DNA from: Myxococcota bacterium
GTDB lineage: Bacteria > Myxococcota_A > Polyangia > Polyangiales > Houyiibacteriaceae
Length of the DNA stretch: 64,000 nucleotides
Direction: 5' to 3'
Assembly: GCA_039030295.1 (NCBI GenBank)
Contig: JBCCEK010000003.1
Coordinates: 180-64,179, forward strand
In this document: positions 1-64,000 of the stretch, piece after piece
Numbering within the stretch: position 1 is the first letter of the stretch
Layout: the number at the start of each line of letters is the position of its first letter
Notes under the pieces: generated by a model
What the model saw: only the letters and a program-made list of their open reading frames with translations
The model's database searches: none
Told to the model about the DNA's origin: nothing
Program-made: the position numbers and the translations under genes

Positions 1-194
1 ACAGGTCAATAGCCGCGCGCAGGCGCTGCCATGCGCAACCTGGAACATGCGGCGACCCGTGAGCTGGCTCGCCTTCTTTCGACCGGTTTGCAGACTGTGT
101 GCTACCGTTTGCAGGGCTTGGGCGAACTGGGGAGTAAGCGCCAAGCGGGGACGAGCCTCGTCTGCGAGGTTGGAAAACAGGAAGGGAAGAGGAT

Positions 195-671
195 ATGCGA
201 ATTCTCATGACGTTAATCTTGAGTGGTGCACTCATGGTCATCGGCTGCGGCGACGACGACAGCGGTGGGGGTGCGACGGGTGGTGCGGGTGCTTCCGGTG
301 GGACCGGCGGTGCGGGCGCGACTGGTGGTGCGGGCGCGACTGGCGGTGCAGGCGCGACCGGCGGGATGGGTGCCACAGGTGGTGGCGGCTCGAGCCTCAG
401 TGCGACGGTGACGTGGGCCCCCATCGGCGACTGCGCCCAGGATGAGGCCTCAGACTACGAGGTCGTAATTTCTGTTGAAAACGCGGTCGGCGACGTCACG
501 GTCGTTGGGAACGTCAACGGCTGTAGTCCGGCGCTCGATGGCCTTGTCAACACCGTCGGGTGTCCGAACTTCCGACCATACCTGAGCGACGTACAAGTCG
601 AGGACGACACTGGTCTCGTCGAGATCGAGTTCACGGTCGACGTTTGCGGCGAAGGCAGCGAGTCGTCCTAG
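195..671 (+). CDS. Hypothetical secreted lipoprotein with a Gly/Ala/Thr-rich linker
   Basis: 158-aa ORF. N-terminal signal peptide ends in a lipobox-like MVIGC. Purine-rich RBS-like GGAAGGGAAGAGGA lies just upstream. A low-complexity GGAGAT-type linker is followed by a small Cys-containing domain. No family recognised. Confidence 0.6.
   Translation: MRILMTLILSGALMVIGCGDDDSGGGATGGAGASGGTGGAGATGGAGATGGAGATGGMGATGGGGSSLSATVTWAPIGDCAQDEASDYEVVISVENAVGDVTVVGNVNGCSPALDGLVNTVGCPNFRPYLSDVQVEDDTGLVEIEFTVDVCGEGSESS
264..392 (+). repeat. Degenerate in-frame 18-bp tandem repeat encoding GGAGAT-like units
   Basis: The translation reads GGGATGGAGASGGTGGAGATGGAGATGGAGATGGMGATGGGG. Near-identical ggtggtgcgggcgcgact units are visible in the DNA. 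Confidence 0.6.
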
Positions 672-783
672 CAGCAGACTGAGAACGCGGTGGAAACGGC
701 GCCGAAAGGCGCCGTTTCTGTTGCAGCCCACCAACGAAGCGAACAAGGCTCACCAGGAAGGCGACACGAGGATCACACAGGCG

Positions 784-3117
784 ATGCGGCACGCGACTTG
801 GATACCATGGCTGACGGCGATGCTGATCGCGGGGTGTGCGGGCGCGGACCCGGTCGTGGATGATCCGCCGCCTCCCGACCCGACCCCTCCCGATCCGTCG
901 CCCACGCCGCCGGCCATCTTCGCCCCGCTCGGTGAGCCTCTTCCAACGCTCACGACGGAACAGCTCGCGGCCTTCGAGCGCGGCAGGGCGGTTGCGCTTC
1001 GGCAGTTCAACAAGGAGAGCGGCCTTGGCCCGGAGTTCAACGCGACGTTCTGCGCGGGGTGCCACGAGAAGCCCGTCATCGGCGGGGGCGCGAGCCACTA
1101 TCGCGACTTCATCTTGCTCGGCCTTCGGGCGCTCGACGATACGACCTTCCTCCGCGGCAAGAACGGTGTCCAACGTCAGTACTCTCTCGAAACAGGGCGC
1201 GATCCCTCCGATACCGAGGCCGACGTCACGGCGACCCGAAACCCGATTCCGTTCTTTGGGGCGGGGCTTCTCCTCGAGATTCCCGATAGCGAGATCCTTG
1301 CGTTGGAGGACCCGGAGGACGCCGACGGCGATGGCATCAGCGGCCGCGCGAATCTTGTCGACGGCGTCGTCGGACGTTTCGGACGCAAAGCGCAGACCAC
1401 GAGCCTCGAGTTGTTCATCCGAGGTCCGCTCTTCAATCACATGGGGGTCACCACCGAGCCGCTCCCCGCGTCTCGGCGAGCGGAGCTCCCGATGCAACTG
1501 TCGGACGAACTGGTGTTTGGATCGAAGCAGTCGGTTCTCCCCGATGAGCCTTTGCCGGACCTGGATGAGACCCCCGACCCCGAGCTCTCCGAAGACGAGC
1601 TCTTCGACCTGGTGTCGTTCTCGATGACCCTTGCGGCGCCCGAGCCCGACCCGGCGACGCCGCTCACCGAGCGCGGCAGCGCCCATTTTGTCGAGGCGGG
1701 GTGCACCGATTGCCACGTTCCGTCGCTCGAGGGGCCCCGCGGCCCCATCCCGCTGTACTCGGATCTCTTGCTGCACGACATGGGACCTGATCTCGCCGAT
1801 CAGTTCACCTTCGGGGACTCCGGGCCGAGCGAGTTTCGAACGCAACCGCTCTGGGGCGTGGTCGCGGCAGCCCCCTACCTCCACGACGGCCGCGCCGCGA
1901 CCTTGGACGAGGCGATTCGTTGGCACGGCGGCGAAGCGCAGGCGGCGGCGGATGCGTACATGGCGTCTGGTGAAGCGGCACAGGACGAGCTTCTGGCTTT
2001 CCTCGGATCGCTCGGCGGGGGTGCACAAGCGAGCGATGGCTTGCTGCCTCCCGACGCCCCGGTCGAGCCGGTGGGGAGCTACGGCGGTCCCGTGGCGCCG
2101 CTGTCGGACGACGCTCGCGCTTCTTTTGTCCGCGGACGCGCGATGTTCGATCGCGATTTCTCCTACACCGATGGCGTCGGGCCCGAGTTCAACGGGGACT
2201 CGTGCCGCGGTTGCCACTTCATGCCGACCATCGGTGGGGCGGGGCCTTCGGGCGTCGATGCCATGCGCCAAGGGATCGTCGACTCGCAGTCGGGCTTCGA
2301 GACCCCCGAATCGGGGACGGCGATTCTTCGACACGCGACCTTCATCGCGCCCGAACGACCCGAGCCGGACCCCCGGTCGAATGTGTTCGAGCCCCGCCAG
2401 ACACCCGTGGTCTTCGGCCTGGGGCTGATCGAGCGAATCCCGCGCCAGACCATCGAGGCGATGGCGGACCCCGACGACGACGACGGCGACGGTATCGCGG
2501 GACGCGCGCACGTTCTACCCGATGGCCGACTCGGTCGCTTTGGCTGGAAGGCCAACGTGCCAAGCGTCCGCGAGTTCGTTCGCGATGCGCTCAGCAACGA
2601 GCTCGGGATGACCGTCCCCGACGAACCTGGGCTGTCTTTTGGGCACTCGGCTGACCAAGATGACGTCTCGGATCCCGAGGCCTCGGTGGAGCTCGTCGAT
2701 GCCCTCGAGTCTTATCTGCAGCTCCTCGGGCCGCCTCCTCGGCGACTCTCCGATGAGACTGTGGAAGACCTGGGACAAGCATTGTTCGCGACCGTAGGAT
2801 GCGCTTCATGTCACGTGCCGACGTTATCGACTCAAGATGGTGAGCTCGTGCCGCTCTACAGTGACTTGCTGCTTCACGACGTGGCTGCCGAGGGTGCGGT
2901 CGGCATCGCGGAAGGCGACGCCGGCATCCGAGACTTTCGAACACCACCCCTCTGGGGCCTGTCGGAGACCACGCCCTACATGCATGATGGCCGCGCCTCG
3001 ACCGTCGAGGCCGCCATCGAGGCGCACGCGGGAGAAGCTACGGCGTCTCGCGATGCAGTACGGTCCCTCAGCGACACCGATCGCGCATCGCTCCTCGCCT
3101 TTCTTCAGTCGCTCTAG
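784..3117 (+). CDS. Tandemly duplicated DUF1111-type di-haem protein (four CxxCH sites), lipoprotein
   Basis: Haem-c motifs CAGCH, CTDCH, CRGCH and CASCH. Both halves share DGDGI(S/A)GRA, LYSDLLLHD, FRT.PLWG and PY(L/M)HDGRA blocks. The start was moved from TTG 721 to ATG 784, giving the signal MRHATWIPWLTAMLIAGC. Confidence 0.75.
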   Translation: MRHATWIPWLTAMLIAGCAGADPVVDDPPPPDPTPPDPSPTPPAIFAPLGEPLPTLTTEQLAAFERGRAVALRQFNKESGLGPEFNATFCAGCHEKPVIGGGASHYRDFILLGLRALDDTTFLRGKNGVQRQYSLETGRDPSDTEADVTATRNPIPFFGAGLLLEIPDSEILALEDPEDADGDGISGRANLVDGVVGRFGRKAQTTSLELFIRGPLFNHMGVTTEPLPASRRAELPMQLSDELVFGSKQSVLPDEPLPDLDETPDPELSEDELFDLVSFSMTLAAPEPDPATPLTERGSAHFVEAGCTDCHVPSLEGPRGPIPLYSDLLLHDMGPDLADQFTFGDSGPSEFRTQPLWGVVAAAPYLHDGRAATLDEAIRWHGGEAQAAADAYMASGEAAQDELLAFLGSLGGGAQASDGLLPPDAPVEPVGSYGGPVAPLSDDARASFVRGRAMFDRDFSYTDGVGPEFNGDSCRGCHFMPTIGGAGPSGVDAMRQGIVDSQSGFETPESGTAILRHATFIAPERPEPDPRSNVFEPRQTPVVFGLGLIERIPRQTIEAMADPDDDDGDGIAGRAHVLPDGRLGRFGWKANVPSVREFVRDALSNELGMTVPDEPGLSFGHSADQDDVSDPEASVELVDALESYLQLLGPPPRRLSDETVEDLGQALFATVGCASCHVPTLSTQDGELVPLYSDLLLHDVAAEGAVGIAEGDAGIRDFRTPPLWGLSETTPYMHDGRASTVEAAIEAHAGEATASRDAVRSLSDTDRASLLAFLQSL

Positions 3118-3235
3118 AGCAGGTCAAGCCCGGGCGACCCGCGGTGGGCCTGGAAGCCTCGATGTGCCGCGAGAAGCCCCGATGAACCGCACGAAGACCG
3201 GACCGGAGACGCGATCGACGGGAGCGTTGCGTCCG

Positions 3236-4342
3236 TTAGAGGTCGGGGTGCGGCCAGAGGGACAGGACGTGGCCCTGCTCTGGCGAAGCGTTACCCCGAA
3301 CGACCTGCTCGTAGGCTTCGCTAACCGCGTCGTGACCGTACCCGTGTCTCACTTCGAGCCACTGGTCCGTGGCGGTCGCAAAGGGTAACCATGCCTTGCC
3401 GATGCGTTCGAACAAACCCTGTGGGCCCCAATCGGCCGAGCGCTTCTGGATCTGGGCCGGGGCGAAGAAGAACTCCGGTTTGGCACCCGGAAGCGACTCG
3501 GCGCGGCCTCGTTCCGTCCAGTGCGTCCCCCCGACGAGGCAATCGTGTGCCATGTTCTGGCCGAAGTGCTCGTGTAGGCGTCGTGTCAGCTCGGCGTTGC
3601 CTGCCATGTCGATGGCGACCACCGACTTCGCCGCGTCGAGCGACTCGACCTCCTCGTAGGTGGCGACCCGATCGTAGAAACCAAGGCGCTCGACGAACGC
3701 GCGATTGCGCGCCGATGTGAGGCCCACGACTTCGCCGAGCGACCGTGACCGGAGCTGGAACGCGAGTGCGATCGAGGTCTTGCTCGACGCGCTGGTAATC
3801 ACCGCCTGCTTGGCGCCGAAGAAGCTGTTCTCTGCCAGGAAATCATCGATCAAGAACGACGTCATGAAGAGCGGCTTGAGGAGCATCTGCGCATCTTCGT
3901 ACTGTGGGTCGTAGAACGGGTCGTGTGCCACCGCGGTGTACTGGTTGTAGGCCGCGGGAAGAGCGCGGCGGTGCTCCGCATCATCGACCAGGCTTCCTGG
4001 TTTCACGCGACTGGCATCGACCACCAGATGAGTCGACATGGGGAAGTAGCCAAAGTACCGGTCCCCTTCCCGGACTTGGTCGTGGTTCGACCCCACCACA
4101 TCGGCGAACGCGAAACACGGAAGCCGACCCCAGCCGTCCTCCGCCGGAAAGAACCGCCAATACCCGATCATGTCTCCCGCGGTCGCGTAAGAGATGTTGT
4201 TGGCGGTCAGCGCGTATCGATCGACGCGAAAGATCACTTGGTCAGGGCTTGGCGCCTCTAGCGGGCGCTCGAAGAACCCGGTCTGCGTGTAATCGTCGCG
4301 GCGAACGGCGAAGTCGTGAATGCTGGTTGACGGCTCGATCAT
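3236..4342 (-). CDS. DUF2855-like protein (MDR-like fold, function unknown)
   Basis: 368-aa ORF with good GC3 coding bias. The N-terminal FAV.R.D...F and overall layout recall the DUF2855 family from memory. Its start lies only 15 bp from the divergent gene at 4358. Confidence 0.5.
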   Translation of the reverse strand: MIEPSTSIHDFAVRRDDYTQTGFFERPLEAPSPDQVIFRVDRYALTANNISYATAGDMIGYWRFFPAEDGWGRLPCFAFADVVGSNHDQVREGDRYFGYFPMSTHLVVDASRVKPGSLVDDAEHRRALPAAYNQYTAVAHDPFYDPQYEDAQMLLKPLFMTSFLIDDFLAENSFFGAKQAVITSASSKTSIALAFQLRSRSLGEVVGLTSARNRAFVERLGFYDRVATYEEVESLDAAKSVVAIDMAGNAELTRRLHEHFGQNMAHDCLVGGTHWTERGRAESLPGAKPEFFFAPAQIQKRSADWGPQGLFERIGKAWLPFATATDQWLEVRHGYGHDAVSEAYEQVVRGNASPEQGHVLSLWPHPDL

Positions 4343-4357
4343 CGCGTAGGGTATGCC

Positions 4358-5437
4358 ATGGCGTCCGGGAGAGTCGAAGGGACCGACTTGTCGAATGATT
4401 CACCCTTCGTGGTCACCGGGGCTTCCGGGTACGCGGCGTCGTGGATCGTCAACGAACTCCTGAAGCGCGGGGCGACCGTTCGCGCCACCGTGCGGGACCC
4501 TAGCAACGAGGAGAAGTGTCGGCACTTGGTCGTGATGGGCAACGAGCACCCTGGCACCCTCGAGCTCGCCAAAGCGGATCTCCTTGACCCCGGTGCGTTT
4601 GATCGGGTCGTCGACGGGGCGCGGGTCGTGATCCACACCGCGTCGCCATTCATCGTGGGCAAGGTGACCGACCCCCAGGCGCAGCTCGTCGAGCCCGCAC
4701 TCTCCGGGACGAAGAACGTACTGCAATCGGTCGAAAGGGCGACCTCCGTCGAGAAGGTCGTCGTCACTTCCTCGGTCGCGGCGATCTACGGGGATGCCGT
4801 CGAAGCGTCTCATGTTCCCGGTGGGCGGTTCACCGAGGAGCATTGGAATACGAGCAGCTCCGCCGATCACCAACCCTACAGCTACTCGAAGACGGTCGCC
4901 GAGCGGTCAGCCTGGGAGATGTGTAATGCCCAGGGGCGTTGGAAGCTCGCCACGATCAACCCGGGCTTCGTCCTCGGGCCGAGCAAGACCCCGCGTGCCG
5001 ACTCCGAGAGCATCAAGTTCATGCGCGATCTCATCCGTGGTCGCTACAAGTTCGGTGCACCGCCGCTTTCGTTCGGGATCGTCGACGTACGTGATGTGGC
5101 CACGGCGCATGTCGAAGCCGCGATTCGTCCTTTCGAGGGACGCGCGATCCTCGTGGCCGGTAGCCGAACCATCCTCGACATGGGGCTTGCCCTCCGGGCC
5201 CGCCTCGGAGCGAGTCGGCCGTTTCCAACGCGACCGATCCCGACGCCGCTGCTCTACCTGTTTGGCCCGCCCCAGGGTTTCTCTTGGAAGTTCCTCCGCG
5301 ACAACGCCGGTCATCCGATCGACTTCGACACGACTCGGAGCACCGACCAGCTTGGGATGCGCTATCGCCCGATCGACGACACACTGGCGGACCACGCCGA
5401 GCAGTTGATCGAGGCTCACGCCGCGCGTCAATCCTAG
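4358..5437 (+). CDS. NAD(P)-dependent extended SDR, dihydroflavonol/cinnamoyl-CoA-reductase-like aldehyde reductase
   Basis: VVTGASGYAASWIVNELLKRGATVRATVRDPSN Rossmann motif, HTASPF, and the catalytic YSYSK (YxxxK). Confidence 0.75.
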   Translation: MASGRVEGTDLSNDSPFVVTGASGYAASWIVNELLKRGATVRATVRDPSNEEKCRHLVVMGNEHPGTLELAKADLLDPGAFDRVVDGARVVIHTASPFIVGKVTDPQAQLVEPALSGTKNVLQSVERATSVEKVVVTSSVAAIYGDAVEASHVPGGRFTEEHWNTSSSADHQPYSYSKTVAERSAWEMCNAQGRWKLATINPGFVLGPSKTPRADSESIKFMRDLIRGRYKFGAPPLSFGIVDVRDVATAHVEAAIRPFEGRAILVAGSRTILDMGLALRARLGASRPFPTRPIPTPLLYLFGPPQGFSWKFLRDNAGHPIDFDTTRSTDQLGMRYRPIDDTLADHAEQLIEAHAARQS

Positions 5438-5463
5438 AGGTCTTCAAGCGTGAGCACGCTGGC

Positions 5464-6780
5464 CTACGGACAGGCCGCGGGCTTCTGTCCGTGCCCGAAC
5501 GCGATGAAGCGTATGGGGTGACTGCCGACGAACTTGTCAGCCGCCAACGTCTGCCAGTTCACACCATCGGTGCTTCGGTAGAACTCCTGGTCGCCGTACC
5601 AGACCTGCCATCCGCCGCGCACCGCAACGAGCGTTCCGTCGTTGCTGACGGCGACGGGGCCCAGCCTGAGGTTGCCCGGGGACGTGTTCGCGCTGCTCCA
5701 GGATGACCCGTTCGCGCTTCGGTAGAGCTTGCCGGACCCCCAAACCATGAACTCGGATCCGGTCCAGACGATCTGCGAGGTGAGCGTTCCGCCGATCCCG
5801 GTCGACGTCCACGTGTCGCCACCGTCGGTGGACCGGCATGCGATCGAGTCCGATCCTATGGCCACGATCGTCCCGTTGCCGTAGGCGAACCCTCCGTCGT
5901 TCTGCATGCCTCCGCCGCAGCTCGACGGGATCGAGGTCGGCAGCGACCAAGCGCGACCATCGGCGCTCACGGTGATCTCTGCGGAGGAGTCGCTTGCGGC
6001 CATGAGGAATCGACCCCCGTGGCTCGGGACGAAGCCGGAGCGACGGACATTCCACACGGTGAGTGCGGTATCGCCGGAGTCGTTCCACGTTGAGCCTTCG
6101 TCGTCGGAGTACCGCGCGGAGCGGCTGGCGGCGACGAGGCGCCCATTCCCGTAGTTCACACCGCCGAACGTCGTGCCCGACAAGGCGGTCTCCCAGTTGA
6201 CGCCGTTCCGGCTCCGCAGAACGCCTCCTGGCGTTCCCCAACCGAACGTCGCGAAGAACCACCCGTCACCCCACGTGATGCCGCGAGCGGCGCCGGCGTC
6301 GTGGTCGCAGTCGTACGGGCTGAAGCACCGAAGGCTGTCGTCGTTCGATTGGTTGCCCACCCACGAGCGCCCATCGTCGCAAGACACGACGGTCCTTCCC
6401 GCGTGCCCCTGCGCGACGAACATGGGGATCGACCCTTGCGGGGGCCGCGGCGATCCGCCTGATCCGCCGCTGCCCAGTCCAGGGTCGTCTGGATTGCCAC
6501 CAGCACCACCGGGCCCTGGGTCGATCGGGTCGCCGCCGCTTGCTCCCGGGTCGATCGGCTCGCCGGGATCCCCCGTACCGCCCGTCCCGGCGTTTCGTGC
6601 CCTTCCGTTAGGGTCGGTGTCGCCAGTCTCGGCGCCCCCACCAGCGCCCGATTCGCTCGGCGGAAGTTCGTCGCTGCCGCCCGAAAGTTCCCCGGAGCAT
6701 CCTCCTAACGCCATCGCTGCGATCACGATGCCGCTACAACCGAACCTGCGTACGAGGTTCCCCCAAACCACGTTGCTCAT
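5464..6780 (-). CDS. BNR/Asp-box repeat beta-propeller lipoprotein
   Basis: Repeated SxDxGxTW-type boxes (SCDDGRSW, YSDDEGSTW, RSTDGGDTW, RSANGSSW, RSTDGVNW). The start was moved to ATG 6780, giving a signal with lipobox ALGGC. A Gly/Pro/Asp-rich linker follows the signal. Confidence 0.7.
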   Translation of the reverse strand: MSNVVWGNLVRRFGCSGIVIAAMALGGCSGELSGGSDELPPSESGAGGGAETGDTDPNGRARNAGTGGTGDPGEPIDPGASGGDPIDPGPGGAGGNPDDPGLGSGGSGGSPRPPQGSIPMFVAQGHAGRTVVSCDDGRSWVGNQSNDDSLRCFSPYDCDHDAGAARGITWGDGWFFATFGWGTPGGVLRSRNGVNWETALSGTTFGGVNYGNGRLVAASRSARYSDDEGSTWNDSGDTALTVWNVRRSGFVPSHGGRFLMAASDSSAEITVSADGRAWSLPTSIPSSCGGGMQNDGGFAYGNGTIVAIGSDSIACRSTDGGDTWTSTGIGGTLTSQIVWTGSEFMVWGSGKLYRSANGSSWSSANTSPGNLRLGPVAVSNDGTLVAVRGGWQVWYGDQEFYRSTDGVNWQTLAADKFVGSHPIRFIAFGHGQKPAACP

Positions 6781-6845
6781 CGTGTCGACAGTTTCGCACG
6801 GTCGAACACATCCCCCCAAACCCGACCCCGGATGAAGACACCCGT

Positions 6846-9134
6846 TCAGGCGTTCGTCACACCAAACGACTGCCGAGGCAGGGCGTCGATCCGGTCGCGC
6901 GCGAGCCACACCAACAGCACCACCGAGAATGTGGCGAACAAGACCGCAGAGGCCAGCCAAAAATGAAGACCCCGATCATCGGTGAGCACGGTGAAGTACT
7001 GCACCCCACACATCGCAAGGAGCGCGATCCAAACCAGGGTGCCCGAGCGCGAAACGGCGGGATCTTCGCCTCCCTGCTCGACCGCGAGCATCGGTAGCAG
7101 CCACACGAAGTGACTGTAGTAGTTCGCCGGGTAGAAGATCACCGGGATCAGCATCAATCCGAGAAGGGCGCCTTGCACCGGCGTCGCGCGCCGGCCTCCA
7201 CCGATAACCAAGACCACCATGGCGACGATGGCGGCGACGAAGAGCGGAATGCGCTCCAGGAGGGTGCGGTAAGATGTTTCCCAGCCCGAGACCAAGAGTC
7301 GCAAGCTGACATGGTTGGCGTGTGTGCCCGACGAGAGTTGCCCGACCTTCCGGATCCACACCAACCAAGCATCGGCGGGGAGCACGATGATGGAGAAGCC
7401 GAAGAGGACGAGCACGCCGAGAGCCGCACCTCCGACAATCCGAATCCATGCGCGCTGCTCAGAAGCGATCGTCTGGATCGACGGGAGCCGCTTCTCGCGG
7501 CGCCAGTACTCGACGAGCCACCACCCCACTGGAACCGTAGCCCCGACGAGCGCGAGCGCCGGGAACGCACGGATCATCGCAGAGGCCGCCAGCAGCGCGC
7601 CTCCCAGCATGAACCGTTCTCGTTTCAGGGCGCAGAGCCCAAACGCGAGGTACGCCATCCAGTCGTGCCGTAGGGTCGCCCCGCCCCAGTTGCTCCCGTA
7701 CATGATGAAGTCGTTCGCCCCGAAAACGACCATACAGACGAACATCGTCCGCCATCCGAACGCGTACCCGATCAACACGAACGCGAGCAAGATCAACAAC
7801 GGGTCCAGCAACCCGGTCATGACGAAGGCCTCGTCGCTTGGTTCGAGCGCGTTGAACATCAGGTTTGCGGTAGACAGCCATACCGGCGTTGCGTTCCCGC
7901 CCATGTCGATGAGCGTGACCAGGTAGGTGTGGTCTCCCATGGTCTCCCGGAAGAACCCGGTGTCGCGTTTGTACTCGGCCCATCGCTCGGGAGAGAACCA
8001 ACTGGGCGCCTCCGCAATCGCGGCTTCTTGGTCGGCGACCGTCGTGAGACGGAGTGTATGGAGGTCTCGCATCGGCTTGCTGCCCTGCCGCGCGATCGAA
8101 GCTTCGTCCTTGCCCTCGAGATAGGCCGCCATATCTGCGGCGTAGATCCCGCTGTAACCGATCTCGTCGAAGTACTTGGCGGTCGTGTAGTACTGGCGAA
8201 GGTCGAGGTAGTGGGCGAACGTGTGGTCTTGCTTCTTCTGGTTGTAGAACTGCGGGTGTCCCAGGTTGTAGAACGCCATGAACGCCGTGAGCCCGCACAT
8301 GCCGAGAACGGCGAACAAGACAGCCCGGCTAGGCCTGACTCGCACGACGAGCCTGTCGAACCCCACTGCGAACGCCGCCACCAGTGCGACGGTCCCGCGG
8401 ACGAGCGAAACCTCGCGGCTCCCTGCAGGCCATTCGATCACGAGCTGGTTGAACAGATCGACGCCCGCGTAGATCGGCAGTGCGGCCGTCGCGAGCTTCC
8501 ACCACCAAGGGCTCCGGGCGAACGCGAGCAGGAGCCACGCCACCAGCGCAAGACCGAATAGGAGTGTCTTGCTCCGGAACGTGCGTCCCGGGACGTATCC
8601 AGACATCCGCGGGACGACGGGCGGTTCGGCTCGCGGCTCGCGGTACACGCGTAACTCGCTGATCGCGTACCGGTCGTCACCCGCCTTGGGCCGAACTCGA
8701 ATGTAGCGAGCTTCGGCGTCGAGCGACCCATTGAATCTCGAGCGGAAGCCGAGGCCCTTGGCCTCGGGAATCGTCCAGACCGTGTTGAACACCCTCCCAT
8801 CGTTCGAGACCTGAAGCTCGAAGCTATCGTTGTGATCAGCCACGATCCATGCCGCGCCGATGGGCGTGGGCTCGCCGAGATCGTACTGGACCGACCCACC
8901 TTTGCTAGTGAATCGGGCGCTCGGTGCATAGTCCCACGGACGACCCTCGGCGAGGACGTTGCTATCGGTCAGTACTTCGGCGTCGGTGACCCGGGCTGTT
9001 CGCGATGGCGTCATTCCTGCGAGAAGCCCTTGGTCGGGATCGTTGCCGGGGGCACACCCCAGGGCAGACCAGGCGATGATCGTCATCGCGAGCCACCACG
9101 ACCGCCCGACGTTTCGTTGTGTCGTCGCGAGCAT
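6846..9134 (-). CDS. Discoidin (F5/8 type C)-like domain fused to a large polytopic membrane domain
   Basis: Lipoprotein-type signal (SALGC) from ATG 9134. A roughly 150-aa domain ends in ARYIRVRPKAGDDRYAISELRVY, typical of F5/8-C. It is followed by at least 12 hydrophobic segments. The membrane domain family was not recognised. Confidence 0.6.
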   Translation of the reverse strand: MLATTQRNVGRSWWLAMTIIAWSALGCAPGNDPDQGLLAGMTPSRTARVTDAEVLTDSNVLAEGRPWDYAPSARFTSKGGSVQYDLGEPTPIGAAWIVADHNDSFELQVSNDGRVFNTVWTIPEAKGLGFRSRFNGSLDAEARYIRVRPKAGDDRYAISELRVYREPRAEPPVVPRMSGYVPGRTFRSKTLLFGLALVAWLLLAFARSPWWWKLATAALPIYAGVDLFNQLVIEWPAGSREVSLVRGTVALVAAFAVGFDRLVVRVRPSRAVLFAVLGMCGLTAFMAFYNLGHPQFYNQKKQDHTFAHYLDLRQYYTTAKYFDEIGYSGIYAADMAAYLEGKDEASIARQGSKPMRDLHTLRLTTVADQEAAIAEAPSWFSPERWAEYKRDTGFFRETMGDHTYLVTLIDMGGNATPVWLSTANLMFNALEPSDEAFVMTGLLDPLLILLAFVLIGYAFGWRTMFVCMVVFGANDFIMYGSNWGGATLRHDWMAYLAFGLCALKRERFMLGGALLAASAMIRAFPALALVGATVPVGWWLVEYWRREKRLPSIQTIASEQRAWIRIVGGAALGVLVLFGFSIIVLPADAWLVWIRKVGQLSSGTHANHVSLRLLVSGWETSYRTLLERIPLFVAAIVAMVVLVIGGGRRATPVQGALLGLMLIPVIFYPANYYSHFVWLLPMLAVEQGGEDPAVSRSGTLVWIALLAMCGVQYFTVLTDDRGLHFWLASAVLFATFSVVLLVWLARDRIDALPRQSFGVTNA

Positions 9135-9139
9135 GCGCA

Positions 9140-9685
9140 CTACTCTGCTCGCCAGTAGTCGATGCGCCCGTGGAACTGCCCATCCTCGTCAGCCCAGACC
9201 GTGTGACGCTCGTTCGGTCGCGTATGAGGGGTGTCCGTGCGCCAGACGCGCCATCGCGCATAGGTACACTCGTGCCGTTGTCGGAGGGCGTCGATCGTCG
9301 CAGTATCGTCTCCGTCGCGTGGCACATCCGGGCCCGTCGGTGCCCCTACGCAGCGAACTTCACTGCTGTTGAGGGAGACCGGAGGCATCTTTGCCGGGGC
9401 GTCTTCCCCGACCTTGCGGTAGGGCCAGGTGTCGACCCAGGCCGCGGCTTCGAGCGCGGTCGCGGGGCGCGCCCGCTGGTCGTCGGCCATCGGTTGCTCG
9501 AGGTTTGCCACCAACGATGCTTCGGTGCAGCAGGGGGTTGCCACCGCCAGGAACCCCTCCAGCTCGGGCTGCCACGTTTCTACCTCTGGCTCCTGCCGAA
9601 ACGACATGCCGACGCCGAACCCGAGGGCCACCGTCAGGACGGCCAACGCGATCCCGAGGACCACACGTCTGTTGGGTTCCGCCAT
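9140..9685 (-). CDS. Hypothetical membrane-anchored protein
   Basis: 181-aa ORF with one N-terminal TM (VVLGIALAVLTVALGFGVG). Its stop lies within a few nt of the downstream gene start at 9134/9140, suggesting co-transcription. Confidence 0.5.
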   Translation of the reverse strand: MAEPNRRVVLGIALAVLTVALGFGVGMSFRQEPEVETWQPELEGFLAVATPCCTEASLVANLEQPMADDQRARPATALEAAAWVDTWPYRKVGEDAPAKMPPVSLNSSEVRCVGAPTGPDVPRDGDDTATIDALRQRHECTYARWRVWRTDTPHTRPNERHTVWADEDGQFHGRIDYWRAE

Positions 9686-9776
9686 GATTTCGACTTACTA
9701 GCGCAATCGCAGGCTTCAAGACAACGCGGAAAAGAGCGCGTTTTTTGCACCGGTTCACGTGGGCGGATCATGTCGG

Positions 9777-9803
9777 TGTCACAAGGCTCCTTCCCATCTC
9801 GTC
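9777..9803 (+). promoter_or_regulatory. ECF41-type promoter TGTCACA-N16-CGTC
   Basis: TGTCACA at 9777-9783, exactly 16 nt, then CGTC at 9800-9803, 47 nt upstream of ATG 9850. This matches the published ECF41 target-promoter signature. Confidence 0.65.
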
Positions 9804-9849
9804 TTCCCCTCAGCGGCCCGAAACGGGCCCTGAAGAGGAGAACACCGAG

Positions 9850-10383
9850 ATGCTTTCATGGCTCATCCGACGCAAAATAGACGGCTTTGAAGAAGAGTAC
9901 GCCTACGACATGGACTACATGCGAACGCTGCTAGACACGAGTCTCGACGCCACCCTGCGCTTCCACAAGGCCACCGGGCTCGGCGAGTTCCGTGAGGGCT
10001 TGCCCGACGACGTTTGGCATGCCGCGCGGATCCTCGCATCGCGCCGCGAGGACTGCGGTCCCTGTACGCAACTCGTCAGCACCATGGCGGAGCGATCGGG
10101 CGTCCCCGCTGCCGTCATCCGGGGCGCGTTGCGTGGAGAGTACGATCACCTTTCGGCCGATGTTCAGCTGAGCTTGGCTTTCGTCGATGCCGTTCTCGAC
10201 CGCGACGTCTCCGCCGATGCCCTCAGGTCTCGCGTCGTCGAGCGCTTCGGTGATCGAGGCCTGGTAAGCTTGGCATTCGCAATGCTCTCGGTGCGTCTCT
10301 ACCCGACCTTGAAGTATACGCTCGGCTACGGGCACACTTGCTCCGTCGTGCGCGTGGCCGGTGAGCCCGTTCCGACGCCTTAG
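9850..10383 (+). CDS. Carboxymuconolactone-decarboxylase/AhpD-like (COE-type) protein
   Basis: Start moved to ATG 9850 (MLSWLIRRK...). CGPC (CxxC) motif. Its position immediately upstream of an ECF41 sigma factor is the conserved COE context. Confidence 0.5.
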   Translation: MLSWLIRRKIDGFEEEYAYDMDYMRTLLDTSLDATLRFHKATGLGEFREGLPDDVWHAARILASRREDCGPCTQLVSTMAERSGVPAAVIRGALRGEYDHLSADVQLSLAFVDAVLDRDVSADALRSRVVERFGDRGLVSLAFAMLSVRLYPTLKYTLGYGHTCSVVRVAGEPVPTP

Positions 10384-10392
10384 GAGTCCCCG

Positions 10393-11286
10393 TTGACGCA
10401 AGACGCAGACGTACCCGAACACGAGCTCTTCGAGTCGAACCGGAAGCACCTGACGGCGCTTGCGTATCGAATGACGGGTTCGCTCGCCGAAGCCGAGGAC
10501 ATCGTTCAGGAGGCGTATCTACGTTGGAAGCGATCGGGTGCGGATACCGTCCGCCACCCGCGCGCGTTCCTTTCAAAGACCGTCACCCGCCTGTGCCTCG
10601 ACTTCCTCAAGTCGGCGAGAAAGCGTCGCGAGAGCTATGTGGGCCCCTGGCTCCCTGAGCCCCTCGTGGGCTCGGTCGCGGCACCCGACAGTGACGCGGG
10701 TGAACTTGCCCGGGATGTCTCGACGGCGCTCATGCTTGCGCTTGAACGACTCACCCCACTCGAGCGCGCCGTGTTCCTTCTACGCGAGGTGTTCGACGTC
10801 GACTACCAAGACGTCGCCGGGACCGTCGGGCGAAGCGAGGACGCTTGCCGACAGCTCGTGTCGCGCGCCAAGAAGAACATCGCGGCGGCCCGCCCGCGTT
10901 ATCAGCCCAGTCGAGACGAGTGCGAGCGTGTCGTCGAAGCCTTTGGCGCTGCAGTCATCACTGGCGACCTGACGCAACTCGAGGCGACCCTTGCCGACGA
11001 TGCGATTCTGTACGCGGACGGGGGAGGGCGTGTTCGATCGGCACTTCGACCGATCCATGGTGCAAACCGGATCGCTCGGTTCTTCATCGGGGTCACCAAG
11101 AAGTCGCCGTTCTCGAGTGACATGCAAGTCTTGCCCCGGCTGGTCAACGGTTCGCCGGGCTTCGTGATCGTCGACGCCGGCGAGGTCGTTCAGACCATGG
11201 CGTTCGAAGTCACAGAAGGTCGTGTCCGAACCATCTACGCCGTGCGCAATCCGGACAAACTGGCGCGGCTGTCTGTCCTGTCGTAG
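10393..11286 (+). CDS. ECF41-group (SigJ-like) RNA polymerase sigma factor with fused C-terminal regulatory domain
   Basis: Sigma-2 region LTALAYRMTGSLAEAEDIVQEAYLRW, and sigma-4 region with LTPLERAVFLLREVF. The roughly 100-aa C-terminal extension carries the DGGG and NPDKL motifs described for ECF41. TTG start lies 9 nt after the upstream stop. Confidence 0.85.
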   Translation: MTQDADVPEHELFESNRKHLTALAYRMTGSLAEAEDIVQEAYLRWKRSGADTVRHPRAFLSKTVTRLCLDFLKSARKRRESYVGPWLPEPLVGSVAAPDSDAGELARDVSTALMLALERLTPLERAVFLLREVFDVDYQDVAGTVGRSEDACRQLVSRAKKNIAAARPRYQPSRDECERVVEAFGAAVITGDLTQLEATLADDAILYADGGGRVRSALRPIHGANRIARFFIGVTKKSPFSSDMQVLPRLVNGSPGFVIVDAGEVVQTMAFEVTEGRVRTIYAVRNPDKLARLSVLS

Positions 11287-11308
11287 CGCGGCTCCCTGTT
11301 TCGGCGCG

Positions 11309-13078
11309 CTAGGGAGCGGCGCCGGGGAGGAAGGCGCCGAACTCGATCGCTTTGCTGACGTCTCCGTTCACACGCAGTTTGCCTTGCACGAACGCGATCT
11401 GCGGATCGAGGTGACCGCGGGTGATTTGTGCCAGGTGTTCGTCGCGAATGGTCAGGGTGGCGTCTGGTCCGCTTGCCTTGCCTTGTGTGACCGATTTCTC
11501 GGAAACGTCGACGACCCAGTCTTGGGCATTGTCTCCCGTGATCTCGAACTGAAAGGTCCCTGTCGTGGGCGAGCCTTCGCTGGGATTCGCCAACGCCGAC
11601 TGGACGCTTTCGAAGAAGCTCGCCATCTCCTCGGCCGAGACCGTCGACTTCGGCTTTCCGTTGGTGGGCTGCGTTGCGCGAAACCGGAGCACGTCTGCCT
11701 CGAGCTCGTTGGCTGACTCGCGCAGGTAGCGCGCGAAGGTGTCGATATCCGGCATGACTTCGGGGCACGAAGTCGGGCTGATCGACAACACGCCGTTGTA
11801 GCTCAAGACGGTGATCAACAGGCTCATCCCGTCCATCACGGGCGCCATACCCATGCTCGAAAGAAGCCGGTGCCCTGCCACGTACATGTCGTGCTGAGGG
11901 CCTGGCACGTTCGTGATGACCAGATTAAACGGCGGCCGATGTCGTTCGGCGATTCGGAACCGCGAGTAGAGCCGAGACGCTTGGCCTGCCAGACCAAACG
12001 GCACGAACTCGAACACGTCAGCCATCGTCTGTGCGCCTACGGCGTTCTGGTACGACTTGCCCGATTTCGTGTGTCGCTTGATCTCCTGGATCCGTTCGAT
12101 CGGGTCGGCGATGTCGGTCGCAAGCTGGATCGACATGCCAGAGACCTGGTTTCCCATCTGCCCTCGTTGGCCCTCCGAACGGGTCGAGATCGGAACGAAG
12201 GCGACAAGGGGGTCCGACGGTAGTGCGCCCTTGTCGAGGAGGTAGCGCCGGAGCGCGCCCGCGCAGATCGCCAAGACCGCATCGTTGAGCGTGCAGCCCA
12301 TGGTTTCCTTGATGACCCGAACACGGTCAAACTCGAGGAGCGCGGTGTTCCAACAACGTTCCTGCGAGATCACTTTGTTGAGGGGAGTGTGGGGTGCAGA
12401 GAACGGCGCTGGGGGCACCTCCATACCCTTGATCCGCGCCTCTTTTCCGGCGCGCATCACGTTGGCGAGGTCACGTGCGAGGGCGGGAAGGCGAGCCGGC
12501 TTGCCGGCGATCTTCTTGGCGACTTGCCGAAGGACCGTGAGCTCGTTCGGGGCCGGGTTTGGCTTGCGCGTTTCGGGGGGTTCGACCTTGCGCGGCTCCT
12601 TAGTCATGTCGAACAGGATGCTCATCATGTCCGCGCCGGAGACACCGTCGATCGCGGCATGGTGAACGCGATTGATCATGGCCACGGATCCCGGTGGGAC
12701 CTGCGGGATCTTATCGAGACCCTCGATGAACAGCATGTCCCAAAGAGGCCGCTGTCGATCGAGTGGCATGCTGAAGGTTCGTGCGGCGACCTGTCGAAGT
12801 TGCCGCCAGCCGCCGGGCCGCGGCAGCCCGATGTGTTGGATGTGGCGGTCCAAATTGAAGTCTGGATCGTCGATCCAGTACGGCTTGCCGAGACCCAATG
12901 GCACCATGACGAGGCGCTGCTGCATCCGCGGGACGAGATGGATTCGGGACGCGAGCATCTCTCGGAAATCCTCGAAACGCATCGAGCCTTCGAAGACAAG
13001 CACGCTCCCGACGTGCATGGGCGTGCGCGGGTCTTCCATGTACAGGAACGAGGCATCCATGCCGGACAGGGGCTGCAT
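11309..13078 (-). CDS. Wax ester synthase/diacylglycerol acyltransferase (WS/DGAT) fused to a C-terminal SCP2 sterol-carrier domain
   Basis: Catalytic HHAAIDG (HHxxxDG). N-terminus MQPLSGMDASFLYMEDPRTPMHVG is typical of WS/DGAT. The C-terminal ~100 aa (FQFEITGDNAQDWVVDV...LDPQIAFVQGKLRVNGDVSKAIEF) matches SCP2. Start moved to ATG 13078. Confidence 0.85.
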   Translation of the reverse strand: MQPLSGMDASFLYMEDPRTPMHVGSVLVFEGSMRFEDFREMLASRIHLVPRMQQRLVMVPLGLGKPYWIDDPDFNLDRHIQHIGLPRPGGWRQLRQVAARTFSMPLDRQRPLWDMLFIEGLDKIPQVPPGSVAMINRVHHAAIDGVSGADMMSILFDMTKEPRKVEPPETRKPNPAPNELTVLRQVAKKIAGKPARLPALARDLANVMRAGKEARIKGMEVPPAPFSAPHTPLNKVISQERCWNTALLEFDRVRVIKETMGCTLNDAVLAICAGALRRYLLDKGALPSDPLVAFVPISTRSEGQRGQMGNQVSGMSIQLATDIADPIERIQEIKRHTKSGKSYQNAVGAQTMADVFEFVPFGLAGQASRLYSRFRIAERHRPPFNLVITNVPGPQHDMYVAGHRLLSSMGMAPVMDGMSLLITVLSYNGVLSISPTSCPEVMPDIDTFARYLRESANELEADVLRFRATQPTNGKPKSTVSAEEMASFFESVQSALANPSEGSPTTGTFQFEITGDNAQDWVVDVSEKSVTQGKASGPDATLTIRDEHLAQITRGHLDPQIAFVQGKLRVNGDVSKAIEFGAFLPGAAP

Positions 13079-13197
13079 ACGGACCTCCAAACAACGAATC
13101 AGGGGTTCGACGAGCGTACACCCCACGGCCGGGTCGGCCAAGGGCGGAGATCGAGCGACCTTGCTCCAAGAGCCGCCCGTTGGGGCCGAACCGAGCT

Positions 13198-13965
13198 TCA
13201 GTTGGTGACGTGAATTGCGCCGTCGACCGGTAGGATCACGCCATTGATGAAGGACCCGGCTTCACTTGCGAGCAGGACGGCCGGCCCGGCGAGCTCTTCG
13301 ACTTCCCCGAGTCGCCGGGCGGGCATGGTCTGTACGTAGGCTTGACCCTCGGGTGATTCGAAGAACTCGGCGTTCATCTCGGTCTTGAACCAACCCGGCG
13401 CGATGGCGTTCACGCGGATCCCGTAGCGCATCAGATCGATCGCAAGGGCACGGGTGAGCTGAATCACCGCGCCCTTGGATGCGCAGTAGGCGGACTGTCC
13501 CTTCTGAACGCCCAGCCCGAGGACCGAGGCGATGTTGATGATGCTGCCTGGCTGCTTGGCTTCGATCAGTCGCCGCGAACCTTCCTGAGCTACGTTCCAC
13601 ACCCCCTTGAAGTTGGTGTCCATCACGAAGTCCCTCGACGCCTCGTCGATCTTCGTGAAGCTCTTCGGGTCAGCCACACCCGCGTTGTTGACGATCACGT
13701 CCACGACGCCGACTTCTCCTTGGGCGCGCTCGAAAGCCTCGTCGACGCTGCTTCGGTCCGTCACGTCCATCTTCACGGCGAACGCCTTGCCGCTGGTCGC
13801 CGCGATCTCCGCGACCAGGCCCTCGAGACGCTCGATGCGGCGGGCGGCGACGACGACGGTCGCGCCTGCGGAAGCCATCGCAAGACCGAGACCTCGACCG
13901 ATGCCCGACGATGCGCCGGTGACGAGTGCGACCCTGCCGTTCAATGAGAACCGTGTTCCATCCAT
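13198..13965 (-). CDS. Classical SDR oxidoreductase (FabG/gluconate-5-dehydrogenase-like)
   Basis: VALVTGASSGIGRG, NNAG, and the active site SAYCASK. Start moved to ATG 13965. Confidence 0.85.
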   Translation of the reverse strand: MDGTRFSLNGRVALVTGASSGIGRGLGLAMASAGATVVVAARRIERLEGLVAEIAATSGKAFAVKMDVTDRSSVDEAFERAQGEVGVVDVIVNNAGVADPKSFTKIDEASRDFVMDTNFKGVWNVAQEGSRRLIEAKQPGSIINIASVLGLGVQKGQSAYCASKGAVIQLTRALAIDLMRYGIRVNAIAPGWFKTEMNAEFFESPEGQAYVQTMPARRLGEVEELAGPAVLLASEAGSFINGVILPVDGAIHVTN

Positions 13966-14061
13966 TCGTTGACCTCTTGATCGGATGCTTCGATGCGGTG
14001 GACCGCTGCGCAAGGCCGCGGTCGGTTCGCCGGTCAGGCGTCCGGGGAGACGTCGGACGAA

Positions 14062-14129
14062 CGGGTTTTCGCGGTGTGGGTTGTAAGTTGTTGGAAGCAG
14101 AGTTGTTTTCAGGGGTCGGAGTGACCCCC
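14062..14129 (+). repeat. Copy E of a dispersed intergenic repeat family (GGGTTTTCGCGGTGTGG...GGTCGGAGTGACCCC)
   Basis: It has the same conserved ends as the copies at 59787-59918 and, inverted, at 59538-59724. It overlaps the last 6 codons and the stop of the gene at 14109-14672. Confidence 0.75.
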
Positions 14130-14672
14130 GCATCTCTTGGAGAGGCGGAGCTGGGTGATGACGGCGTGGCCGGGGGTGGTCTTCTGGATGCGTACCGTCC
14201 CGGGAGGGGCGGCATCGGGGTCGGGTGCGTCGTCGTTTTCGGGCTCACCGCGGACGTCGACTTCGACGCGCCAGGACATGCGTTGGAATCCCGAGCGGTC
14301 GACGTCGGCGTCCCATTCCGGGGGTTCGACGCCATCCTCGTCGATCGCGATGGTGACCGAGACGCCAGGATCGACATCCGCGATCAGTTCGATGAGGACG
14401 CAACCGTTGACACGTGTCGCGAACCGCTGCTCCAGGGTGACGGGCGAGCCGATAAGCGCGACCGCCGCGTCTTCTTCGTGCCATGTCGGGACCCGCTCGA
14501 TCTCGCCCTCCACGGTGTCCCATTCGCACAGTTCGTCGCCGCACCAGAACTGAAACCCCGGGTCTTCGACGACGTCGTACTCACAACTGGGCCCCGCGAT
14601 GCCGAAGAAGAGCGGCAGGACGAGGAGCGGGCGGAGACCTCGGCGTACGCTTGCCTTCGCGAGCGTCCTCAT
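14109..14672 (-). CDS. Hypothetical secreted protein
   Basis: Start at ATG 14672 gives the signal MRTLAKASVRRGLRPLLVLPLFFGIAGPSC. It shares an ATGA overlap with the upstream gene's stop (14669-14672). Cys-rich and acidic. No family recognised. Confidence 0.5.
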   Translation of the reverse strand: MRTLAKASVRRGLRPLLVLPLFFGIAGPSCEYDVVEDPGFQFWCGDELCEWDTVEGEIERVPTWHEEDAAVALIGSPVTLEQRFATRVNGCVLIELIADVDPGVSVTIAIDEDGVEPPEWDADVDRSGFQRMSWRVEVDVRGEPENDDAPDPDAAPPGTVRIQKTTPGHAVITQLRLSKRCGGHSDP

Positions 14673-15340
14673 CGGGTCCTCCCGAAATGCGCGCTGATCC
14701 CGACCAGCACGAGTCCACCGCCACTTTGGTGCCGTTGTCCGAACAGGTTCTTGGGCACCGGCGCGAAGACGTACCCCCCGTTCAAGAAAAGGCCGACGTG
14801 CTTGCTCACCATCCCTTCGATTCCGAGCAGCGAGGTGATGTTGTAAGACCACTGAGCATCGCGAAACTCCGTTCGTGGCGCATCCTGACTGAGGCGCGTT
14901 CGAAGGCGGGTGATTGCGACGCTCGAACCAACGCCAAGTTGTGCGTAGGCTCGGAAGCGATCGTTGGGTGTCGGGAACCAGGCGCGACCGTGGATCCCGA
15001 AAGCGAGAGTCGAGAACTTGAAGGAGTCGTCCACGCCGATGCCGGCCGATCGTGCGAAGTTCTGATCGTCAAGCGTGTTGAACTGGAACAGTATCTCGAA
15101 GTATCGACAGACCCGACGACTTGCGGCGACCACGGCGCGGAACCCCGTGCGTGAGTCTCGTGTGTAGCCGAAGTCCTCGAGGGTGCGTATGTAGTCGGAG
15201 GATCGGGTTCGGCCCCAGCCGAACCCAAACTCGAGACCCCACGGCTGACCTTCAGCGAAGTCAGCGCGCGCCGTGTTTGGTCCCGAGTGCAGGCAGGTCG
15301 CAAACACGGCGACAACCAACGCTCGATAAGTCCAAGTCAT
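14669..15340 (-). CDS. Putative outer-membrane beta-barrel protein
   Basis: Signal peptide, alternating hydrophobic beta-strand pattern rich in G/Y/F/R, 223 aa. Translationally coupled to the downstream gene. Confidence 0.55.
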   Translation of the reverse strand: MTWTYRALVVAVFATCLHSGPNTARADFAEGQPWGLEFGFGWGRTRSSDYIRTLEDFGYTRDSRTGFRAVVAASRRVCRYFEILFQFNTLDDQNFARSAGIGVDDSFKFSTLAFGIHGRAWFPTPNDRFRAYAQLGVGSSVAITRLRTRLSQDAPRTEFRDAQWSYNITSLLGIEGMVSKHVGLFLNGGYVFAPVPKNLFGQRHQSGGGLVLVGISAHFGRTR

Positions 15341-15465
15341 GGAATGTAGTCAAGCAAACTACATGCCACCGGAGTTCTCGAATCATTACGGCGCTCGCGT
15401 CGCTACGACCGCGACACGCGATGCAGGGACCGTGACTGACGCGCACTACTCGACGCGAAGCCCGC

Positions 15466-16056
15466 TTACCGTGACGCGGTGTGTCGTTCGATGAGGACGT
15501 GCGCCATTCGCTTCGCCACCGCCGCGCTGTCCGCTTGTCCAGACACCTGCGCCGTGACGGTCGCGCCTTCGAAAAGCAACGCGAGTTCCTCTGCCACCGC
15601 GGCCGGGTTCGAGAGGCCTGCCTCTTCGGCCAAGTCACGGATATAGCCTTGGACCAAGCGCTTGTATTCGATGCATGCGCGCCGCACGGGTGAATCCGCG
15701 GACGAGTGTTCGCCCACGGCATTGACGAACATGCATCCGAAGAAGTCCTTGCTCAGGAACCAGTCGTTCGCGACGTCGAAGATCGCCAGGAGACGGTCCG
15801 TCGGGGCGGAGGCCTTGGCTTCGACCGCCTTGACGAAGTCGTTGCGGAACAAGCCGTCCTTGTGGCGCAGGGCAGCGAGGATGAGCTCGTCCTTCGTTCG
15901 GAAGTATTGATAGAGAGTGCGCTTGCTGATCGCGGCCTCGCGCGCGATTCGGTCGATCCCCGTGGCGTGGAAACCGTGTTCCGCGAACAGGCGGACCGAG
16001 GTGCGCACGAGCTGATCCCTCTTGTTTACCGATCTGTCTACCATAGCAACCCCCAT
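15466..16056 (-). CDS. TetR family transcriptional regulator
   Basis: N-terminal HTH LFAEHGFHATGIDRIAREAAISKRTLYQYF. Start moved to ATG 16056 (alternative 16044). Confidence 0.85.
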   Translation of the reverse strand: MGVAMVDRSVNKRDQLVRTSVRLFAEHGFHATGIDRIAREAAISKRTLYQYFRTKDELILAALRHKDGLFRNDFVKAVEAKASAPTDRLLAIFDVANDWFLSKDFFGCMFVNAVGEHSSADSPVRRACIEYKRLVQGYIRDLAEEAGLSNPAAVAEELALLFEGATVTAQVSGQADSAAVAKRMAHVLIERHTASR

Positions 16057-16208
16057 ACGGGCCTCGGGCTCGGATGCTACGTCACGGATAGAAGAATTTT
16101 GTTTGTAACCCGCGCCGGGGATGGGCATACGAAGCACAAAACAGATCGGTTTACTCAGAGTGAACCGGGGAACGCGGGGCAAGCCCGTACGATTCAAGGA
16201 GACTTCAC

Positions 16209-16661
16209 ATGCTCAGAAAATCACTACTCATCGTCGTCGCGCTCAGTGCGCTCACGGCTTCTTCGGCCTTCGCCTCGAACCACGAGGCGAGCACGGTGGC
16301 GGCCGGCGGGTACGACGTCATCACCTACTTCGACAACAAGCGCCCGGTCCGGGGAAGCGGCCACTTCGTGTCGGAGTACGACGGTGCGACCTATCTCTTC
16401 ACGACCGCAGCCAACAAGAAGAAGTTCGATCGGAACCCGGCGAAGTACGCGCCCGCGTACGGCGGCTTCTGCGCGTATGGTGTATCCGTCGGCAAGAAGT
16501 TCGTCGGCGACCCCGAAGTGTACCGGGTCGTGAACGGCACTCTCTATTTGAACCTCGATGCGGGCGTTCAAGACCTTTGGCTCGCCGACAGCGCGAAGTT
16601 CATCAAGAAGGCCGACAAGCAGTGGCCGCAGATCGTGGACAAGGCTCCCTCCGGGCTCTGA
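16209..16661 (+). CDS. Periplasmic YHS-domain protein
   Basis: Signal peptide, then GGYDVITYF...YLF...NKKKFDRNPAKYAPAYGGFCAYGV, characteristic of the secreted YHS-domain family. Divergent from the TetR gene. Confidence 0.7.
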   Translation: MLRKSLLIVVALSALTASSAFASNHEASTVAAGGYDVITYFDNKRPVRGSGHFVSEYDGATYLFTTAANKKKFDRNPAKYAPAYGGFCAYGVSVGKKFVGDPEVYRVVNGTLYLNLDAGVQDLWLADSAKFIKKADKQWPQIVDKAPSGL

Positions 16662-16682
16662 TCGACGATCGACGAACTCTGG

Positions 16683-16717
16683 CGACGAGGGGCCGGCAAC
16701 CGCCGTGCCCCTCGTCG
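16683..16717. terminator. Candidate bidirectional hairpin terminator between convergent genes
   Basis: Perfect 11-bp inverted repeat CGACGAGGGGC (16683-16693) / GCCCCTCGTCG (16707-16717) with a 13-nt loop, followed by TGCGTTTGG. Located between the YHS stop and the greB stop. Confidence 0.45.
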
Positions 16718-16736
16718 TGCGTTTGGCGCCCCGGTG

Positions 16737-17252
16737 TCACGTCTCTGGCTCGGTATTGCGAACATCGATCACTTCGCAGGTGACGTCTCCTTTGGGGCGG
16801 CGGACCTCGATCTCGTCGCCGACTTCACGGGACAGAAGCGACTTTCCGATCGGCGAGTCCATGCTGATCCAGCCCTTCTTGGCGTCGATCTCGTCGGGGC
16901 CGACGACGCGATACGTTTGCACATGGCCTTCGTCATCCTCAATGGTCACCCAGCTTCCGAAGTAGACGCGTCCGTCATCCGGGGGCTTTTCATCGACGAT
17001 GGTGAGCACGTCGAGGCGTTGCCCGAGGAAGCGAAGCCGGCGGTCGATCGCGGCGAGACGCTGCTTGCTGTACTGGTACTCGGCGTTTTCCGAGCGGTCG
17101 CCCTCGGCCGCTGCGACCTGAACTGCCTTGGCCATCTTGGGACGGTCGACGTTCCACAAACGGTCTGCTTCTTCTTCAAAGCGACGGTAGCCTTCCGGCG
17201 TGATGTAGCCGGGTTTGCCCGAGGTGTCGGGGCGTGTCCTTCGTCGGGTCAT
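16737..17252 (-). CDS. greB: Transcription elongation factor GreB (GreA/GreB family)
   Basis: GYITPEGYRRFEEE...GDRSENAEYQYSKQRLAAIDRRLRFL...ISMDSPIGKSLL closely follows GreB. Start moved to ATG 17252. Confidence 0.8.
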   Translation of the reverse strand: MTRRRTRPDTSGKPGYITPEGYRRFEEEADRLWNVDRPKMAKAVQVAAAEGDRSENAEYQYSKQRLAAIDRRLRFLGQRLDVLTIVDEKPPDDGRVYFGSWVTIEDDEGHVQTYRVVGPDEIDAKKGWISMDSPIGKSLLSREVGDEIEVRRPKGDVTCEVIDVRNTEPET

Positions 17253-17256
17253 CGCG

Positions 17257-18033
17257 CTAGGTGTTGAGCCAGCGCGTGAGCTTGCGCACCATGGCACGCG
17301 GGCTGAACCGGACACTGAACACGCCGATCTTGTTGATCAGCCCCTCGACCGCGACCACGCGGCCGGCCATCATCGCGCGGTACGCGTGTCGTGCCACCCG
17401 CTCGACCGGCGCCGCGCCGAGCTTGAAGAGCACCGACTTCGCGTTCCCGGCCGTGTCCGCGAAGTTCGTGGCCGTGGCGCCAGGGCAGTGCGCGGTCACG
17501 GTTACGCCAGCGCTTCGAACCTCATTCGCGACCCCCTCGGAGAACAAGATGACGAACGACTTGCTCGCATAGTACACCGACATCAGCGGGCCGGGTTGAA
17601 AGCCCGCACTCGACGCGATGTTGAGAATCCGGCCCCTTCCGCGCGCCACCATTCCCTGAAGCGCGAGGTGCGTGAGCGCGACGACGGCGTCGATGTTGAC
17701 CTGAAGCATGTCTCGCTGAGACTTCAGCGACGCGTCTTTGAAAGGCCCGCTGGTACCGAAGCCCGCGTTGTTGACGAGATAGTCGAGCTCGAGGTTCTTG
17801 CTCTCCAGCGTTTCGAAGATCCGCTCGGGGGCGTCGGCAGCGGTGAGGTCGGCCGCGACCACATGCGCCGTCACGCCGTGCTCCCCCTCCAGTTCCGAAG
17901 CGAGGGCTTGGAGTTTGTCTTCGCTCCGCGCCACCAACACGAGATCCTTGCCCTCGGATGCGAAGAGCGTCGCGAGCGATCGACCGATTCCCATCGAGGC
18001 GCCCGTCACCAGCGCCAGTTCTCGTTGACTCAT
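17257..18033 (-). CDS. Classical SDR oxidoreductase
   Basis: LALVTGASMGIGRS, NNAG, YYASK active site, 258 aa. Confidence 0.85.
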   Translation of the reverse strand: MSQRELALVTGASMGIGRSLATLFASEGKDLVLVARSEDKLQALASELEGEHGVTAHVVAADLTAADAPERIFETLESKNLELDYLVNNAGFGTSGPFKDASLKSQRDMLQVNIDAVVALTHLALQGMVARGRGRILNIASSAGFQPGPLMSVYYASKSFVILFSEGVANEVRSAGVTVTAHCPGATATNFADTAGNAKSVLFKLGAAPVERVARHAYRAMMAGRVVAVEGLINKIGVFSVRFSPRAMVRKLTRWLNT

Positions 18034-18037
18034 GTGC

Positions 18038-20248
18038 CTACTCCTTCAGTTCTCTCAGATCGACGACGGCGACTGTGGTGTCCCAGAGCGAAGTGGCAAG
18101 CCGCTCCCCGTCGTCGGTGAAAGCCAAGGCCTGAATGACTTGCCCTACCTCGGACTCGGTGCGCGGCTCGCCACTGTGCGCATCCCAGAGGGTCAGTCTT
18201 CCTTTCTCGTCCCCGGTGGCGAGGGTCTCCCCGTCCGGCGATACCGCGATCGCACGAACCCAGTAGGACTCGAAATCGTCATGGTGCCAACGTGGTTGCC
18301 CGGTCTGAACGTCGAGCGCGGCGATTCCGGACTTCCCGCCGGCTTGGGTGCCGACGAACAACGCCGACCCATCGGGGGCAAACACCATGGTCCACATGCC
18401 TCGGTGCACGTCGGGATCGCGCACCGACGCTGTTCGAACGAGCGCGTCGCCGTCAACGCGGAAGATCTCGATCTCGGTCTGGTGCCCAGCGTCTTTGTCG
18501 TAGGTGCCTTCAGCGGCAGCGACGAGCTCACCATCGGGCGACATCGCGAGCCCGTTCCGCACGGGCTGGGACGTTGGAACTTCGGCGACCTTTCGCCATG
18601 GATCGGCGGCCCAAAGCTCGATCGTCGACCGGTGCTCTGCCGAGATCACGAACCGGGTACACGTGGCATTCCAAGCGGCGTAATCGTGCCGATCACTGGA
18701 GACTGGGATCCGTTCACCACTATCGAACAACAGAAGCGAGACCTGACCTTCGTCGTCGTTGACCAAGGCCTGCCCCATCGCTTGGCAGGGTGCAAAGAGC
18801 GACCCCGTCGAACCGAGGACGGTCGCCTCGCCAGTGCGAAGGTCCCATCGGAGGACCGGACCCGCGTCGCGGCGGACCACCAACCGGTCGCCATCGAGCG
18901 CGGCAAGGTTCATCGAGAGCTCGGGCGGGCGTTGGTCCCGTGTTGCGGGGCGCTTCTCCCCAAGCCTATCCTTCAAGTTCAGTCGATGGCGGCGGGAAGG
19001 GTACGGCATCCGCAAGATCCCACGCTGCGCGACGTCGAAGTTCGCGATGTAGAGATGCTCCTTTCCGGGGACGACAACCGCCGCATCGGTGAGCTCGGGG
19101 CCCTGATACATCGCGTAGTAGAGCGGCTCCGATCCGTCCTCACTCAGCCCGAGCACCCCGGTCTCCTTGGGGACGGGCAGGAGATCGAGCGGCAGTCGGA
19201 GCAGCAGTGGTTTGACCCACGGGTTCTTGTGCGCCCACGTCAAGAAGGCCGACCGCTTTCGAAACAAGCCCACCCAAATGCGGCCGTCCTCCCCCCGGTC
19301 CATGCCGTCGGGCATCCCGGGTAGAGATGTCCAGACCTCTTCGGCGTGCCCGGCGTTGGGACCGGCGAAGAAGAAGCGCGTGATCGCGAACCCGGGAGTT
19401 TGCGTGACGAGCACCGAGCTCTCGCGTTCCCCGTCCGGCGATGGGTCGACCAGGATTCCGTCGATGAAATGGAAGCCATCGGCGACCAGTCGGGTCTCGC
19501 CGGTGTCGAGGTCGTGACGCCAGAGCCGTCCGTTGTCCCCGAGCGTGATCGCTTCCCCTACGGCGCCCCCGCCCATCGAGGCGCCTTCGTATGCGATCGG
19601 TTCGGTGAAGTAGATCCGACGGCCGTCGTCGGTGATGTCGAGGTCGTTGCAGAACGCGAGGGGGCGGGAGTCTCCCGGACCGGATTCCGGACGCAGCGTG
19701 GGCGCGCCGAGGTCTTCGTCGGCGTACACGCGGCGCTTGGCCTCGGGGATCGGCGGGGTCGCGGCGACCTCGGTCACGACCGCGTCGACTTCGCGCGTCG
19801 CCAGGTTCAATCGATAGAGGCCGACCCGCTCGTCGGCTGCGTGCTCGACACCGTGAAGCCGAGAGGTGCAAAAGTAGATGAAGTTGGGGTCGTCGGGCGC
19901 TGTCCGGAGGCCCGAGGGCATCAGCGGCACATCGGCGAATCGTTCGGCCGGCCCGCCATCGAGCGGCACTCGCCAGATGAAGCCGTCCATTCCGGACACG
20001 AACGCCACCCCGTCGGTCTCGCGGACCAAGAGGTCGTCGTGACCCGGTACCGCCGAATCGATGCGTCTGATGGCGCGGCCGATCGACCCGGGCACGGCTT
20101 CGACTTCTCGGATGGCCTCCGGGGTCTCACCGAAGTCGATCGGCGGGCCCACGACGAGGTAGCCCGGCGGCGCACTCAGGAACCACCACGCAAGCGCGGC
20201 CAGGGAGCCGACGATCGCGACTGAGGCGACCACGCGTCCAACAGGCAT
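18038..20248 (-). CDS. Membrane-anchored strictosidine-synthase-like propeller fused to a WD40-like propeller
   Basis: N-terminal TM. The middle region (FCNDLDITDDGRRIYFTEP...LPGMPDGMDRGEDGRIWVGLF) resembles the strictosidine synthase/APMAP family. The C-terminal half has WD-like repeats (SPDGETLATGDEKGRLTLWD, FTDDGERLATSLWDTTVAVVDL). Confidence 0.6.
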   Translation of the reverse strand: MPVGRVVASVAIVGSLAALAWWFLSAPPGYLVVGPPIDFGETPEAIREVEAVPGSIGRAIRRIDSAVPGHDDLLVRETDGVAFVSGMDGFIWRVPLDGGPAERFADVPLMPSGLRTAPDDPNFIYFCTSRLHGVEHAADERVGLYRLNLATREVDAVVTEVAATPPIPEAKRRVYADEDLGAPTLRPESGPGDSRPLAFCNDLDITDDGRRIYFTEPIAYEGASMGGGAVGEAITLGDNGRLWRHDLDTGETRLVADGFHFIDGILVDPSPDGERESSVLVTQTPGFAITRFFFAGPNAGHAEEVWTSLPGMPDGMDRGEDGRIWVGLFRKRSAFLTWAHKNPWVKPLLLRLPLDLLPVPKETGVLGLSEDGSEPLYYAMYQGPELTDAAVVVPGKEHLYIANFDVAQRGILRMPYPSRRHRLNLKDRLGEKRPATRDQRPPELSMNLAALDGDRLVVRRDAGPVLRWDLRTGEATVLGSTGSLFAPCQAMGQALVNDDEGQVSLLLFDSGERIPVSSDRHDYAAWNATCTRFVISAEHRSTIELWAADPWRKVAEVPTSQPVRNGLAMSPDGELVAAAEGTYDKDAGHQTEIEIFRVDGDALVRTASVRDPDVHRGMWTMVFAPDGSALFVGTQAGGKSGIAALDVQTGQPRWHHDDFESYWVRAIAVSPDGETLATGDEKGRLTLWDAHSGEPRTESEVGQVIQALAFTDDGERLATSLWDTTVAVVDLRELKE

Positions 20249-20321
20249 GCCCTATTGGATCCGACCTCGCGCCCAAAGGCAAGCGCGGAGACTCGCCCGT
20301 CGGGCCCCATGCATTGGGGCG

Positions 20322-21146
20322 TCACTTCAGGTAGATCGCCCGGGCGTTGGCCGACAGGACTCGCTCCGCGGCTTCCGTCCCGAGCGCATCGCGCACCGTA
20401 GCCAGGTCTGCCTCGGTAAACGCACGGGGCGCCCGCGTCGACGGAAGGTCCGTGCCGAAGACCAAGGCGTCCGGATTGGCGGCGAACAAGGACTCGAGCG
20501 CGTCGGCCGGGTTGAAGTCGAGTCGTCCAAACCCGGTCGCCTTCACGAAGCCGCCGCGTTCTACCCAACGGAGGAGGTTCTCGAGACCCGAAGCTCGGAG
20601 CCCCAGGTGATCGACACCCATGCAAGGCACCGCGCGCAACAGGGGGAAGAACGGTTCGAGTTCGGTCGCATCGACGTAGAGCTCGGTATGCCACCCTGCG
20701 GCCTCGTAAACACGCCGCGCCAATGCATCCGCCGCGGCCGCCGGTGCGGATCCTCCTCGACGCACGTTGAGTCGAACGGCCCTGACACCGAGGTCGTGCA
20801 ACCTCGAAATCTCCGCTTCGGAGACATCCGCGGGAAGCTGGGTCACCCCCACGAAGCCTGGGCCCAGCGCTTGGAGCGCAGCTCCGAGGTACGTCTGGTC
20901 GAACGCTTGAAAGGAACCCGAAACGACCGCTCCCTCTGTGATGCCCAACCCCGTCGTCGCCGCGCGATAGTCGTCGACGTTGAATCGCGGCGGGAGGTAC
21001 CCGTCGTTCGGGACCAGGGGGAAGCGATCATCGATGATGTGAAAGTGGGCGTCGAACACGTCTTCTTCCGTTTGCCCCATCTCGAAGCGCACAGTGCCAC
21101 GGCTGTCCCCGTTGCGGAACCGGTCTTGCGTCACAACACGATCCAA
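20322..21146 (-). CDS. Amidohydrolase-2 family metal hydrolase (LigI-like)
   Basis: FDAHFHIID metal-binding start and TIM-barrel hydrolase pattern. Alternative start ATG 21080. Confidence 0.7.
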   Translation of the reverse strand: MDRVVTQDRFRNGDSRGTVRFEMGQTEEDVFDAHFHIIDDRFPLVPNDGYLPPRFNVDDYRAATTGLGITEGAVVSGSFQAFDQTYLGAALQALGPGFVGVTQLPADVSEAEISRLHDLGVRAVRLNVRRGGSAPAAAADALARRVYEAAGWHTELYVDATELEPFFPLLRAVPCMGVDHLGLRASGLENLLRWVERGGFVKATGFGRLDFNPADALESLFAANPDALVFGTDLPSTRAPRAFTEADLATVRDALGTEAAERVLSANARAIYLK

Positions 21147-21229
21147 GCGCTCGAACCGAGGAGTACGTCGACCACGAAACCGTCTTCGTCCACGTGACGT
21201 CGGGGTTGTCCCCGCGCTATGACGACTTC

Positions 21230-22024
21230 ATGGATACGTACACGCATGGTCATCACCGGTCCGTCGTGGCGCACCATGGATCAAGGACCGCCGAGGACAG
21301 CGCGGCTTTCCTGTTGCCCCATCTCAAACCCGGGATGCACCTCCTCGACGTGGGCTGTGGCCCTGGGTCGATCACGGCGGGGCTCGCGCGAAGGGTAGGG
21401 CCGGGCCGCGTCGTCGGCATCGACGTCGCGGATTCGATCCTCGAGACCGCGCGCGCTGCGGTCGCGGATCTTCTGCATGTCGAGATTCGTCCCGGGTCGG
21501 TCTATGACCTAGGTTTTGAAAACGCCTCGTTCGATGTGGTGTTTGCGCATCAGGTGCTCCAGCACCTCACCGACCCGGTCAAGGCCCTTCGAGAGATGGC
21601 ACGTGTCGCCGCGCCGGGCGGCCTGGTGGCCGTTCGCGATGTCGACTACGCGACGTTTGCGTGGCATCCCCCGCACCCGAAGCTCACCCGCTGGCTCGAA
21701 CTCTACCACGAGGTCACGTCGCACAACGACGCGCAGGCCGACGCGGGCAGATACCTGCTCTCTTGGTCGCTGGAGGCAGGCCTCGAGGACGTCACCGTCA
21801 GCACCTCGTCGTGGTCTTATGGAGACGCGGCCGGCCGCGCCTTCTGGGGCGATGGGTGGGTCGAGCGATCGACCAAGTCTGCGTTCGCCAGGCAGGCTCT
21901 CGAGTACGGGCTCAGCGAATCCGTCGAGCTTCAGGAGATCTCGGACGCTTGGGCGTGGTGGCGTGACCAGCCAGACGGTTATCTCGCGATGATGCACACC
22001 GAGGTCCTGGCCCGCGTGGCGTAA
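21230..22024 (+). CDS. Class I SAM-dependent methyltransferase
   Basis: LLDVGCGPGSIT SAM motif I, and VFAHQVLQHL. Start moved to ATG 21230. Confidence 0.8.
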   Translation: MDTYTHGHHRSVVAHHGSRTAEDSAAFLLPHLKPGMHLLDVGCGPGSITAGLARRVGPGRVVGIDVADSILETARAAVADLLHVEIRPGSVYDLGFENASFDVVFAHQVLQHLTDPVKALREMARVAAPGGLVAVRDVDYATFAWHPPHPKLTRWLELYHEVTSHNDAQADAGRYLLSWSLEAGLEDVTVSTSSWSYGDAAGRAFWGDGWVERSTKSAFARQALEYGLSESVELQEISDAWAWWRDQPDGYLAMMHTEVLARVA

Positions 22025-22077
22025 GCCCATGTCGTTCATTTGACTCCCGGCGGCCGTCCGTAGATCGTCCCGCTGAC

Positions 22078-22449
22078 GTGTTCGACGATCTTGTTCCCCA
22101 GCTGCCGCTCATCGCCGCCGGCGTGACCGTCGCGCTCGGCGCCCTCGGGCTTCTCAATCCAAGCGGGGCCCAGAAGCTCACCGGTGTTCGCGCGAGCGCC
22201 CGGGAGGGGATCTCCGAAATCCGTGCGACCTATGGGGGGTTCTTTCTCGCCCTCGGCGTCACCGCACTGATGCTCCGCGAGCCCCTGGTGTTCGCGACGC
22301 TTGGGTATGCCTGGTGCGGTGCGGCGGCGGGTCGGTTCTTGTCGCTCTTCATCGACAGCGTTTGGACTCCAAAGAACGTCGGCGGCGTGCTTTTCGAGGC
22401 CGCGATCGGCGCCGCCTTCCTCGGACCCCGCCTCGCCAGGTGGCTCTGA
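22078..22449 (+). CDS. Small membrane protein (DUF4345-like)
   Basis: 123 aa with four hydrophobic segments and a GTG start. Family assignment is from memory only. Confidence 0.45.
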   Translation: MFDDLVPQLPLIAAGVTVALGALGLLNPSGAQKLTGVRASAREGISEIRATYGGFFLALGVTALMLREPLVFATLGYAWCGAAAGRFLSLFIDSVWTPKNVGGVLFEAAIGAAFLGPRLARWL

Positions 22450-22458
22450 TCGCCGCGC

Positions 22459-23352
22459 TCAGCGCACCCCTTCCGGCGGCGAGTCCACCAGGTCCGCAAA
22501 ACTACCCCGCAGGTGGTCAACGAAGGCGCGGACGGCTCTTGGGAGTAGCCGCGGCGCGTACAGTGCAGTCAACGAAACCGCCGGCAGCTGCCAGTCCGGA
22601 CACGCCTCTGCCAAACGACCAGCCTCGAGGAGCGGTTGTGCAATCAGTGCGGGAAGCTCACCGACGGCGTTGCCCGCCGCGAGCATTCGAGCGATCAGAT
22701 CGTAATCGTTCGTGAGGAGCGTTTCGCGCGGCTGGAGTCGACGTGTGTCACCGAGCCTCTGCAGCTGCCAGGTTATCTTTCCAGACCGACTCCCCCAGAC
22801 GAGGGCTGGCGTGCTTTCGAGCGCTTCGAGCGTCTGGATTCGGGAGGCCAATGCGGGATGCGCGCAAACGATGTGGCGGTACGAGATAAGAGGACGAGCA
22901 ACAAGGTCCTCCTCGTCGAGCTCACCGACCCGAACGAGAACGTCCAGCTCTTCGAAGGAGTACGAGAGTCTCGATTCTGTCGCGATCAGTTGGATGCGTA
23001 CGTCAGGATGGGTCGATTGAAACGTCGACATGATAGGAGCAAACACCGAGGCAAGGTGTGGGGGCACCGTCGCGCGCACAACACCGACCACGGTGCCCTC
23101 CTGATCTCGAATGCGCCGCATGGCGCGGTCGATCTCCTCGACGCCGCGCTCGAGACCAAGGGCGAGCTCCCGCCCTGCGGCCGTGGTCCGCAGCGATCTA
23201 GTGGTTCGCTCGAATAGCGTGACGCCCAACTCGCGCTCGAGTCCTGCGAGACGGCGGCTCACGGTTCCGACGGACAGGTCGAGCCTCTCTGCGGCTCCCG
23301 TCAGAGAGCCCGCTCTCGCGATTGAAACCACAAGCCGAGCATCATCGACCAT
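22459..23352 (-). CDS. LysR family transcriptional regulator
   Basis: HTH ARAGSLTGAAERLDLSVGTVSRRLAGLE plus a LysR substrate-binding domain. Start moved to ATG 23352. Confidence 0.85.
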   Translation of the reverse strand: MVDDARLVVSIARAGSLTGAAERLDLSVGTVSRRLAGLERELGVTLFERTTRSLRTTAAGRELALGLERGVEEIDRAMRRIRDQEGTVVGVVRATVPPHLASVFAPIMSTFQSTHPDVRIQLIATESRLSYSFEELDVLVRVGELDEEDLVARPLISYRHIVCAHPALASRIQTLEALESTPALVWGSRSGKITWQLQRLGDTRRLQPRETLLTNDYDLIARMLAAGNAVGELPALIAQPLLEAGRLAEACPDWQLPAVSLTALYAPRLLPRAVRAFVDHLRGSFADLVDSPPEGVR

Positions 23353-23391
23353 TGTTGCATCAGAGCAAAAGTGTTTACGATTTACAACAAT
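23351..23391. promoter_or_regulatory. AT-rich divergent promoter with inverted repeats (candidate LysR site)
   Basis: ATTGTTG (23351-23357) / CAACAAT (23385-23391), with a nested TTGC-N6-GCAA (23355-23368). Located between the LysR gene and the divergent lipoprotein gene. Confidence 0.3.
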
Positions 23392-23442
23392 TTTCATCAC
23401 GAAAGAAACAATCTAAGGTCAGCTCTTGCAAGGAGGACTGAT

Positions 23443-23988
23443 ATGAACCCAATGCTTCATCCGAGGGGTCTTTCATCGCTCGCGGCCTGCTGGTCCCTAA
23501 CGCTCCTCGCGGGTTGCGGAGCGAGTCCGAGCGCCGGCGACACGCTGAGCACCGCCGCCGCCAGTCTTGCTGTCTCCGAGGTCCGCGAGGCGCTGCGTGA
23601 CTACGAGCGAGCGCTCAACCAAAGCGACGTCGACGCCATCATGCGCCTCTACGCCGACGACGCAGTGTTCATGGCGCAGCACAGGGAGCCGGCTGTCGGG
23701 GCTGAAGCGATCCGCGGTGCGTACGAAGCCGTGTTCGCGGAGATCGATCTGAACGTGGCGTTCGAAATCGACGAGGTGTCTATGTTGTCGCCGACGATCG
23801 CTCTGGCACGGACGCGCAGTACGGGTACGACCCGGGTTCTCCTTGCTGACGCTGAGGTCGAAGAAGGGAATCAAGAGTTGTTCGTGTGGGTACGCGACAG
23901 TGTGGATGGGCCTTGGAGGATCGGTCGATACATATTCTCGACCACGATGCCTCGTACACTAGGCTCGCCGGAGTCGACCTCGCGGTAG
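23443..23988 (+). CDS. SnoaL/DUF4440-like (NTF2 fold) lipoprotein
   Basis: Lipobox LLAGC. DVDAIMRLYADDAVFMAQH...WRIGRYIFS is typical of DUF4440/ketosteroid-isomerase-like folds. Confidence 0.6.
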   Translation: MNPMLHPRGLSSLAACWSLTLLAGCGASPSAGDTLSTAAASLAVSEVREALRDYERALNQSDVDAIMRLYADDAVFMAQHREPAVGAEAIRGAYEAVFAEIDLNVAFEIDEVSMLSPTIALARTRSTGTTRVLLADAEVEEGNQELFVWVRDSVDGPWRIGRYIFSTTMPRTLGSPESTSR

Positions 23989-24063
23989 GCTGGGAACGCC
24001 GCCGCGGATCCTGGTCTGCGAAGCGCGTCGACCCACGTATGATGAGAAACTCGAGGAGTGCCG

Positions 24064-25035
24064 ATGAAAGCATGGATTCTGCCCACCACCGGGGGACCCG
24101 AGGCGTTCGAGCTGATCGACATGCCTCGGCCCAAACCCGAGCCGGGACGCGTCTTGATTCGCGTCCACGCGTTTGGCCTGAATCGCTCGGAGTGGTTCAC
24201 CCGCATCGGTGACTCACCGACCGTCGAGCTCCCTCGCGTGCTTGGCATCGAATGCGCAGGCACCGTCGAAGCATCGCCGGGCGGCGAATTCGAGCCTGGT
24301 CAGAAGGTCTTCGCCATGATGGGTGGCATGGGCCGTGAGTATGATGGGTCGTATGCGGAGTACACGTCGGTGCCCGTTTCGAGCGTATTTGCGATCGACT
24401 CGTCGCTCGAGTGGGACGTTCTCGGAGCGCTTCCGGAGATGCTGCAGACGACGCACGGGTCCCTCAGAACCGGGCTTGGGGTGAAGTCAGGTGGCGGGAC
24501 GATCCTCGTCCGCGGCGGGACGTCGTCGATCGGCTTGATGACCGCTGTCCTCGCGAAGAACATGGGCCTCCGGGTCGCGACAACCACACGCAACCCAGCG
24601 AAACGCGACGCGCTCCTCGCTTCTTCGGCCGACGAAGTCTTCGTGGACGAAGGCACGATTGCGGAGGCTGTCCGCCAGGCTCACCCCGAAGGTGTCGACT
24701 ACGTTCTCGAGCTCATCGGGACCACCACGCTTCTCGATTCGCTCCAATGTGCAGCCGTCGGTGGCGTCGTCTGCATGACCGGCATCCTTGGTGGTCGTTG
24801 GGAGATCGATCGGTTTCGTCCAATGGAGCACATTCCCATGGGCGTCCGTCTCAGCGCATACGGAGGAGGGGCAGAAGACATCACGCGCGAAGACCTCCAA
24901 AGATACGTGGGCTTGGTGGAATCAGGCGACCTCGAGGTCCAGCGAGGCCCGGTCTGGGAATTCACGCAGCTGGTCGAAGCTCACCAGGCGATGGACGAGA
25001 ACCGCGCCAACGGCAAGATGGTCGTCGTGGTGTAG
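24064..25035 (+). CDS. Zinc-type alcohol dehydrogenase/quinone oxidoreductase (MDR)
   Basis: MKAWIL...GRVLIRVHAFGLNRSE, the nucleotide motif GGTSSIGL, and the C-terminal GKMVVVV. Confidence 0.8.
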   Translation: MKAWILPTTGGPEAFELIDMPRPKPEPGRVLIRVHAFGLNRSEWFTRIGDSPTVELPRVLGIECAGTVEASPGGEFEPGQKVFAMMGGMGREYDGSYAEYTSVPVSSVFAIDSSLEWDVLGALPEMLQTTHGSLRTGLGVKSGGGTILVRGGTSSIGLMTAVLAKNMGLRVATTTRNPAKRDALLASSADEVFVDEGTIAEAVRQAHPEGVDYVLELIGTTTLLDSLQCAAVGGVVCMTGILGGRWEIDRFRPMEHIPMGVRLSAYGGGAEDITREDLQRYVGLVESGDLEVQRGPVWEFTQLVEAHQAMDENRANGKMVVVV

Positions 25036-25115
25036 CGTTGGGTTCTTTTCGGCTCGCGGATGCGTCGTTGCAGGATGTGTTGACCCTGCATCTGTGACAG
25101 TATCGCGCGACCATC

Positions 25116-26342
25116 ATGGATTTTACGTACAGCGACAAAACGCAGGCCCTGATCGATCGCGTTCAGGAGTTCATGGACACCCACATCTACCCGAACGAGG
25201 CCGCGTTCTACGCCGAACACGATGCCCTTCCGGACCGTTGGGACACGCCACCCATGATCGAGGAGCTCAAGGCGAAAGCCAAAGAGGCGGGGCTGTGGAA
25301 TCTCTTTCTGCCTGAGAGCGAACTCGGGGCTGGGCTGACGAACCTCGAGTACGCTCCCCTGTGCGAGATCATGGGCCGCGTTCTTTTTGCGCCCGAGGTC
25401 TTCAACTGTGCGGCGCCCGATACGGGGAACATGGAGGTCCTCGAACGCTACGGCACTGACGCCCAGAAGCAGCAGTGGCTCGAGCCGCTCCTCGCGGGAA
25501 CGATCCGTTCGGCCTTCGCGATGACTGAACCCGGCGTCGCTTCATCGGACGCGACGAACATCTGCACCGAGATTCGTCGAGATGGCGACGAGTACATCAT
25601 CAACGGACGTAAGTGGTGGACATCGGGGATCATGGATAAGCGCTGCACCATCATGATCGTGATGGGCAAGACGGACACGAGCGCGTCCACGCACCTTCAG
25701 CAGAGCATGATCCTCGTGCCACGTGACGCGAGAGGGGTCACGGTCGAGCGCTACCTCCCCGTGTACGGGTTCGACGACGCGCCCCATGGGCATGGCGAAG
25801 TCCTGTTCGACGACGTTCGCGTGCCGGTCGGCAACATGCTGCTCGGGGAGGGGCGAGGCTTCGAGATCGCGCAGGGAAGGCTTGGACCGGGTCGCATTCA
25901 CCACTGCATGCGCCTCATCGGAGTCGCCGAACGCGCCCTCGAACGGATGTGCGCCCGGTTGATGAGTCGAGAGGCCTTCGGAAAGAAGATCTACGAGCAC
26001 TCGGTCTGGGAAGAGCGCGTCGCCGATGCACGCATCGACATCGAATGCGCCCGGCTGCTGACGTTGAAGGCCGCGGACATGATGGACAAAGTCGGCAACA
26101 AGGCCGCGAAAGCCGAGATTGCGATGATCAAGGTGAAAGCCCCGATCATGGCGCTCAAGGTGCTCGACGAAGCCGTCCAGGCCCACGGAGGTGGTGGCGT
26201 GACGACCGACTTTGGGTTGGCAAGGGACTGGGCGAACAGTCGAACCTTGCGACTCGCAGACGGGCCCGACGAGGTGCACCGACGCACCGTGGCCCGGATC
26301 GAGTTCAAGAAGCAGGCGATGCGGGCCGAAGGGCGGAGTTGA
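25116..26342 (+). CDS. Acyl-CoA dehydrogenase
   Basis: 408 aa. [24 protein letters not shown], and a catalytic-base region near the C-terminus. Classical ACAD architecture. Confidence 0.9.
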
Positions 26343-27130
26343 TGCCTGGAAAGCTTCAAGGGAAGCGGGCGATCGTCACCGGCGCGGCGAGTGGGATCGG
26401 ACGTGCGTCGGTTCGAAGATTCGCCGTGGAAGGAGCCGTCGTCGCCGCGGTCGACATCAACGGGGAGGGGCTGGCTGAAACGGCCACTCTCGTCGAGGCC
26501 GACGGAGGTCGTTGTGCGACTCACGAAGCCAGCGCATCCGACGAAGCGGCGATGGGTCAGATCTTCGATCGGTTTGCAAGCGAGCATGGTGGGCTCGATG
26601 TGATGTTCGCGAACGCCGGCATCATCGGGCAGCTGGTTCGGTTTCCCGAGGTGACGGTCGAGGACTTTCGCCGCGTGCTCGACGTCAACCTCATCGGACC
26701 GTTCATCGCGATCCAGGGCGCGGCGCGCCTGATGAAAGAAGGTGGGTCGATCCTGTGCACCGCTTCTGTGGCGGGCCTTCGCTCGGGTGCAGGACCGACG
26801 CCGTACAGTGCGAGCAAAGCGGGGGTCATCAATCTTGTGCAGACGGCCGCCAACCAACTGAGCGGCGCGGGCATCCGGGTGAACGCGATCTGCCCCGGAC
26901 TGATCGAAACCGGGATGACGAAGATCTTGTTCGACGGTGCGCGAGCGGCCGGCAAGGCCGACAAGATCGGTCAGCTCAATCCTCAACGCCGTGCAGGCGA
27001 GTCCGAGGAGATCGCGTCGGCGGCTCTCTTTCTCGCGAGCGACGACAGCAGCTACGTCAACGGCCAGGCGCTCATGGTCGATGGAGGCCTGTCGAGCACC
27101 CACCCGTTCGTGCCCGGTCAGCTCTTCTAG
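26342..27130 (+). CDS. Classical SDR oxidoreductase
   Basis: [21 protein letters not shown]. The ATG overlaps the upstream TGA (ATGA at 26340-26344). Confidence 0.85.
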
Positions 27131-27187
27131 GCCAAGCCGCTCGAAAAACCACACGATCTCGAGGTCGTCTCGGGTTAGGCTCGCCCC

Positions 27188-28639
27188 GTGGAGCGTGACA
27201 CCCCCAGCTGGATCGACCATCTCGACAACCCATACCTGCGCGGCCTTTACGCGCCGACGGTTCACGAATCGGAGGCATTCGAGCTTCCCGTCGAGGGCGA
27301 GCTCCCTCGGGACCTCTACGGTGCCTATGTCCGAAACGGCCCCAACGCAGTCCTCGAACCGCCCAACGACTATCACTGGTTCGATGGCGACGGCATGGTG
27401 CACGCCGTGTACTTTCAAAATGGCGTCGCCTCGTATCGGAGCCGCCAGGTCCCAACCGCAGCGCTTGCGGAGGACCTCGCCACAAAGAAGGCGACCTGGC
27501 CGGGGGTGATGGGGCCACTCTCTTCGGCCCACGGCTTCGTGCCGAAGGACACGGCCAACACGGACGTGATCTGGCATCACGGAAAGTTGCTCGCGCTCTG
27601 GTACTTGTGCGGAGAGCCCTACGCGCTCGATCCGACGACCCTCTCTCCGACGGGAGTCGACACGTTTGCCGATACGCGGACCACCACCGTGTCCGCGCAC
27701 CCCAAGGTCGATCCAAGGACGGGGGAACTGATCTGGTTCACCCTGTCCGACTTCGAACCGCCCTACATGACCTACGGGGTGTGCGCCCCTGACGGAAGGG
27801 TCACCCATCAAGTGCCGATCGACCTTCCCGGGGCCCGTGCCCCCCACGACATCACCATCACCGAGCGATACTCGATTCTCCACGATTTCCCGTTCTTTCA
27901 CGACCCCGATGTGGTGCGTCGCCATGGGTACCGGGTCGTGCGCTTTCATCGCGACCTTCCCACGAGGTTCGGGGTCCTTCCTCGCCATGGGGAGACGCAT
28001 GATGTGCGATGGTTCGAGTTCGAGCCTGGCTACGTGCTGCACATGGTCAATGCGTGGGAAGAGGGGGACTGGATCATCATGGACGGCTGTTTCGAGCCCG
28101 ACCCGACGATCGTCCGTCGACCGGGTGATGGGGATTTGGCATCGATGCTGGGGAACCTTCGCGTGCGAGCGCACATGCACCGTTGGCGCATGAACATGGT
28201 TTCCGGCGCCTGCCATGAGGAGCCGCTTGACGACTTGAACGTCGAGTTCCCGCTTCCCGACACCGAACGATACGGTCAGAAGACCCGTTACTCCTATGTG
28301 CAGTACCTCCCCGAAGACATGTACACGGCGGAGTTCCGTGCACTCGTGAAGTACGATCACGACGACGGCTCGTGCACGCGCTACGACTATCCTGACGGTT
28401 GGTACGGAAGCGAGGCGCCGTTTGCCGGGCGACGAGGTGCGGCATCCGAGGACGACGGGTACGTCGTGACGATCATGACCCACCTCGACGGGCATTCCCA
28501 AGCATGGGTGTTCCAGGCGACCGAAATCGAGCGCGGTCCGATCGCCCGGGTAGGGCTTCCAACGCGTGTCCCCGCTGGGTTCCACGCCAAGTGGATTCCA
28601 GGCGAGCGGCTCTGGGACCAGGAAGAAATCAGTCGATGA
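27188..28639 (+). CDS. Carotenoid cleavage oxygenase family (CCD/RPE65/lignostilbene dioxygenase-like)
   Basis: NPYLRGLYAPTVHE...NGPN...HWFDGDGMVHAV...TANTDVIWHHGKLLALW...HPKVDP.TGE are family hallmarks. GTG start. Confidence 0.85.
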   Translation: MERDTPSWIDHLDNPYLRGLYAPTVHESEAFELPVEGELPRDLYGAYVRNGPNAVLEPPNDYHWFDGDGMVHAVYFQNGVASYRSRQVPTAALAEDLATKKATWPGVMGPLSSAHGFVPKDTANTDVIWHHGKLLALWYLCGEPYALDPTTLSPTGVDTFADTRTTTVSAHPKVDPRTGELIWFTLSDFEPPYMTYGVCAPDGRVTHQVPIDLPGARAPHDITITERYSILHDFPFFHDPDVVRRHGYRVVRFHRDLPTRFGVLPRHGETHDVRWFEFEPGYVLHMVNAWEEGDWIIMDGCFEPDPTIVRRPGDGDLASMLGNLRVRAHMHRWRMNMVSGACHEEPLDDLNVEFPLPDTERYGQKTRYSYVQYLPEDMYTAEFRALVKYDHDDGSCTRYDYPDGWYGSEAPFAGRRGAASEDDGYVVTIMTHLDGHSQAWVFQATEIERGPIARVGLPTRVPAGFHAKWIPGERLWDQEEISR

Positions 28640-29637
28640 TCAACAAACAAGTCAACCTTGCAGCCCGGCCGGAAGGCCTTCCCAAAGACTCAGACTGGTC
28701 GTTCGAGGAGACGCCGATACCCGAACCCGGAGACGGAGAGGTCCTCGTACGGATCACCCACGTGTCGCTTGATCCAGCCATGCGTGGATGGATGAACCCG
28801 GGCATGACGTACATCGAAGGCGTCGAGCTCGGCTCCGTGATGCGCGCGGGCACGGCGGGCATCGTCGCCAAGTCCAATGCGCCGGAGCTCGCCGTCGGCG
28901 ACGCCGTCGTGGGTGTGCAGGGAGTGCAGCAGTACGCCGTTGCCAAGCCCAAAGAGCTCCAGAAGGTCGATCCGTCGATCGCGCCGCTCGAGCGGTACCT
29001 CGGCGCCCTCGGCATGCCCGGGATGACGGCGTATTTCGGGCTCCTCGACGTAGGCAAGCCGAAGGAAGGGGAGACCGTCGTCGTGTCGGGCGCGGCCGGT
29101 GCCGTAGGAAGCGTGACGGGGCAGATCGCCAAGATCAAAGGCTGCCGCGCGATCGGGATTGCCGGCGGCCCCGAGAAGTGCGCTTACCTCGTCGACGAGC
29201 TCGGGTTCGATGGCGCGATCGACTACAAGAACGAGAACCTTCGCGCGCGGTTGAAGGAGCTTTGCCCTGATCGTGTGGATGTGTACTTCGACAATGTGGG
29301 TGGCGAGGTCCTAGACAGGGTCTTGGCGAGGCTCGCGATGCATGCCCGAGTCGTGATCTGCGGAGCGATTAGCCAATACAACAACAGGCGTTTCGCAGGA
29401 CCGAACAATTACATCGCGCTTCTGAATTCGCGCGCGCGGATGGAGGGGTTTGTCGTATTCGATTACGCGCGCGAATACGCAAAAGCTGCAGTCGAGATCG
29501 CCCAATGGATCACCGACGGAAAACTCAAGGTTCACGAGCAGGTGATCGAAGGGATCGACCAGTTCCCCGCGGCGATGCTCAAGCTGTTTTCGGGTGACAA
29601 GCGAGGGAAGCTCGTTCTAGCTGTCGCCGAAGGCTGA
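28636..29637 (+). CDS. NADP-dependent alkenal/enone reductase (PTGR1/YncB/CurA-type MDR)
   Basis: MINKQVNLAARPEGLPKDSDW..., VVSGAAGAVGS. ATGA overlap with the CCD stop. Confidence 0.85.
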   Translation: MINKQVNLAARPEGLPKDSDWSFEETPIPEPGDGEVLVRITHVSLDPAMRGWMNPGMTYIEGVELGSVMRAGTAGIVAKSNAPELAVGDAVVGVQGVQQYAVAKPKELQKVDPSIAPLERYLGALGMPGMTAYFGLLDVGKPKEGETVVVSGAAGAVGSVTGQIAKIKGCRAIGIAGGPEKCAYLVDELGFDGAIDYKNENLRARLKELCPDRVDVYFDNVGGEVLDRVLARLAMHARVVICGAISQYNNRRFAGPNNYIALLNSRARMEGFVVFDYAREYAKAAVEIAQWITDGKLKVHEQVIEGIDQFPAAMLKLFSGDKRGKLVLAVAEG

Positions 29638-29700
29638 TTTTTCTCACCACTCGTCGAAAACTTCCGGGAAAGCTCCCGCCCAGTCCGGTATACGGAGCGT

Positions 29701-29913
29701 ATGCGAACGCTATTCTTGTGTTGCTTCCTGCTGGGGTTGTCGGGGTGCGTACGAGTCTCCGGGTACGAGCGTGGATATCTGAGCGAGCCCACGATGCAGC
29801 CCATCGTCGACCCACTCGAGCAGCGGGCGGACACGCAGCTTCACAAGGCACGCGAAGTCTCAAGCGGTGGGATCTGGTCGCCTGCCGGGGGCGGATGTGG
29901 CTGCACGAACTAG
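29701..29913 (+). CDS. DUF4266 small lipoprotein
   Basis: 70 aa, lipobox LSGC, ends in GGGCGCTN, the family's characteristic Gly-Cys tail. Confidence 0.7.
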   Translation: MRTLFLCCFLLGLSGCVRVSGYERGYLSEPTMQPIVDPLEQRADTQLHKAREVSSGGIWSPAGGGCGCTN

Positions 29914-31132
29914 AGGGGAGGGTCCGATTGGCAAGGCGTGGGCACTTCTTCCGTTGTGTCTCGCGCTTTTCTGCTCGGACACGACCACGGTGGCGGACGA
30001 TACCGAGGTCCTGGACGCCTCCGCGCGCGAAGGATGGCGGGTCGAGGAGTCCCGGGTGCGTTTCGTCTACTACGACCAGAGGGGGTTTGGGTACCAGTCG
30101 CAAGCGGGGCCGGGCCCCAGAGGCTCTGAGCGACTCTACGTCTACGAGCCGATGCTCTACTTGCGGGTGCGCCAGAACCGACGAGTCCAACATACGGTCA
30201 CGCTCCCGGTCGACGTCATTACTTCGGCCTCGACGGATGCCATCGACGTGATGACTTCCGCGTCTCGAACCAACGAGGCCGGGACCCTTCAATTCGATTC
30301 CGAGATACAAACCTCGGCGGACAATCGCATCAAGGTGACCTACGGCGGCCACGGCGAGGAGTGGTTTGGCTCTGTGTTCGCCGGGATGGGTTACACCCGT
30401 GAGCTCGCCCAAGACAACGCGACGATCATGGTGCGGGTCGACGGCAACTTCGATTGGTTCAAGGCGTATGGGCCTTGGCCGGGCGCGGAGTTTCCGGAGG
30501 CAGACAACTACGATTACCGAGGGTCATTCGGCGGAAGCGCCGAGGTCTCGCAGATCCTCAACCCAACGACTTATGTGAAGGCGGGATACGGGGCCACTTG
30601 GCAGCGCGGCGACCTTGCCACGCCCTGGAACTCGGTGCCGGTCTTCTGTGACGACGAGCTCACGGTGTGTTTGGCTCGGGTCCGCGAGGTGTTCCCTCGG
30701 AACCGGCTCCGGCAGACTTTCTCGGGGTTGCTCGCCCACTACCTACCGAAGTCGGCGACGACGTTCAGACTCAGCTATCGATTCTACTTCGACAACTTCG
30801 AAGCACGTGCACACACGTTGCTTGGGGAGGTCTACCAGAACCTCGGTGACCGAGTCCTGTTCAAAGGCCACTATCGCATGCATCAACAGAGCGCGGTCTA
30901 CTTCTGGACCACCAACCTCGGTGTGTTTGATATCGATCCGAACGCCCCGAAGACGTCGGACTCGGATCTTGCTCGGTTCTGGGCGAACGAGTTCGGGCTG
31001 AAGTTCCTGTTCCGTTTCTCTCCGCCCGGCCGGCCCAAGCAGCACGACCTCGACGTCTATTACAACCGCTACTCGCGAACCAACGACCTCACCGTCAACG
31101 TCGTCAGCATCGGCTACGGGTACACGTACTGA
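29867..31132 (+). CDS. DUF3570-like outer-membrane beta-barrel protein
   Basis: Conserved partner of DUF4266. Alternating beta-strand pattern, ending in ...SIGYGYTY. Start is uncertain (ATG 29867 overlaps the upstream gene; GTG 29897 is an alternative). Confidence 0.6.
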   Translation: MGSGRLPGADVAARTRGEGPIGKAWALLPLCLALFCSDTTTVADDTEVLDASAREGWRVEESRVRFVYYDQRGFGYQSQAGPGPRGSERLYVYEPMLYLRVRQNRRVQHTVTLPVDVITSASTDAIDVMTSASRTNEAGTLQFDSEIQTSADNRIKVTYGGHGEEWFGSVFAGMGYTRELAQDNATIMVRVDGNFDWFKAYGPWPGAEFPEADNYDYRGSFGGSAEVSQILNPTTYVKAGYGATWQRGDLATPWNSVPVFCDDELTVCLARVREVFPRNRLRQTFSGLLAHYLPKSATTFRLSYRFYFDNFEARAHTLLGEVYQNLGDRVLFKGHYRMHQQSAVYFWTTNLGVFDIDPNAPKTSDSDLARFWANEFGLKFLFRFSPPGRPKQHDLDVYYNRYSRTNDLTVNVVSIGYGYTY

Positions 31133-31133
31133 G

Positions 31134-32063
31134 CTACGCGACGGCCAGGGCTTCCGCGAGCGCTGCGTCGAGGGGCTCTGGCTCGAACTCGGGGAGCACT
31201 TTCGAGAGGGCGCTTCCGTCGATGCCATGTGGCACGCACCAGAGGTAGCGCATCTCGACGACTTCTCGCATCTGCTTGTTGAATAGCCCCATCACTTGGA
31301 CGGCCGGCCACGGGAACCGCTGCACCTTCATCGATCGACCGGTCGCCCGTTCGATGGCCTCGACGAGTTCTCGCCCGGTGATCGAGAAGCCGGCAAAGCC
31401 CAGGCTCGTGAAGGCGTCGAGCGACGCGCGCCGCTCTGCAAGCTCGACGATGACCTGGGCGAGGTCAGGAAGATAGGCCCACGAATGGACGCGGTCGAGC
31501 GGTCCAGGGTAGGTGATCTTTCCCGCGCCGACCTTGTTGGTCACGTAGGTGTCGAACCAGTTGCCCGTTTCCTGACGTTCGATGAAGTCCCCGGCGCGAA
31601 CGATGATCGTTTGGACGCCATCGACTGCGGCCTCTCGGTACGCGCACTCCATCTCTTCCCGGAGCGTTCCTTTTCGTGTCGTCGGCGCGTGTGGCGTGTC
31701 TTCGCGAAGGGACTCCGGCATGCCCTCGCCGTAGTTGTACACGTTCCCAGGAAGGATCACCGTCGCCCCAGAGGCTCGCGCCGCCCCCAGGATGCTCTCG
31801 GTGATCTTCGGGACGTCGGTGACCCATCGATCGTACGGGGGGTTCACGGCGTTCACGATGACGTGCACGCCATCGGCCGCTCGGGCGACCTCGACTTCGT
31901 CGAATGCGTCGCCTTCGAACACCGTGACGCCTGCTTGGACGCGATCCGCGGACCCCGTGCGCACGAAAGCGCGGACACGCCAACCACGGTCCGAGAAGCG
32001 GGAGACCGCCCAGCGTCCGATTCTCCCGTTCGCACCCACTACCAGAACCTCTTGTCTGTCCAT
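31134..32063 (-). CDS. NAD(P)H-binding atypical SDR (NmrA/epimerase-like)
   Basis: VLVVGANGRIGRWAV Rossmann motif, 309 aa. Divergent from a LysR regulator. Confidence 0.7.
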   Translation of the reverse strand: MDRQEVLVVGANGRIGRWAVSRFSDRGWRVRAFVRTGSADRVQAGVTVFEGDAFDEVEVARAADGVHVIVNAVNPPYDRWVTDVPKITESILGAARASGATVILPGNVYNYGEGMPESLREDTPHAPTTRKGTLREEMECAYREAAVDGVQTIIVRAGDFIERQETGNWFDTYVTNKVGAGKITYPGPLDRVHSWAYLPDLAQVIVELAERRASLDAFTSLGFAGFSITGRELVEAIERATGRSMKVQRFPWPAVQVMGLFNKQMREVVEMRYLWCVPHGIDGSALSKVLPEFEPEPLDAALAEALAVA

Positions 32064-32120
32064 GACTCCTCCTCGCCCCGGCGTTCTTCGGGACTCGACC
32101 TAGGCCCTAGTCTAGGCATG

Positions 32121-32180
32121 CGAAAAAGTTGGTAAATATGGAAAAAACGACATCTAGATATGCAATAATGAATAGCTAGA
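32121..32180. promoter_or_regulatory. AT-rich divergent promoter with TCTAG-N18-CTAGA inverted repeat
   Basis: A strongly AT-rich stretch in GC-rich DNA. Arms lie at 32153-32157 and 32176-32180, abutting the LysR ATG (32180). This is the usual place for LysR autoregulatory sites. Confidence 0.35.
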
Positions 32181-33058
32181 TGCCTGAGGACTTCGACTGG
32201 GATCCGCTTCGGGTGTTCGTCGCGGCTGCGGATACCGGCTCCCTGTCGGGCGCCGCGCGTGAGGTCGGGGTGAGCCAACCGACAGCTGGGCGGCAAGTCC
32301 AAGCGCTTGAGTCACAGCTCGGCGTGCAACTCTTCGCCCGAACTTCGCGCGGACTTCAACTCACCGACACCGGCATGGCGCTCCTCGAGCACGCGCGCAC
32401 GATGGCCGCGGCTGCCAACCGACTCGCCCTCGCCGCGCAAGGCCAGGCCGAGAGCGTCGCTGGCGTCGTTCGAATCACTGCGAGCGAGGTCGTCGCCACC
32501 TATACGTTGCCCCCGGTCCTCGTTGAGCTCCGAGCGGCCGAGCCCGAGATCGAAATCGAGCTCGTGGCGTCGAACGCGACGGAGAACCTACTCGAACGCG
32601 AGGCTGACATTGCCGTGCGGATGTACAGGCCGACGCAAGCCGACGTCATCACGCGAAGCATCGGAGAGATCGGCGTCGGCGCCTACGCAGCCGAGTCGTA
32701 CATCGCCCGTCATGGTTGCCCCATCGAGCCCGAAGATCTCCTAGAGCATGACGTGGTGGGCTACGACCGGGACGACACGACAATTCGCGGTTTTCGCATG
32801 GCTGGAGTGGAAGTGACACGACGGTTCTTTCCCGTGCGCACCGACGACCAAGTCTTGGCGTGGCATCTGGTCGTGGCGGGCTATGGGATCGGTTTCATGC
32901 AGGTTCAGATCGGTGACGCCGAGCCCAAGGTGCGCCGCGTATTGCCCGACCTGTCGCTGCCCACGCTTCCGATGTGGTTGACGGCGCACTCGGAGCTCAA
33001 GACGAACCGACGTATTCGGCGAGTCTACGATTTCCTTGCCGAGGCCCTCGCGCGCTAG
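32180..33058 (+). CDS. LysR family transcriptional regulator
   Basis: HTH AADTGSLSGAAREVGVSQPTAGRQVQALE. Its TAG stop and the convergent PMK stop share the palindrome CTAG at 33055-33058. Confidence 0.85.
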   Translation: MPEDFDWDPLRVFVAAADTGSLSGAAREVGVSQPTAGRQVQALESQLGVQLFARTSRGLQLTDTGMALLEHARTMAAAANRLALAAQGQAESVAGVVRITASEVVATYTLPPVLVELRAAEPEIEIELVASNATENLLEREADIAVRMYRPTQADVITRSIGEIGVGAYAAESYIARHGCPIEPEDLLEHDVVGYDRDDTTIRGFRMAGVEVTRRFFPVRTDDQVLAWHLVVAGYGIGFMQVQIGDAEPKVRRVLPDLSLPTLPMWLTAHSELKTNRRIRRVYDFLAEALAR

Positions 33059-34050
33059 CGCGAAGACGCTGCTCGACCAGCTGACACGTCGTCACCGTAG
33101 TCGCGGCGCCTGGGTTCATCCGCACGGACGCCTGGCACGCCCCACGGGAGGTCGATTGGAACGAGCCCGTGTCCGGAGCATCGTTCGAGGAACGAAGCAC
33201 GCGCGCCCGGATCCGAGAAGAACGCCACTGCCGCATCACCGCCTCCTGCGCCGCAGGGTTTCGCGGCTCCTCCTTCGAGGGCCGCCCATTCCGCGACGGC
33301 GTCGAGCTCACGAGTCACGATCGGGGCCCCGGTGTGGTTCCCAAGGCCCCGCATCGCCTCGTGGTACTGCGCCGCGCAACGGATCACGGATCTCACATCG
33401 CCTTCTCGGAACGCGCGCGCGAACGCGCTCCCAAGCTCGACAAGCGAGGCCATGAGCCGCGCGTATCGGGACGCGTCCCGGACTTGGAGGGCCTTGACGC
33501 GGGAGACCAGATCGGATGTACGCACCGGACTCGCGGTCCAGACCAGCGCCGGCGCCAACGACGCGGGACCCCTCACGGGGGAGGCATCGACGACCGCGTC
33601 TTCGCCGATGCGAAACTCGAGGAAGCCACCGTAGGTCGAGGCGGCCACGTCGACCCCGCTCCCCTCGGGCGCGACGGCGCGGTGTCCCTCGAGCGCAGCC
33701 GCGAACACGCGGTCGCGAATGCCGGGCTCGTCGAGGTCGAACCCTCGCGCCACCGCCACCGCTGCCGCGGCCCCGACTGCTGCTGCCGCCGACGACCCAA
33801 GGCCGAGCTTTTTCCCGTCTCGAAAAAGGGCGCTTGCATCGAACCGCAACGGAGGTGTGATCTTCCCGAACTCGCGCTCCGATGCGGCCGTGGCTGCGAC
33901 CGCCTCTGGGCCTGGTCGATGGTACGCCGTCGATGGTGGTTCTCTTTCGACACGCAGCCGTCGCCCGACGGCGGCGACGACCGCGGTTCCACCCTCGAGT
34001 ACGCCGTACTCGCCGCAGAGAAGGGCCTTCCCGGGGGCGGAGATCAACAA
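33055..34050 (-). CDS. mvaK2: Phosphomevalonate kinase (GHMP kinase)
   Basis: SAPGKALLCGEYGVLEG, and the GHMP motif KLGLGSSAAA. Start assigned to TTG 34050 or 34047, overlapping the upstream TGA. The long ORF-track N-terminus overlaps the decarboxylase and was rejected. Confidence 0.8.
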   Translation of the reverse strand: MLISAPGKALLCGEYGVLEGGTAVVAAVGRRLRVEREPPSTAYHRPGPEAVAATAASEREFGKITPPLRFDASALFRDGKKLGLGSSAAAAVGAAAAVAVARGFDLDEPGIRDRVFAAALEGHRAVAPEGSGVDVAASTYGGFLEFRIGEDAVVDASPVRGPASLAPALVWTASPVRTSDLVSRVKALQVRDASRYARLMASLVELGSAFARAFREGDVRSVIRCAAQYHEAMRGLGNHTGAPIVTRELDAVAEWAALEGGAAKPCGAGGGDAAVAFFSDPGARASFLERCSGHGLVPIDLPWGVPGVRADEPRRRDYGDDVSAGRAASSR

Positions 34051-35036
34051 ACGGAGACCTCGATGCCTGGCCCAGGAGACGCGACGATCACATCGTGCAC
34101 GCCTGGCGTCTGCCGGAGCGCTGCCCGGACTTCCGAGGCGTCCTTCGCTTCGCAAAGTGTCTTGACGTGAGGCCCGGCGTCCATCGTCGCCCATGCCGAC
34201 ACCCCGTCCGACCGAAGCGAACGGACCGTACGAAGCGCCGCTACGGTGCCGGGCCCCCAGTAGAGGACGCTCGGCCGCGACGTCATCGCGCAGGCATGAA
34301 ACGCCATCGTGCTTTGTTCCATCGCCTCGCCTAGCGTCGTCAGATCTTTCTCCCGAACCGCGGTTCTGATCGTTTCGAAGAGCTCGGGGGCAGACTCGAT
34401 CCACGCGTGGTAGAGCGGCGACGTGTTGCGGGAGGCCGTCATCGCTTCCGTGGATCCAATCGCCTTGGGCCCGCGCTCGGTCAGTGCGACCAATAGGCGA
34501 ACGTCCCAGTGGTCCGCGGGCGCAAGCTGCACGGCGTGAAGCAGGTCGTCTCCGGGAATCCCGGCGCCGAGCTCGACGAAACCTCCGAAGATCGACCGGG
34601 CTGCGGATGCGCTCGACCTCCGGGCCAACGCGCTCAGAGCACCGTGCGGCAGTGTCTTGGCAGCCGCGGCTGTTGAGGCAGCAGCCAGGGCCGCGAAGCC
34701 CGAGGCGCTCGAAGCCAGGCCCGCGGCGGTCGGGAACCTATTGATACTCTCGACCCGTGCGTGGCAACTCAAGCCAGAGATCGCCCGCGTCCGGTCGAGG
34801 AGTCCCGTCACCCGCCGAGTCTCGCTTGCCGACCCCGGTCGGCCATCGAGGATCAACTCGTCTTGGGATAACGTTGGGTCGAAATAGACCTCGGTCTCGG
34901 TGACCAACTCGCCGAGGGTCAACGACAGGCTCGGGACCGCGGGTAGGTTGTAGACGCGGTCACTTTTGCCCCAGTACTTCGCGAGCGCGATGTTCGAGCA
35001 TGCGACCGCGCGCCCCACACTCGCCTCACGCAGCAT
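34044..35036 (-). CDS. mvaD: Diphosphomevalonate decarboxylase
   Basis: ACSNIALAKYWGK, FPTAAGLASSASGFAA. Start ATG 35036 overlaps the mevalonate kinase stop by 11 nt. Confidence 0.9.
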   Translation of the reverse strand: MLREASVGRAVACSNIALAKYWGKSDRVYNLPAVPSLSLTLGELVTETEVYFDPTLSQDELILDGRPGSASETRRVTGLLDRTRAISGLSCHARVESINRFPTAAGLASSASGFAALAAASTAAAAKTLPHGALSALARRSSASAARSIFGGFVELGAGIPGDDLLHAVQLAPADHWDVRLLVALTERGPKAIGSTEAMTASRNTSPLYHAWIESAPELFETIRTAVREKDLTTLGEAMEQSTMAFHACAMTSRPSVLYWGPGTVAALRTVRSLRSDGVSAWATMDAGPHVKTLCEAKDASEVRAALRQTPGVHDVIVASPGPGIEVSVC

Positions 35037-35943
35037 GACCGAGCTCCTCGACGAACGCATCGACGGGTAGGGTGTCTCGAACTCGGATCGCGTGATCGGC
35101 ATCTTGCGCCAACGCGATCACACAGCCTCCGCCTCCGGCGCCAGTGACTTTGGCACCCAAGGCTCCCGCGCGTCGGGCCGCCTCGCACAAGTTCTCCACC
35201 TTCGGCGTGCTCAACCCGAAGGTGCGAAGGACTCGATGGTTGCCGTCGAGCGTTCGCCCGAGTGTGTTCAAGTCACCGTCTCGGATGGCCGCTTCGGCTT
35301 GATCGACCAGGTGCCCGATCTGCTCTAGCGCGCGTCCGCTCTCGACCGGTTCCGTGCGGCAACGCTCCGCGACCGCTTCGACCATCACCTTCGTCTCCGA
35401 GCTCTCGCCGCTGTGGGCCACCACCACGTAGAACGGAGCTCGCGAGCGCACGACTTGAACCGACGACCCACGTTGAAACCGCAGGAGTCCGCCGACCGCC
35501 GCGGCCGTGTTGTCGATGCCGGAGGGCGCCCCGTGGAAAACACGCTCCCAAGACAGGGCCAACTCCGCGAGGTCGGCGCGCTCTCGACGGACTCCGAGAT
35601 ACCGGTCGACCGCGTCGATGACCGCCACGCCAAGCGCGGCAGAGCAACCGAGGCCGGCGCCCGGGGGAAGCTCTACTTCCGCGTGAACCTCGAGGGGAGG
35701 GCGTTGTCCTTGGAACGCGAGGGCGCGATCGAACGCGCGTGCCAACGGCTCACTTGCTGCGGCATTCGGCTCGACTCGAACGCCCCACGGTTCAATCGAG
35801 AGTCGATCGCGAGGCCCCAACGTGGCGCGTGCACGAACGCCGCGTCGAACACCGGCGGCGATCGCGGGTTGACCGTGTACGACCGCGTGCTCACCGACGA
35901 GGATGACCTTGCCACCCCCGAAGCCTAGAGTCCGATCGCTCAT
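35026..35943 (-). CDS. mvk: Mevalonate kinase
   Basis: GGGKVILVGEHAVVHG, PPGAGLGCSAALGVA, KVTGAGGGGC. ATG 35943 lies 1 nt after the upstream stop. Confidence 0.9.
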   Translation of the reverse strand: MSDRTLGFGGGKVILVGEHAVVHGQPAIAAGVRRGVRARATLGPRDRLSIEPWGVRVEPNAAASEPLARAFDRALAFQGQRPPLEVHAEVELPPGAGLGCSAALGVAVIDAVDRYLGVRRERADLAELALSWERVFHGAPSGIDNTAAAVGGLLRFQRGSSVQVVRSRAPFYVVVAHSGESSETKVMVEAVAERCRTEPVESGRALEQIGHLVDQAEAAIRDGDLNTLGRTLDGNHRVLRTFGLSTPKVENLCEAARRAGALGAKVTGAGGGGCVIALAQDADHAIRVRDTLPVDAFVEELGHAA

Positions 35944-35944
35944 G

Positions 35945-37063
35945 CTACGTGCGGCGGACGGTGAGCTTGTCGGCCAGTTCCTCGAGCATTCCGAGCCCTT
36001 GCGGATTGAAGAGATCAGCACCTACTGCACAGCGAGCTTCGTCGCATAGCCCGGCAATCCTCAGCTCGAGTCGCTCAACGACCTCCGTTTCCCGGAGGCA
36101 TTGCTGTGCCAAGGCCAGCTCCTCGCTCGTGGCGTTGCGGTTCCCGAAGACCGACTCGACTGGCTGCCGAGTCGCCAGTTCGGTCGTGCTACGAAGCTCC
36201 GCCATGACACTGCTCAGCTTCCCGTGAGGGATGTCCATCCCGGGCTTGCCTGTGTCCTCCGCATCGCCGAGGGCTCCAAGCAGGTCGTCGCGGATCTGAA
36301 ACGCTTCGCCGATCGGGTTCGCCCAAGCGGTCAGTGCGGCGATCTGCTCCGCGGTCGGATTTCCGAGGAGTGCACCGAGGATGAGTGGACCTCTCACCGA
36401 GTAGCTGGTGGTCTTGAGGGCGTGCATTCGAGACACGTCTGGGTCGCCCGTGAGATCGAGTTGCTGACCGCAGTAGACCTGTTTTTGAAGCTCGATGAAG
36501 GCGCGCTGTGCGTCCGTCCACGATTGCATGGGAAAGGGCGCCTCGACGAAAAGCTCCCACGCATAGGTCGAAGCGAGGTCTCCCGCGAGAACGCCGAGTG
36601 CAGCGCCGAGATGCACGTCGTCGTGACGGTGTTGAAGACTCGCATGCACCGCCGCCCCTCCTCGACGTACTTCGTCTCCGTCCATCCAGTCGTCGTGGAT
36701 GAGCAGATAGCTCTGCAGCAGTTCGAGCGATGCGCTGAGGTCGACCAGTCGGTCCATCCCGTGCCCGGGACGGACGCATCGGTATCCGGCTGCGGCGACG
36801 GCAGGTCGGAGCCGCTTCCCGCCTCGCATGGTCAGCGCCTCGATCTCCTCCACCAACTCGAGCGTGGGCGGCGAGACGTTCTTCGTCTCACGGCGCTTGT
36901 CATCAAAGAACTCCGCAAGGTGCACGTCTACCTCGAGTCGCACGATCTGCAGCCAGTGCGTCGGTCGCGACCCGAGACGCGGGGAGTCCCCGGTCGATGC
37001 CGCGCGATCGAGTTCACGCTGGCGGTACTTGGGTACGACCTCGGTCAGTTGGGATGCTCTCAT
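35945..37063 (-). CDS. Polyprenyl diphosphate synthase, probable farnesyl diphosphate synthase
   Basis: First Asp-rich motif LLIHDDWMDGD, second FQIRDDLLG. Tyr lies five residues before the first motif. ATGA overlap with the cyclase stop. Confidence 0.8.
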   Translation of the reverse strand: MRASQLTEVVPKYRQRELDRAASTGDSPRLGSRPTHWLQIVRLEVDVHLAEFFDDKRRETKNVSPPTLELVEEIEALTMRGGKRLRPAVAAAGYRCVRPGHGMDRLVDLSASLELLQSYLLIHDDWMDGDEVRRGGAAVHASLQHRHDDVHLGAALGVLAGDLASTYAWELFVEAPFPMQSWTDAQRAFIELQKQVYCGQQLDLTGDPDVSRMHALKTTSYSVRGPLILGALLGNPTAEQIAALTAWANPIGEAFQIRDDLLGALGDAEDTGKPGMDIPHGKLSSVMAELRSTTELATRQPVESVFGNRNATSEELALAQQCLRETEVVERLELRIAGLCDEARCAVGADLFNPQGLGMLEELADKLTVRRT

Positions 37064-39036
37064 GACAGTCTCCGTGGGCTATCAGGACCTGCGTCCGCCC
37101 GGTGTTTGAGCGCGAGCGCCATGACCGGGAAGTACTGCCGGTACAGGCGGTAGTTGAGGAGGGCGGTCTCGAAGAAGACCCCCACGAATTCGTCGTCTCT
37201 CCAGAGGCCTGATGACTGCTGGCGTCGTTCAAGCCACGCGGCGGCCCTCTCGATGGCGTTCCGATCCGGTTCGTTGGCTTCGATGAGGGTGATCATCGCC
37301 CACGCGGTTTGAACCACCGAACCTTGCGACGCTTGCACGTAGCCCCGGCTCGGGCCGCTCGTGTAGTCCTCGCCCCAAGCGCCGTCGCTTCTTTGGTGTG
37401 AGAGGAGCCAACGGCAAGCATCGCGAACGTGAGCGTCGGTAGCGGGAACACCGGCTGCCAGCAACCCTCGAACGCCAAACATCGTCCCGTAGATGAAGTG
37501 CACGCCCCACGCGGCGTCCCAAGTGCCGTCGTTGTTCTGGACGCGTCGAAGAAGGTCACCTGCACGCGTGATCGCAGCGTCGAGGCGCACGCGCATGAGG
37601 TCCGGGTAGTGTCTTCGCAGGTCGCTTAGCGCCATCAGGCAAGAGGCCGTGCATTCGACGTACGAGCGCTCGGTCATGCAGCGTCCGAACATCTCAGCGG
37701 GGTTCATCCATTCGAGTGGGAATCGCGTCTTTGCGGGTTCGTAGCTTCCAAAACCCCCGTCGTGGTTCTGGCAGCGAAGGATGAAGCGTGCTGCCCTGGC
37801 GGCGTTCTCCTTGCCGATCGCCTCGGGCCGTGTCCGCAAGAGCCCGATCAACGCCTCGGCCGTGCAGTCGCTCACTGGCCAGCCGTGGCCGACTTCGGAG
37901 AAGCACCAACCGCCATTCGGTTGGATCCGATGGGCCGCCTCGTAGTCGTACGCTGCGGCGCCCACCTGTTGTGAGGCGAGGAACGCGGCGCTCCGCGAGA
38001 CGGACTCGCTGCAATCGACGTGCGCGACTTCCGAGAGCGCTTGGAGCGCGAACGCCGTGTCCCAACACACGCTTCCGGCTCCTGCGACGCGCGAGCCCTC
38101 GTTCGCGTCCTCCCAGAACCAATCTTCGAATCGGTCCGTCGCGCGCTCGAGGTGCGGGTCAGCCGGGTTCTCCGCCCACAGTGCCAGCATGATCAGAAGC
38201 CCGTTCACAGGCGAAAGACCGAGGTAATCGCTTGCGCGAAGATGGGCGCGCATGTCGGCGAGGAGACGTGTCGTGAGCGTACGGCGAAGCCGGCGCGAGT
38301 GAACTCGGTCGTAGCCGCGTGCGACGGCGAACACAGCGCGAAGCGCCGGCCCTGCCGCAAAGGGGGCGTCCTCAGGTCGAATGTCGTTGCGGTAGCGGGC
38401 GAATGAAACCCGAGCGAAGCGCCCCCCGTAGAGCTCGTTCTCGAGCTCGTCGACCACCGGCCCTCGCTCGGCGACGAAGCGCCTGCCGAACAGGACCGCG
38501 AGCCCAAGGTAGATCTGACGGGTGTGGCAGTAGTAGTTCGAAGGGTGCAGGGGCACCCACTCCGGGAGCGCCCACGCCTCGGGAACGATCGGGTTCACCC
38601 CGTCCCAGTCGTAGAGCCCAAGGGTCGCCAACCAGACTTTTCCCCAAGTCGGGATCCGCTCCACACGCTCTGAGGCGAAGAGGCGTCGCGCGTCTTCGAG
38701 CCAAGGCGTTTCGGCCGGGGCGCCCAGAATCCGTGCCGCGACGTACACCAACGTGGTCACGTAGAGGTTCCCGTCATCGTACGGGTGGAGCCCCCATAAA
38801 CCCGAGTCGTGCCGAGTGACCCTGAACTGGGTCAGGAGTCCCGCTCGTCGCTCATCACCAAGCTCCTGCTTCATGATGTGCGACGCGATCGCGTACTGGG
38901 CCGCGAGCATGGGGTTCCATACGCACTCGCCTTCCCAGCTCCCGTCGTCCCTTTGGAGGCGGATCAGCGCGTCGAGGCCTCGATCCAGAGGCGTCTGTGC
39001 GTGAATCGAAAGATGGGTTGTTGCCGCGGCAGGCAT
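37060..39036 (-). CDS. Oxidosqualene cyclase (lanosterol/cycloartenol synthase type)
   Basis: Catalytic GWPVSDCTAEAL (the OSC-type VxDCTAE, not the hopene-cyclase DxDDTA). WDTAFALQAL, and repeated QW-type motifs (e.g. RLQRDDGSWEG, RCQNHDGGFG, RVQNNDGTW, SHQRSDGAWGE). Start ATG 39036 lies 5 nt after the HMGR stop. The Arg-rich 217-aa ORF extension was rejected. Confidence 0.9.
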   Translation of the reverse strand: MPAAATTHLSIHAQTPLDRGLDALIRLQRDDGSWEGECVWNPMLAAQYAIASHIMKQELGDERRAGLLTQFRVTRHDSGLWGLHPYDDGNLYVTTLVYVAARILGAPAETPWLEDARRLFASERVERIPTWGKVWLATLGLYDWDGVNPIVPEAWALPEWVPLHPSNYYCHTRQIYLGLAVLFGRRFVAERGPVVDELENELYGGRFARVSFARYRNDIRPEDAPFAAGPALRAVFAVARGYDRVHSRRLRRTLTTRLLADMRAHLRASDYLGLSPVNGLLIMLALWAENPADPHLERATDRFEDWFWEDANEGSRVAGAGSVCWDTAFALQALSEVAHVDCSESVSRSAAFLASQQVGAAAYDYEAAHRIQPNGGWCFSEVGHGWPVSDCTAEALIGLLRTRPEAIGKENAARAARFILRCQNHDGGFGSYEPAKTRFPLEWMNPAEMFGRCMTERSYVECTASCLMALSDLRRHYPDLMRVRLDAAITRAGDLLRRVQNNDGTWDAAWGVHFIYGTMFGVRGLLAAGVPATDAHVRDACRWLLSHQRSDGAWGEDYTSGPSRGYVQASQGSVVQTAWAMITLIEANEPDRNAIERAAAWLERRQQSSGLWRDDEFVGVFFETALLNYRLYRQYFPVMALALKHRADAGPDSPRRLS

Positions 39037-39041
39037 CGGTC

Positions 39042-40250
39042 CTACTCCGCGGCGGCGATCTCGAATCGCCGTGCGTGCAGATTCATGTGCCCGCTCTGGA
39101 TCCCCTCGGACGCCAGTGCGGAGAGCGCGCCGAGGTTCTGCGCCAACCCCACGGCCGCCATCACCATCGCGAGCTCGCCTGCAGTGTCGACGTTGAGGAG
39201 CTTTCGGAGCACGCGAAGGGCGGGCTGGACCGAAGTAGACCCCCCGACTGTCCCCACGGCCATCGGTACTTCGATCTCGCCGTGGAGCATCCCGTCGACT
39301 TGCCACCAGCGTGTCAACGGTTCGTAGCGGCCGTGGCGGGCGGCGTAGGCGTGCGCGCCTGCTTCGAGCCCGCGCCAGTCGTTCCCGGTGGCGACGCCGA
39401 CCGCGTCGATCCCGTTCATGACGCCCTTGTTGTGCGTTGCCGCGCGGTAGGGGTCGACCGCCGCGAACTGATAGGCTTCGACGACCCCATGGGCAACTTC
39501 GGCGCCCGAGTGTCCGCGGCGTTCGAGAAGTTCTTCTTGAATCGCGCAGCTCGCCCGCGCCATTCGCCGATCGGACAGGTTGCTCAGGATCCGAAGACGC
39601 ACCCGGCCTCCCGTCAGCTCTTCGATGATCGGCGCGACGCCCTCGGCCATGTCGTTGACCAGGTTCGCGCCCATGGCGTCGCGGCAATCGACGAGCAGGT
39701 GAACGACCAGCATCGGCGGGTCTGAGTCGAGAATCCGCACTTCGAGCGACTTCGCGCCCCCGCGGCGCGCCACCATGTTGGGGTGACGGTCATTCGCGAC
39801 TTGCAGGATCCGGTCTGCCTGTCGTTCGATGGCATTGCGTGCTCCGAACGGGTCTGGCACTTCGAGAACCTGCACTTGCGCGATCATCAAGGACTCGCTC
39901 GCGGTCGCGGAGAAGCCACCCGACTCGCGGATCACACGGGCCATGTTGCTGGCCGCGGCGACTACCGAGGGTTCTTCGACGACCATCGGTACCACGTAGT
40001 CGCGCCCGTTGACCTGGAAGTTCAGCCCGAGACCCACGGGCATCTTGAGAACGCCGACGCAGTTTTCGACCATCTTGTCGGCGATCTCGGCGTCGGTCGG
40101 GTCTTCGCACCCGAGCGCAGCGAGGTCTTCTGGGTCTAGAGAGAAACGTTCCGCGAGTTGGTGATGGCGACCCGGAAGGTCAAGCCGATAGAACCCGGGA
40201 ATGCGAGAGGAGGGACGAAGCGGTGCGCGATGGCTTGCTCGATCGGTCAT
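39042..40250 (-). CDS. mvaA: HMG-CoA reductase, class II
   Basis: Near-colinear with the Pseudomonas mevalonii enzyme as recalled: VPMVVEEPSVVAAAS, DAMGAN, AAVDPYRAATHNKGVMNGIDAV, GLAQNLGALSALASEGIQSGHM. ATGA overlap with the squalene synthase stop. Confidence 0.95.
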   Translation of the reverse strand: MTDRASHRAPLRPSSRIPGFYRLDLPGRHHQLAERFSLDPEDLAALGCEDPTDAEIADKMVENCVGVLKMPVGLGLNFQVNGRDYVVPMVVEEPSVVAAASNMARVIRESGGFSATASESLMIAQVQVLEVPDPFGARNAIERQADRILQVANDRHPNMVARRGGAKSLEVRILDSDPPMLVVHLLVDCRDAMGANLVNDMAEGVAPIIEELTGGRVRLRILSNLSDRRMARASCAIQEELLERRGHSGAEVAHGVVEAYQFAAVDPYRAATHNKGVMNGIDAVGVATGNDWRGLEAGAHAYAARHGRYEPLTRWWQVDGMLHGEIEVPMAVGTVGGSTSVQPALRVLRKLLNVDTAGELAMVMAAVGLAQNLGALSALASEGIQSGHMNLHARRFEIAAAE

Positions 40251-41323
40251 GCGGCATCCATGGTGCGGGGCCCGCCGTTGGTGACCGAGTTGGCCGCCAT
40301 CAGTCGAGCGACAGGAGTCCAGAGCGACTCGTAGTCCGAGCGGAGGAGGGCATCGTCTTGGTAGCTCGCGGCGCACCGAGCGATGACCTCTTCCACTTCC
40401 GCGCGACTCACTTTGACTTCTTGGCCATCGGTGAACATCGCGTCGTTCCCGTAGGCGAGGACGACAGTCCTCACGGCGAGCCACAGAGGCAACAAGCAGA
40501 ACAGTCGGATCTCTCGATGCTCCGCCGGGATCGTCAGTGCGTACTCGAGCGCGCTGTCCAGTTTGGTGCGCGCGAGGTGGAACATCGGAAAGACCGCTCG
40601 ATGTGCAGCCGCGAGCTGATCGGGATCGAGAAGATCACGACTCCGCAGTCCTTGCTTTCGGCAAAGGGACCGAGGCACGAACGACCATCCGCGCTGCATG
40701 TCGTCGGTGATGTCTTTCAGGATGTTGACGAGCTGAAGGCCCGTACCGAACGCCTCGGCGTGCTCGTACAGCGCGGCAGACAGCTCCGATTCGGGTGACG
40801 TACCCATCTCGGCGAGGAAGAGCTCGGTCAGCATGTGACCCACCGTGCCTGCGACGAAGTAACAGTACCGTTGCAGATCGTCGCTCGTTGTTGGAGCGAC
40901 CACACCGTCGGCGTCGGCGCGTCGATGGCTGTAGATCTCCATCCCATGAGCCATCTCATCGACCCAACGAACCACGGCGTCGCGCATCGGGGCCGGCACG
41001 GTATCGAGAACGGCGATCACGCGATCGATTCGGCGGCACAGTTCGATCTCTTCGACTGGGGACCCGGCGACATCGTTCCATTGATGCCCAAACTCCGACG
41101 GATCGACCGTTCCGGCGAGCACGCCGTGGAACGCGCGGTAGCGCACACTTCGCTCGTCGAGAGAGAACGAGGCGTTGTCTTCGACCGCATCGACGATTCG
41201 GCAGAGCAGGTATCCGCACGTCACGGCCCTCCTCAGGTCTCCAGGTAGCACCTCGATCGGTCGGGAGAATGTCCGGGACACTTCCCGGAGACTGCCTGCG
41301 CAGAAGTCCCATTCAGCTGACAT
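40247..41323 (-). CDS. Squalene synthase (farnesyl-diphosphate farnesyltransferase)
   Basis: SRTFSRPI, YLLCRIVDAVED (DxxED), and NILKDITDDMQRGWSFVP (second Asp-rich box). Single-enzyme SQS type. Confidence 0.9.
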   Translation of the reverse strand: MSAEWDFCAGSLREVSRTFSRPIEVLPGDLRRAVTCGYLLCRIVDAVEDNASFSLDERSVRYRAFHGVLAGTVDPSEFGHQWNDVAGSPVEEIELCRRIDRVIAVLDTVPAPMRDAVVRWVDEMAHGMEIYSHRRADADGVVAPTTSDDLQRYCYFVAGTVGHMLTELFLAEMGTSPESELSAALYEHAEAFGTGLQLVNILKDITDDMQRGWSFVPRSLCRKQGLRSRDLLDPDQLAAAHRAVFPMFHLARTKLDSALEYALTIPAEHREIRLFCLLPLWLAVRTVVLAYGNDAMFTDGQEVKVSRAEVEEVIARCAASYQDDALLRSDYESLWTPVARLMAANSVTNGGPRTMDAA

Positions 41324-42692
41324 GCTTTTCCTCCTCGACGAAGACCTCAGTTGGGTCGTCAGGGCGTGCCCAGGATTCGGGTGCTGCCCACGACACCGAC
41401 CGTTGCCGCATCAAACTCTGGCTCGGGTGAACGCTCGCCCACGGCCACCGAAGCCAGCCCGCGAGCTCGCGCGCCGTGGCGGCGTCAGAAAGAAGCACCC
41501 CGGCGCCGGCTCGCAGTGCAACGCGTGAGAAGGCCCGAACGAAATCGACTCGGCTCGTCGTAGCCGCGCCAAGCAGATCCATGGTTCGGTTGCGTTGCAT
41601 CGAGCTCGCGCGCCAGGTGCTGAAAATCGAGTCGCGAATCGCGATCGCCCCCACGTCCTCGCGAGCAAACGCCTGGTAAATCGCGTTCGAGAGGAGTTCC
41701 GGCACGTAGCTTTCGGCAGCCCGCTGTGCGGCATACGAGCTCAGCGAGCGGGCTCCGGCGAGGGCCTCTGCATCGAGGAGCGACATCGTGATGCCCATGG
41801 CGGTGAGCGGGTGGAACACCCCGGCCGCATCGCCGACGAGCGCCACCCCGCGGTCGGTTTGGTAGCGTCGCGGGCGGAACGTATTCGCGGCCCATCCGAT
41901 CGACGCATCTCCGGCGCCGCGACGGACGCCTTCGCGGAGCGCAGGTGGGAGCACCTCCGCGTACGACTTCCAGATCCAATCGTGGCTCTTCGTGCTTGCG
42001 CGCGCATCGTGCGGAACGTCGATGCACATCCGTACGGCGTTGTCCCCGATGCGATAGGCCAGCGCCGGCCCTGGTCCGCCCGTGATCACATGCCCGTACT
42101 CTTCGAAAGGAAGTTCGGTATCGCGCACGACCAGTCCGGCCATGACCGAGATCGAAACCTTCTCGCTGACTGCACCATCACCGAGGATCTTGCGCGCCGA
42201 GCGCCCCGTTGCGATGACGACGAGAGGTGCGTTGACCACGCGCGACTTAGACCTCTGAGTCAGCGTCACGAAGCGGCCCCGGACCTCGCTCGCGCGCACC
42301 CCTTCGAGATAGTCGACGCCTCTCGTCTGACTCACGCGCGCGCGCAGATGGGTCACCAAGGTTGCGTGTTCGCAGGAGAGACCGCGCTCGCCGCCGCCAT
42401 ACTCGAGGGTGATCGGACCGAGGCCATCGTTTGGAAACACGACGAAGCCGCGCCCGGTAGCGCCGTGCTCCAGTCCATCTAAAAGTTCGAGATTACGAAG
42501 GATTCTAGCCCCTTCGGGATGCACCCACTCCCCAGCGAAGCGCCGCGCTGCGTTCGGGTTCGACTCGACCAGGAGAACGCTCGCACCTCGCCGAGCGAAC
42601 GCCGCGGCGGTTGCGCAGCCCGCCGGTCCTGCACCGATAACCACGGTGTCGTACGCCGATCGAATGTCGCCCAAGTCGAACGTTGGCTGCAC
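41313..42692 (-). CDS. Squalene monooxygenase (epoxidase), FAD-dependent
   Basis: DTVVIGAGPAGCATA dinucleotide fold, GEWVHPEG, LVGDAAGVFHPLTAMGITMSLLDA. GTG start. Overlaps the SQS start by 11 nt. Confidence 0.85.
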   Translation of the reverse strand: MQPTFDLGDIRSAYDTVVIGAGPAGCATAAAFARRGASVLLVESNPNAARRFAGEWVHPEGARILRNLELLDGLEHGATGRGFVVFPNDGLGPITLEYGGGERGLSCEHATLVTHLRARVSQTRGVDYLEGVRASEVRGRFVTLTQRSKSRVVNAPLVVIATGRSARKILGDGAVSEKVSISVMAGLVVRDTELPFEEYGHVITGGPGPALAYRIGDNAVRMCIDVPHDARASTKSHDWIWKSYAEVLPPALREGVRRGAGDASIGWAANTFRPRRYQTDRGVALVGDAAGVFHPLTAMGITMSLLDAEALAGARSLSSYAAQRAAESYVPELLSNAIYQAFAREDVGAIAIRDSIFSTWRASSMQRNRTMDLLGAATTSRVDFVRAFSRVALRAGAGVLLSDAATARELAGWLRWPWASVHPSQSLMRQRSVSWAAPESWARPDDPTEVFVEEEKHVS

Positions 42693-43014
42693 GGTTTCCC
42701 CTGGCGCTTAGTATTCGCGCGCCGCGTCCGGCAGCTACAAGATTCGCTTCGGTGGATCGAACGTTGGTGTCGATCGTCCCAAAGCGCGCACGAACGGTTT
42801 GACAACTTCCCAATCTTTACAGCGTGTTGCGTTGCTGTACGTAGACGGATCAGCTTTACAATGCGTTGGCTATCGTGCTGTTGATCACGGTTCAATGATC
42901 GCTGCGGACCGCTGGCGAGATCTCACGAACGAGTCACACGTTTCTCGCGCTGCCAGTTACCGCGCGCGCTACAAACAATCGCGTCACATCGTCTCAAAGA
43001 GGAGAACACGTGAA
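42693..43014. promoter_or_regulatory. Divergent control region between the squalene-epoxidase operon and the HMG-CoA-synthase operon
   Basis: The only sizeable non-coding gap in the module. Exact 11-mer TCGAACGTTGG at 42676-42686 and 42757-42767. GATCGA-N9-TCGATC at 42755-42775. TTGACA at 42799-42804. Two CTTTACA..GCGTTG..TGCTGT units at 42815-42838 and 42854-42881. SD AAGAGGAG lies 10 nt before ATG 43015. Confidence 0.4.
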
Positions 43015-44112
43015 ATGAGCGCGAACCCTGCAGGCATTGCATCCATTGGTCTTCAACTTCCCAGGCTCTTCATGCCGGTGACAGAGCTCGCTGATCTTCG
43101 TGGGGTCGATCCGAACAAGTTTACAAAGGGTTTAGGCTGCGGTGAGATCGCACTTTGCGATCCCGACGAAGACGCCGTCACCTTGGCCGTTGGCGCTGCG
43201 AAACGTGCCCTCTCGCGTTGGGACGGGCTTGCCGAAGACATCGGGCTCATCGTTGTGGGCACGGAGAGTGCGAAGGACATGAGCCGTCCGCTCAGTGCTT
43301 GGGTCGCCGAGGAGCTCGGCCTCTCTGGGGGGATCCGGTCCTACGAAGTGAAGCACGCGTGCTATGGCGGAACGCTCGCGTTACGCCAGGCGCTCGAGTG
43401 GAAATGGTCGGGCGCTTCTGCAGGCAAGGCGGCGCTCGTGATCGCTTCCGACGTCGCTTTGTACTCGCTTCAAGATCCGGGCGAGCCCACGCAGGGCGCC
43501 GGGGCGGTCGCGATGATCGTAGACGAACCCCTCGTCGCACGCATCGAGAACCGCTCCTATCCGTTCAGCAGCCCGGCGTTCGACTTCTGGCGCCCGGTCG
43601 GCGATCCGTTCCCGTCCGTTGAAGGGCAGCTTAGCCTCGACTGCTACAAGCGCGCGGTCGAGGAGTGTTACGGCGCGATGGTGGGCGACCGAGATGCGCG
43701 CGCTGTCCTCGGGGCCTTCGAGGCGATGGCGTTCCACGTCCCGTTCCCGAAGATGGTCAAGAAGGCGGTCCTCCACCTGGCCGAGCAGCTCGGGTGGACC
43801 GAAGCCGAGGGTGAGGCGCTTTACGCGGAGAAGGTCGACTCGACCATGGCGTGGAACCGTTCGGTTGGAAACGCCTACACGGCGAGCCTTTGGATCTCGG
43901 TTGCCGGCACGCTCTCGGGTATGGCGGAGGGCACCCGCATGACGGCGCTCTCCTACGGATCCGGCTACGGCGCCGAGCTCCTCGAGCTGGTCGCAGGCCC
44001 TGCTGCCTCGGCTGGTGCGTGGGCAACCGACATCGAGCAGGATCTCCGTCAGCGCCGCCTGGTCGACAAAGCGACTTATGAATCTCTTCGGGGTCATGCA
44101 CGCGCGAGCTGA
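43015..44112 (+). CDS. mvaS: HMG-CoA synthase
   Basis: VGTESAKDMSRP, and the catalytic-Cys context EVKHACYGGT. Start moved to ATG 43015, which has a strong SD. Confidence 0.9.
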   Translation: MSANPAGIASIGLQLPRLFMPVTELADLRGVDPNKFTKGLGCGEIALCDPDEDAVTLAVGAAKRALSRWDGLAEDIGLIVVGTESAKDMSRPLSAWVAEELGLSGGIRSYEVKHACYGGTLALRQALEWKWSGASAGKAALVIASDVALYSLQDPGEPTQGAGAVAMIVDEPLVARIENRSYPFSSPAFDFWRPVGDPFPSVEGQLSLDCYKRAVEECYGAMVGDRDARAVLGAFEAMAFHVPFPKMVKKAVLHLAEQLGWTEAEGEALYAEKVDSTMAWNRSVGNAYTASLWISVAGTLSGMAEGTRMTALSYGSGYGAELLELVAGPAASAGAWATDIEQDLRQRRLVDKATYESLRGHARAS

Positions 44113-45187
44113 GGGCCCTCGGGCGCCGTCGGATGCGGCCCTCGGTGCTCGCAAGGCCGACCACCTCGATCTCTGCGAAGGAGACGCGGTCGCATTCCGA
44201 TCGAAGACGACTCTCCTCGAGGGCGTCCGGTTTCTCCACCAGTCTCTCCCCGAGTTGGCGTCAAACGAAGTCTCCACGGAGACGCAACTCCTAGGGCGCA
44301 CGCTACGCGCTCCTATCGTGATCGCCGCGATGACCGGCGGACACGAGCGCGCGGCGTCGATCAATCGCGGGTTGGCGGCGATCGCGGAGCAGCGGGGAAT
44401 CGGCCTCGGGCTTGGAAGCCAGCGTGCCATGCAGCGGGACCCGTCGATGGAATGGACCTACAGTGTTCGCGAGTGGGCGCCGAACATCCTGCTCCTCGGG
44501 AACATTGGCGTCGTGCAGGCCCGCGAGACGCCGACACGCGACATCGAAGGGTTGGTACGCGACGTCGGGGCCGATGCGTTGTGTGTGCATCTGAATCCGG
44601 CGATGGAGCTCATTCAGTCCGATGGTGACCGCGACTTCCGCGGCTGTGTGGACGCATTGAAGCGACTCTCGAACGAGCTCTCGGTTCCGGTCGTGGCGAA
44701 GGAAACCGGGAACGGGCTCAGTCCCCAAACCATCGCAAAGCTCGTTGAGGCGGGTATTCGGTACGTCGATACGTCGGGTGCGGGTGGAACCTCGTGGGTC
44801 GGGGTCGAGACGCTGCGGGCCGACGGCGTTCGGCGCACGATCGGAGACAGCCTCTGGGACTGGGGCATCCCGACCGCTCCCTCGATCCACTATGCGCGTC
44901 AGGCCAACATGACCACGATCGCCACGGGCGGCGTCCGTTCGGGTCACGACGTCGCCCGCGCGTTGGCACTCGGGGCGTCGGCCGCAGGCATTGCGCGACC
45001 GGTGTTGCAGTCGCTCCAGCAAGGCGGCGAGGAGGGTGCACTCACGTTCATCGACGGTATCGTGGAGGAGCTCCGCGCAGTCATGCTGCTGACAGGCTCG
45101 GCGACCCCGGCGGCGCTTCGCGAGGCACCGAGAATCATCTCCGGTGAGCTCGATCGCTGGATGGGCGCGGCGGGCCCAACGCCATGA
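44096..45187 (+). CDS. fni: Isopentenyl-diphosphate delta-isomerase, type 2 (FMN-dependent)
   Basis: RKADHLDL, APIVIAAMTGG, VVAKETGNG, SGAGGTSW, GGVRSGHDVA. Start ATG 44096 overlaps the HMGS 3' end (alternative 44078). Confidence 0.9.
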   Translation: MHARAEGPRAPSDAALGARKADHLDLCEGDAVAFRSKTTLLEGVRFLHQSLPELASNEVSTETQLLGRTLRAPIVIAAMTGGHERAASINRGLAAIAEQRGIGLGLGSQRAMQRDPSMEWTYSVREWAPNILLLGNIGVVQARETPTRDIEGLVRDVGADALCVHLNPAMELIQSDGDRDFRGCVDALKRLSNELSVPVVAKETGNGLSPQTIAKLVEAGIRYVDTSGAGGTSWVGVETLRADGVRRTIGDSLWDWGIPTAPSIHYARQANMTTIATGGVRSGHDVARALALGASAAGIARPVLQSLQQGGEEGALTFIDGIVEELRAVMLLTGSATPAALREAPRIISGELDRWMGAAGPTP

Positions 45188-45909
45188 CGCTGCGGGCCAT
45201 CGTCGTCGACGGTGAGCCACCCGCCCGGCAGGAGCTATCGTTCCTCCTTGGGCAGTGCGACGGCGTCGAGGTCGTCGGTCGTGCGGCGGTGCCCGTCGAA
45301 GCGGAACGTCTTTGCGACGAGGTCGACCCACACGTGGCGTTCATCGATCTTCGCATGCCCGGAACCGACGGCCTCTCGTTGGCCAACGCGCTTCGTCGCC
45401 GCCATCTCGAGCTCGATGTCGTGATCGTCTCGGCCCACGATGAAGGGGCGATCCGTGGATTCGACCTTCAGATCGCGGACTACCTCCTCAAGCCGGTGAG
45501 CCTCGAGCGGCTGCGCCGCACACTCAGACACCTCGAAGACAGCCGATCCGACGCGCGCAGCCCGTTTCCGATCGAACGCTTCGCGGTACGTCGCAAGAAC
45601 GCCTATGTGGTCCTCGACCTGAAGGACGTGATCTACTTCGAGGCGCGCGACGACCTGGTTTGGGCGGTGACCGCTGACGATCGATTCGCCATCGATCGCA
45701 CGCTGGCGAGTCTGGCCGAGCACCTCGACGGCGAAGACTTTTTTCAGTCGCACCGAGGCTGCATCGTTCGGCTCGACAAGATCCGGGTGATCGAGCCTTG
45801 CGGCGCCCGCACCTTCAGGATCGTCGTCGATCACCCGGAGAGCCCCTCCGTGCCGCTCGCACGCGATCGGGTAGGCAAGCTGAGAGAACGAATTCCGTTC
45901 CTTCGCTAA
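45184..45909 (+). CDS. LytR/AlgR-family response regulator (REC + LytTR DNA-binding domain)
   Basis: REC domain with the acceptor context VAFIDLRMPGTDG. The C-terminal LytTR pattern is VVLDLKDVIYFEARDDLVWAVT...FFQSHRGCIVRLDKI. ATGA overlap with the fni stop. Confidence 0.9.
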   Translation: MTLRAIVVDGEPPARQELSFLLGQCDGVEVVGRAAVPVEAERLCDEVDPHVAFIDLRMPGTDGLSLANALRRRHLELDVVIVSAHDEGAIRGFDLQIADYLLKPVSLERLRRTLRHLEDSRSDARSPFPIERFAVRRKNAYVVLDLKDVIYFEARDDLVWAVTADDRFAIDRTLASLAEHLDGEDFFQSHRGCIVRLDKIRVIEPCGARTFRIVVDHPESPSVPLARDRVGKLRERIPFLR

Positions 45910-45918
45910 CGCACCGGC

Positions 45919-46950
45919 TCAGGCGGGTCGCTGGGCGACGAAGAAGTAGTTCGGCGTGAAGATTCCGAGCTCTCCGCCGGCGATCAACGACTCGGCGGCG
46001 TTCCCAAGCATCCGGCTGACTTCGGTCGAGCCCGGAGGCGCGATCCGAAGCCGCTCGAGGGTACGAATCGTCCGGCGTGCGATCGCACGACCGACACGCC
46101 CGCGCCGGATGGCGATCGGATTGCTGAGCTCGCCCTTGAGCGGCAAGTACCAAGGCGTCCGCGCATCGGACCTCGTTGCCGCGTCGTGGCTTTCGACGAT
46201 CTCGAAGCCGGCCTCGCGGAGTGCTTCGAGAACCTCTGGGACGGTCGCAATGTCGGGCAGGCTGTCGCCCTCTTCGATGCCCTTCTTGATCTTCTGGTGA
46301 TGCGCATTCGTGGGGTCGAAGGCGTCCGTCATGCACCACTCATACGCGGCGAACTTGCCACCCGGCTTGAGAGTCCTGAGGATCTGCTTGAACACGGCGA
46401 CCTTGTCCGGGGCATGGCACGTCGCCTCGAATGCGTACGCGGCGTCGTACGTCTCGTCAGCGACACCGAGGTTCATGAAATCGTCTTTGAACCCAGAGCA
46501 CTGGCCGGCGAGCCCGGCTTTCTGGTTGTACTGCTCGAGCTTGGTCAGCTGGTAGTCGTTGTTGTTCACGCCTTCGATCGTGGCACCCGAGAAGCGCGCG
46601 ATGGCCCGCATGGGCCCACCGACCCCGCAGCCCACGTCGAGGACCTTCATGCCCTCGTTGAGCCCCAGTCGGAGCGCAAAGAAATGCTCGGAGCGAGCCA
46701 AGGACGCATCGAACGATTCACCGTCGAAGCGGGGTGCGAAGTGAAAGGACTGGCCCCAGCCGTGCTCGTAGAAATCGGTGACCAGATCGTAGTAGTGATT
46801 GATCATGGTCGTGTAGTCGGCCTTGCGCGTCTCGACGTTCGCGCCTGACGACTCGTCGAAGAAACCGAGGTAGTCGCGAATGGCGCCGCGGACGGTGCTG
46901 CGCGTCCGCGCGTCGGAGTAGAATTGCGTTACGGCTTGCTCTTGAGTCAT
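45919..46950 (-). CDS. Sterol C-24 methyltransferase (ERG6/SMT family)
   Basis: YYDLVTDFYEHGWGQSFHFA (SMT region I), VLDVGCGVGGP (SAM site), YAFEATCHAP (region III), 343 aa. Confidence 0.9.
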   Translation of the reverse strand: MTQEQAVTQFYSDARTRSTVRGAIRDYLGFFDESSGANVETRKADYTTMINHYYDLVTDFYEHGWGQSFHFAPRFDGESFDASLARSEHFFALRLGLNEGMKVLDVGCGVGGPMRAIARFSGATIEGVNNNDYQLTKLEQYNQKAGLAGQCSGFKDDFMNLGVADETYDAAYAFEATCHAPDKVAVFKQILRTLKPGGKFAAYEWCMTDAFDPTNAHHQKIKKGIEEGDSLPDIATVPEVLEALREAGFEIVESHDAATRSDARTPWYLPLKGELSNPIAIRRGRVGRAIARRTIRTLERLRIAPPGSTEVSRMLGNAAESLIAGGELGIFTPNYFFVAQRPA

Positions 46951-47181
46951 CGATATCCCCTACAAACGAATGAAACTTTGCAGTCCGTTACCACACGCGA
47001 GGAGAGGGACAACGAGCGTTTGACCGATCTCGCGGGTCCCGGAGGTCCGAGATCCGGACCCCTTAACCGTTCGGCCCACTCCGAGGACCTCTCATTGCGG
47101 CGACTCGACCCTTGACCGCCGTTCAGCCGGCACCGCGGGCAGCCTCACTTTTTTCTTTTCTGTGTCAGTATCCGCCGTTCG

Positions 47182-48534
47182 ATGGCCGACGGCGAAACCA
47201 AACTCGGGACTTTCTCGACCCTTTCCATCGGGATCGGGGGCATGGTGGGTGGGGGGATCTTCGCGGTGACGGGCCTCACTGTCCAGGTCACCAAAGGGGC
47301 CGCCCCGATCGCGTTTCTGATCGCAGGCATCGTGGCACTCCTCACGAGCTACTCGTATCTCAAACTCACACTCCGATATCCCGGCGAGGGAGGCACCGTC
47401 TCGTTCCTCAACCAGGCTTTCGGAGGCGGAGTGCTGACCGGCTCGGCCAACATCTTGCTCCTCCTGAGCTACGTCGTGCTTCTGGCCGTGTACGCGTACG
47501 CGTTCGGGAGCTACGGCGCGAGCTTCTTTCCGAAAGAGGAGCGTACCCTGTGGCTTCATGTGCTGATCAGCGCGGTGATCATCGGGCTGGTGGTCATCAA
47601 CGTGTTCGGCACGCAGCTGGTGATTCGATCGGAGAACTTTTTCAACGTCGTCAAGATGCTGCTTCTTGCAGTGTTCGTGGTGTGGGGGCTTGCGACGCCG
47701 ATGACCTGGAACCGGCTGGCACCTGCCGAGTTCGTTTCGCCGGTCTCACTCGTTGCGGGCGCCATGCTGATCTTCTTGAACTACGAGGGCTTCGAGCTCA
47801 TCGCGAATGCGTCCAAGGACGTGGCCGATCCCAAACGTTCTCTTCCGATTGCATACATCGGGGGAGTCTTGTTGGTCATGGTGCTCTACGTGTTGATCGT
47901 TACCGTTGTCGTCGGGCATATGACGTTTGCCGACGTCGAGAAGACACGCGACTACGCGCTGTCGGTTGCGGCGGAGACGTTCATGGGACGCCCCGGCTAC
48001 GTGGGTATCGCCGTGGCCGCGCTCATGGCCACCAGCTCCGCGATCAACGCGACATTCTACAGCACGGGCCGACTGACTTACATCATCGCGAAGAGCGGTC
48101 AGCTACCGCGCGAGCTCGAGCGGGAGCTCCGAGGCGAGCACCTCGAGGGCACCATCATCACTGCGGGGTTGGCGTTGCTGATCGCGAACGCGATCCCCCT
48201 TGATGCGATCGCGACCATGGGCAGCGCAGGCTTTCTCTTGATCTTCGTCGCGGTGAACGTCGCCAACGTACGCCTCGCGAAGGAGACCAACAGTCGCGCC
48301 TGGCTGTCTGGAATCGCGGCCCTGACCACAACCGCGGCGCTCATCGTGTTGTGTATCGAGATAGGCTCCAAACCCGAGACTAGGAACCAGTTGTGGATCC
48401 TCGCGGCGATGGTTGCCGTCTCGTTCGGCGTCGAAATGGCCTACCGAAAGAGCACGGGTCGCCACATCTCTCTAGTATCTCGTGGTACTTCCGAGACCCA
48501 GGCGCCTGTCCTTGGTGCCGGCCCTGAAGACTGA
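47182..48534 (+). CDS. APC-superfamily amino acid permease
   Basis: 450 aa with about 12 TM segments. The N-terminal LSIGIGGMVGGGIF is typical of APC transporters. Confidence 0.85.
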   Translation: MADGETKLGTFSTLSIGIGGMVGGGIFAVTGLTVQVTKGAAPIAFLIAGIVALLTSYSYLKLTLRYPGEGGTVSFLNQAFGGGVLTGSANILLLLSYVVLLAVYAYAFGSYGASFFPKEERTLWLHVLISAVIIGLVVINVFGTQLVIRSENFFNVVKMLLLAVFVVWGLATPMTWNRLAPAEFVSPVSLVAGAMLIFLNYEGFELIANASKDVADPKRSLPIAYIGGVLLVMVLYVLIVTVVVGHMTFADVEKTRDYALSVAAETFMGRPGYVGIAVAALMATSSAINATFYSTGRLTYIIAKSGQLPRELERELRGEHLEGTIITAGLALLIANAIPLDAIATMGSAGFLLIFVAVNVANVRLAKETNSRAWLSGIAALTTTAALIVLCIEIGSKPETRNQLWILAAMVAVSFGVEMAYRKSTGRHISLVSRGTSETQAPVLGAGPED

Positions 48535-48545
48535 GGAGAAGAAGC

Positions 48546-50048
48546 GTGTTCAAGGACTACCCCGACTACGACGGCATCGGTCTCGCCGACCTCATGAAAC
48601 GGAAGGAAGTATCCCCCGCCGAAGTGATGGAGGCGGCGATCGCGCGCACGGAGGCGCTCAATCCCAAGTTGAACGCGATCGTCACACCCCTCTACGATCG
48701 CGCCAAGAGGGACGACCTGCCCGACGGCGCAGGCCCCCTCGCCAACGTCCCTTTCCTCTTGAAGGACGTGCACCACGCGCTCGAGGGAACCCCGATGAGC
48801 AACGGGAGTGCGCTTCAGCAGGGAGAAGTCTCGACGCGCAACGCGACGATCGTCGACCGTTGGCTTCGGGCCGGCCTGCGGGTTTTCGGAAAGACCAACA
48901 CGCCCGAGTACAAGCTGACGCCAACCACCAACCCCAAGATTTTTGGCGCCACCCGCAACCCTTGGGACCTCGAACGAACGCCTGGCGGCTCGAGTGGTGG
49001 ATCGGCGGCTGCGGTTGCGGCACGACTCGCACCGCTCGCTTCCGGCACGGACGAGGCTGGCTCGATCCGAACGCCATCGGCCAACTGCGGGGTGTTTGGG
49101 CTCAAACCTTCCCGCGGTCGAAACCCGATTGGCCCCGATTTTCGCTGGGAGCTCGGCGGCTGCTCGACTTCGCACGTCATCAGTCGAAGCGTCCGCGACA
49201 GTGCGGCCGCGCTCGACGCGACTCACGGGCCCGAACTTGGCGGACCGTATCATTGCCCCATCGGCGGGGGGTTCCTCGAAGCGCTGCAGGAGCCCCCGAG
49301 CACGCTCCGCGTGGCCGTCGATACCGGGACGAGTTACTTCGGACGTCCCATGGAGCCAAGCTGCGTGGCTGCGGTCGAACAGGCCGCCAAGATACTTGAA
49401 CGCCTGGGCCATCACGTCGAGCTCGTGCCACTTCCGTTTGATGAATCGGAGGCACTCTGGCTATCGGTCATCTTGATCGCGACGAGCTTCGCCGGGTTCG
49501 TCGACGAGCTCGTAGATGAGTACGACCTCGCGCGCGTGAAACGCGGTATCGAGCCGCTCAACTATTTCATCTGGAAAGCTGGGCACGCGGTTCCTTCGCA
49601 GATCACCGAGCGTGCCCGTCTTCAACGCCACGAGCTCGCTCGGTCGCTCGCCGAGTTCCACACCCGCTACGACGTTCTTGTCACATCGACGATGTGTTGC
49701 GCACCGAGGCTGATCGAGGAAACCGAGCCTTCGTCCGCCGACATCAAGCTCGCGACGGTCCTCGCGTCGGGGTTGCTACGGCCCCTGGGTGCCGTGCCCG
49801 GTGTTATCGAGCGCATCATCGATGCGCAGATCGACAGCTTGATCTCGCGCGTCCCGTATCGCACAGCGCTCGCGAGCGTCACGGGGCAGCCGGCGATGTC
49901 GGTTCCGCTTCATTGGACCGACGAGGGGCTTCCTGTTGGGGTTCAGTTTCTTGGGGGTTTCGGAAGCGAGCGCATGTTGCTTCAGTTGGCGTCCCAGCTC
50001 GAGTCGGCCCACCCGTGGGCGTCCAAGCGACCTTCGCATGCGTCCTGA
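48546..50048 (+). CDS. Amidase (amidase-signature family)
   Basis: [45 protein letters not shown] signature. GTG start. Confidence 0.9.
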
Positions 50049-50107
50049 GCCTCGCGTTCGTCCCCATCGGGGACCGTGCTAGGGTGCGCGCCCTCGGAGG
50101 ACCACGC

Positions 50108-51112
50108 ATGGGAACAAAACCGACTGGCCTACTCGCGTTCTGGCGAAACTACGATCGTAAGACCTACGTCAAGGCGGCGGTACTTGCCGATCGCCTCGGA
50201 TACGACTCGTTCTGGCTTCCCGAGGTCTGGGGCTACGAGTCGTTCACGCTTCTCACCGAGATCGCTTTGAAGACGAAGCGCATCAAGTTGGGCACCGGCA
50301 TCATCAACGTGTTCAGTCGGTCGCCCGCCCTGATCGCCATGCAGGCGGCCACCCTGGACGAGGTCAGCGGCGGAAGGTTCATTCTCGGGGTCGGCACGAG
50401 CGGCAAGCGCGTGATCGAAGGGCTTCACGGACGTGACTTCGAGAAACCACTCACGCAGACGCGAGACGTCATACGAGTCGTCAAGACGCTCCTTGACGGA
50501 CGGCCCATTTCGGAGTCCGACGCGAAGCTCCGGCACTACCGACCGTTCAAGCTCGACTTCGAGCCAAGGCGAAGAAAGATCCCGATCTATGTAGCGGCGC
50601 TTAAGCAGAAATCGGTCACGAGTATCGGGGAACTTGCCGACGGGTGGATGCCGATCTTCTGGCCGTACGATCGTCTCGAAGACGGACGGGCTTGGATCGC
50701 CGATGGGGCTGCCAAGTCTGGGCGAGATCCGGCGGAGATCGTGACCGCGCCCTTCACGACGGTCATCCCTGTGCCGGGCCGCGGCGCCTCGAAGAAGGCA
50801 CGCGAAATTATCGCGTTCTACATCGGCGGCATGGGTGAGTACTATAAGGAGCTGCTCACCGGCTTCGGCTACGGTGAGGAGTGTAACGAAGTCGAGCGGC
50901 TGTACCGTGACAAGTCGACTCGAGCGCAGGCTCTTGACGCGGTGACCGACGAGATGGTCGAACGACTGACGATCTCAGGCGATCCCCTCCACTGCCGCAA
51001 AGAGCTCGGGAGACGGCGCGGGCTTGGTCTGCAAGAGCCGATCATCAACTTACCGCCAGGCATCCCGTGGCCGGCGATGGCCGCCTTCATTACATCGCTT
51101 GCGCGGGCCTGA
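50108..51112 (+). CDS. Luciferase-like (LLM class) flavin/F420-dependent oxidoreductase
   Basis: [20 protein letters not shown]...[18 protein letters not shown]...[11 protein letters not shown]. Start moved to ATG 50108. Confidence 0.8.
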
Positions 51113-51149
51113 CGACTCCACAGCCGACAAGTTGGTGTATGCTGCACCC

Positions 51150-52088
51150 ATGTCTCCCGTCGAGGCGCCCTTCGCGAAGGGGTGGTACATGGTTTGCTGG
51201 AGCAACGACCTCGAGCGAGGCGCGACCTTGCCGCTCCGTTACTTCGCCAAGGACTTCGTGTTGTTCCGAGGGGAGAGTGGCCGCGCCACACTCCTCGACG
51301 CGCATTGCCCGCACCTCGGTGCGCACCTCGGTCACGGAGGCTGTGTCAAGGGTGACGATATCGTTTGCCCGTTTCATGCGTGGCGGTTCTCGCCCGAAGG
51401 TCGCTGTATCGAGGTCCCCTACGCGAGCCGCATTCCACCGAAAGCAGCCCTCCGGCAGTATCCGGTTTCGGAACACAGCGGGATGATCTTTGCCTACTTC
51501 GATGAAGAGGGGGTCGTCCCCGACTACGAAGTACCGCCGATTCACGAGCTGGACGATCCCAACTGGACTCCGCTCGAGATGAGTGAGATCCAGATCGCCA
51601 CCCAGCCGCGTGAGGTCATCGAGAACGTCGCGGACGTTGCGCACTTTGGCCCGGTTCACCACCAGACGATCGATGAGTTCGAGATGATCATCGATGGGCC
51701 AAGGGCCACTCAGAGAACGATTGGCAGAGGGGGGACGCTCGACGGGAGACCGATACCGGTCGAGTCGGTCGCGACCTATCACGGACCGGCCGTGCAATTC
51801 ACGAGGCTGATGTGGGCCTACGACATGGTCCTGGTGAACGCCCATGTGCCCATCGACCACGAGGCGCTCGTCCTTCGGTTCGGCGTGACGCTCCGCAAAC
51901 GAGCGGGCGAGAACGCGGGGCGTGACGTGATTCTGCAGCACGTCGCGGCAGCGCGCGACGGTTACTTCCAAGATGTCGCCATCTGGGAGCACAAGCGATG
52001 GCGCGATCGACCCACCCTCGTTGAGGGAGACGGGCCGATCGGCGAGATCCGGAAGTGGTACCGGTCATTTTTCGCTGAAGCATCTTGA
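51150..52088 (+). CDS. Rieske [2Fe-2S] non-haem-iron oxygenase (KshA/Neverland/SdmA-like single-component alpha subunit)
   Basis: Rieske CPHLGAHLGHG...CPFHAWRF. Mononuclear iron motif ENVADVAHFGPVHH (E-x3-D-x2-H-x4-H). Start moved to ATG 51150. Confidence 0.85.
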   Translation: MSPVEAPFAKGWYMVCWSNDLERGATLPLRYFAKDFVLFRGESGRATLLDAHCPHLGAHLGHGGCVKGDDIVCPFHAWRFSPEGRCIEVPYASRIPPKAALRQYPVSEHSGMIFAYFDEEGVVPDYEVPPIHELDDPNWTPLEMSEIQIATQPREVIENVADVAHFGPVHHQTIDEFEMIIDGPRATQRTIGRGGTLDGRPIPVESVATYHGPAVQFTRLMWAYDMVLVNAHVPIDHEALVLRFGVTLRKRAGENAGRDVILQHVAAARDGYFQDVAIWEHKRWRDRPTLVEGDGPIGEIRKWYRSFFAEAS

Positions 52089-52113
52089 GCGCCACACGAC
52101 GGCGGACGCGCGG

Positions 52114-53478
52114 TCAGCGTGGGATGAGCCGCATCGGAAGTCCATCGACAGGCTTGCTGAACGGGAAGTACTGGAGCTTGGCGGGGTAGTACCCACGCTT
52201 GGCGAACTCGAGCCGGTACCCTCGAAGCATCTCGGCGAACGTCTGCATGAAGAGAAGACGCGCGAAGTGCATCCCGATGCATTTGTGTGCGCCGCCGCCG
52301 AACGGAATCCACATGAAGTTGTGTTTTCGGTGCTCGTTGCGGTCCTCGCCGAACCGTGTGTGGTCGAATTCGTCGGGGCGCTCCCAAAAGCCTTCTAGGC
52401 GCTGGATGTAGATCCCGGGTACGCACACCATCGTATCGGCTGGGATTCGGACGCCTCCGAACTCGCATTCACGAATGGTGCGACGAAGAAATAGCGAAAC
52501 GGGCGGGTGCAGCCGGAGTGTTTCGTAGAACACGCCCACAACCTCTTTCATCTCGTGAAAGAACGCCTCGTAGCTCGGTGGCTGCTCAGTACCGGCGAAG
52601 TCGCGGTAAAGCGTCTCTTGAAGGCGGAAGTCGTGGCACAGGTAGTACGCTGCCATCGTTGCGGCGCTGGTCGTCGTGTCGTGCGCCGCAAGCATCAAGA
52701 AAACCATATGATCCGCGATGTCCTCGTCTTCGTAGTACTGGCCCTCCTCGGTCTTCGAACGGCAGAAGTGGGCGAACACGTCTTCATCGTCGGAGGTGCG
52801 TTTGCGCGCGATCAGATCCATGAAGAACCGCTTGAGCGTGCGACGGCCGCGAAGGCCTCGATGGTAAGGAAGGCCGGGGATGGGCAACCGGACCACCCCG
52901 AGCGCACCCTCCATCATGTCCGTGAAAGCGGTGTTCACGAGTCGGATGGTCTTGTCTGAGTCTTCAACCCAGCAGAACACTTCGAACGCGATGTCCAGCA
53001 ACAGGAGCTTGACCTCGTCGTAGAATAGAAACTCGTCACGTTCCGCCCATTGCGAGACTCGCCGCTCTACGATGCGCTGAATGCGGGACAGGTACCCACG
53101 CATCGCATCGGGCTTGAATGACGTCTGCATGATGCCGCGGTGCAGGCGATGCTCCTCGAAGTCGCGCATCACGAGGCCGCCTTCGAAGAACTCCGCCATC
53201 ACCGACTCCCAGCCCTTCTTGATCGAGAAGTTCTTCTCTCGATCGAGAAGCACCCGCTGGGCGTGATCGGGGTGGATCAGAAGCGTGCACTTGTTGCCGG
53301 TGATCGAGATTCGGCTCACCGGCCCGTACTTCCGGAAGTGTCGGTCGAACATGGCGTTCGGGTCGCGGACCATCTCGAGCGTCTTGCCGACGAGGGGGAG
53401 CCCGTACTCCCCAGGCAAGTGCCTGAGGTCGCGATTCGCTGGCCGCTGGTCGTACGGGATCGGTTCGGCGTGTTCCAT
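52114..53478 (-). CDS. Cytochrome P450 (not CYP51-like)
   Basis: Haem loop FGGGAHKCIGMHFA, ETLRLHPP (ExxR), and I-helix LMLAAHDTTTS. ATG 53478 preferred over GTG 53487. Confidence 0.9.
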   Translation of the reverse strand: MEHAEPIPYDQRPANRDLRHLPGEYGLPLVGKTLEMVRDPNAMFDRHFRKYGPVSRISITGNKCTLLIHPDHAQRVLLDREKNFSIKKGWESVMAEFFEGGLVMRDFEEHRLHRGIMQTSFKPDAMRGYLSRIQRIVERRVSQWAERDEFLFYDEVKLLLLDIAFEVFCWVEDSDKTIRLVNTAFTDMMEGALGVVRLPIPGLPYHRGLRGRRTLKRFFMDLIARKRTSDDEDVFAHFCRSKTEEGQYYEDEDIADHMVFLMLAAHDTTTSAATMAAYYLCHDFRLQETLYRDFAGTEQPPSYEAFFHEMKEVVGVFYETLRLHPPVSLFLRRTIRECEFGGVRIPADTMVCVPGIYIQRLEGFWERPDEFDHTRFGEDRNEHRKHNFMWIPFGGGAHKCIGMHFARLLFMQTFAEMLRGYRLEFAKRGYYPAKLQYFPFSKPVDGLPMRLIPR

Positions 53479-53529
53479 CGAGCACACGGTCGGGTTGCAG
53501 GACTCTCGATCTCGCTTCTATTCGTTATA

Positions 53530-53542
53530 TTACAATTTGTAA
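53530..53542. promoter_or_regulatory. Palindrome TTACAA-T-TTGTAA in an AT-rich patch upstream of the P450
   Basis: Located 52-64 nt upstream of the P450 ATG, inside ttctattcgttatattacaatttgtaaagttaaag, the most AT-rich stretch of this region. Confidence 0.35.
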
Positions 53543-53593
53543 AGTTAAAGCGTCGCCGAGCTTTCCCGCGTGTTTTTGGACGGAGTAAGTGGT

Positions 53594-54472
53594 TCAGGCG
53601 GCGTCGCCCGAGTCCGGGCCAGGGTCCTGCGGAGTGCTCTTGGCCGCATCTTGGATGGTCGCGGCGAGCGCCCGCACCTCCCTGTCACTCAGGGTCTCTG
53701 ATTGAAGTCGTTCGGCGGTGCGCCGGATCGCTGCGAACCGCTGGTCGATGGTTTCGTAGATCGCGCCGTTCTTGGGTGGGAGCGTCAGCCGACCCGTGAC
53801 CTCACGGAGCCTGGACTCGGCTTGTCGTCGGTTGCGCTCGGCTTCCTCGTGCAGCTGAACTGCGCCCTTGAAGTTCTCGAGAAGCTCGGCTTGCTCCCGC
53901 AGGCTCGAATCCAAATGCCGCGTAAGTACGTCCACGCTTACGATCGCCACACCGCCGAACACGGCGAAGAGCGCCGTCACTCGCAACCAATCGACCAAGT
54001 CTGTCGGGTCGTAAAAGTGCGCTGTCTCTATCGACACGATCCCGCTCGAGAGGCAGACCCCTGCGGTCAGCAGCGCGAGCAGGTTGAACCCGAAGGCCGT
54101 CCAGGTCGCGCGTCGTCCAAAGAGAACCGAGGCGAGAAGGTTCTGCGCGACCAAGATCAGGATCGGGGCGGGGAGGTAGCCCGCGGCGAAGAGACCAAAG
54201 ACCCCCCCAACGTAGAGCAGCCCGAGAAAGCCGGCGGCGCGCACCGCGTACGACAGGGGCCGGGCGAGGAGTAGGATCGTTAGTCCTGCGTAGACGACGA
54301 GAGCGGCACCCGCGACCGTCCATGCCTCCATGTCGATCGCGTCCACCAAGGTCCGCACAAACGCGAGCCCGCCCACCGCAACAGACATCAGAAGAGTCAC
54401 GTTGAGGATGCGAAGCCGAATGGCGTTGGCTTCGTTTGCGATATTGCGTTGCTTTGGCGCGTCAGCTTCCAA
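53594..54472 (-). CDS. Hypothetical polytopic membrane protein with a C-terminal coiled-coil
   Basis: 292 aa. About six hydrophobic segments are followed by a charged helical tail (LREQAELLENFKGAVQLHEEAERNRRQAESRLRE). No kinase motifs seen. Confidence 0.5.
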   Translation of the reverse strand: MEADAPKQRNIANEANAIRLRILNVTLLMSVAVGGLAFVRTLVDAIDMEAWTVAGAALVVYAGLTILLLARPLSYAVRAAGFLGLLYVGGVFGLFAAGYLPAPILILVAQNLLASVLFGRRATWTAFGFNLLALLTAGVCLSSGIVSIETAHFYDPTDLVDWLRVTALFAVFGGVAIVSVDVLTRHLDSSLREQAELLENFKGAVQLHEEAERNRRQAESRLREVTGRLTLPPKNGAIYETIDQRFAAIRRTAERLQSETLSDREVRALAATIQDAAKSTPQDPGPDSGDAA

Positions 54473-54647
54473 CTCACATCACCCAGACGCGGATAGTAGA
54501 CCGCTTCGCTTCGATGGGCAGTCCAAAGCTAGGGGGCTCTTGAGCGCTGTCGCAGTCTTTTGGGGGGCGCCGTTTTTGCCTCGAATTTCCGAGTAGTTGA
54601 AGGACCGTCGTCCACCTGGTGGCCACAGGCTGTCCGGGTTTGGCCGC

Positions 54648-55607
54648 TCAGCCGTAGGTCGCTTCGAGGGCGGCGACGAAGGCATCGAGTTGGTCCGCCG
54701 GAAGCGCGTTGATCCCGGCTGCAGCGGCCCGTCCCCCGCCGGTCGGGAACTGCCGACACAGCGTGTCCGCCCCGCGCTTGTCGTCGAGCGGAGCCCGCAC
54801 GCTCACAAGGTACGTTCCATCGGCGCGTTCCGTGAGCACCGCATGCGCGCGGGACGGCGTGCGGTTCGCCAGCTCGTTGCCATACACGCCAGAGACGCGG
54901 CGTGCCCAGGGCTCGTCCGGCAAGATGACGACCGAAGTCGCATCGTCTTGCCTTGCCGGCTCGACTGAGGCCGCCGCGGCCATGTCCTGTCGGTAGCCTG
55001 TCTCCAGCGCCTCGAACGTCTTCGGCGCCTCACTCACGAAGGCGAACGGCGTCGGGAACGGACTCACCAGACGAAAGAGCTCATCCGGCGCGAAGTGAAG
55101 GTCCTCGAGTGAGGAACCGTATCCGTTGTAGTTGATGCAAGTCCCAAGCGTGTCGAGCAACGCGAGCTGGGCCTCGGTGAGATCGAGGGGCGCGGCAAGG
55201 GCGCGTGCCGTCTCCTTAAGGTTGTCGCCGAAAGCGCCGGTGATCGCCCACTCGACGTAGGCCCCCCCGAGGCGGCCGTTCACCAGCAACGATGTGCATA
55301 CATTGGGATCAGTGTCGATGATCGTTTCAAGTTGGGGGTGCTCTGGAACCTCCCCCGCGAAGTGGTGGTCGACGTAGAAGACACTTGCCCCGACCGCGAG
55401 GGCTTGCTCGACGCCGCCGCGGTTCTTGTCGAAGCTGACATCGAGCACGGTCACTTGGTCGCCTTCTTTTGTACCTGCCTTGGCAACCAGTGCGATGTCG
55501 CGCTTCACCCCGGTGACGAGTCGACTGTCACGCGGTTCGGCGTTGTGCAGTTGCGCGAGGGCACAAATCCCATCCGCATCACCGTTGAAAATGTCGATCC
55601 GTGCCAT
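54648..55607 (-). CDS. DHH-family phosphoesterase-like protein
   Basis: N-terminal FNGDADGICA (DxD motif) and YVDHHF (DHH motif). Confidence 0.65.
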   Translation of the reverse strand: MARIDIFNGDADGICALAQLHNAEPRDSRLVTGVKRDIALVAKAGTKEGDQVTVLDVSFDKNRGGVEQALAVGASVFYVDHHFAGEVPEHPQLETIIDTDPNVCTSLLVNGRLGGAYVEWAITGAFGDNLKETARALAAPLDLTEAQLALLDTLGTCINYNGYGSSLEDLHFAPDELFRLVSPFPTPFAFVSEAPKTFEALETGYRQDMAAAASVEPARQDDATSVVILPDEPWARRVSGVYGNELANRTPSRAHAVLTERADGTYLVSVRAPLDDKRGADTLCRQFPTGGGRAAAAGINALPADQLDAFVAALEATYG

Positions 55608-55616
55608 GGGCGGCTC

Positions 55617-56567
55617 CTACTGAGCTTCGACGCGGTTGTCCAACGCGCCGAGGTCGATCGACCCGTCGTCCGTGGAGATCGTCGCCCGCACTCGATCCCC
55701 AGGCTGCAAGTAACGGCCGCCCGCCTCTTGCAGTTCGGTGAACCGCTGCCATTTCTTCGCGCGTGGGAGCTTCGCGAGCATGGCGTTCTGTTCGGCAGAG
55801 CGCTGCATGGCGACCCCGGACGGCGTGCCGCTCGCGATCAAATCGCCAACGCGTAGGTCTTGCACCTCGGAGAGTTCGGTGAGGGTCTCTCCGGGCTTGT
55901 AAACCATATTTTCACAGACCGCGTCCTGCCTCAGCTCCTCGTTGACGTACATCCGCAGGCGTAGCGTGTGCCAGCGTTCCCGGATCTGGTCATCGACGAG
56001 GGTGAGCCAAGGCCCTGTCGGTCCGAACGTGCGGAAGCTCTTTCCCTTGTAGTACTGGAGTTCCGACAGCTGCACGTCGCGGGCGCTCACATCGTTGTGG
56101 ACGACAAGCGCACCGATCGCGTCCGGCAGCGTCGAGTTCTCGAACGTCTCCGGGGCAACGATGTCCCTGGCAAGAACGAGACCAAGCTCGACTTCGTAAT
56201 CGAGCAAGCGAACCCGTGCAGGCCTCACGATCGGATGGTTCGCACCACACAAACAGGAGGAGGCCTTCCTGAACCACATGTTGAACGTCTTCGAATCTGG
56301 GTCGACGCCCGTCTCTCGGGTGTGCGCGCGGTAGTTCTTCGCCAGACAAACGACCTGTTGGTTTCGGGTCACCGGTGACAGGAACTCGACGCCGTCGAGG
56401 GCGGTTGTCGCCCCTGTGCGGGCCGCGGCCTCCGCGATCGCGTCGGTGCCACTGCGCAGCAAGGCGCCGGTGGTCTCGAAATCGCCCTCGACCCAGGACA
56501 GGCCGTCCTTTCGGACCACCGCCCACCGAGGACCGCTGTCTTGCTGAACTCGAGCAACGCGAATCAT
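55617..56567 (-). CDS. Fumarylacetoacetate hydrolase (FAH) family protein
   Basis: VVCLAKNYRAH, DYEVELGLVLARD, GDLIASGTPSGV are FAH-fold hallmarks. Confidence 0.85.
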   Translation of the reverse strand: MIRVARVQQDSGPRWAVVRKDGLSWVEGDFETTGALLRSGTDAIAEAAARTGATTALDGVEFLSPVTRNQQVVCLAKNYRAHTRETGVDPDSKTFNMWFRKASSCLCGANHPIVRPARVRLLDYEVELGLVLARDIVAPETFENSTLPDAIGALVVHNDVSARDVQLSELQYYKGKSFRTFGPTGPWLTLVDDQIRERWHTLRLRMYVNEELRQDAVCENMVYKPGETLTELSEVQDLRVGDLIASGTPSGVAMQRSAEQNAMLAKLPRAKKWQRFTELQEAGGRYLQPGDRVRATISTDDGSIDLGALDNRVEAQ

Positions 56568-56641
56568 GAACGAGTCTTAGCGCGTTGGCGTCGCCTGCGC
56601 CTGCGCCCTGTTGGCCGCATGTGTGCTAGGTTCGGTCCGTC

Positions 56642-57304
56642 ATGACCCAATACGTGTTCGAACCGACAGACCTACAGCGCATCGTGAAGATGCACCTCCA
56701 TGTGCCTCTGGACCGGCGCTTCGATCGGATCGCCCACACGCTGCATGCCGTGTACGGAGAGCACATCCATCCGGGCCGCGAGTGGATCTGGAGCAACGCC
56801 GGCGGGATCATGTGCTCGATGAGCGTGCTCCACACCTCGCCGAAGGAGTACCTCTTGTTCTGCGGAACGGCCGTGGGGTCCGAAGGACACAGCGGGCGGC
56901 ATCGTGCCGAACTCTACGACATCGTGATCAATGGCGAGCTTCAGACCTTCAAGCCCGACCAGTTCGCACCACGGACCCTCCAGCCCGGCGAAGTCTCGCA
57001 CCTGCCTCGATTGACGACCAACGGCAGCCACTTGAGCCGCGAGTGCTGGCTGCTCGAGTATGCGCGCGGGAACATCATGTCGATGTTTCCCTTTGCGCTT
57101 GGGGACACGGTGTTCAGCACCCAGGACCTGACTGATTTGGGCAAGACGATGGTCCACTCCACCAAGCTCATGCTGTCGGAGGCCAAGCTTGCGGTCAGGA
57201 GCCGTTTCGGACGCGGCAGCCTGCCCGCGCCTCGGCTCGACCTCATCACCGATCCAGCGCCCGCGGCCCCGAAGCCGTCGAGCGACGACACGTCCCTTAA
57301 TTGA
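56642..57304 (+). CDS. ERG2/sigma-1-receptor family protein (putative sterol C-8 isomerase)
   Basis: Colinear with human sigma-1 receptor from about residue 35, as recalled: YVFEP..., NAGGIMCSMSVLHTSPKEYLLFCGTAVGSEGHSGRH.AELYD, WLLEYARG, FALGDTVFSTQD. The equivalents of Asp126 and Glu172 are conserved. No N-terminal TM helix. Confidence 0.85.
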   Translation: MTQYVFEPTDLQRIVKMHLHVPLDRRFDRIAHTLHAVYGEHIHPGREWIWSNAGGIMCSMSVLHTSPKEYLLFCGTAVGSEGHSGRHRAELYDIVINGELQTFKPDQFAPRTLQPGEVSHLPRLTTNGSHLSRECWLLEYARGNIMSMFPFALGDTVFSTQDLTDLGKTMVHSTKLMLSEAKLAVRSRFGRGSLPAPRLDLITDPAPAAPKPSSDDTSLN

Positions 57305-57447
57305 CGGCGCGGCAGCCGACACCAGGAATACCCTCAGGGGAAGCGGTTTTCGGCCGAATTCGGTCGGTCAAGCCCCGCCCGGTTGCGCAGACGCGATTTC
57401 GCGGCTAGCCGGGCGTTGGCGAATCGCGCCATTGGCACGGGAAAACC

Positions 57448-59538
57448 ATGAAAGACCTCACCACCTACCGGAACATCGGCATCTTCGCGCACGTGGACGC
57501 CGGCAAGACCACCACGACCGAGCGCATCCTCAAACTCACCGGCAAGATTCACAAAATCGGTGAGGTCCATGATGGGGCGGCGACGACTGACTTCATGGAG
57601 CAGGAGCAGGAGCGAGGCATCACGATTCAGTCGGCGGCGACCACCTGTTTTTGGGACGGCCACCAGCTGAACATCATCGACACGCCCGGCCACGTCGACT
57701 TCACGATCGAGGTCTATCGGTCCCTCAAGGTGCTCGATGGCGGGGTCGGTGTGTTTTGCGGCTCCGGCGGCGTCGAGCCGCAGTCCGAAACCAACTGGCG
57801 TTATGCCAACGAATCCGAAGTTGCGCGCCTGATCTTCGTGAACAAGCTCGATCGCGCGGGCGCCGATTTCTACCGCGTTGTCGACCAGATCAAAGACGTG
57901 CTCGACGCGAAGCCGCTCGTCATGGTGCTGCCTATCGGTACCGAGGCGGAGTTCGTCGGGGTCGTCGATCTGCTCACCCAGAAAGCGTACGTGTGGGACG
58001 ATTCGGGCCGACCCGAGAACTTCGAGGTGAAGGACGTACCCGAAGACATGGCGGAGCTCGTCGAGAAGTATCGCACCGAGCTCATCGAAGCTGCGGTCGA
58101 ACAAGACGATGACGCACTCGAACAGTACCTCGAGGGCAATGAGCCCGACGTCGACACGATCAAAGCATGCATTCGGAAGGGAACACGCGACCTCGTCTTC
58201 TTCCCAACGTTTTGCGGTTCAGCGTTCAAGAACAAGGGCGTCCAACAGGTTCTCGATGGCGTCGTGGCTTACCTCCCGAACCCGACCGAGGTGCCGCCGC
58301 AGCCCGAGATCGACCTCGAGGGCAACGAGACCGGCAAGTTCGCCGACGTCGACCCGACCGGCCCGGTCCGCGCGCTCGCTTTCAAGATCATGGAGGACCG
58401 ATTCGGCGCGCTGACCTTCACGCGAATCTACTCCGGCACGATCAACAAGGGCGACACCCTGGTCAATACGTTCACTGGGAAGAACGAACGCGTCGGGCGT
58501 ATGGTCGAGATGCACGCCAACGACCGTACGATCGTCGAGACCGCGCAAGCTGGAGACATCGTTGCGATGGTCGGGCTGAAAGACGTTCGGACAGGACATA
58601 CCCTCGCCGACGCGAAGGACCCCGCGACCTTGGAGCCGATGGTCTTTCCGGACCCCGTCATCTCCGTGGCGGTCTCGACGAAGGACAAGGCGAACAGCGA
58701 GAAGCTCAGCACTGCGCTTGGCAAGATGGTCGCCGAAGACCCGTCGTTCCACGTCGAGGTCGACCAGGAGTCCGGCGAGACCATCCTCAAGGGGATGGGT
58801 GAGCTCCATCTCGACATCAAGGTCGACATCTTGCGTCGGAGTCACGGCGTCGACGTGCAGGTCGGTGCGCCTCAGGTGGCCTACCGCGAAACCGTCACTT
58901 CGATGATCGAAGACAGCTACACGCACAAGAAGCAGACCGGTGGGTCAGGCCAGTTCGCGAAGATCGACTACCGAATCGAGCCTGCCGAGGCCGGCGAGGG
59001 CTTCGTCTTCGAATCGAAGATCACCGGCGGCAACGTGCCCAAGGAGTTCATTCCCGCGGTCGACAAGGGTTTCAAACAGATGATGGAGACCGGTCCCCTT
59101 TGCGGTTTCCCGTTGCTCGACTTCAAAGTGACGCTGCTCGATGGCGGCTACCATCCGGTCGACTCCTCGCAGATGGCGTTCGAAACGGCGGCCAAGGCGG
59201 CGTTTCGTCAGAGCATGCCGAAGGCCGGCCCCCAGCTTCTAGAACCGATCATGAAGGTGGACGTGTTCGTTCCCGACGCCAACGTCGGCGACGTCATCGG
59301 CGACCTCAACCGCCGACGCGGTATGATTGGCGCGCAGGAAAAGGGCCACACCAACGTCCGCATCAAAGCGGATGTCCCGCTGAGCGAGATGTTCGGCTAC
59401 ATCGGCGACCTTCGCTCCGCGACCTCAGGTCGTGGCCAGTTCTCGATGGAGTTCAGCCACTACTCCGCCGTTCCGCGCCACATCCTCGAGAAGGTCCAAG
59501 CCGAAGTCGCCGAACGCGAAGCCGCCAAGAAAAAGTAG
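57448..59538 (+). CDS. fusA: Translation elongation factor G
   Basis: [34 protein letters not shown]. Full five-domain length (696 aa). Confidence 0.97.
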
Positions 59539-59724
59539 GGTCACTCCGCCCCTCCAAAACCGCAGCAAAACCAACTATTTACACGCTGCACCGCGAAAAC
59601 CGACCGTCCGGCGCCCCCAACGCCCCTGCGGGACGGGGTCACTCCGCGTCTCCAAAAGCGCAGCAAGATCAGCGGTTTGCACGCTGCACCGCGAAAACCG
59701 ACCGTCCGGCGCCCGAAACGCCCG
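59538..59724 (+). repeat. Two tandem copies (A, B) of an intergenic repeat, orientation 1
   Basis: GGGTCACTCCGC...CACGCTGCACCGCGAAAACCGACCGTCCGGCGCCC occurs twice with a 98-bp period (starting about 59538 and about 59636), immediately after the fusA stop. Confidence 0.8.
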
Positions 59725-59786
59725 CGTCGTGCACGCTACGGTGCCGATCGCTAGCGCTAGGCGACGGCACCGCCTCGATGGAGGAT

Positions 59787-59918
59787 CGGGTTTTCGCGGT
59801 GTGGTTGGTAAGGGGTTGAAATGGTTGAGCTATATGGCGGTCGGAGTGACCCCGGGTTTTCGCGGTGTGGTGGGCAAGTGGCGGAGATGGTTGGGGTTTT
59901 GGGGGGCCGGAGTGACCC
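59787..59918 (+). repeat. Two tandem copies (C, D) of the same repeat family, inverted orientation
   Basis: GGGTTTTCGCGGTGTGG...CGGAGTGACCC occurs twice with a 66-bp period. The reverse complement of D matches A at both ends. A central hairpin GGTGCCG...CGGCACC lies at 59740-59771. Confidence 0.8.
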
Positions 59919-59954
59919 TGGCGGGGGGGGCGTGGGGGATCTAGAGTTGCGGCG

Positions 59955-60242
59955 ATGAAGAAGCTGACGGCGGACGAGGTGGCGGCGCACATGAAGGCGT
60001 TGCCGGGGTGGGAGCTTGGGGAGGATCGGATCCGGCGAACCTTCCGCTTCAAGGACTTCGTCGAAGCGTTCGGGTGGATGGCGAGTGTGGCCTTGGTGGC
60101 GGAGCAGATGAACCACCACCCCGAGTGGCGGAACGTGTGGGCCACGGTCGAGGTCGAGCTCTCGACTCATGATGCCGGCGGCCTGACCGAACACGACATG
60201 AACATGGCCGCGAAGATGGACGCGCTGAGCGGACTCGACTGA
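59955..60242 (+). CDS. phhB: Pterin-4a-carbinolamine dehydratase
   Basis: 95 aa. F.F.DF..AF.WM..VAL.AE.MNHHPEW.NVW..V.V.L.THD pattern. Confidence 0.9.
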
Positions 60243-60247
60243 CCGCG

Positions 60248-62386
60248 GTGTCGAGCGAGCAAGCGATGGCGGGATCGTGGGTCTGCCCGATGCACCCCGA
60301 GGTGGTCCGAGCAGGCCCGGGCGACTGCCCCAAGTGCGGCATGGCGCTCGAGCCGCGTACCGCGACCGTCGACGAAGACTCAGTGAGCCCCGAGTGGCAA
60401 GACATGAAGCGGCGATTCTGGATCGCGCTCGCGTTTACAGTGCCCCTCCTGGTGATCTCGATGGGCGACATGCTCCCGAGCCATCCCATGTCGCAAGCGT
60501 TCGGGGATCGCGGCCGCGTTTGGCTGGAGCTCGCGCTCGCGACCCCGGTGTGCCTTTGGGCCGCGTGGCCCTTCTACAGTCGCTTCGTGGCTTCGCTCCG
60601 GCACCGCAGCCTCAACATGTGGACCTTGATCGGCCTTGGCGTCGCCGTGTCGTACCTCTACAGCGTGGTGGCTGCCGTCGCACCGGGGATCTTTCCGAGC
60701 GCGTTCCGCGATGCGAACGGTAATGTGGCCGTCTACTTCGAGGCCGCTGCAACCGTCGTGACGTTGATCCTCCTCGGCCAGGTACTGGAGCTCCGAGCCA
60801 GAGGCGAAACCGGCACTGCCATCAAGGCGCTGCTCGGCTTGGCACCCAAACTCGCGCGCCGCATCTCCGGAGACGGAACCGAGAGTGATGTCCCGATCGA
60901 CGAAGTCCAAGTCGGAGACCGGCTTCGTGTTCGCCCTGGGGAGAAGGTCCCGGTCGATTCGATCGTCGTGGACGGAAGCAGCCTCGTCGACGAATCGATG
61001 GTTACCGGCGAGCCAGTCCCCGTCCCGAAAGCAGCCCATGACACGGTGATCGGTGCGACGATCAACGGTTCTGGGGCGCTGACGATCGAAGCGACAGCGG
61101 TCGGCGACAACACGCTTCTTTCGCGGATCGTCAGCATGGTCTCGGAGGCCCAGCGGACGCGGGCCCCTGTGCAACGCATGGCGGACTCCGTCGCGGGCGT
61201 GTTTGTCCCGGCCGTGCTGGTCGCTGCGGTGGTCACGTTCGTGGTGTGGAGCATCATCGGCCCTGACCCCAAAATGGCCCACGCATTGGTGAGCTCGGTG
61301 GCTGTTCTGATTATCGCGTGTCCCTGCGCCCTGGGTCTCGCGACGCCGATGGCCATCATGGTCGCCACCGGGAAGGCAGCGTCTGTCGGCGTACTGTTCA
61401 AAGACGCCGAGGCGATCGAGACCATGCGCTCCGTCGACATGCTGGTCGTCGACAAGACGGGGACCCTGACAGAGGGCAGGCCCGCCCTCGTCACGGTCGA
61501 ATCGATCGAGGGAGATGGCGACACGCTTCTTTCGCTCGCGGCTAGCCTCGAGCGACCCAGCGAGCATCCGCTTGCCGAGGCCGTCGTTCGCGGGGCGCAG
61601 GACCGTGGCATCGTCCTTCGCCCCGTCGACGAGTTCGCCTCGGTGACCGGGCGTGGTGTCGTCGGTCGCGTGGATGGCCGGGAAGTCGTTCTCGGTAACC
61701 CGGCCATGCTCGAGGAGCACGGCGTTGATGCTACCCCCCTCGCGAGTCTTGCCGACGACGCGCGAAAAGAGGGACAAACCGCTCTCTTCGTCGCTGTCGA
61801 CGGCAAGCCCATCGGGATTCTGGGTGTCACCGATCCAATCAAACCGAGCGCGCCCGCGGCGATCGCCGATCTGCACGCGGCCGGGATCTCGGTGGTCATG
61901 CTCACCGGCGACCATGAGAAGACGGCGGCGATCGTAGCGCGCAAGCTCGGGATCGACGACGTCATCGCCGGTGTTCTCCCCGACCAAAAGGCGGCTTCGG
62001 TGCAAGGGTTTCAGCGCGAAGGGCACGTCGTCGCGATGGCGGGCGATGGCGTGAACGATGCACCTGCTCTGGCCCAAGCCGACGTCGGCATCGCGATGGG
62101 CACGGGAACCGATATCGCGATGGAGACTGCCGGTGTCACCTTGGTCAAGGGCGACCTCGGTGGCATCGTGCGTGCACGCCGACTGAGTCGGGCGACGATG
62201 AAGAACATCCGCCAGAACTTGTTCTTCGCCTTCGTTTACAACGCGCTCGGCATCCCGGTCGCCGCCGGCGTGTTCTATCCGATCCTCGGTTTGCTCCTGA
62301 ACCCGATGATCGCCGCTGCCGCGATGAGCCTGAGTTCTGTCTCTGTGATCACGAATTCGTTGCGTTTGCGCCGCACACAGATCTAG
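60248..62386 (+). CDS. copA: Copper-translocating P1B-type ATPase
   Basis: CPC in [28 protein letters not shown]. The N-terminus has CPMHPE...CPKCGM metal-binding ribbon instead of a GMxCxxC HMA domain. GTG start (alternative ATG 60266). Confidence 0.9.
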
Positions 62387-62408
62387 CCTCCCGCGCGAGC
62401 GCCCTTCG

Positions 62409-63188
62409 ATGAACGTGATCGATCCAACTCTCGACCCGGCCTTGGTGGCGTTTGGCATCATCGTGCTCGGCGCCTACCTCGTCCAGACCGCCATCGGTTT
62501 CGGCAGCATGCTGATCTGCGTCACCTTCGGCGCCCAGTTCTTACCCCTCGAAGAGGTGATCCGACTCGCAATCCCGCTCTCCTTCCTCCAAACCGGGTAC
62601 ATCGTGATTCGACACTGGGAGGGGGTTCGTTGGCCGCTCCTGCTGAGACGCGTCCTACCATTCATGGCGCTCGGAATGGCCGCCGCGTTTGCCGTGCTGG
62701 CCGCGGTCCGCGGTCCCGGTCTCGGGCTCGCGTTCGGGCTGATGGTCTTGGTTTTGTCGGCGCGCGATATCCGGAAGCTTCGCCATGCCGACGACGCCGC
62801 GGCGGAGCCGCCGATCTCCCTCGGCGCATCCATCGCGGCCCTGTTTTCCGCGGGTTTCGTTCACGGAATCTACGCCTCTGGGGGCCCAATGCTCGTCTAC
62901 GCGATCGGGCGTGAGGGTCTTGGGAAACGGGATTTCCGGAGCACGCTCTGCATGATCTGGATCCTCCTCAACGTGATCCTGGTCGCGCGGTTTGTGTCGG
63001 TTGGGGCCTATCAGCCTGGCGATCTTTACCGCGTCCTCTTCCTTCTCCCCGCGGTCCCGATCGGGATCGTCCTCGGGGAGTGGGTGCACCATCGCGTGGA
63101 CGAGCGTCGCTTTCGCATGGCCGTCCTCGTCTTGCTGCTCGCTGCTGCGATCTCGCTGATTCTACGGTATGGTGCGCAACTCCTTTGA
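62409..63188 (+). CDS. TauE/SafE family anion exporter-like membrane protein
   Basis: 259 aa, about 8 TM, with a duplicated 4-TM pattern and Gly-rich helices (GFGSML..., GIYASGGPML). Confidence 0.75.
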   Translation: MNVIDPTLDPALVAFGIIVLGAYLVQTAIGFGSMLICVTFGAQFLPLEEVIRLAIPLSFLQTGYIVIRHWEGVRWPLLLRRVLPFMALGMAAAFAVLAAVRGPGLGLAFGLMVLVLSARDIRKLRHADDAAAEPPISLGASIAALFSAGFVHGIYASGGPMLVYAIGREGLGKRDFRSTLCMIWILLNVILVARFVSVGAYQPGDLYRVLFLLPAVPIGIVLGEWVHHRVDERRFRMAVLVLLLAAAISLILRYGAQLL

Positions 63189-63206
63189 AGGCAGAAAGGC
63201 GGCGTC

Positions 63207-64000
63207 ATGTACGACATCAAGATCGTCGGCGGCACAATCGTAGATGGGACCGGGACCGAGCGCTTCCAAGGTGACCTCGGCATCAAGGACGGCAAGATCG
63301 TAGCCGTCGGGGCCTGTGAAGAAGAAGGGGACCGCACGCTCGACGCCCAAGGCGCCGTTGTGACCCCGGGCTTCGTGGACATCCACACTCACTACGACGG
63401 CCAGATCAGTTGGGACGAGGAGCTAGCGCCGTCCTCGATTCACGGCGTGACCACTTGTGCGATGGGCAGTTGCGGCGTCGGGTTCGCGCCCGTACGCCCC
63501 GCCGATCACGACAAGTTGGTCGAGCTGATGGAGGGCGTTGAAGACATCCCAGGTACCGCGCTTTCCGAGGGCATCACTTGGAACTGGGAGAGCTACCCCG
63601 AGTACATGGACGCGCTCGACCGCATGCCTCACACGATCGACTTTCTCGGGCACGTCCCGCACGACGCACTTCGCGTTTACGTGATGGGAGAGCGCGGGGT
63701 GCACGACGAAGCGGCGACGCCCGACGACATCGCGGAGATGCGTCGGTTGCTTCGCATGGCACTCGAGGCCGGCGCGGTCGGGTTCAGCACCGGCCGAAGC
63801 GACAATCATCGGAGCGCAGTCGGGGACTGGACGCCTTCCTCGGAAGCGTCTGGAGACGAGCTCGCAGGGATCGCAGAGGCGTTCGTGGGACTCGACCATG
63901 GCGTCCTACAGGCGGTAAGCGACTTCAACATCCTCCATGGCGATGATCACTTCGACACAGAGTGGGGCGTTCTAGAGCAGATGCTTCGTGCGGCCGGCGG
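63207..64000 (+). CDS. N-acyl-D-amino-acid deacylase (D-aminoacylase) family amidohydrolase, 5' part only
   Basis: Not in the ORF track because it runs off the window. My own translation from ATG 63207 reads [16 protein letters not shown]...GKIVAVG...[16 protein letters not shown]...GVTT, with no stop through 64000. Confidence 0.8.

Follow-up and report, generated by a model that had tools for sequence, protein, structure and literature searches.

Among the acyltransferases of the WS/DGAT family, the closest described relatives of the protein considered here are AtfA (AbWSD1) of A. baylyi ADP1 (PDB 7nxg) and Ma2 of Marinobacter aquaeolei (6chj), which stop at about 455–463 amino acids and carry no SCP2 domain. 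SCP2 domains bind sterols, fatty acids, acyl-CoAs and phospholipids, and in eukaryotes they are found fused to enzymes that use acyl-CoA, such as SCPx (thiolase-SCP2) and MFE-2/HSD17B4 (dehydrogenase-hydratase-SCP2). Our literature search found no paper that describes a WS/DGAT-SCP2 fusion, its only matches seeming to concern the Streptomyces plasmid SCP2, and proteins with this architecture are annotated only generically.

The window, which is the whole stretch of 64,000 nucleotides that we analysed, encodes such a fusion. The window protein is homologous to AtfA and Ma2 over residues 1–460 (about 26–27% identity in structural alignment), shares their HHxxxDG motif and two-domain CAT-like fold, and presumably has acyl-CoA:alcohol/DAG O-acyltransferase chemistry in common with them. 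Unlike them, it adds a C-terminal extension of about 130 residues, made up of a linker of about 43 residues and an SCP2 domain. It resembles SCPx and MFE-2 in having a C-terminal SCP2 domain on an acyl-CoA enzyme, but their catalytic partner is a β-oxidation enzyme, whereas here it is a neutral-lipid acyltransferase; a further difference is that SCPx and MFE-2 are peroxisomal and bear a PTS1. With the eukaryotic sterol O-acyltransferases (the MBOAT enzymes ACAT/ARE and the LCAT-like PSAT) it has only a hypothetical product class in common: ACAT/ARE are polytopic membrane MBOAT proteins and LCAT is an α/β-hydrolase, and the fusion is homologous to neither. The gene and its parts are as follows.

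11309–13078, minus strand: complete gene for the WS/DGAT-SCP2 fusion, 589 amino acids, a clade A paralogue (from the list of open reading frames, Pfam and NCBIfam matches, and an N-terminus as in homologues)
12275–13069, minus strand: WS_DGAT_cat catalytic domain, residues 4–268 (PF03007, E = 1.5e-64; fold match to 6chj and 7nxg)
12644–12664, minus strand: HHAAIDG catalytic motif, residues 139–145 (direct translation)
11702–12157, minus strand: WS_DGAT_C domain, residues 308–459, with the NVPGP motif (PF06974, E = 6e-32)
11573–11701, minus strand: variable linker, residues 460–502, in which the last WS/DGAT helix ends and a disordered segment is followed by a helix that runs into SCP2 (drop in identity and in pLDDT)
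11330–11572, minus strand: SCP2 lipid-binding domain, residues 503–583 (PF02036, E = 3.3e-14)

The longest version of the open reading frame reaches a TTG at 13141; we took the ATG as the start because homologues begin there and not at the TTG, so that the protein begins with MQPLSGMDASF. In the Pfam scan, the WS_DGAT_cat and WS_DGAT_C domains scored 218.7 and 111.1 bits against curated cut-offs of 23.6 and 20.7, respectively, and NCBIfam TIGR02946 (WS/DGAT) scored 467.6 bits against 309.95. The first-pass annotation had described a full WS/DGAT body with HHAAIDG followed by an SCP2 signature. The domain HMMs of both libraries and the translation agree on the former, and the latter was borne out by the PF02036 score (53.5 bits; curated cut-off, 21.3) and by matches to solved SCP2 structures; the signature quoted in that annotation falls at 11330–11572. 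Apart from these three domains, the Pfam scan of the fusion protein returned only a weak, sub-threshold match to the SCP2-like Alkyl_sulf_C (E = 1.1e-3), and no MBOAT or LCAT domain. In an alignment of 78 family members, H139, H140, D144 and G145 of the catalytic motif and N390–P394 (NVPGP) were unchanged.

Searches of the sequence against the PDB matched the WS/DGAT body to AtfA/AbWSD1 (7nxg, E = 1.5e-55) and to the Marinobacter WS/DGAT (6chj, E = 1.5e-52), and the SCP2 part to solved SCP2 domains (4uei, E = 2.9e-9; 1c44, 1ikt and 2qzt, about 5e-8). Matches of the SCP2 part, among which 4uei, 1ikt and 6z1w lie between E = 1e-7 and 3e-9, include SCPx, MFE-2 and a Yarrowia 'fatty acid-binding protein'. 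An AF2 model built with 78 sequences drawn from clades A, B and C of the family (see below) reached a pLDDT of 79.2 and a pTM of 0.72; with only 32 close homologues, the pLDDT was 57.8 and the model was unusable. The best Foldseek matches of the former model were 6chj and 7nxg (E = 5e-33 to 3e-30; TM 0.75–0.78 on the target), followed by NRPS condensation domains. The WS/DGAT body is thus predicted to adopt the two-lobed CAT/condensation-like fold of 6chj and 7nxg. In the SCP2 region, where block pLDDT values are 75–90, the predicted elements are helices at residues 482–497, 546–553, 559–564 and 574–587 and strands at 508–514, 519–524, 529–532, 540–545 and 568–572, which the model arranges in an α/β domain with a five-stranded sheet against helices. 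The pLDDT minimum falls at linker residues 473–475, and the linker of the window protein is only 23% and 17% identical to those of clades B and C, respectively.

The fusion family is compact, its members having about 49% identity or more, and splits into three clades. The window protein represents clade A, a lineage-specific paralogue that is known so far, as an extra copy, from the window's Polyangiales lineage alone. Clade B occurs widely among Polyangiales, and clade C, which is large, consists of Bacteroidota proteins, carried by MAGs of Saprospiraceae, Lewinella, Runella and Microscillaceae. In Bacteroidota, the fusion occurs in at least 28 MAGs at species level and in over 120 protein clusters; across Polyangiales and Bacteroidota together, the architecture comprises hundreds of clusters at 90% identity. 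Among the best 150 of 1.84 billion representative sequences, matches extending into SCP2 were limited to one full-length fusion and three fragments, and the others were plain WS/DGATs of 450–520 amino acids. With one full-length fusion representative among these, we conclude that the fusion arose once and forms a single orthologous family; independent repeated fusion was rejected on the same ground, since the 50%-identity library contains no second full-length representative of the fusion. The extensions of other long WS/DGATs are different ones (DUF1508, an esterase or low-complexity sequence).

Purifying selection acts on the SCP2 domain in both phyla, with nineteen of its positions conserved alike in clades A, B and C. 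Between clade A and the consensus common to B and C there are only five fixed differences, all of them conservative (L/I, R/K, F/L, F/M and S/G), which we read as speaking against neofunctionalisation. Compared with its Bacteroidota orthologues, the window paralogue shows no sign of an altered active site.

The following genes surround the window copy.

13198–13965, minus strand: classical SDR oxidoreductase, generic, directly upstream of the fusion gene (Pfam and NCBIfam)
10393–11286, plus strand: SigJ-type ECF sigma factor, convergent with the fusion gene (NF007214, 366.8 bits)
4358–5437: extended SDR with a weak NAD_binding_4 match, 6 kb from the fusion gene

The upstream SDR adjoins the fusion gene only in the three closest relatives (L005, L006 and L007), and a functional partnership between the two is improbable. 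The sigma factor is syntenic with the fusion gene in L005 and L006 only. The extended SDR is generic, with scores far under the cut-offs of HpnA and SdmB, and likewise occurs in close relatives only. As partners in sterol or fatty-alcohol metabolism, both SDRs were rejected, being generic and adjacent only in the closest relatives. A scan for promoters and terminators around the fusion gene gave nothing exceeding shuffle expectation. In the Polyangiales copies overall, clade B lies in uninformative housekeeping surroundings and those of clade A are variable, even clade A genes of 80% identity having unrelated neighbours.

The Bacteroidota loci have a recurrent context. At 12 of the 28 loci, the fusion gene lies beside genes for an 1100-residue Acyltransferase-GPAT_C-HAD-Acyltransferase protein, for the glycerol-3-phosphate dehydrogenase GpsA, for one or two α/β-hydrolases and for small coiled-coil proteins; an ArsA/Get3-like ATPase is also present in these clusters, which independent gene calls confirmed at L094 and L095. 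When only loci covered for 9 kb or more downstream were considered, 15 in number, the GPAT protein was found in 8, GpsA in 7 and a hydrolase in 9. Such surroundings are a feature of the Bacteroidota clade only, at about half of its well-covered loci. The cluster genes correspond to the steps of the Kennedy pathway that end in DGAT, the HAD domain being the putative phosphatidate phosphatase. The same Kennedy-pathway gene set is known from Rv2482c–Rv2485c of M. tuberculosis (PlsB2 GPAT, HAD-PlsC, Tgs Rv2484c and LipQ), where it has been interpreted as serving TAG synthesis (PMC10699116). The Bacteroidota clusters differ from it in that GPAT, HAD and LPAAT are fused in one 1100-residue protein and in the addition of GpsA and the coiled-coil proteins; Rv2484c, unlike the Bacteroidota and window fusions, has no SCP2 domain. 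The window gene itself lies outside any cluster of this kind. With its GPAT-HAD-LPAAT fusion, GpsA, lipases and coiled-coil proteins, the Bacteroidota cluster suggests a compact, self-contained module for TAG and lipid droplets. Bacteroidota are not usually regarded as oleaginous.

The Kennedy-pathway clusters in which Bacteroidota orthologues often sit lend indirect support to acyl-CoA-dependent acylation of DAG and/or fatty alcohol. We consider it probable that the fusion is a WS/DGAT-type triacylglycerol/wax-ester synthase in which the SCP2 domain handles acyl-CoA or another lipid; the substrates and the SCP2 role are proposed from sequence comparison. Such an enzyme would be an acyl-CoA-dependent O-acyltransferase that makes neutral storage lipid, chiefly TAG from DAG and possibly wax esters too, and the histidine of HHxxxDG would act as the general base, like that of AtfA. 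SCP2, joined to the body by a flexible linker of low conservation, would be an accessory module for hydrophobic ligands, most likely capturing long-chain acyl-CoA (or DAG, or the product) at the surface of the membrane or lipid droplet and then presenting it to the catalytic tunnel of the WS/DGAT body. In this reading, the window copy is a recent lineage-specific paralogue of the clade B gene, which is inherited vertically in a Polyangiales lineage. If SCP2 does deliver acyl-CoA or DAG, the fusion would parallel, in bacteria, the SCP2-enzyme fusions of eukaryotes and would be a natural design for better flux in engineered production of wax esters or TAG.

The homology to AtfA and Ma2, members of a bifunctional WS/DGAT family, is also consistent with an enzyme that makes wax esters or acylates some other hydrophobic alcohol (a fatty or isoprenoid alcohol, or a hydroxylated lipid), in which SCP2 would bind the water-insoluble acceptor and not the acyl donor. 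Bacterial SCP2-like domains, those of the alkylsulfatase SdsA1 and of UbiJ/UbiT, recruit alkyl or isoprenoid chains, and the weak Alkyl_sulf_C match and the extended SDR 6 kb away point in the same direction. However, a bona fide fatty acyl-CoA reductase is conserved beside none of the clades, that SDR is of the generic and locally confined kind described above, and what the Bacteroidota context supplies is DAG, not fatty alcohol. We regard an enzyme of this kind as unlikely.

We also considered that the catalysis is as proposed but that SCP2 serves to anchor a soluble enzyme to the lipid droplet or membrane, or to remove the product, and takes no part in substrate handling. WS/DGATs work at the interface of membranes and lipid inclusions; the linker is long, variable and flexible, and the coiled-coil proteins and the ArsA/Get3-like ATPase of Bacteroidota could be parts of a droplet coat or of a targeting system. 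SCP2 domains, however, are carriers that enclose their ligand, and are not known as membrane anchors; this division of roles seems unlikely to us.

The first-pass annotation had proposed the fusion as a candidate steryl-ester synthase, on the grounds that sterols are made about 20 kb away and that an attached SCP2 domain suggests that the acceptor may be a sterol. It had itself marked the sterol link as inferential and had named the delivery of the acyl donor as the alternative. The genes in question are these.

33055–53487, strand not assigned: mevalonate and sterol biosynthesis cluster, 20–40 kb from the fusion gene
about 37060–39039, minus strand: OSC, within the sterol cluster (TIGR03463)

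Sterol synthesis at this distance is supported at the gene level. The cyclase scores best as an oxidosqualene cyclase (TIGR03463, 669 bits, against 255 bits for hopene cyclase), and the cluster also encodes mevalonate-pathway enzymes, FPP synthase, HMG-CoA reductase, squalene synthase, a sterol methyltransferase (Sterol_MT_C), a Rieske/KshA_C oxygenase, a P450 and an FAD monooxygenase; in L085 and L088, the syntenic orthologues of this monooxygenase bear the squalene-epoxidase domain PF08491. The full sterol pathway encoded within the window, and syntenic sterol clusters in relatives within this Polyangiales group, are what would be expected if SCP2 handed the organism's own sterol to the WS/DGAT site as acceptor, for storage or detoxification; the presence of clade A as an extra paralogue, so far in this lineage alone, would fit as well. 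The syntenic clusters of L085, L087 and L088, however, have no fusion gene within 10 kb, and at none of the 84 family loci does an OSC, SQMO, SQS or HMGR gene lie within 10 kb of the fusion. A spacing of about 23–25 kb between OSC and clade A, which would speak for the sterol reading, recurs only in two congeners of the window. The MAG P01_B01_bin.6 is congeneric with the window (97% protein identity, about 85% DNA identity), and an exact look-up of the window protein found no record of it. When contigs with OSC homologues, among the best 120 OSC matches, were paired by length with contigs bearing fusion homologues, only those of the two congeners agreed (170920 and 203607 bp) and none of the Mb-scale clade B contigs did; the test is a weak one, as the length given is that of the longest contig per cluster. 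Since the spacing of about 24 kb is seen only in genomes that are about 85% identical at the DNA level, we ascribe it to synteny by descent. The 20 kb between the fusion gene and the sterol cluster is filled by unrelated genes, and clade A genes of 80% identity lie, as noted, in unrelated contexts. The sterol cluster is context for the fusion gene, and the two show no conserved genomic linkage.

Other observations bear on the acceptor itself. AtfA, which has no SCP2 domain, shows steryl-ester synthase activity in heterologous expression, and sterol-degrading bacteria make steryl esters, with WS/DGATs as the suspected enzymes, according to one preprint (10.1101/775916), and both points favour the sterol reading. 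SCP2 is a generic binder of lipids and acyl-CoA, and plain WS/DGATs can already acylate sterols; the domain is therefore neither necessary for sterol use nor diagnostic of it. The Bacteroidota families that carry the fusion, in TAG-synthesis clusters, are absent from the lists of bacterial sterol producers that we consulted, and by this measure the fusion is probably common in sterol-free bacteria; the literature and supplements on OSC in Saprospiraceae and Bacteroidota yielded nothing either way. Base hydrolysis freed no extra sterols in E. salina, a myxobacterium that produces sterols (PMC10202945), hence no ester-bound pool was detected; none of the best 80 genome matches to the fusion is from E. 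salina, which may therefore be without it.

Taken together, the architecture, the motif and the nearby sterol cluster of the earlier proposal hold, whereas the step from SCP2 to a sterol acceptor is not supported: linkage to sterol genes is not conserved beyond two congeners, the fusion is abundant in Bacteroidota TAG clusters, and the clade A substitutions are few and conservative. We consider a dedicated steryl-ester synthase very unlikely. Because WS/DGATs are promiscuous, sterol acylation keeps a place as a minority reading, and in a sterol-producing host the physiological acceptors could include sterols. An SCP2 'sterol carrier' label and proximity to a sterol cluster do not by themselves constitute evidence of sterol esterification.

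The retention of two fusion paralogues in the window's lineage would leave room for some division of labour between them. The more specific proposal, that clade A was recruited to esterify sterols physiologically, as an acyl-CoA:sterol O-acyltransferase to which SCP2 presents the endogenous sterol, appears highly improbable to us; were it correct, no steryl-ester synthase would have been assigned to a gene before clade A in any bacterium with sterol synthesis of its own. The basis named for it is that clade A occurs only in a sterol-producing lineage and that, in three congeneric genomes, about 24 kb separate it from the sterol cluster.

The gene and its product have the following features.

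11309..13078, minus strand: WS/DGAT-SCP2 fusion ORF, 589 aa, N-terminus MQPLSGMDASF
Residues 4-268: WS_DGAT_cat (Pfam, E 1.5e-64)
Residues 139-145: HHAAIDG motif
Residues 308-459: WS_DGAT_C (Pfam, E 6e-32)
Residues 503-583: SCP2 (Pfam, E 3.3e-14; 53.5 bits, cut-off 21.3)
11330-11572: SCP2 peptide cited in the first-pass annotation

The longest version of the ORF begins with a TTG at 13141; every homologue starts at the ATG. On the NCBIfam model TIGR02946, the protein scored 467.6 bits (cut-off 309.95). Homologues with solved structures for the body are the WS/DGATs AbWSD1/AtfA (7nxg, E 1.5e-55) and Marinobacter Ma2 (6chj, E 1.5e-52); for the tail, homologues are the canonical SCP2 domains found in SCPx, SCP2, MFE-2 and insect SCP2-like proteins (E 3e-9 to 1e-7). 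An AlphaFold model, for which 78 family members served as input (pLDDT 79.2, pTM 0.72), showed the secondary structure expected for the body and for the tail, and its top structural matches were 6chj and 7nxg. Pfam, NCBIfam, the solved homologues and the model thus fully confirm the first-pass description of a WS/DGAT body with the HHAAIDG motif and an SCP2 tail.

All of the best 120 homologues (at least 59% identity) in a collection of 5.8 billion proteins carried PF03007, PF06974 and PF02036. Among 1.84 billion representatives clustered at 50% identity, 19,069 WS/DGAT relatives were found, the best 150 of which were inspected. One full-length representative (P0241, Pfam-confirmed) and three fragments reached into the SCP2 region, the rest being plain WS/DGATs of 450-520 aa that stop at query position ~460, or proteins with another extension. 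Because SCP2-reaching sequences are so few among these 150, we conclude that the fusion arose once and constitutes a single compact family. Other WS/DGATs (P0249, P0295 and P0343) have C-terminal extensions of different kinds, namely two DUF1508 repeats, an esterase domain or a long low-complexity basic tail; C-terminal accessory modules are thus a recurring theme among WS/DGATs.

Scanning 185,579 species-representative genomes yielded 195 relatives, the best 80 of which were sorted into clades; all 80, except two that are cut or masked, extend through query residue ~584. Among these 80, clade A, the window type, is 78-97% identical to the window protein and occurs in 9 Polyangiales/Myxococcota MAGs. 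Clade B (58-63% identity) comprises ~43 Polyangiales, 'Sandaracinaceae' or delta-proteobacterial MAGs, and clade C (49-53%) comprises 28 loci in Bacteroidota MAGs (Saprospiraceae, Lewinella, Runella). The GC content of the clade C loci, 35-54%, indicates that they are truly foreign to Myxococcota. When a clade C protein served as query, more than 120 additional clusters (66% identity or higher) were retrieved; their names are Bacteroidota, Saprospiraceae or Microscillaceae, and all have SCP2 except one partial sequence. In the neighbor-joining tree, A is monophyletic and nested inside B, and C is monophyletic. Eight of the nine clade A MAGs also hold a clade B paralogue, ~60% identical and on a separate contig (locus pairs L005/L050, L006/L049, L007/L047, L009/L018, L010/L032, L011/L036, L053/L019 and L055/L045). 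Clade A seems to have arisen by a recent duplication inside clade B. The clade B gene of L058 (CP070713.1, the 3.54-Mb chromosome of 'Myxococcales bacterium bin5') seems to stop at residue 498, but was rejected as a natural SCP2-less variant since masked N bases cover the SCP2 region in the stored sequence. Another clade B locus, L048 (CAXMND010000066.1, 63% identity), carries the name 'uncultured Coxiellaceae bacterium'; GC over all clade B loci is 62-66%, and this is probably a mis-binned Polyangiales contig.

At the clade C loci, the fusion gene lies in a recurrent gene order: a BTAD regulator, a 180-aa coiled-coil protein, the fusion gene, an 1100-aa Acyltransferase-GPAT_C-HAD-Acyltransferase protein, one or two alpha/beta-hydrolases, an ArsA/Get3-like ATPase, two more small coiled-coil or HHH proteins, and GpsA. 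Parts of this set were seen at 12 of the 28 loci; where at least 9 kb was available downstream (n=15), the GPAT fusion was present at 8, GpsA at 7 and a hydrolase at 9. Independent gene calls and precomputed Pfam assignments confirmed the set on a 309-kb contig and a 5.76-Mb Saprospiraceae contig. The Bacteroidota (Saprospiraceae-type) cluster was located as follows.

L094, 8533-20840
L095, 8551-17999
Also at L060, L062, L064, L071, L074-L076, L080 and L083

Taken together, the predicted functions amount to the Kennedy route to triacylglycerol (TAG): GpsA would supply glycerol-3-phosphate, GPAT and LPAAT would convert it to phosphatidate, the HAD domain, as the presumed phosphatase, could yield DAG, and the DGAT would complete the route, with the hydrolases as candidate lipases. 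The cluster is thus a putative compact TAG and lipid-droplet module; we know of no description of one in Bacteroidota. Rv2482c-Rv2485c of M. tuberculosis, likewise read as TAG synthesis, shares this layout but lacks SCP2 (PMC10699116). On balance, we favor the fusion being a neutral-lipid synthase, making TAG and possibly wax esters. By analogy with acyl-CoA enzymes that have SCP2 fused to them, its SCP2 module probably serves as a tethered carrier of acyl-CoA or some other lipid.

The sterol genes that the first-pass annotation had placed nearby are present.

33055-53487: mevalonate and sterol cluster
45919-46950: sterol C-24-type methyltransferase (Sterol_MT_C)
51024-52088: Rieske/KshA_C oxygenase (weak SdmA match)
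52114-53487: P450

The cluster also encodes a phosphomevalonate-type kinase, mevalonate kinase, diphosphomevalonate decarboxylase, FPP synthase (FPPS), HMG-CoA reductase (HMGR), squalene synthase, HMG-CoA synthase (HMGS) and IDI-2. Its cyclase scored 669 bits on the oxidosqualene-cyclase (OSC) model versus 255 on that of hopene cyclase, and the closest homologues among the matches listed bear the names lanosterol synthase or 2,3-oxidosqualene cyclase. Syntenic orthologues of its squalene epoxidase-like FAD monooxygenase in L085 and L088 have the squalene-epoxidase domain PF08491, and the cluster as a whole is syntenic in the related MAGs L085, L087 and L088. This gene content suggests that an uncultured Polyangiales lineage makes side-chain-methylated, C4-demethylated sterols.

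The proposed functional tie of the fusion to this cluster found no support in the gene contexts. With the window OSC, squalene monooxygenase, squalene synthase, HMGR, FPPS, HMGS, IDI and MVD as tblastn queries, none of the 84 family loci (gene ±10 kb) gave a match, and in related soil MAGs with syntenic sterol clusters the fusion gene was absent within 10 kb. The distance between the OSC and the clade A gene is ~25 kb in JBCDFZ010000003.1 and ~23 kb in JBCCHE010000005.1 (L005), the latter contig being only ~85% identical to the window in DNA; the local SDR-fusion-SigJ-TetR synteny is limited to the window and these close genomes. In the window, the 20 kb separating the fusion gene from the cluster is occupied by unrelated genes (WD40/beta-propeller protein, methyltransferase, LysR regulators, ADHs, acyl-CoA dehydrogenase, RPE65 oxygenase, DUF3570, NmrA). 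Clade A genes of 80% identity neighbor GST and MscS, or peptidase C92 and an SRPBCC protein, and clade B has a conserved housekeeping neighborhood (DnaJ, NadA, HemN, SLT transglycosylase, FtsX/MacB-type permease, OtsA). Given the absence of linkage at the 84 loci, the spacing in close genomes and the differing clade A and B contexts, the proximity is best explained as lineage-specific synteny rather than functional clustering.

A dedicated steryl-ester synthase is the minority reading, and we consider it improbable. Steryl esters are produced by sterol-degrading Actinobacteria and Cellvibrionales, and WS/DGATs are suspected as the enzymes because heterologous AtfA has steryl-ester synthase activity (bioRxiv 10.1101/775916). 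Sterol acylation by a WS/DGAT is therefore chemically plausible, and SCP2 is not needed for it; it is documented in no sterol-producing bacterium. By the same source, it is 'not known' if Myxococcales that synthesise sterols keep them in ester form (bioRxiv 10.1101/775916), and Enhygromyxa salina yielded no extra sterols after base hydrolysis, its conjugates appearing ether-linked (PMC10202945). The OSC-bearing Bacteroidetes listed as of 2016 were Fluviicola and Eudoraea only (PMC4919349); neither Saprospiraceae nor Lewinella had an entry in the supplementary data searched for sterol producers. In 79 full-length sequences scored by column, 170 columns (19 in SCP2) were conserved and identical in all three clades, and clade A had fixed differences from a conserved B=C residue at five positions only. 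All five are conservative (L/I, R/K, F/L, F/M, S/G), and nothing in them points to a remodelled acceptor pocket. Only the linker evolves fast (23% identity of the window protein to clade B, 17% to clade C). Our literature search found no paper on the WS/DGAT-SCP2 fusion; this domain combination is a variant, as yet uncharacterised, within a well-known enzyme family, of moderate interest for its own sake and not for the sterol reason first proposed.

Several neighboring genes were also recorded. At 27188-29637, in the stretch that separates the fusion gene from the sterol cluster, an RPE65-family carotenoid/apocarotenoid cleavage oxygenase adjoins a zinc-ADH-type oxidoreductase, a pair also kept at L088:17508-20545, there with a TetR regulator. 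At 6-10 kb from the fusion gene (3236-5437 and 721-3117) are an extended SDR, a DUF2855 protein and a di-haem DHOR/cytochrome c peroxidase-like protein, an arrangement kept in close relatives only (L001:16208-20801); the SDR matches Epimerase, 3Beta_HSD and NAD_binding_4, and its similarity to HpnA and SdmB is weak, far under the cut-offs. At L092:11817-12422, directly downstream of a clade A gene of 80% identity, lies a gene for an SRPBCC/Polyketide_cyc2 (START-like) protein, a further fold that binds hydrophobic ligands. Among the OSC homologues P0175-P0239 (e.g., P0232 of Polyangium aurulentum), many are at least 1100 aa long, at ~50% identity, and combine squalene-epoxidase domains (PF08491, FAD_binding_3) with the cyclase; these are single-polypeptide SQMO-OSC fusions of Myxococcota and cyanobacteria.

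Follow-up and report, generated by a model that had tools for sequence, protein, structure and literature searches.

A conserved mevalonate and predicted protosterol gene unit with a LytTR-family regulator gene in an uncultured Myxococcota lineage

Introduction

Mevalonate operons of Gram-positive bacteria (mvaK1-mvaD-mvaK2; mvaS; fni) combine a class II HMG-CoA reductase (HMGR) and a type-2 isopentenyl-diphosphate isomerase (IDI2) with tight gene overlaps. Their mvaK1-mvaD-mvaK2 order, also that of the Gram-positive cocci, corresponds to mevalonate kinase (MK), diphosphomevalonate decarboxylase (MDD) and phosphomevalonate kinase (PMK). Closer to the locus described here are the sterol gene clusters of bacteria. 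A 'eukaryote-like' steroid pathway of myxobacteria, composed of the mevalonate pathway (MVA), squalene synthase (SQS) and squalene monooxygenase/oxidosqualene cyclase (SQMO/OSC), was reported by Hoshino & Gaucher 2021 (PMC8237579); the stage-2 sterol genes are given there as mostly syntenic. The sterol cluster of Sandaracinus amylolyticus includes genes for isoprenoid precursors (J Bacteriol 2025; PMC12004948, Fig. 2a), and in sponge-associated, marine and Calothrix sterol clusters the genes for OSC, squalene epoxidase (SQE), CYP51, sdmAB and a sterol methyltransferase (SMT) are grouped (PMC10070321, PMC10202945).

In this study, a window of 64,000 nucleotides from a Myxococcota bacterium was analysed. 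It most probably carries a two-operon, chromosomal and vertically inherited mevalonate-plus-protosterol unit of an uncultured, Polyangiales-like Myxococcota lineage, including a co-transcribed regulator; we assign this reading a probability of about 0.7.

Results and discussion

Gene content and junctions

ORF listing and start-codon analysis revealed ten enzyme genes in two divergent, tightly abutting runs. Their coordinates, every overlap and gap between them and the 322-bp region separating the runs agreed with an initial annotation of this DNA. Proteins were assigned to families with Pfam and NCBIfam profiles and their curated cutoffs; the matches to Pfam SE, SQS_PSY, HMG_CoA_synt_N/_C and polyprenyl_synt were all above threshold. 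All ten proposed identities were right, with the qualification that PMK, SQS, HMG-CoA synthase (HMGS) and OSC scored below the NCBIfam equivalog cutoffs and are named by best hit plus context.

The leftward run (minus strand) begins with SQE (41313..42692, 459 aa, GTG start; Pfam SE PF08491 80 bits, plus FAD_binding_3), the best solved relative of which is human squalene monooxygenase (6c6n, E 7e-24) and the GxGxxG motif of which reads VVIGAGPAG. It overlaps by 11 nt with the gene of a probable single-enzyme SQS (40247..41323, 358 aa; Pfam SQS_PSY 161 bits), preceded by the ribosome-binding site GAGGAGGA. This protein matched the NCBIfam model squal_synth (122 bits, cutoff 287) better than HpnD (66) and HpnC (50), and its closest solved structures are eukaryotic squalene synthases. 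After an overlap of 4 nt (ATGA) follows class II HMGR (39042..40250, 402 aa; TIGR00532 397 bits, cutoff 260; class I models ≤ 50 bits), and after a gap of 5 nt the OSC (37060..39036, 658 aa). The prenyl synthase (35945..37063, 372 aa; Pfam polyprenyl_synt 137 bits), a short-chain trans-prenyl diphosphate synthase, overlaps OSC by 4 nt (ATGA). Its first Asp-rich motif, LQSYLLIHDDWMD, contains no insertion and is preceded by Tyr at −5 and Leu at −4. Under the classical chain-length rules, these residues are compatible with an FPP synthase (FPPS) and also with a GGPP synthase of the archaeal type; the gene context suggests the former. One nucleotide separates it from MK (35026..35943, 305 aa; TIGR00549 230 bits, cutoff 163), which overlaps by 11 nt with MDD (34044..35036, 330 aa; TIGR01240 252 bits, cutoff 171; Pfam MVD-like_N and MDD_C). 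The last gene encodes a probable GHMP-type PMK (33055..34050, 331 aa, TTG start), whose top NCBIfam match is TIGR01220 (120 bits, cutoff 166) and whose place after MK and MDD agrees with the mvaK1-mvaD-mvaK2 order of the Gram-positive cocci. It overlaps MDD by 7 nt, as does its orthologue in locus L001, or by 4 nt if the alternative start at 34047 is used, and its stop overlaps a convergent LysR gene by 4 nt.

The rightward run (plus strand) starts with HMGS (43015..44112, 365 aa; Pfam HMG_CoA_synt_N/_C; TIGR01835 255 bits, cutoff 360), which has an AGGAG ribosome-binding site and an ATG that is invariant in 27 loci. IDI2 (44096..45187, 363 aa; TIGR02151 372 bits, cutoff 281), the type-2 (FMN) enzyme, overlaps HMGS by 17 nt. 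The unit had been described as ending here with ten genes, but there are eleven: a LytTR-family response regulator (45184..45909, 241 aa; Pfam Response_reg and LytTR) overlaps the IDI2 stop by 4 nt (ATGA). Independent gene calls in the closest metagenome-assembled genome (MAG) gave 458, 358, 402, 658 and 372 aa for SQE, SQS, HMGR, OSC and prenyl synthase, and 305, 330, 365 and 363 aa for MK, MDD, HMGS and IDI2. These lengths agree with the window within one residue, except for PMK (311 aa there, 331 aa here). The mixture noted earlier, of class II HMGR and type-2 IDI with eukaryote-type SQS, SQE and OSC, is borne out, as the nearest solved structures of the latter three are eukaryotic.

Transcription and proposed pathway

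In the leftward run, five junctions are stop/start overlaps and the two gaps do not exceed 5 nt, so that internal promoters or terminators have no space between the genes. Judged from this spacing, SQE-SQS-HMGR-OSC-prenyl synthase-MK-MDD-PMK would most likely be transcribed as one polycistronic mRNA with translationally coupled cistrons, and HMGS-IDI2-LytTR as a likewise coupled rightward operon. No sigma-70 consensus promoter was found inside the runs, a consensus that describes myxobacterial promoters poorly, and the terminator-like matches inside the runs were weak only. The promoter scan yielded none that could be assigned to the operons.

With thiolase supplied from another locus, the pathway formed by the ten enzymes would lead from acetyl-CoA via IPP/DMAPP, FPP, squalene and 2,3-oxidosqualene to a lanosterol-type protosterol. 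With HMGR and the lower mevalonate genes on one message with SQS, SQE and OSC, precursor supply might be stoichiometrically tied to sterol output.

The cyclase is an OSC and does not side with the squalene-hopene cyclases (SHC), a point the initial annotation had left to be checked. It scored 669 bits with the OSC model TIGR03463 (cutoff 851) versus 255 bits with the hopene-cyclase model, and 407 bits with human lanosterol synthase (1w6k) versus 163 bits with SHC. All sequences of alignment A1 share the VSDCTAE motif; a hopene cyclase is ruled out by this motif and these scores. In the alignment with the human enzyme, V388 corresponds to V453, H384 to C449 and A320 to T381; His and Ala at the latter two positions are non-canonical for a lanosterol synthase. 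The predicted product is a lanosterol-type protosterol.

The ten enzymes do reach the first cyclised sterol, as had been stated, but candidates for later steps had been missed. A sterol (C-24-type) methyltransferase (45919..46950, minus strand, 343 aa; Pfam Sterol_MT_C 74 bits, cutoff 21.7, plus methyltransferase domains) is encoded convergently to the regulator, 9 nt past its stop. Its position is kept in L001 (97% identity) and L034 (84%), and in L011/L086 and L016 a homologue adjoins the regulator. Farther off in the window lie an ERG2/sigma-1 protein, a P450 with CYP51-family relatives and a KshA-like Rieske oxygenase; together with SMT, these would tailor the protosterol.

The divergent control region and the regulator

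The region between SQE and HMGS (42693..43014, 322 bp) contains about 11 invariant blocks in alignments A2 and A3. These comprise AGTATTCG (42710), GCTACAAGATTCG (42734), GGATC, TCGATCGTCCCAAA (42770), ACGAACGGTT (42791), the motif TTTAC-N5-GTTG as a direct repeat (42816 and 42855), the palindrome GTTGA-N7-TCAAC (42880-42896), which in the window differs at one position and ends in TCAAT, ACGAGTCAC.CGTTT (42925), GCGCTACA (42966) and the AGGAG ribosome-binding site. Among 14 loci, 87 of the 306 ungapped columns were invariant, and 73 columns were invariant in 27 loci. In the adjoining genes, where synonymous sites are saturated, only 1 of 317 four-fold degenerate sites was invariant, which shows that the region is under strong purifying selection. 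A search with the control-region pattern matched 12 metagenome contigs, each time between HMGS and SQE (12/12); the signature is thus specific to the cassette. The repeat TTTAC-N5-GTTG occurs twice in the 64 kb (0.07 expected) and is, among the loci, almost confined to the cassette control regions.

The regulator has intact receiver residues (D9, D55, S83, K103), and its top NCBIfam match is BtsR. It is the third rightward gene in every cassette locus, and its 4-nt overlap with IDI2 is kept in every one with called genes. In four of the five contexts looked up, homologues about 62-64% identical to it were part of the cassette; one of 63% identity is found elsewhere, in a canonical LytS-LytT pair with a 5TMR-LYT/His_kinase sensor. 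The cassette regulator shares the receiver and LytTR architecture of LytS/LytT (LytSR, BtsSR) systems; unlike these, it lies within a biosynthetic operon and lacks a neighbouring kinase gene. No LytS kinase was found in the window or in the cassette flanks, no known LytTR operator was demonstrated in the control region, and no paper connecting LytTR regulators with the mevalonate pathway appeared in the literature searched. Judged by position, the ultra-conserved blocks of the 42693-43014 region are the most likely target of the presumably co-transcribed regulator. In that case the unit would be autoregulated, and its signal would come from a membrane sensor kinase of the LytS type encoded at another locus.

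Conservation among relatives

About 30 non-identical loci with the same gene order (cyclase identity 61-89%) were recovered from three collections (genome MAGs, assembly look-ups and metagenome contigs). They belong to uncultured Myxococcota/Polyangiales MAGs or to unbinned metagenome contigs of relatives, from marine and other samples. The order LytTR←IDI2←HMGS | SQE→SQS→HMGR→OSC→FPPS is present in every locus of the OSC clade with at least 61% identity, and the junction overlaps are identical in relatives. The arrangement therefore exceeds chance, and the placement of HMGR between SQS and OSC, pointed out at the outset, is kept throughout the clade.

Variation is confined to the 3' end: the operon lacks MK and PMK in L002 and L004, and no MK, MDD or PMK homologue was found downstream of the prenyl synthase in L009, L016 and L018. 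The mevalonate genes are hence not an indivisible unit; in the window they may represent the organism's only, housekeeping isoprenoid pathway.

Alternative explanations

The genes might be truly adjacent and yet be transcribed from internal promoters as several units, with the regulator as a chance neighbour or passenger that has an unrelated target. Since the sigma-70 consensus fits myxobacterial promoters poorly, the negative scan proves little; in addition, strong ribosome-binding sites before SQS, OSC, FPPS and MDD make independent initiation possible, and the variable presence of the MK-MDD-PMK module suggests modularity. However, overlaps of 4-17 nt and gaps of at most 5 nt persist in loci with saturated synonymous sites, and both the constant regulator/IDI2 overlap and the predominance of the cassette among the contexts of the regulator homologues argue against a passenger, so that we consider this explanation unlikely. 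A different objection concerns the product: the non-canonical Ala and His occupy positions that separate lanosterol from cycloartenol synthases, and bacterial OSC homologues producing arborane-type lipids are known, so that the cyclase could yield an arborinol-like or other non-sterol tetracyclic or pentacyclic triterpenoid and the unit would not be a sterol pathway. This is very improbable in view of the DCTAE catalytic motif, the Val at the human-453 position, the epoxide supplied by SQE of the same operon and the Sterol_MT_C methyltransferase, ERG2/sigma-1, P450 and KshA-like Rieske genes in the same window.

The locus had also been regarded as a self-sufficient, potentially transferable cassette, which would imply that it is mobile or was recently transferred, moving as a unit from one lineage to another. 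Viewed broadly, several phyla do show mevalonate genes in the company of sterol genes. In 'Azotimanducaceae' MAGs (Gammaproteobacteria), one cluster contains NUDIX, HMGR-MK fusion, SdmB-like, Rieske, ERG24, P450, SQE-OSC fusion, SQS and SMT genes, and in MAGs of Sandaracinaceae and Polyangiaceae, FPPS, HMGR or IDI2 adjoins an SQE-OSC fusion. Moreover, the flanks of the window's nearest subclade differ from those of more distant subclades, and one cassette contig (L006) was binned as 'Coxiellaceae'; as this label sits on a 13-kb MAG contig, a binning error is more likely. Transfer as a unit nevertheless appears quite improbable, and the notion of a transferable cassette is unsupported, as no evidence of mobility was found: the window ORFs scanned against Pfam gave no integrase or transposase domains, and the window contains no tRNA, no flanking repeats and no deviation from its flat GC content. 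Thiolase is also missing from the cassette. Its flanks (LysR, NmrA, DUF3570, RPE65, SMT, permease, amidase) are syntenic with those of relatives, including L001, L004 and L034, and are as diverged as the cassette itself (L001: flanks 88-97%, cassette 77-95% identity; L004: 66-81% and 63-82%), which points to vertical inheritance.

Comparison with known gene clusters

Compared with the Gram-positive mevalonate operons, the kinase/decarboxylase module of the window is appended to SQE-SQS-HMGR-OSC-FPPS, and HMGS-IDI2 forms a divergent partner together with the regulator. Gammaproteobacterial sterol loci contain an HMGR-MK fusion within the cluster; the sponge-associated, marine and Calothrix clusters differ from the window by MEP-pathway hosts or partial MVA sets and by SQE-OSC fusions, and have neither a complete acetyl-CoA-to-IPP route in the cluster nor a LytTR gene.

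The S. amylolyticus cluster was compared through proxy loci of Sandaracinaceae MAGs (L042, L054, L066). Like the window, these are from Myxococcota, show SQE, OSC and SQS clustered with FPPS and HMGR, in some loci also IDI2, and have ERG2 and P450 close by. In contrast to the window, their cyclase is fused to an SQE-like domain (about 50% identity), the mevalonate set is partial (no HMGS, MK, MDD or PMK), SdmA/B-like genes lie within the cluster, and both the LytTR regulator and the divergent HMGS-IDI2 operon are absent. The pathway of Hoshino and Gaucher comprises the same enzyme set in the same phylum; the synteny described in the part of the study used here is post-squalene, whereas the window adds HMGR and the lower mevalonate genes interleaved with SQS, SQE and OSC, plus the regulator (PMC8237579).

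A complete, coupled, regulator-bearing mevalonate-sterol unit was not found described in the literature searched. The novelty is still lower than the initial annotation implied, because MVA, SQS and sterol genes (PMC8237579) and a precursor-containing sterol cluster (PMC12004948) have already been published. As its layout is common to a whole clade of relatives, the unit represents a genuine variant, of moderate novelty, of the sterol gene clusters known from bacteria.

Enzyme genes and their arrangement

The leftward run of the unit lies on the minus strand. It begins with squalene epoxidase (SQE, 41313-42692) and continues with squalene synthase (SQS, 40247-41323, 11-nt overlap with SQE), HMG-CoA reductase (HMGR, 39042-40250, ATGA overlap with SQS), oxidosqualene cyclase (OSC, 37060-39036, 5-nt gap after HMGR), a prenyl synthase (35945-37063, ATGA overlap with OSC), mevalonate kinase (MK, 35026-35943, 1-nt gap after the prenyl synthase), diphosphomevalonate decarboxylase (MDD, 34044-35036, 11-nt overlap with MK) and phosphomevalonate kinase (PMK, 33055-34050, overlapping MDD by 7 nt, or by 4 nt from a neighbouring TTG). 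On the plus strand, HMG-CoA synthase (HMGS, 43015-44112) and the type-2 IPP isomerase (IDI2, 44096-45187) overlap by 17 nt, and 322 bp lie between the starts of SQE and HMGS. An ORF list and a start-codon survey reproduced exactly the ten gene models and all junctions of the initial annotation. Independent gene calls in the closest relative gave identical overlaps and protein lengths that agreed within one residue, except for PMK (311 aa in the relative, 331 aa in the window). Overlaps or very short gaps between the cistrons, the spacing expected of a translationally coupled operon, are kept in the relatives, and judged by this spacing the unit is probably translationally coupled. A consensus scan revealed no sigma-70-like promoter, and terminator-like hits, which had short stems throughout, were weakly over background (16 versus a shuffle mean of 8.9, sd 3.4); both scans are uninformative for a myxobacterium.

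Profile searches with Pfam and NCBIfam confirmed the family of each of the ten products. The curated NCBIfam equivalog cutoffs were passed by four genes, namely class II HMGR (TIGR00532, 397 bits, cutoff 260; class I models at most 50 bits), MK, MDD and type-2 IDI. SQE, SQS, HMGS, OSC, PMK and the prenyl synthase passed Pfam and missed the NCBIfam cutoffs, so that their names are predictions which rest on best hit and context. The classical mevalonate set is complete (HMGS, HMGR, MK, PMK, MDD and IDI), with PMK as a best hit below its own cutoff; a thiolase is absent from the window. SQE contains PF08491 (80 bits, cutoff 20) and the FAD-binding GxGxxG motif (VVIGAGPAG), and its best solved relative is human squalene monooxygenase (6c6n). 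SQS scored 122 bits with squal_synth (cutoff 287) versus 66 with HpnD and 50 with HpnC, no hpnC/D/E genes neighbour it, and its top solved relatives are eukaryotic squalene synthases. The nearest solved structures thus agree with the eukaryote-like character that had been ascribed to both enzymes.

Cyclase and prenyl synthase

The cyclase reached 669 bits with the OSC model TIGR03463 (cutoff 851) and 255 bits with the hopene-cyclase model, and it passed the general squalene/oxidosqualene cyclase model (464 bits versus 323). Among solved structures, human lanosterol synthase (1w6k) scored 407 bits and the squalene-hopene cyclase (SHC) of Alicyclobacillus 163 bits. Furthermore, the residues V388-S-D390-C-T-A-E394 align with human V453-E459 and represent the motif (V/I)xDCTAE, the SHC type being DxDDTA; VSDCTAE is invariant in an alignment of the window cyclase with 14 relatives. 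These scores and this motif place the enzyme with the OSCs, as had been proposed, and not with the SHCs. Valine in the place of human V453 suggests a product of the lanosterol type. This is a prediction only, because Ala and His, the residues aligned with human T381 and C449, are non-canonical.

In type I FPP synthases, the residues at -4 and -5 relative to the first Asp-rich motif are aromatic; type II enzymes combine an aromatic residue at -5 with a two-residue insertion. The prenyl synthase has LQSYLLIHDDWMD as this motif, where Tyr and Leu occupy -5 and -4 and an insertion is absent. It fits neither type, and none of the NCBIfam FPPS models was passed. Going by these chain-length rules, the motif would not cleanly specify FPP; the operon context, with a fixed place between OSC and MK, suggests FPP as the product.

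Relatives and conservation of the gene order

A look-up of the exact cyclase sequence of the window returned no record. The closest cyclase (89% identity) belongs to GCA_039028875.1, a MAG labelled Myxococcota bacterium. Some 50 relatives come next, with 58-68% identity; they stem from MAGs and metagenome assemblies, and the few source names given are Myxococcota, Myxococcales or 'lanosterol synthase'. At about 50% identity, SQE-OSC fusions of Polyangium and Sandaracinaceae and cyanobacterial cyclases follow.

Gene order was surveyed in a tblastn map of 84 loci, and for several of these the genes were also called. As far as the contigs reach, every clade locus with a cyclase of at least 61% identity shows the same arrangement, in which HMGS, IDI2 and a LytTR-family regulator run in one direction and SQE, SQS, HMGR, OSC and the prenyl synthase in the other. 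The position of HMGR between SQS and OSC is thus a feature of the whole clade. At the 3' end, either MK-MDD-PMK is found, often with a P450 next, or MDD alone after FPPS (L002 and L004, two of the mapped loci); in three further loci (L009, L016 and L018), the tblastn map revealed no MK, MDD or PMK homologue after FPPS. The missing steps are therefore encoded elsewhere or handled differently in these five relatives. A metagenome scan added 12 further cassette contigs, and 27 distinct cassette loci, counted as non-identical control regions, are available. An SQS-HMGR-OSC-FPPS fragment (66-77% identity) was also present on a 13-kb contig binned as 'uncultured Coxiellaceae' (L006); this gammaproteobacterial assignment probably reflects an error in binning and not a transfer.

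Control region

In an alignment of the divergent intergenic stretch (42693-43014) from 14 loci, 87 of the 306 ungapped columns are invariant, and 73 columns are still invariant with 27 loci. Neutral change was gauged at four-fold degenerate sites whose amino acid is invariant in HMGS, SQE, HMGR and IDI2. These sites are saturated, with pairwise identities of 0.27-0.47 outside the closest relative, and only one of 317 is the same in all 14 loci. Strong purifying selection therefore acts on the control region. On the SQE side, the spacing of the blocks is fixed. A stricter 31-position pattern of the control region gave no metagenome match; a looser three-block pattern matched 12 metagenome contigs, in each case between HMGS and SQE.

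Several boxes stand out. The tandem direct repeat TTTAC-N5-GTTG (42816 and 42855) occurs twice in 64 kb (0.07 copies expected), and in the fetched loci it is almost confined to cassette control regions. In addition, two GCTACA boxes and a palindrome, GTTGA-N7-TCAAC, are present; the copy in the window has one mismatch and ends in TCAAT. The conserved blocks are read as putative protein-binding sites and promoters. Signs of a structured RNA are weak. A long-range helix with five covarying pairs was detected, but 14 of the 27 sequences leave one of these pairs open. The observed pair count was reached in 17 of 500 shuffles, the covariation support is weak with 14 as well as with 27 sequences, and no Rfam family matched at E <=1. 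RNAalifold yielded -11 kcal/mol, and since both strands give similarly weak energies, this signal probably originates from DNA palindromes.

The boxes were also considered as marks of a wider sterol regulon. Thirteen copies of CGTTCGTG occur in the window, two of them inside the control region, a distribution that is suggestive only. CTTTACA has its sole copy outside the control region at 53538-53544 (minus strand), in AT-rich sequence about 50 nt upstream of the start of a P450 gene; a count of three in 64 kb was reached in 6 of 100 shuffles. Outside the control region, the window contains no more copies of the palindrome and of GCGCTACAA than expected by chance, and the stretches read upstream of the sterol methyltransferase and ERG2-like genes contain no copy of the control-region boxes.

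LytTR response regulator

The initial annotation was right about the ten enzymes of the unit, but it overlooked a further gene inside it, which encodes a LytTR-family response regulator (45184-45909, plus strand) and has a 4-nt overlap with the stop of IDI2. The protein consists of a receiver (PF00072) and a LytTR domain (PF04397), and the receiver residues are intact (D55, S83 and K103). In all cassette loci its gene occupies third place in the HMGS-IDI2 operon. A tblastn search with the kinase of L085, a locus without sterol genes near the pair described below, revealed no LytS-type histidine kinase in the window or in the cassette loci and their flanks. The contexts of five regulator homologues with approximately 62-64% identity were looked up, and four of these are located in cassettes. 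The fifth (63% identity; L085, 8775-10729) belongs to a canonical LytS/LytT pair whose kinase contains 5TMR-LYT and His_kinase domains. The simplest reading would be that the HMGS-IDI2 operon acquired a LytT-type regulator, which answers to a kinase encoded elsewhere.

From its position and the conserved boxes, the regulator may control the divergent promoters, to which we assign a probability of roughly 0.3 to 0.4. Candidate targets would be the tandem TTTAC-N5-GTTG repeat, the CGTTCGTG boxes and the GTTGA-N7-TCAAC palindrome. A self-contained circuit, in which the presumably co-transcribed regulator receives its phosphate from a LytS-type membrane sensor whose gene lies elsewhere and binds the conserved boxes of the control region, is a tentative and on balance unlikely proposal. 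If it were true, the state of the membrane would set mevalonate and sterol output jointly, and the protein would be the first described bacterial regulator of sterol synthesis, analogous in function to the feedback control of sterols in eukaryotes.

Neighbouring genes

Convergent with the regulator gene, at a distance of 9 nt, lies a gene for a sterol methyltransferase (SMT, 45919-46950, minus strand) with a Sterol_MT_C domain. Its counterpart in the closest MAG shares 97% identity, and an SMT gene also adjoins the cassette in L011/L086, L016 and L034. Candidates for sterol tailoring follow 6-11 kb from the cassette, namely a KshA-like Rieske oxygenase (51024-52088, plus), a P450 with CYP120 and CYP51 as best solved relatives (52114-53487, minus) and an ERG2/sigma-1-receptor-like protein (56642-57304, plus). 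An assignment of the P450 to CYP51 is unproven; CYP120 is the best solved relative with CYP51 close behind, and all scores are low. The Rieske protein was rejected as SdmA (70 bits versus a cutoff of 600), its closest solved relative being KshA. More distant candidates for genes acting on sterols, as judged from domain similarity, are an epimerase/3-beta-hydroxysteroid dehydrogenase-family protein (4358-5437, plus) with weak similarity to SdmB and HpnA, and a 610-aa fusion of a WS/DGAT acyltransferase with a C-terminal SCP2 sterol-carrier domain (11309-13141, minus), which could be a steryl-ester synthase. With these candidates the locus would extend well past protosterol. The enzyme set up to the first cyclised sterol stands as annotated; the endpoint was probably set too early.

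On the other side, a gene for a LysR-type regulator (32180-33058, plus) converges on PMK with a 4-nt overlap of the stops; it is kept in L001, the closest MAG, and in L004, and is absent from the other cassette loci. A pair encoding an RPE65-type carotenoid oxygenase followed by a zinc-type alcohol dehydrogenase (27188-29637, plus) lies beside the cassette in L001, L002 and L004. Two long ORFs without a clear Pfam domain were also noted (25991-28585, minus, 864 aa; 6846-9140, minus, 764 aa). The former is antisense to acyl-CoA dehydrogenase and RPE65 genes in GC-rich DNA and probably spurious.

Mobility of the cassette

The cassette had been regarded as potentially transferable. Domain scans detected no integrase or transposase domains among the scanned ORFs of the window, a tRNA gene is likewise absent from the window, and the GC content is flat (0.63-0.67 in the unit, 0.61-0.66 in the surroundings). 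Genes for an NmrA-like protein, DUF3570, RPE65, a permease and an amidase flank the cassette in common in L001, L004 and L034, together with LysR in L001 and L004, and the identities of the flank proteins to those of the window bracket the identities of the cassette genes. Syntenic, equally diverged flanks are the pattern of vertical descent, and as far as can be seen the unit does not appear to be a mobile element. In other lineages, mevalonate genes do occur beside sterol genes: FPPS, HMGR or IDI2 are found in clusters of Sandaracinaceae and Polyangiaceae, and an HMGR-MK fusion in gammaproteobacterial sterol clusters. As a general notion, joint movement of precursor-supply and sterol genes thus gains some support, but not for the window locus as a mobile cassette. 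The apparent fusion (853 aa; L027, 1238-3799, also L026, L030 and L031, all 'Azotimanducaceae' MAGs) sits in a cluster with NUDIX, SdmB-like, Rieske, ERG24, P450, an SQE-OSC fusion, SQS and SMT.

Significance and comparison with known systems

Sterol synthesis in bacteria bears on the reading of sterane biomarkers, on a possible eukaryotic acquisition of the pathway from myxobacteria and on the roles of sterols in bacteria. In this clade, the entire mevalonate route is combined with squalene synthesis, epoxidation and cyclisation in a compact and conserved unit about 12.9 kb long. It exemplifies the type of syntenic block that could pass in one transfer. Specialists will hardly be astonished; the value lies in a compact fragment ready for trying heterologous protosterol production, and in the regulator with its operator-like boxes as the first plausible experimental handle on the control of bacterial sterol output.

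Bacterial sterol clusters and a myxobacterial metabolism that joins the mevalonate pathway to sterols are known already. According to Hoshino & Gaucher 2021 (PMC8237579), myxobacteria combine the mevalonate pathway, SQS and eukaryote-like sterol genes, and the post-squalene genes are mostly syntenic. A study from the Welander laboratory (PMC12004948) reports that the sterol cluster of Sandaracinus amylolyticus contains isoprenoid-precursor genes; it also catalogues 121 Osc sequences from Myxococcota MAGs, for which the retrieved passages leave gene order undescribed. In published accounts, clustered sterol genes such as those of Sandaracinus are accompanied by some precursor genes only. In Nannocystis and Enhygromyxa the sterol genes are scattered, according to PMC10152446 and PMC10202945. 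Full-text searches with partial journal coverage returned no description of the present architecture or of a link between LytTR regulators and the mevalonate pathway. The gene arrangement is genuine, conserved and under selection; as a complete unit, interleaved, tightly packed and probably coupled, and equipped with a resident regulator and an ultra-conserved control region, it appears to be undescribed. The loci of Sandaracinaceae MAGs, which serve as stand-ins for the published cluster, contain FPPS and HMGR only, with IDI2 added in one, and their SQE and OSC are fused and no regulator is present, whereas the window cassette has separate genes and a LytTR regulator.

What the first reader, a model, noticed from the sequence alone, without database searches (positions are those of the whole stretch)
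37060..39036. Cyclase shows an OSC catalytic motif but a mixed product-specificity signature
The catalytic Asp lies in GWPVSDCTAE, the oxidosqualene-cyclase form, rather than the DxDDTA of hopene cyclases. This fits the adjacent epoxidase. In the literature as I recall it, lanosterol synthases carry T/C(or Q)/V and cycloartenol synthases Y/H/I at three positions (Arabidopsis CAS1 Y410/H477/I481). Reading those positions by hand gives Gly in VAGAGSVCWDTAF (six residues before WD), His in VGHGWP, and Val in WPVSDC. That is a G/H/V combination matching neither class, so the protosterol (lanosterol, cycloartenol, parkeol or another) cannot be predicted.
Basis: partly seen in the sequence, partly recalled or inferred. 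Interest (0 to 1): 0.55.

Follow-up and report, generated by a model that had tools for sequence, protein, structure and literature searches.

The report
Ordinary bacterial lanosterol-type oxidosqualene cyclase
The gene is a normal bacterial oxidosqualene cyclase from an uncultured myxobacterium. Its "mixed" three-residue signature is shared by essentially all bacterial relatives examined, including two linked to lanosterol production, so its product can be predicted as lanosterol.

Summary
Window 37060-39036 (minus strand) encodes a 658-aa oxidosqualene cyclase (OSC). It matches human OSC at E=1.9e-120, and its model superposes on human OSC at TM 0.93. The catalytic Asp (D390) sits in HGWPVSDCTAE.

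Proper alignments change one call. The first triad position is A320, not G319, because the bacterial loop carries a one-residue indel. The triad is therefore A/H/V, which still matches neither eukaryotic class.

This is not peculiar to the gene. G319, A320, H384, V388 and D390 are invariant in all 72 aligned homologues, and 82 of 82 fetched loci carry H/V. The literature already says that in bacteria only position 453 tracks product: V gives lanosterol, I gives cycloartenol.

Two A/H/V enzymes are tied to lanosterol. The Calothrix OSC makes it in E. coli, and Sandaracinus amylolyticus makes it in vivo. F379 (human F444) argues against parkeol. The H171/Y432 dyad is intact, and the arborinol substitutions are absent.

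Verdict: a new member of a known kind, predicted to be a lanosterol synthase. It lies in a conserved mevalonate-plus-sterol gene cluster of uncultured Myxococcota. No member of its own clade (58-89% identity) has been characterised, so a minor or mixed product is not excluded.

The parts
37060..39036 (-). Oxidosqualene cyclase gene, 658 aa (stop codon included)
   Evidence: ORF and translation. Human OSC 1W6K E=1.9e-120. Pfam SQHop_cyclase_N and _C. AlphaFold model pLDDT 89.8, TM 0.93 to 1W6J/1W6K.
37867..37869 (-). Catalytic Asp390 (human D455) within VSDCTAE
   Evidence: Invariant in 72 of 72 homologues.
37873..37875 (-). Val388 (human V453, AtCAS1 I481), the lanosterol-versus-cycloartenol position
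   Evidence: Alignments. Invariant in alignment A1. Bacterial V/I rule from Wei 2016.
37885..37887 (-). His384 (human C449, AtCAS1 H477)
   Evidence: Invariant in 72 of 72.
38077..38079 (-). Ala320, the aligned equivalent of human T381 / AtCAS1 Y410
   Evidence: phmmer and MAFFT L-INS-i both pair T381/Y410 with A320. Invariant in 72 of 72.
38080..38082 (-). It aligns with human G380.
37900..37902 (-). Phe379 (human F444), where Leu gives parkeol and Gln gives lanostadienol
   Evidence: Role of residue 444 from Thimmappa et al. 2022, PMC9236903.
38524..38526 (-). His171 (human H232), part of the deprotonating His/Tyr dyad with Tyr432 (37741-37743)
   Evidence: Site mapping. Both are invariant in alignment A1.
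35945..37063 (-). Polyprenyl (farnesyl) diphosphate synthase. Its ATG overlaps the OSC stop codon (ATGA).
   Evidence: Conserved next to the OSC in related loci at 64-73% identity. The function is my reading of the translation and was not scanned against a family library.
39042..40484 (-). HMG-CoA reductase (true start uncertain). Its stop lies 5 nt before the OSC ATG.
   Evidence: The function is my reading of the translation and was not scanned.
40247..41323 (-). Squalene synthase
   Evidence: TIGR01559 E=3.7e-35, below the curated cutoff. Conserved at 64-75% identity in clade loci.
41313..42692 (-). Squalene monooxygenase (epoxidase)
   Evidence: Pfam SE domain 80 bits plus FAD_binding_3.
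45919..46950 (-). Sterol C-24 methyltransferase homologue
   Evidence: Pfam Sterol_MT_C 73.6 bits plus methyltransferase domains.

Best explanation
The gene encodes a functional class II triterpene cyclase of the bacterial oxidosqualene-cyclase group. It protonates the epoxide of (3S)-2,3-oxidosqualene with Asp390, which is held by Cys391 and Cys462. It folds the substrate to the protosteryl cation. After the hydride and methyl shifts, it removes a proton through the His171/Tyr432 dyad to give lanosterol as the main product.

The enzyme sits in a translationally coupled operon-like block with mevalonate-pathway genes, farnesyl diphosphate synthase, squalene synthase and squalene epoxidase. Sterol-tailoring genes lie nearby. 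The locus therefore makes sterols from acetyl-CoA.

The A320/H384/V388 'mixed' triad is the standard bacterial form of these positions, not a special feature of this enzyme.

Shown here: family, fold, motif, residue equivalences, conservation and gene context. Inferred: substrate, product and mechanism, by homology and published residue rules.
For: Family and fold:
- E=1.9e-120 to human OSC versus 1.1e-46 to hopene cyclase.
- TIGR03463 scores 670.8 bits versus 256.6 for the hopene cyclase model.
- The model has pLDDT 89.8, with TM 0.93 and rmsd 2.3 A to 1W6J/1W6K.

Active site: D455=D390, C456=C391, C533=C462, W387=W325, F444=F379, W581=W510, Y587=Y516, F696=F621, Y704=Y629, H232=H171, Y503=Y432, V453=V388.

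Conservation:
- G319, A320, H384, V388 and D390 are invariant in 72 homologues.
- 82 of 82 fetched loci carry H/V with G-A-[R/G/K].

Product rules from the literature:
- In bacteria, V453 gives lanosterol and I453 gives cycloartenol; the other two triad residues are not conserved (PMC4919349).
- L444 gives parkeol, as shown for the Gemmata OSC (PMC9236903).
- Eudoraenol needs W230S, H232Y and N697Y (PMC12324236). Here these positions are Y169, H171 and F622.

Experimental anchors with the same triad:
- P0095 (ITGARSSTWDTGF / VWHGWPVSDCTAE) is encoded in AP018290.1, in the sterol cluster described for Calothrix sp. NIES-4105. That OSC gave lanosterol in E. coli.
- P0187 is the S. amylolyticus OSC (VTGARSASWDTAF / VWHGWPVSDCTAE), 48% identical to the window enzyme. 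That organism makes lanosterol and zymosterol.

Context:
- The block of diphosphomevalonate decarboxylase (MDD), mevalonate kinase (MVK), farnesyl diphosphate synthase (FPPS), OSC, HMG-CoA reductase (HMGR), squalene synthase (SQS) and squalene monooxygenase (SQMO) recurs in related loci. So do the divergently transcribed HMG-CoA synthase (HMGS), isopentenyl-diphosphate isomerase (IDI2) and response regulator (RR). This synteny is conserved in 14 related MAG loci.
- An ATGA stop/start overlap joins the OSC to FPPS.
- ERG2, SdmA-like, 3-beta-HSD and sterol methyltransferase (SMT) genes are in the window.
Against: - No enzyme of the window's own clade (P0001-P0054, 58-89% identity) has been characterised. 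The anchors are only 47-48% identical.
- The clade differs from other bacterial OSCs at a few sites near the active site: G321 (others R), S380 (A), C453 (S; human I524) and N628 (D).
- In the plant enzyme AtCAS1, H477 with V481 gives a lanosterol/cycloartenol mixture.
- The protein scores below the curated TIGR03463 cutoff, 670.8 versus 851.
- That AP018290.1 is strain NIES-4105 rests on my memory plus the match of the gene cluster to the paper's description.
- The S. amylolyticus evidence is a whole-cell lipid profile, not an assay of the enzyme.
- No cyclopropyl-sterol isomerase search of the rest of the genome was possible.
Confidence: 0.8

Rival explanations
1. It is a multi-product cyclase. 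Because His is kept at 449/477 while Val replaces Ile at 453/481, the enzyme releases a mixture of lanosterol with substantial cycloartenol and/or parkeol, as the plant mutant AtCAS1 I481V does.
For: AtCAS1 I481V makes lanosterol but retains cycloartenol, and His477 is needed for cycloartenol formation (bioRxiv 10.64898/2026.05.26.727834). A metagenomic bacterial OSC gave lanosterol plus parkeol (PMC12324236 table). In the text copy of Wei 2016 Table 3, the E. salina and P. pacifica rows carry '+' under both cycloartenol and lanosterol. The prose says lanosterol rather than cycloartenol, so this may be a column shift.
Against: The Tyr at 381/410 is absent (A320). By my recollection of the Matsuda-lab mutagenesis, that Tyr acts together with His477 in cycloartenol synthases. 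The Calothrix OSC with the same A/H/V triad is reported as giving lanosterol. S. amylolyticus shows lanosterol without cycloartenol. Wei 2016 report complete correlation of V453 with lanosterol in the bacteria they tested. F444 is kept, which argues against parkeol.
Confidence: 0.12
2. It is a cycloartenol synthase, as in Myxococcaceae (Stigmatella, Cystobacter).
For: His at position 449/477, as in cycloartenol synthases. Some Polyangia genomes and MAGs carry cycloartenol synthases.
Against: Position 453 is Val, not Ile. Position 381 is Ala, not Tyr. The only I-type sequence among the 120 nearest homologues is P0086. The published bacterial rule assigns V453 to lanosterol.
Confidence: 0.03
3. 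It makes a different triterpenol, such as parkeol, an arborane like eudoraenol or isoarborinol, or a new skeleton, owing to clade-specific substitutions.
For: The clade has no characterised member and has its own residues at positions 321, 380, 453 and 628. Bacterial OSCs with unexpected products do exist.
Against: F379 is not L or Q at position 444. The eudoraenol substitutions W230S, H232Y and N697Y are absent: Y169, H171 and F622, the same as in the Calothrix lanosterol synthase. The H232/Y503 dyad and all the aromatic cation-stabilising residues listed in the active-site mapping are kept. ERG2, SdmA-like and SMT genes nearby fit a lanosterol-derived sterol pathway.
Confidence: 0.04

Closest known systems
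Calothrix sp. NIES-4105/NIES-4071 oxidosqualene cyclase (BAZ57890.1 / BAZ11745.1; P0095), which made lanosterol when expressed in E. coli (Lee et al. 2023, PMC10202945)
   Same: Same length class (673 aa versus 658). About 47-48% identity over the whole protein. Same A/H/V triad (GARS..WD; HGWPVSDCTAE). Same Y, H, T, F at human positions 230, 232, 233 and 697. Lies in a sterol gene cluster with an epoxidase, squalene synthase, ERG2-like, Rieske SdmA-like and methyltransferase genes.
   Different: Cyanobacterial, not myxobacterial. It has R rather than G at window position 321, W rather than G at 383, S rather than C at 453 (human I524), and V rather than C at 38 (human Y98). No mevalonate-pathway genes lie within the 10 kb fetched on either side of it.
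Sandaracinus amylolyticus squalene monooxygenase-OSC fusion protein (P0187). The organism makes lanosterol and zymosterol (Wei et al. 2016, PMC4919349).
   Same: Myxococcota. 48% identity over 636 residues with no gaps at either motif. Same A/H/V triad.
   Different: There the cyclase is fused to the epoxidase in one 1145-aa protein. In the window, the epoxidase and cyclase are separate genes with HMGR and squalene synthase between them.
Human lanosterol synthase (PDB 1W6K)
   Same: Same fold (TM 0.93, rmsd 2.3 A). Same VSDCTAE catalytic motif. Same V453, F444 and H232/Y503 dyad, and the same cation-stabilising aromatics among the sites mapped here (W387, W581, Y587, F696, Y704).
   Different: 35% identity. 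T381 becomes A, C449 H, W230 Y, C233 T, N697 F, I524 C and Y98 C. There is a one-residue indel in the 380-384 loop. The protein is about 75 residues shorter, lacking the N-terminal extension.
   Same: His at 477. HGWP-x-SDCTAE motif.
   Different: Ile481 versus Val388. Tyr410 versus Ala320. 32% identity.

Membership tests
Oxidosqualene cyclase (class II triterpene cyclase, OSC branch) | Two-domain alpha/alpha-barrel (beta-gamma) fold of OSC/SHC | tested here: met
   AlphaFold model pLDDT 89.8, pTM 0.89. Foldseek best hits are human OSC 1W6J/1W6K at TM 0.93, then SHC at TM 0.83.
Oxidosqualene cyclase (class II triterpene cyclase, OSC branch) | Catalytic Asp in V-x-D-C-T-A-E (not DxDD), with the two Cys that hydrogen-bond it (human C456, C533) | tested here: met
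   V388-S-D390-C391-T-A-E394, and C462 aligns with C533.
Oxidosqualene cyclase (class II triterpene cyclase, OSC branch) | Closer to OSCs than to squalene-hopene cyclases | tested here: met
   E=1.9e-120 (human OSC) versus 1.1e-46 (SHC). TIGR03463 670.8 bits versus TIGR01507 256.6 bits.
Oxidosqualene cyclase (class II triterpene cyclase, OSC branch) | Score above the curated NCBIfam TIGR03463 cutoff (851 bits) | tested here: not met
   670.8 bits. The broader TIGR01787 squalene/oxidosqualene cyclase model is passed (465.1 versus 322.7). I read this as a strict subfamily cutoff set on other bacterial OSCs, not as evidence against OSC function.
Oxidosqualene cyclase (class II triterpene cyclase, OSC branch) | Cyclises 2,3-oxidosqualene and not squalene | not testable with these tools
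   Only indirect support: a squalene epoxidase (Pfam SE) lies in the same cluster. Related early-branching bacterial OSCs had no activity on squalene (PMC12324236).
Lanosterol synthase (product class), bacterial form | Val at human position 453 | tested here: met
   V388. Rule from Wei 2016.
Lanosterol synthase (product class), bacterial form | Phe at human position 444 (Leu gives parkeol, Gln gives lanostadienol) | tested here: met
   F379. PMC9236903.
Lanosterol synthase (product class), bacterial form | His232/Tyr503 deprotonation dyad | tested here: met
   H171 and Y432, both invariant in alignment A1.
Lanosterol synthase (product class), bacterial form | Lanosterol identified as the product | not testable with these tools
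   Needs heterologous expression and GC-MS or NMR.
Lanosterol synthase, eukaryotic triad T381 / C or Q449 / V453 | All three residues present | tested here: not met
   The triad is A320 / H384 / V388. The Calothrix and S. amylolyticus enzymes, both linked to lanosterol, fail it too. The triad therefore does not define bacterial lanosterol synthases.
Cycloartenol synthase, triad Y381(410) / H449(477) / I453(481) | All three residues present | tested here: not met
   Only His is present. The other two are Ala instead of Tyr and Val instead of Ile.
Arborane (eudoraenol/isoarborinol) synthase | W230S, H232Y and N697Y substitutions (human numbering) | tested here: not met
   Y169, H171 and F622. 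Determinants from PMC12324236.
Squalene-hopene cyclase | DxDD(TA) catalytic motif | tested here: not met
   The motif is VSDCTAE. The hopene cyclase model scores 256.6 bits, below its cutoff of 431.1.

The most novel reading that the evidence does not exclude
The window enzyme belongs to a clade of uncultured Myxococcota cyclases that has no characterised member. The clade is seen here in 54 protein clusters and 14 MAG loci. It has its own second-shell residues next to the triad: G321, S380, C453 and N628. It could therefore be a naturally promiscuous cyclase that releases lanosterol together with cycloartenol or parkeol, or some other protosterol, feeding a side-chain-methylated sterol pathway through the neighbouring SMT.
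Probability: 0.1. Interest if true: 0.45.

Novelty: new member of a known kind. Interest (0 to 1): 0.2.

Why it matters
As a finding about the cyclase, it matters little. The non-eukaryotic triad is a known general property of bacterial OSCs, and the product can be predicted from published rules.

The practical lesson is that the three-residue lanosterol/cycloartenol rule from plants and animals should not be applied to bacterial cyclases. Only position 453, together with 444 for parkeol, carries over.

The wider locus has some value. It is a compact, conserved supercluster in uncultured Myxococcota that joins the whole mevalonate pathway to squalene synthesis, epoxidation and cyclisation, with a sterol methyltransferase homologue and other tailoring genes in the same window. 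That adds to the evidence that free-living bacteria may make side-chain-alkylated sterols, which bears on how sterane biomarkers are interpreted. Such clusters have already been described (Brown et al. 2023).

Tried and rejected
- **Genome scan.** I scanned one genome per species with the OSC alignment, hoping to fetch the experimentally studied bacteria (Enhygromyxa, Plesiocystis, Nannocystis, Gemmata, Methylococcus, Stigmatella, Cystobacter, Fluviicola, Eudoraea). None of those species came back, so their triads were not read directly. The scan patterns included WPVSDCTA, so the 82/82 H/V count is biased towards V.
- **Source of the window.** An exact look-up of the window protein found nothing on record. 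The source organism is unidentified beyond being 89% identical to a Myxococcota MAG protein (P0001). The best GTDB species representative is 67% identical.
- **Cluster look-ups.** They gave no cultured-organism names for the window's clade.
- **Papers not held.** Summons et al. 2006 and Banta et al. 2017 are not in the library. Their content is cited only through Wei 2016 and PMC12324236.
- **Position 381.** I could not decide structurally between G319 and A320, because model coordinates cannot be superposed residue by residue with these tools. The call rests on two sequence alignments and the conserved [DE]-G-x-[KR]-x-x-G motif.
- **Neighbouring P450 (52114-53487).** I tested whether it is CYP51. 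It matches CYP120 (2e-36) and CYP51 (about 4e-34) equally weakly, so I do not call it a 14-alpha-demethylase.
- **Rfam.** A scan of 30-48 kb found nothing.
- **Gene picker.** My crude GC3-based script mis-called the OSC region. For the OSC cluster I used the tool's ORF list instead.
- **Mis-framed queries.** My HMGR and PMK query coordinates were out of frame, so those two columns of the synteny table are unreliable.
- **Residue numbering.** The human residue numbers printed there are shifted by the keeplength option. I used the mapping instead.
Full report
**What is there.** Window 37060-39036 on the minus strand is a 658-aa ORF starting at ATG 39036.
- The protein matches human lanosterol synthase (PDB 1W6K) at E=1.9e-120 over residues 20-642. 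It matches Alicyclobacillus squalene-hopene cyclase at only 1.1e-46.
- NCBIfam's 2,3-oxidosqualene cyclase model TIGR03463 scores 670.8 bits, below its strict cutoff of 851. The hopene cyclase model scores 256.6 bits. The general squalene/oxidosqualene cyclase model TIGR01787 is passed.
- Pfam finds both SQHop_cyclase domains.
- An AlphaFold model built on 72 homologues has mean pLDDT 89.8. It superposes on human OSC with TM 0.93 and rmsd 2.3 A, ahead of the hopene cyclases at 0.83.

**The three positions.** I rebuilt human residues 80-717 from the phmmer alignment and checked the numbering against known residues (T381, W387, F444, C449, V453, D455, Y503 and others). I also typed the Arabidopsis CAS1 sequence from memory. 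It is 759 aa long and has Y410, H477, I481 and D483 at the published numbers, which is an internal check but not a database retrieval.
- phmmer and MAFFT L-INS-i agree on three equivalences: D455 = D390, V453/I481 = V388, and C449/H477 = H384.
- For the first position, both pair human G380 with G319 and T381/Y410 with A320.
- Bacterial cyclases read [DE]-G-x-R-x-x-G-A-[G/R]-S-x-x-W-D. Eukaryotic ones read D-G-M-K-M-Q-G-[T/Y]-N-G-S-Q-x-W-D.
- The bacterial loop is thus one residue shorter between the Gly and the Ser, and one residue longer upstream.

**Is it unusual? No.**
- In an alignment of the window protein with 71 of its best database homologues (46-89% identity), G319, A320, S322, W325, D326, H384, W386, V388 and D390-E394 are all invariant. 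The set includes cyanobacterial and gammaproteobacterial proteins.
- The 49 further sequences retrieved are mostly epoxidase-cyclase fusions. By my reading of those sequences they carry the same residues, with one exception: P0086 has HGWPISDCTAE.
- A scan of one genome per bacterial species found more than 599 stretches matching the two search patterns, WPVSDCTA or W[ML]NP[AS]EMF. Of these, 560 were confirmed as OSC relatives.
That count is biased by the V-containing search pattern.
- In a neighbour-joining tree, the I-type P0086 nests among the V-type bacterial enzymes. It is as similar to the window protein (48.7%) as the Calothrix enzyme is (46.7%).

**What the literature says.**
- Wei, Yin and Welander 2016 (PMC4919349), citing Summons et al. 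2006, state that in bacterial cyclases only one of the three residues is conserved. In every bacterium they profiled, V453 went with lanosterol and I453 with cycloartenol.
- Thimmappa et al. 2022 (PMC9236903) showed that residue 444 controls parkeol and lanostadienol formation. F gives lanosterol. The Gemmata obscuriglobus OSC, which has L444, makes parkeol in yeast.
- A 2025 preprint (PMC12324236) lists the substitutions that give eudoraenol (W230S, H232Y, N697Y and one further site). It also reports that early-branching bacterial OSCs make lanosterol or cycloartenol and do not use squalene.
- A 2024 preprint on Myxococcota classes the Nannocystaceae, Sandaracinaceae and Polyangiaceae cyclases as lanosterol synthases, apart from Labilithrix luteola.
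- A 2026 preprint confirms that in Arabidopsis CAS1, I481V alone gives lanosterol with residual cycloartenol, while H477N gives a full switch.

**Experimental anchors with the same triad.**
- P0095 carries ITGARSSTWDTGF and VWHGWPVSDCTAE. It has accessions BAZ11745.1 and BAZ57890.1. It is encoded on AP018290.1 in a cluster with squalene synthase, epoxidase, ERG2-like, EBP-like, Rieske, 3-beta-HSD and P450 genes. This matches the 21-kb sterol cluster that Lee et al. 2023 describe for Calothrix sp. NIES-4105, whose osc gave lanosterol in an oxidosqualene-producing E. coli. That AP018290.1 is NIES-4105 is my recollection. The source's own name for the identical protein is Calothrix sp. NIES-4071.
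- P0187, found with a second database search, is named Sandaracinus amylolyticus and lies on a 10.33-Mb contig. It is an epoxidase-cyclase fusion reading VTGARSASWDTAF and VWHGWPVSDCTAE, and it is 48% identical to the window enzyme. S. amylolyticus makes lanosterol and zymosterol and no cycloartenol.

**Other determinants in the window enzyme.**
- F379 (human F444) argues against parkeol.
- The H171/Y432 dyad (human H232/Y503) is intact.
- Y169, H171 and F622 occupy human positions 230, 232 and 697, as in the Calothrix lanosterol synthase. The eudoraenol substitutions are absent.
- W325, W510, Y516, F621 and Y629 are kept.
- Against other bacterial OSCs, the window's clade differs consistently at only a few positions near the pocket: G321 (others R), S380 (A), C453 (S; human I524) and N628 (D).

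**Surroundings.** The cyclase lies in a tight minus-strand block.
- The order is squalene epoxidase (41313-42692), squalene synthase (40247-41323), HMG-CoA reductase (about 39042-40484), the cyclase, a farnesyl diphosphate synthase (35945-37063), then mevalonate kinase, diphosphomevalonate decarboxylase and phosphomevalonate kinase.
- The cyclase stop overlaps the FPPS start in ATGA. The HMGR stop is 5 nt upstream of the cyclase ATG.
- Divergently transcribed are HMG-CoA synthase, type-2 IPP isomerase and a LytTR response regulator. A sterol methyltransferase homologue follows at 45919-46950 (Sterol_MT_C, 73.6 bits).
- Further out are a Rieske/KshA_C protein (SdmA-like, 51024-52088) and a P450 (52114-53487). 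The P450's best matches are CYP120 and CYP51 at about 1e-34 to 1e-36, so it is not a clear CYP51.
- Also present are an ERG2/sigma-1 homologue (56642-57304) and a 3-beta-HSD family protein (4358-5437).
- The core gene order is conserved at 53-83% protein identity in 14 MAG loci labelled Myxococcota, Polyangiales, Myxococcales or similar.
- The window's species is not among the species representatives, where the best match is 67% identical. The closest protein on record is 89% identical, from a Myxococcota MAG.
- No Rfam family matches within 30-48 kb.
- Sterol clusters with functional SMTs in uncultured bacteria, including a marine Sandaracinus-like MAG, have already been published (Brown et al. 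2023, PMC10070321).

**Mechanism, with what is shown and what is inferred.**
- Shown: family, fold, catalytic motif, residue equivalences, conservation and gene context.
- Inferred from homology and the published residue rules: Asp390, polarised by Cys391 and Cys462, protonates the epoxide of 2,3-oxidosqualene. The substrate cyclises to the protosteryl cation. The cation migrates, and the His171/Tyr432 dyad removes the proton to give lanosterol.
- From my own recollection of the Matsuda-lab mutagenesis, cycloartenol formation in CAS1 needs Tyr410 as well as His477 and Ile481. An A/H/V site lacks two of those three.
- I put 0.8 on lanosterol as the main product, 0.12 on a substantial mixture, and a few percent each on cycloartenol or another product.

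**Verdict.** The interpretation that the product cannot be predicted is not supported. The signature is the ordinary bacterial one, it is already discussed in the literature, and it is tied to lanosterol in two cases. This is a new member of a known kind, and interest is low. The remaining uncertainty is that no enzyme of this particular clade has been assayed.

Noticed in passing
window 11309-13141 (-): A 610-aa protein that joins a wax-ester synthase/diacylglycerol acyltransferase (WS_DGAT_cat plus WS_DGAT_C) to a C-terminal SCP2 sterol-transfer domain. It is a candidate steryl-ester synthase in a sterol-producing bacterium.
   Followed up: no
window 45919-46950 (-), beside 45184-45909 (+): A sterol C-24 methyltransferase homologue (Sterol_MT_C 73.6 bits) lies next to a LytTR-type response regulator at the edge of the mevalonate/sterol cluster. 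The SMT is conserved at 67-84% identity in L006, L010 and L025. Bacterial SMTs in sterol clusters are known (PMC10070321).
   Followed up: partly
window 51024-52088 (+), 52114-53487 (-), 56642-57304 (+), 4358-5437 (+): Further likely sterol-tailoring genes: a Rieske/KshA_C protein (SdmA-like), a P450, an ERG2/sigma-1 C-8 isomerase homologue, and a 3-beta-HSD family dehydrogenase. The P450 matches CYP120 and CYP51 only at about 1e-34 to 1e-36 and so is not a clear CYP51.
   Followed up: partly
window 33055-45187 and loci L001, L004-L012, L019, L025: The complete mevalonate pathway is interleaved with FPPS, squalene synthase, epoxidase and cyclase in one block. The order is conserved across 14 uncultured Myxococcota MAG loci. 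In S. amylolyticus and many relatives, the epoxidase and cyclase are instead fused into one protein of about 1130 aa.
   Followed up: partly
window 27188-28639 (+): An RPE65-family carotenoid cleavage oxygenase (401 bits) lies upstream of the cluster. It is conserved at 74-77% identity near the cluster in L001 and L025.
   Followed up: no
window 37060-37063 and 39036-39044: The cyclase stop TGA overlaps the FPPS start ATG (ATGA). The HMGR stop lies 5 nt before the cyclase ATG. Both suggest translational coupling within the operon.
   Followed up: yes
P0086 (ENA metagenome protein, 1132 aa): This is the only one of the 120 nearest homologues with Ile at position 453 (HGWPISDCTAE). Its triad is otherwise the same as the V-type bacterial enzymes, and it nests among them in a neighbour-joining tree. 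That is consistent with a single-residue lanosterol/cycloartenol switch in bacteria.
   Followed up: partly
PMC4919349, Table 3 as held in text form: The rows for Enhygromyxa salina and Plesiocystis pacifica show '+' under both cycloartenol and lanosterol. The prose says they make lanosterol rather than cycloartenol. This may be a column shift in the text copy.
   Followed up: no
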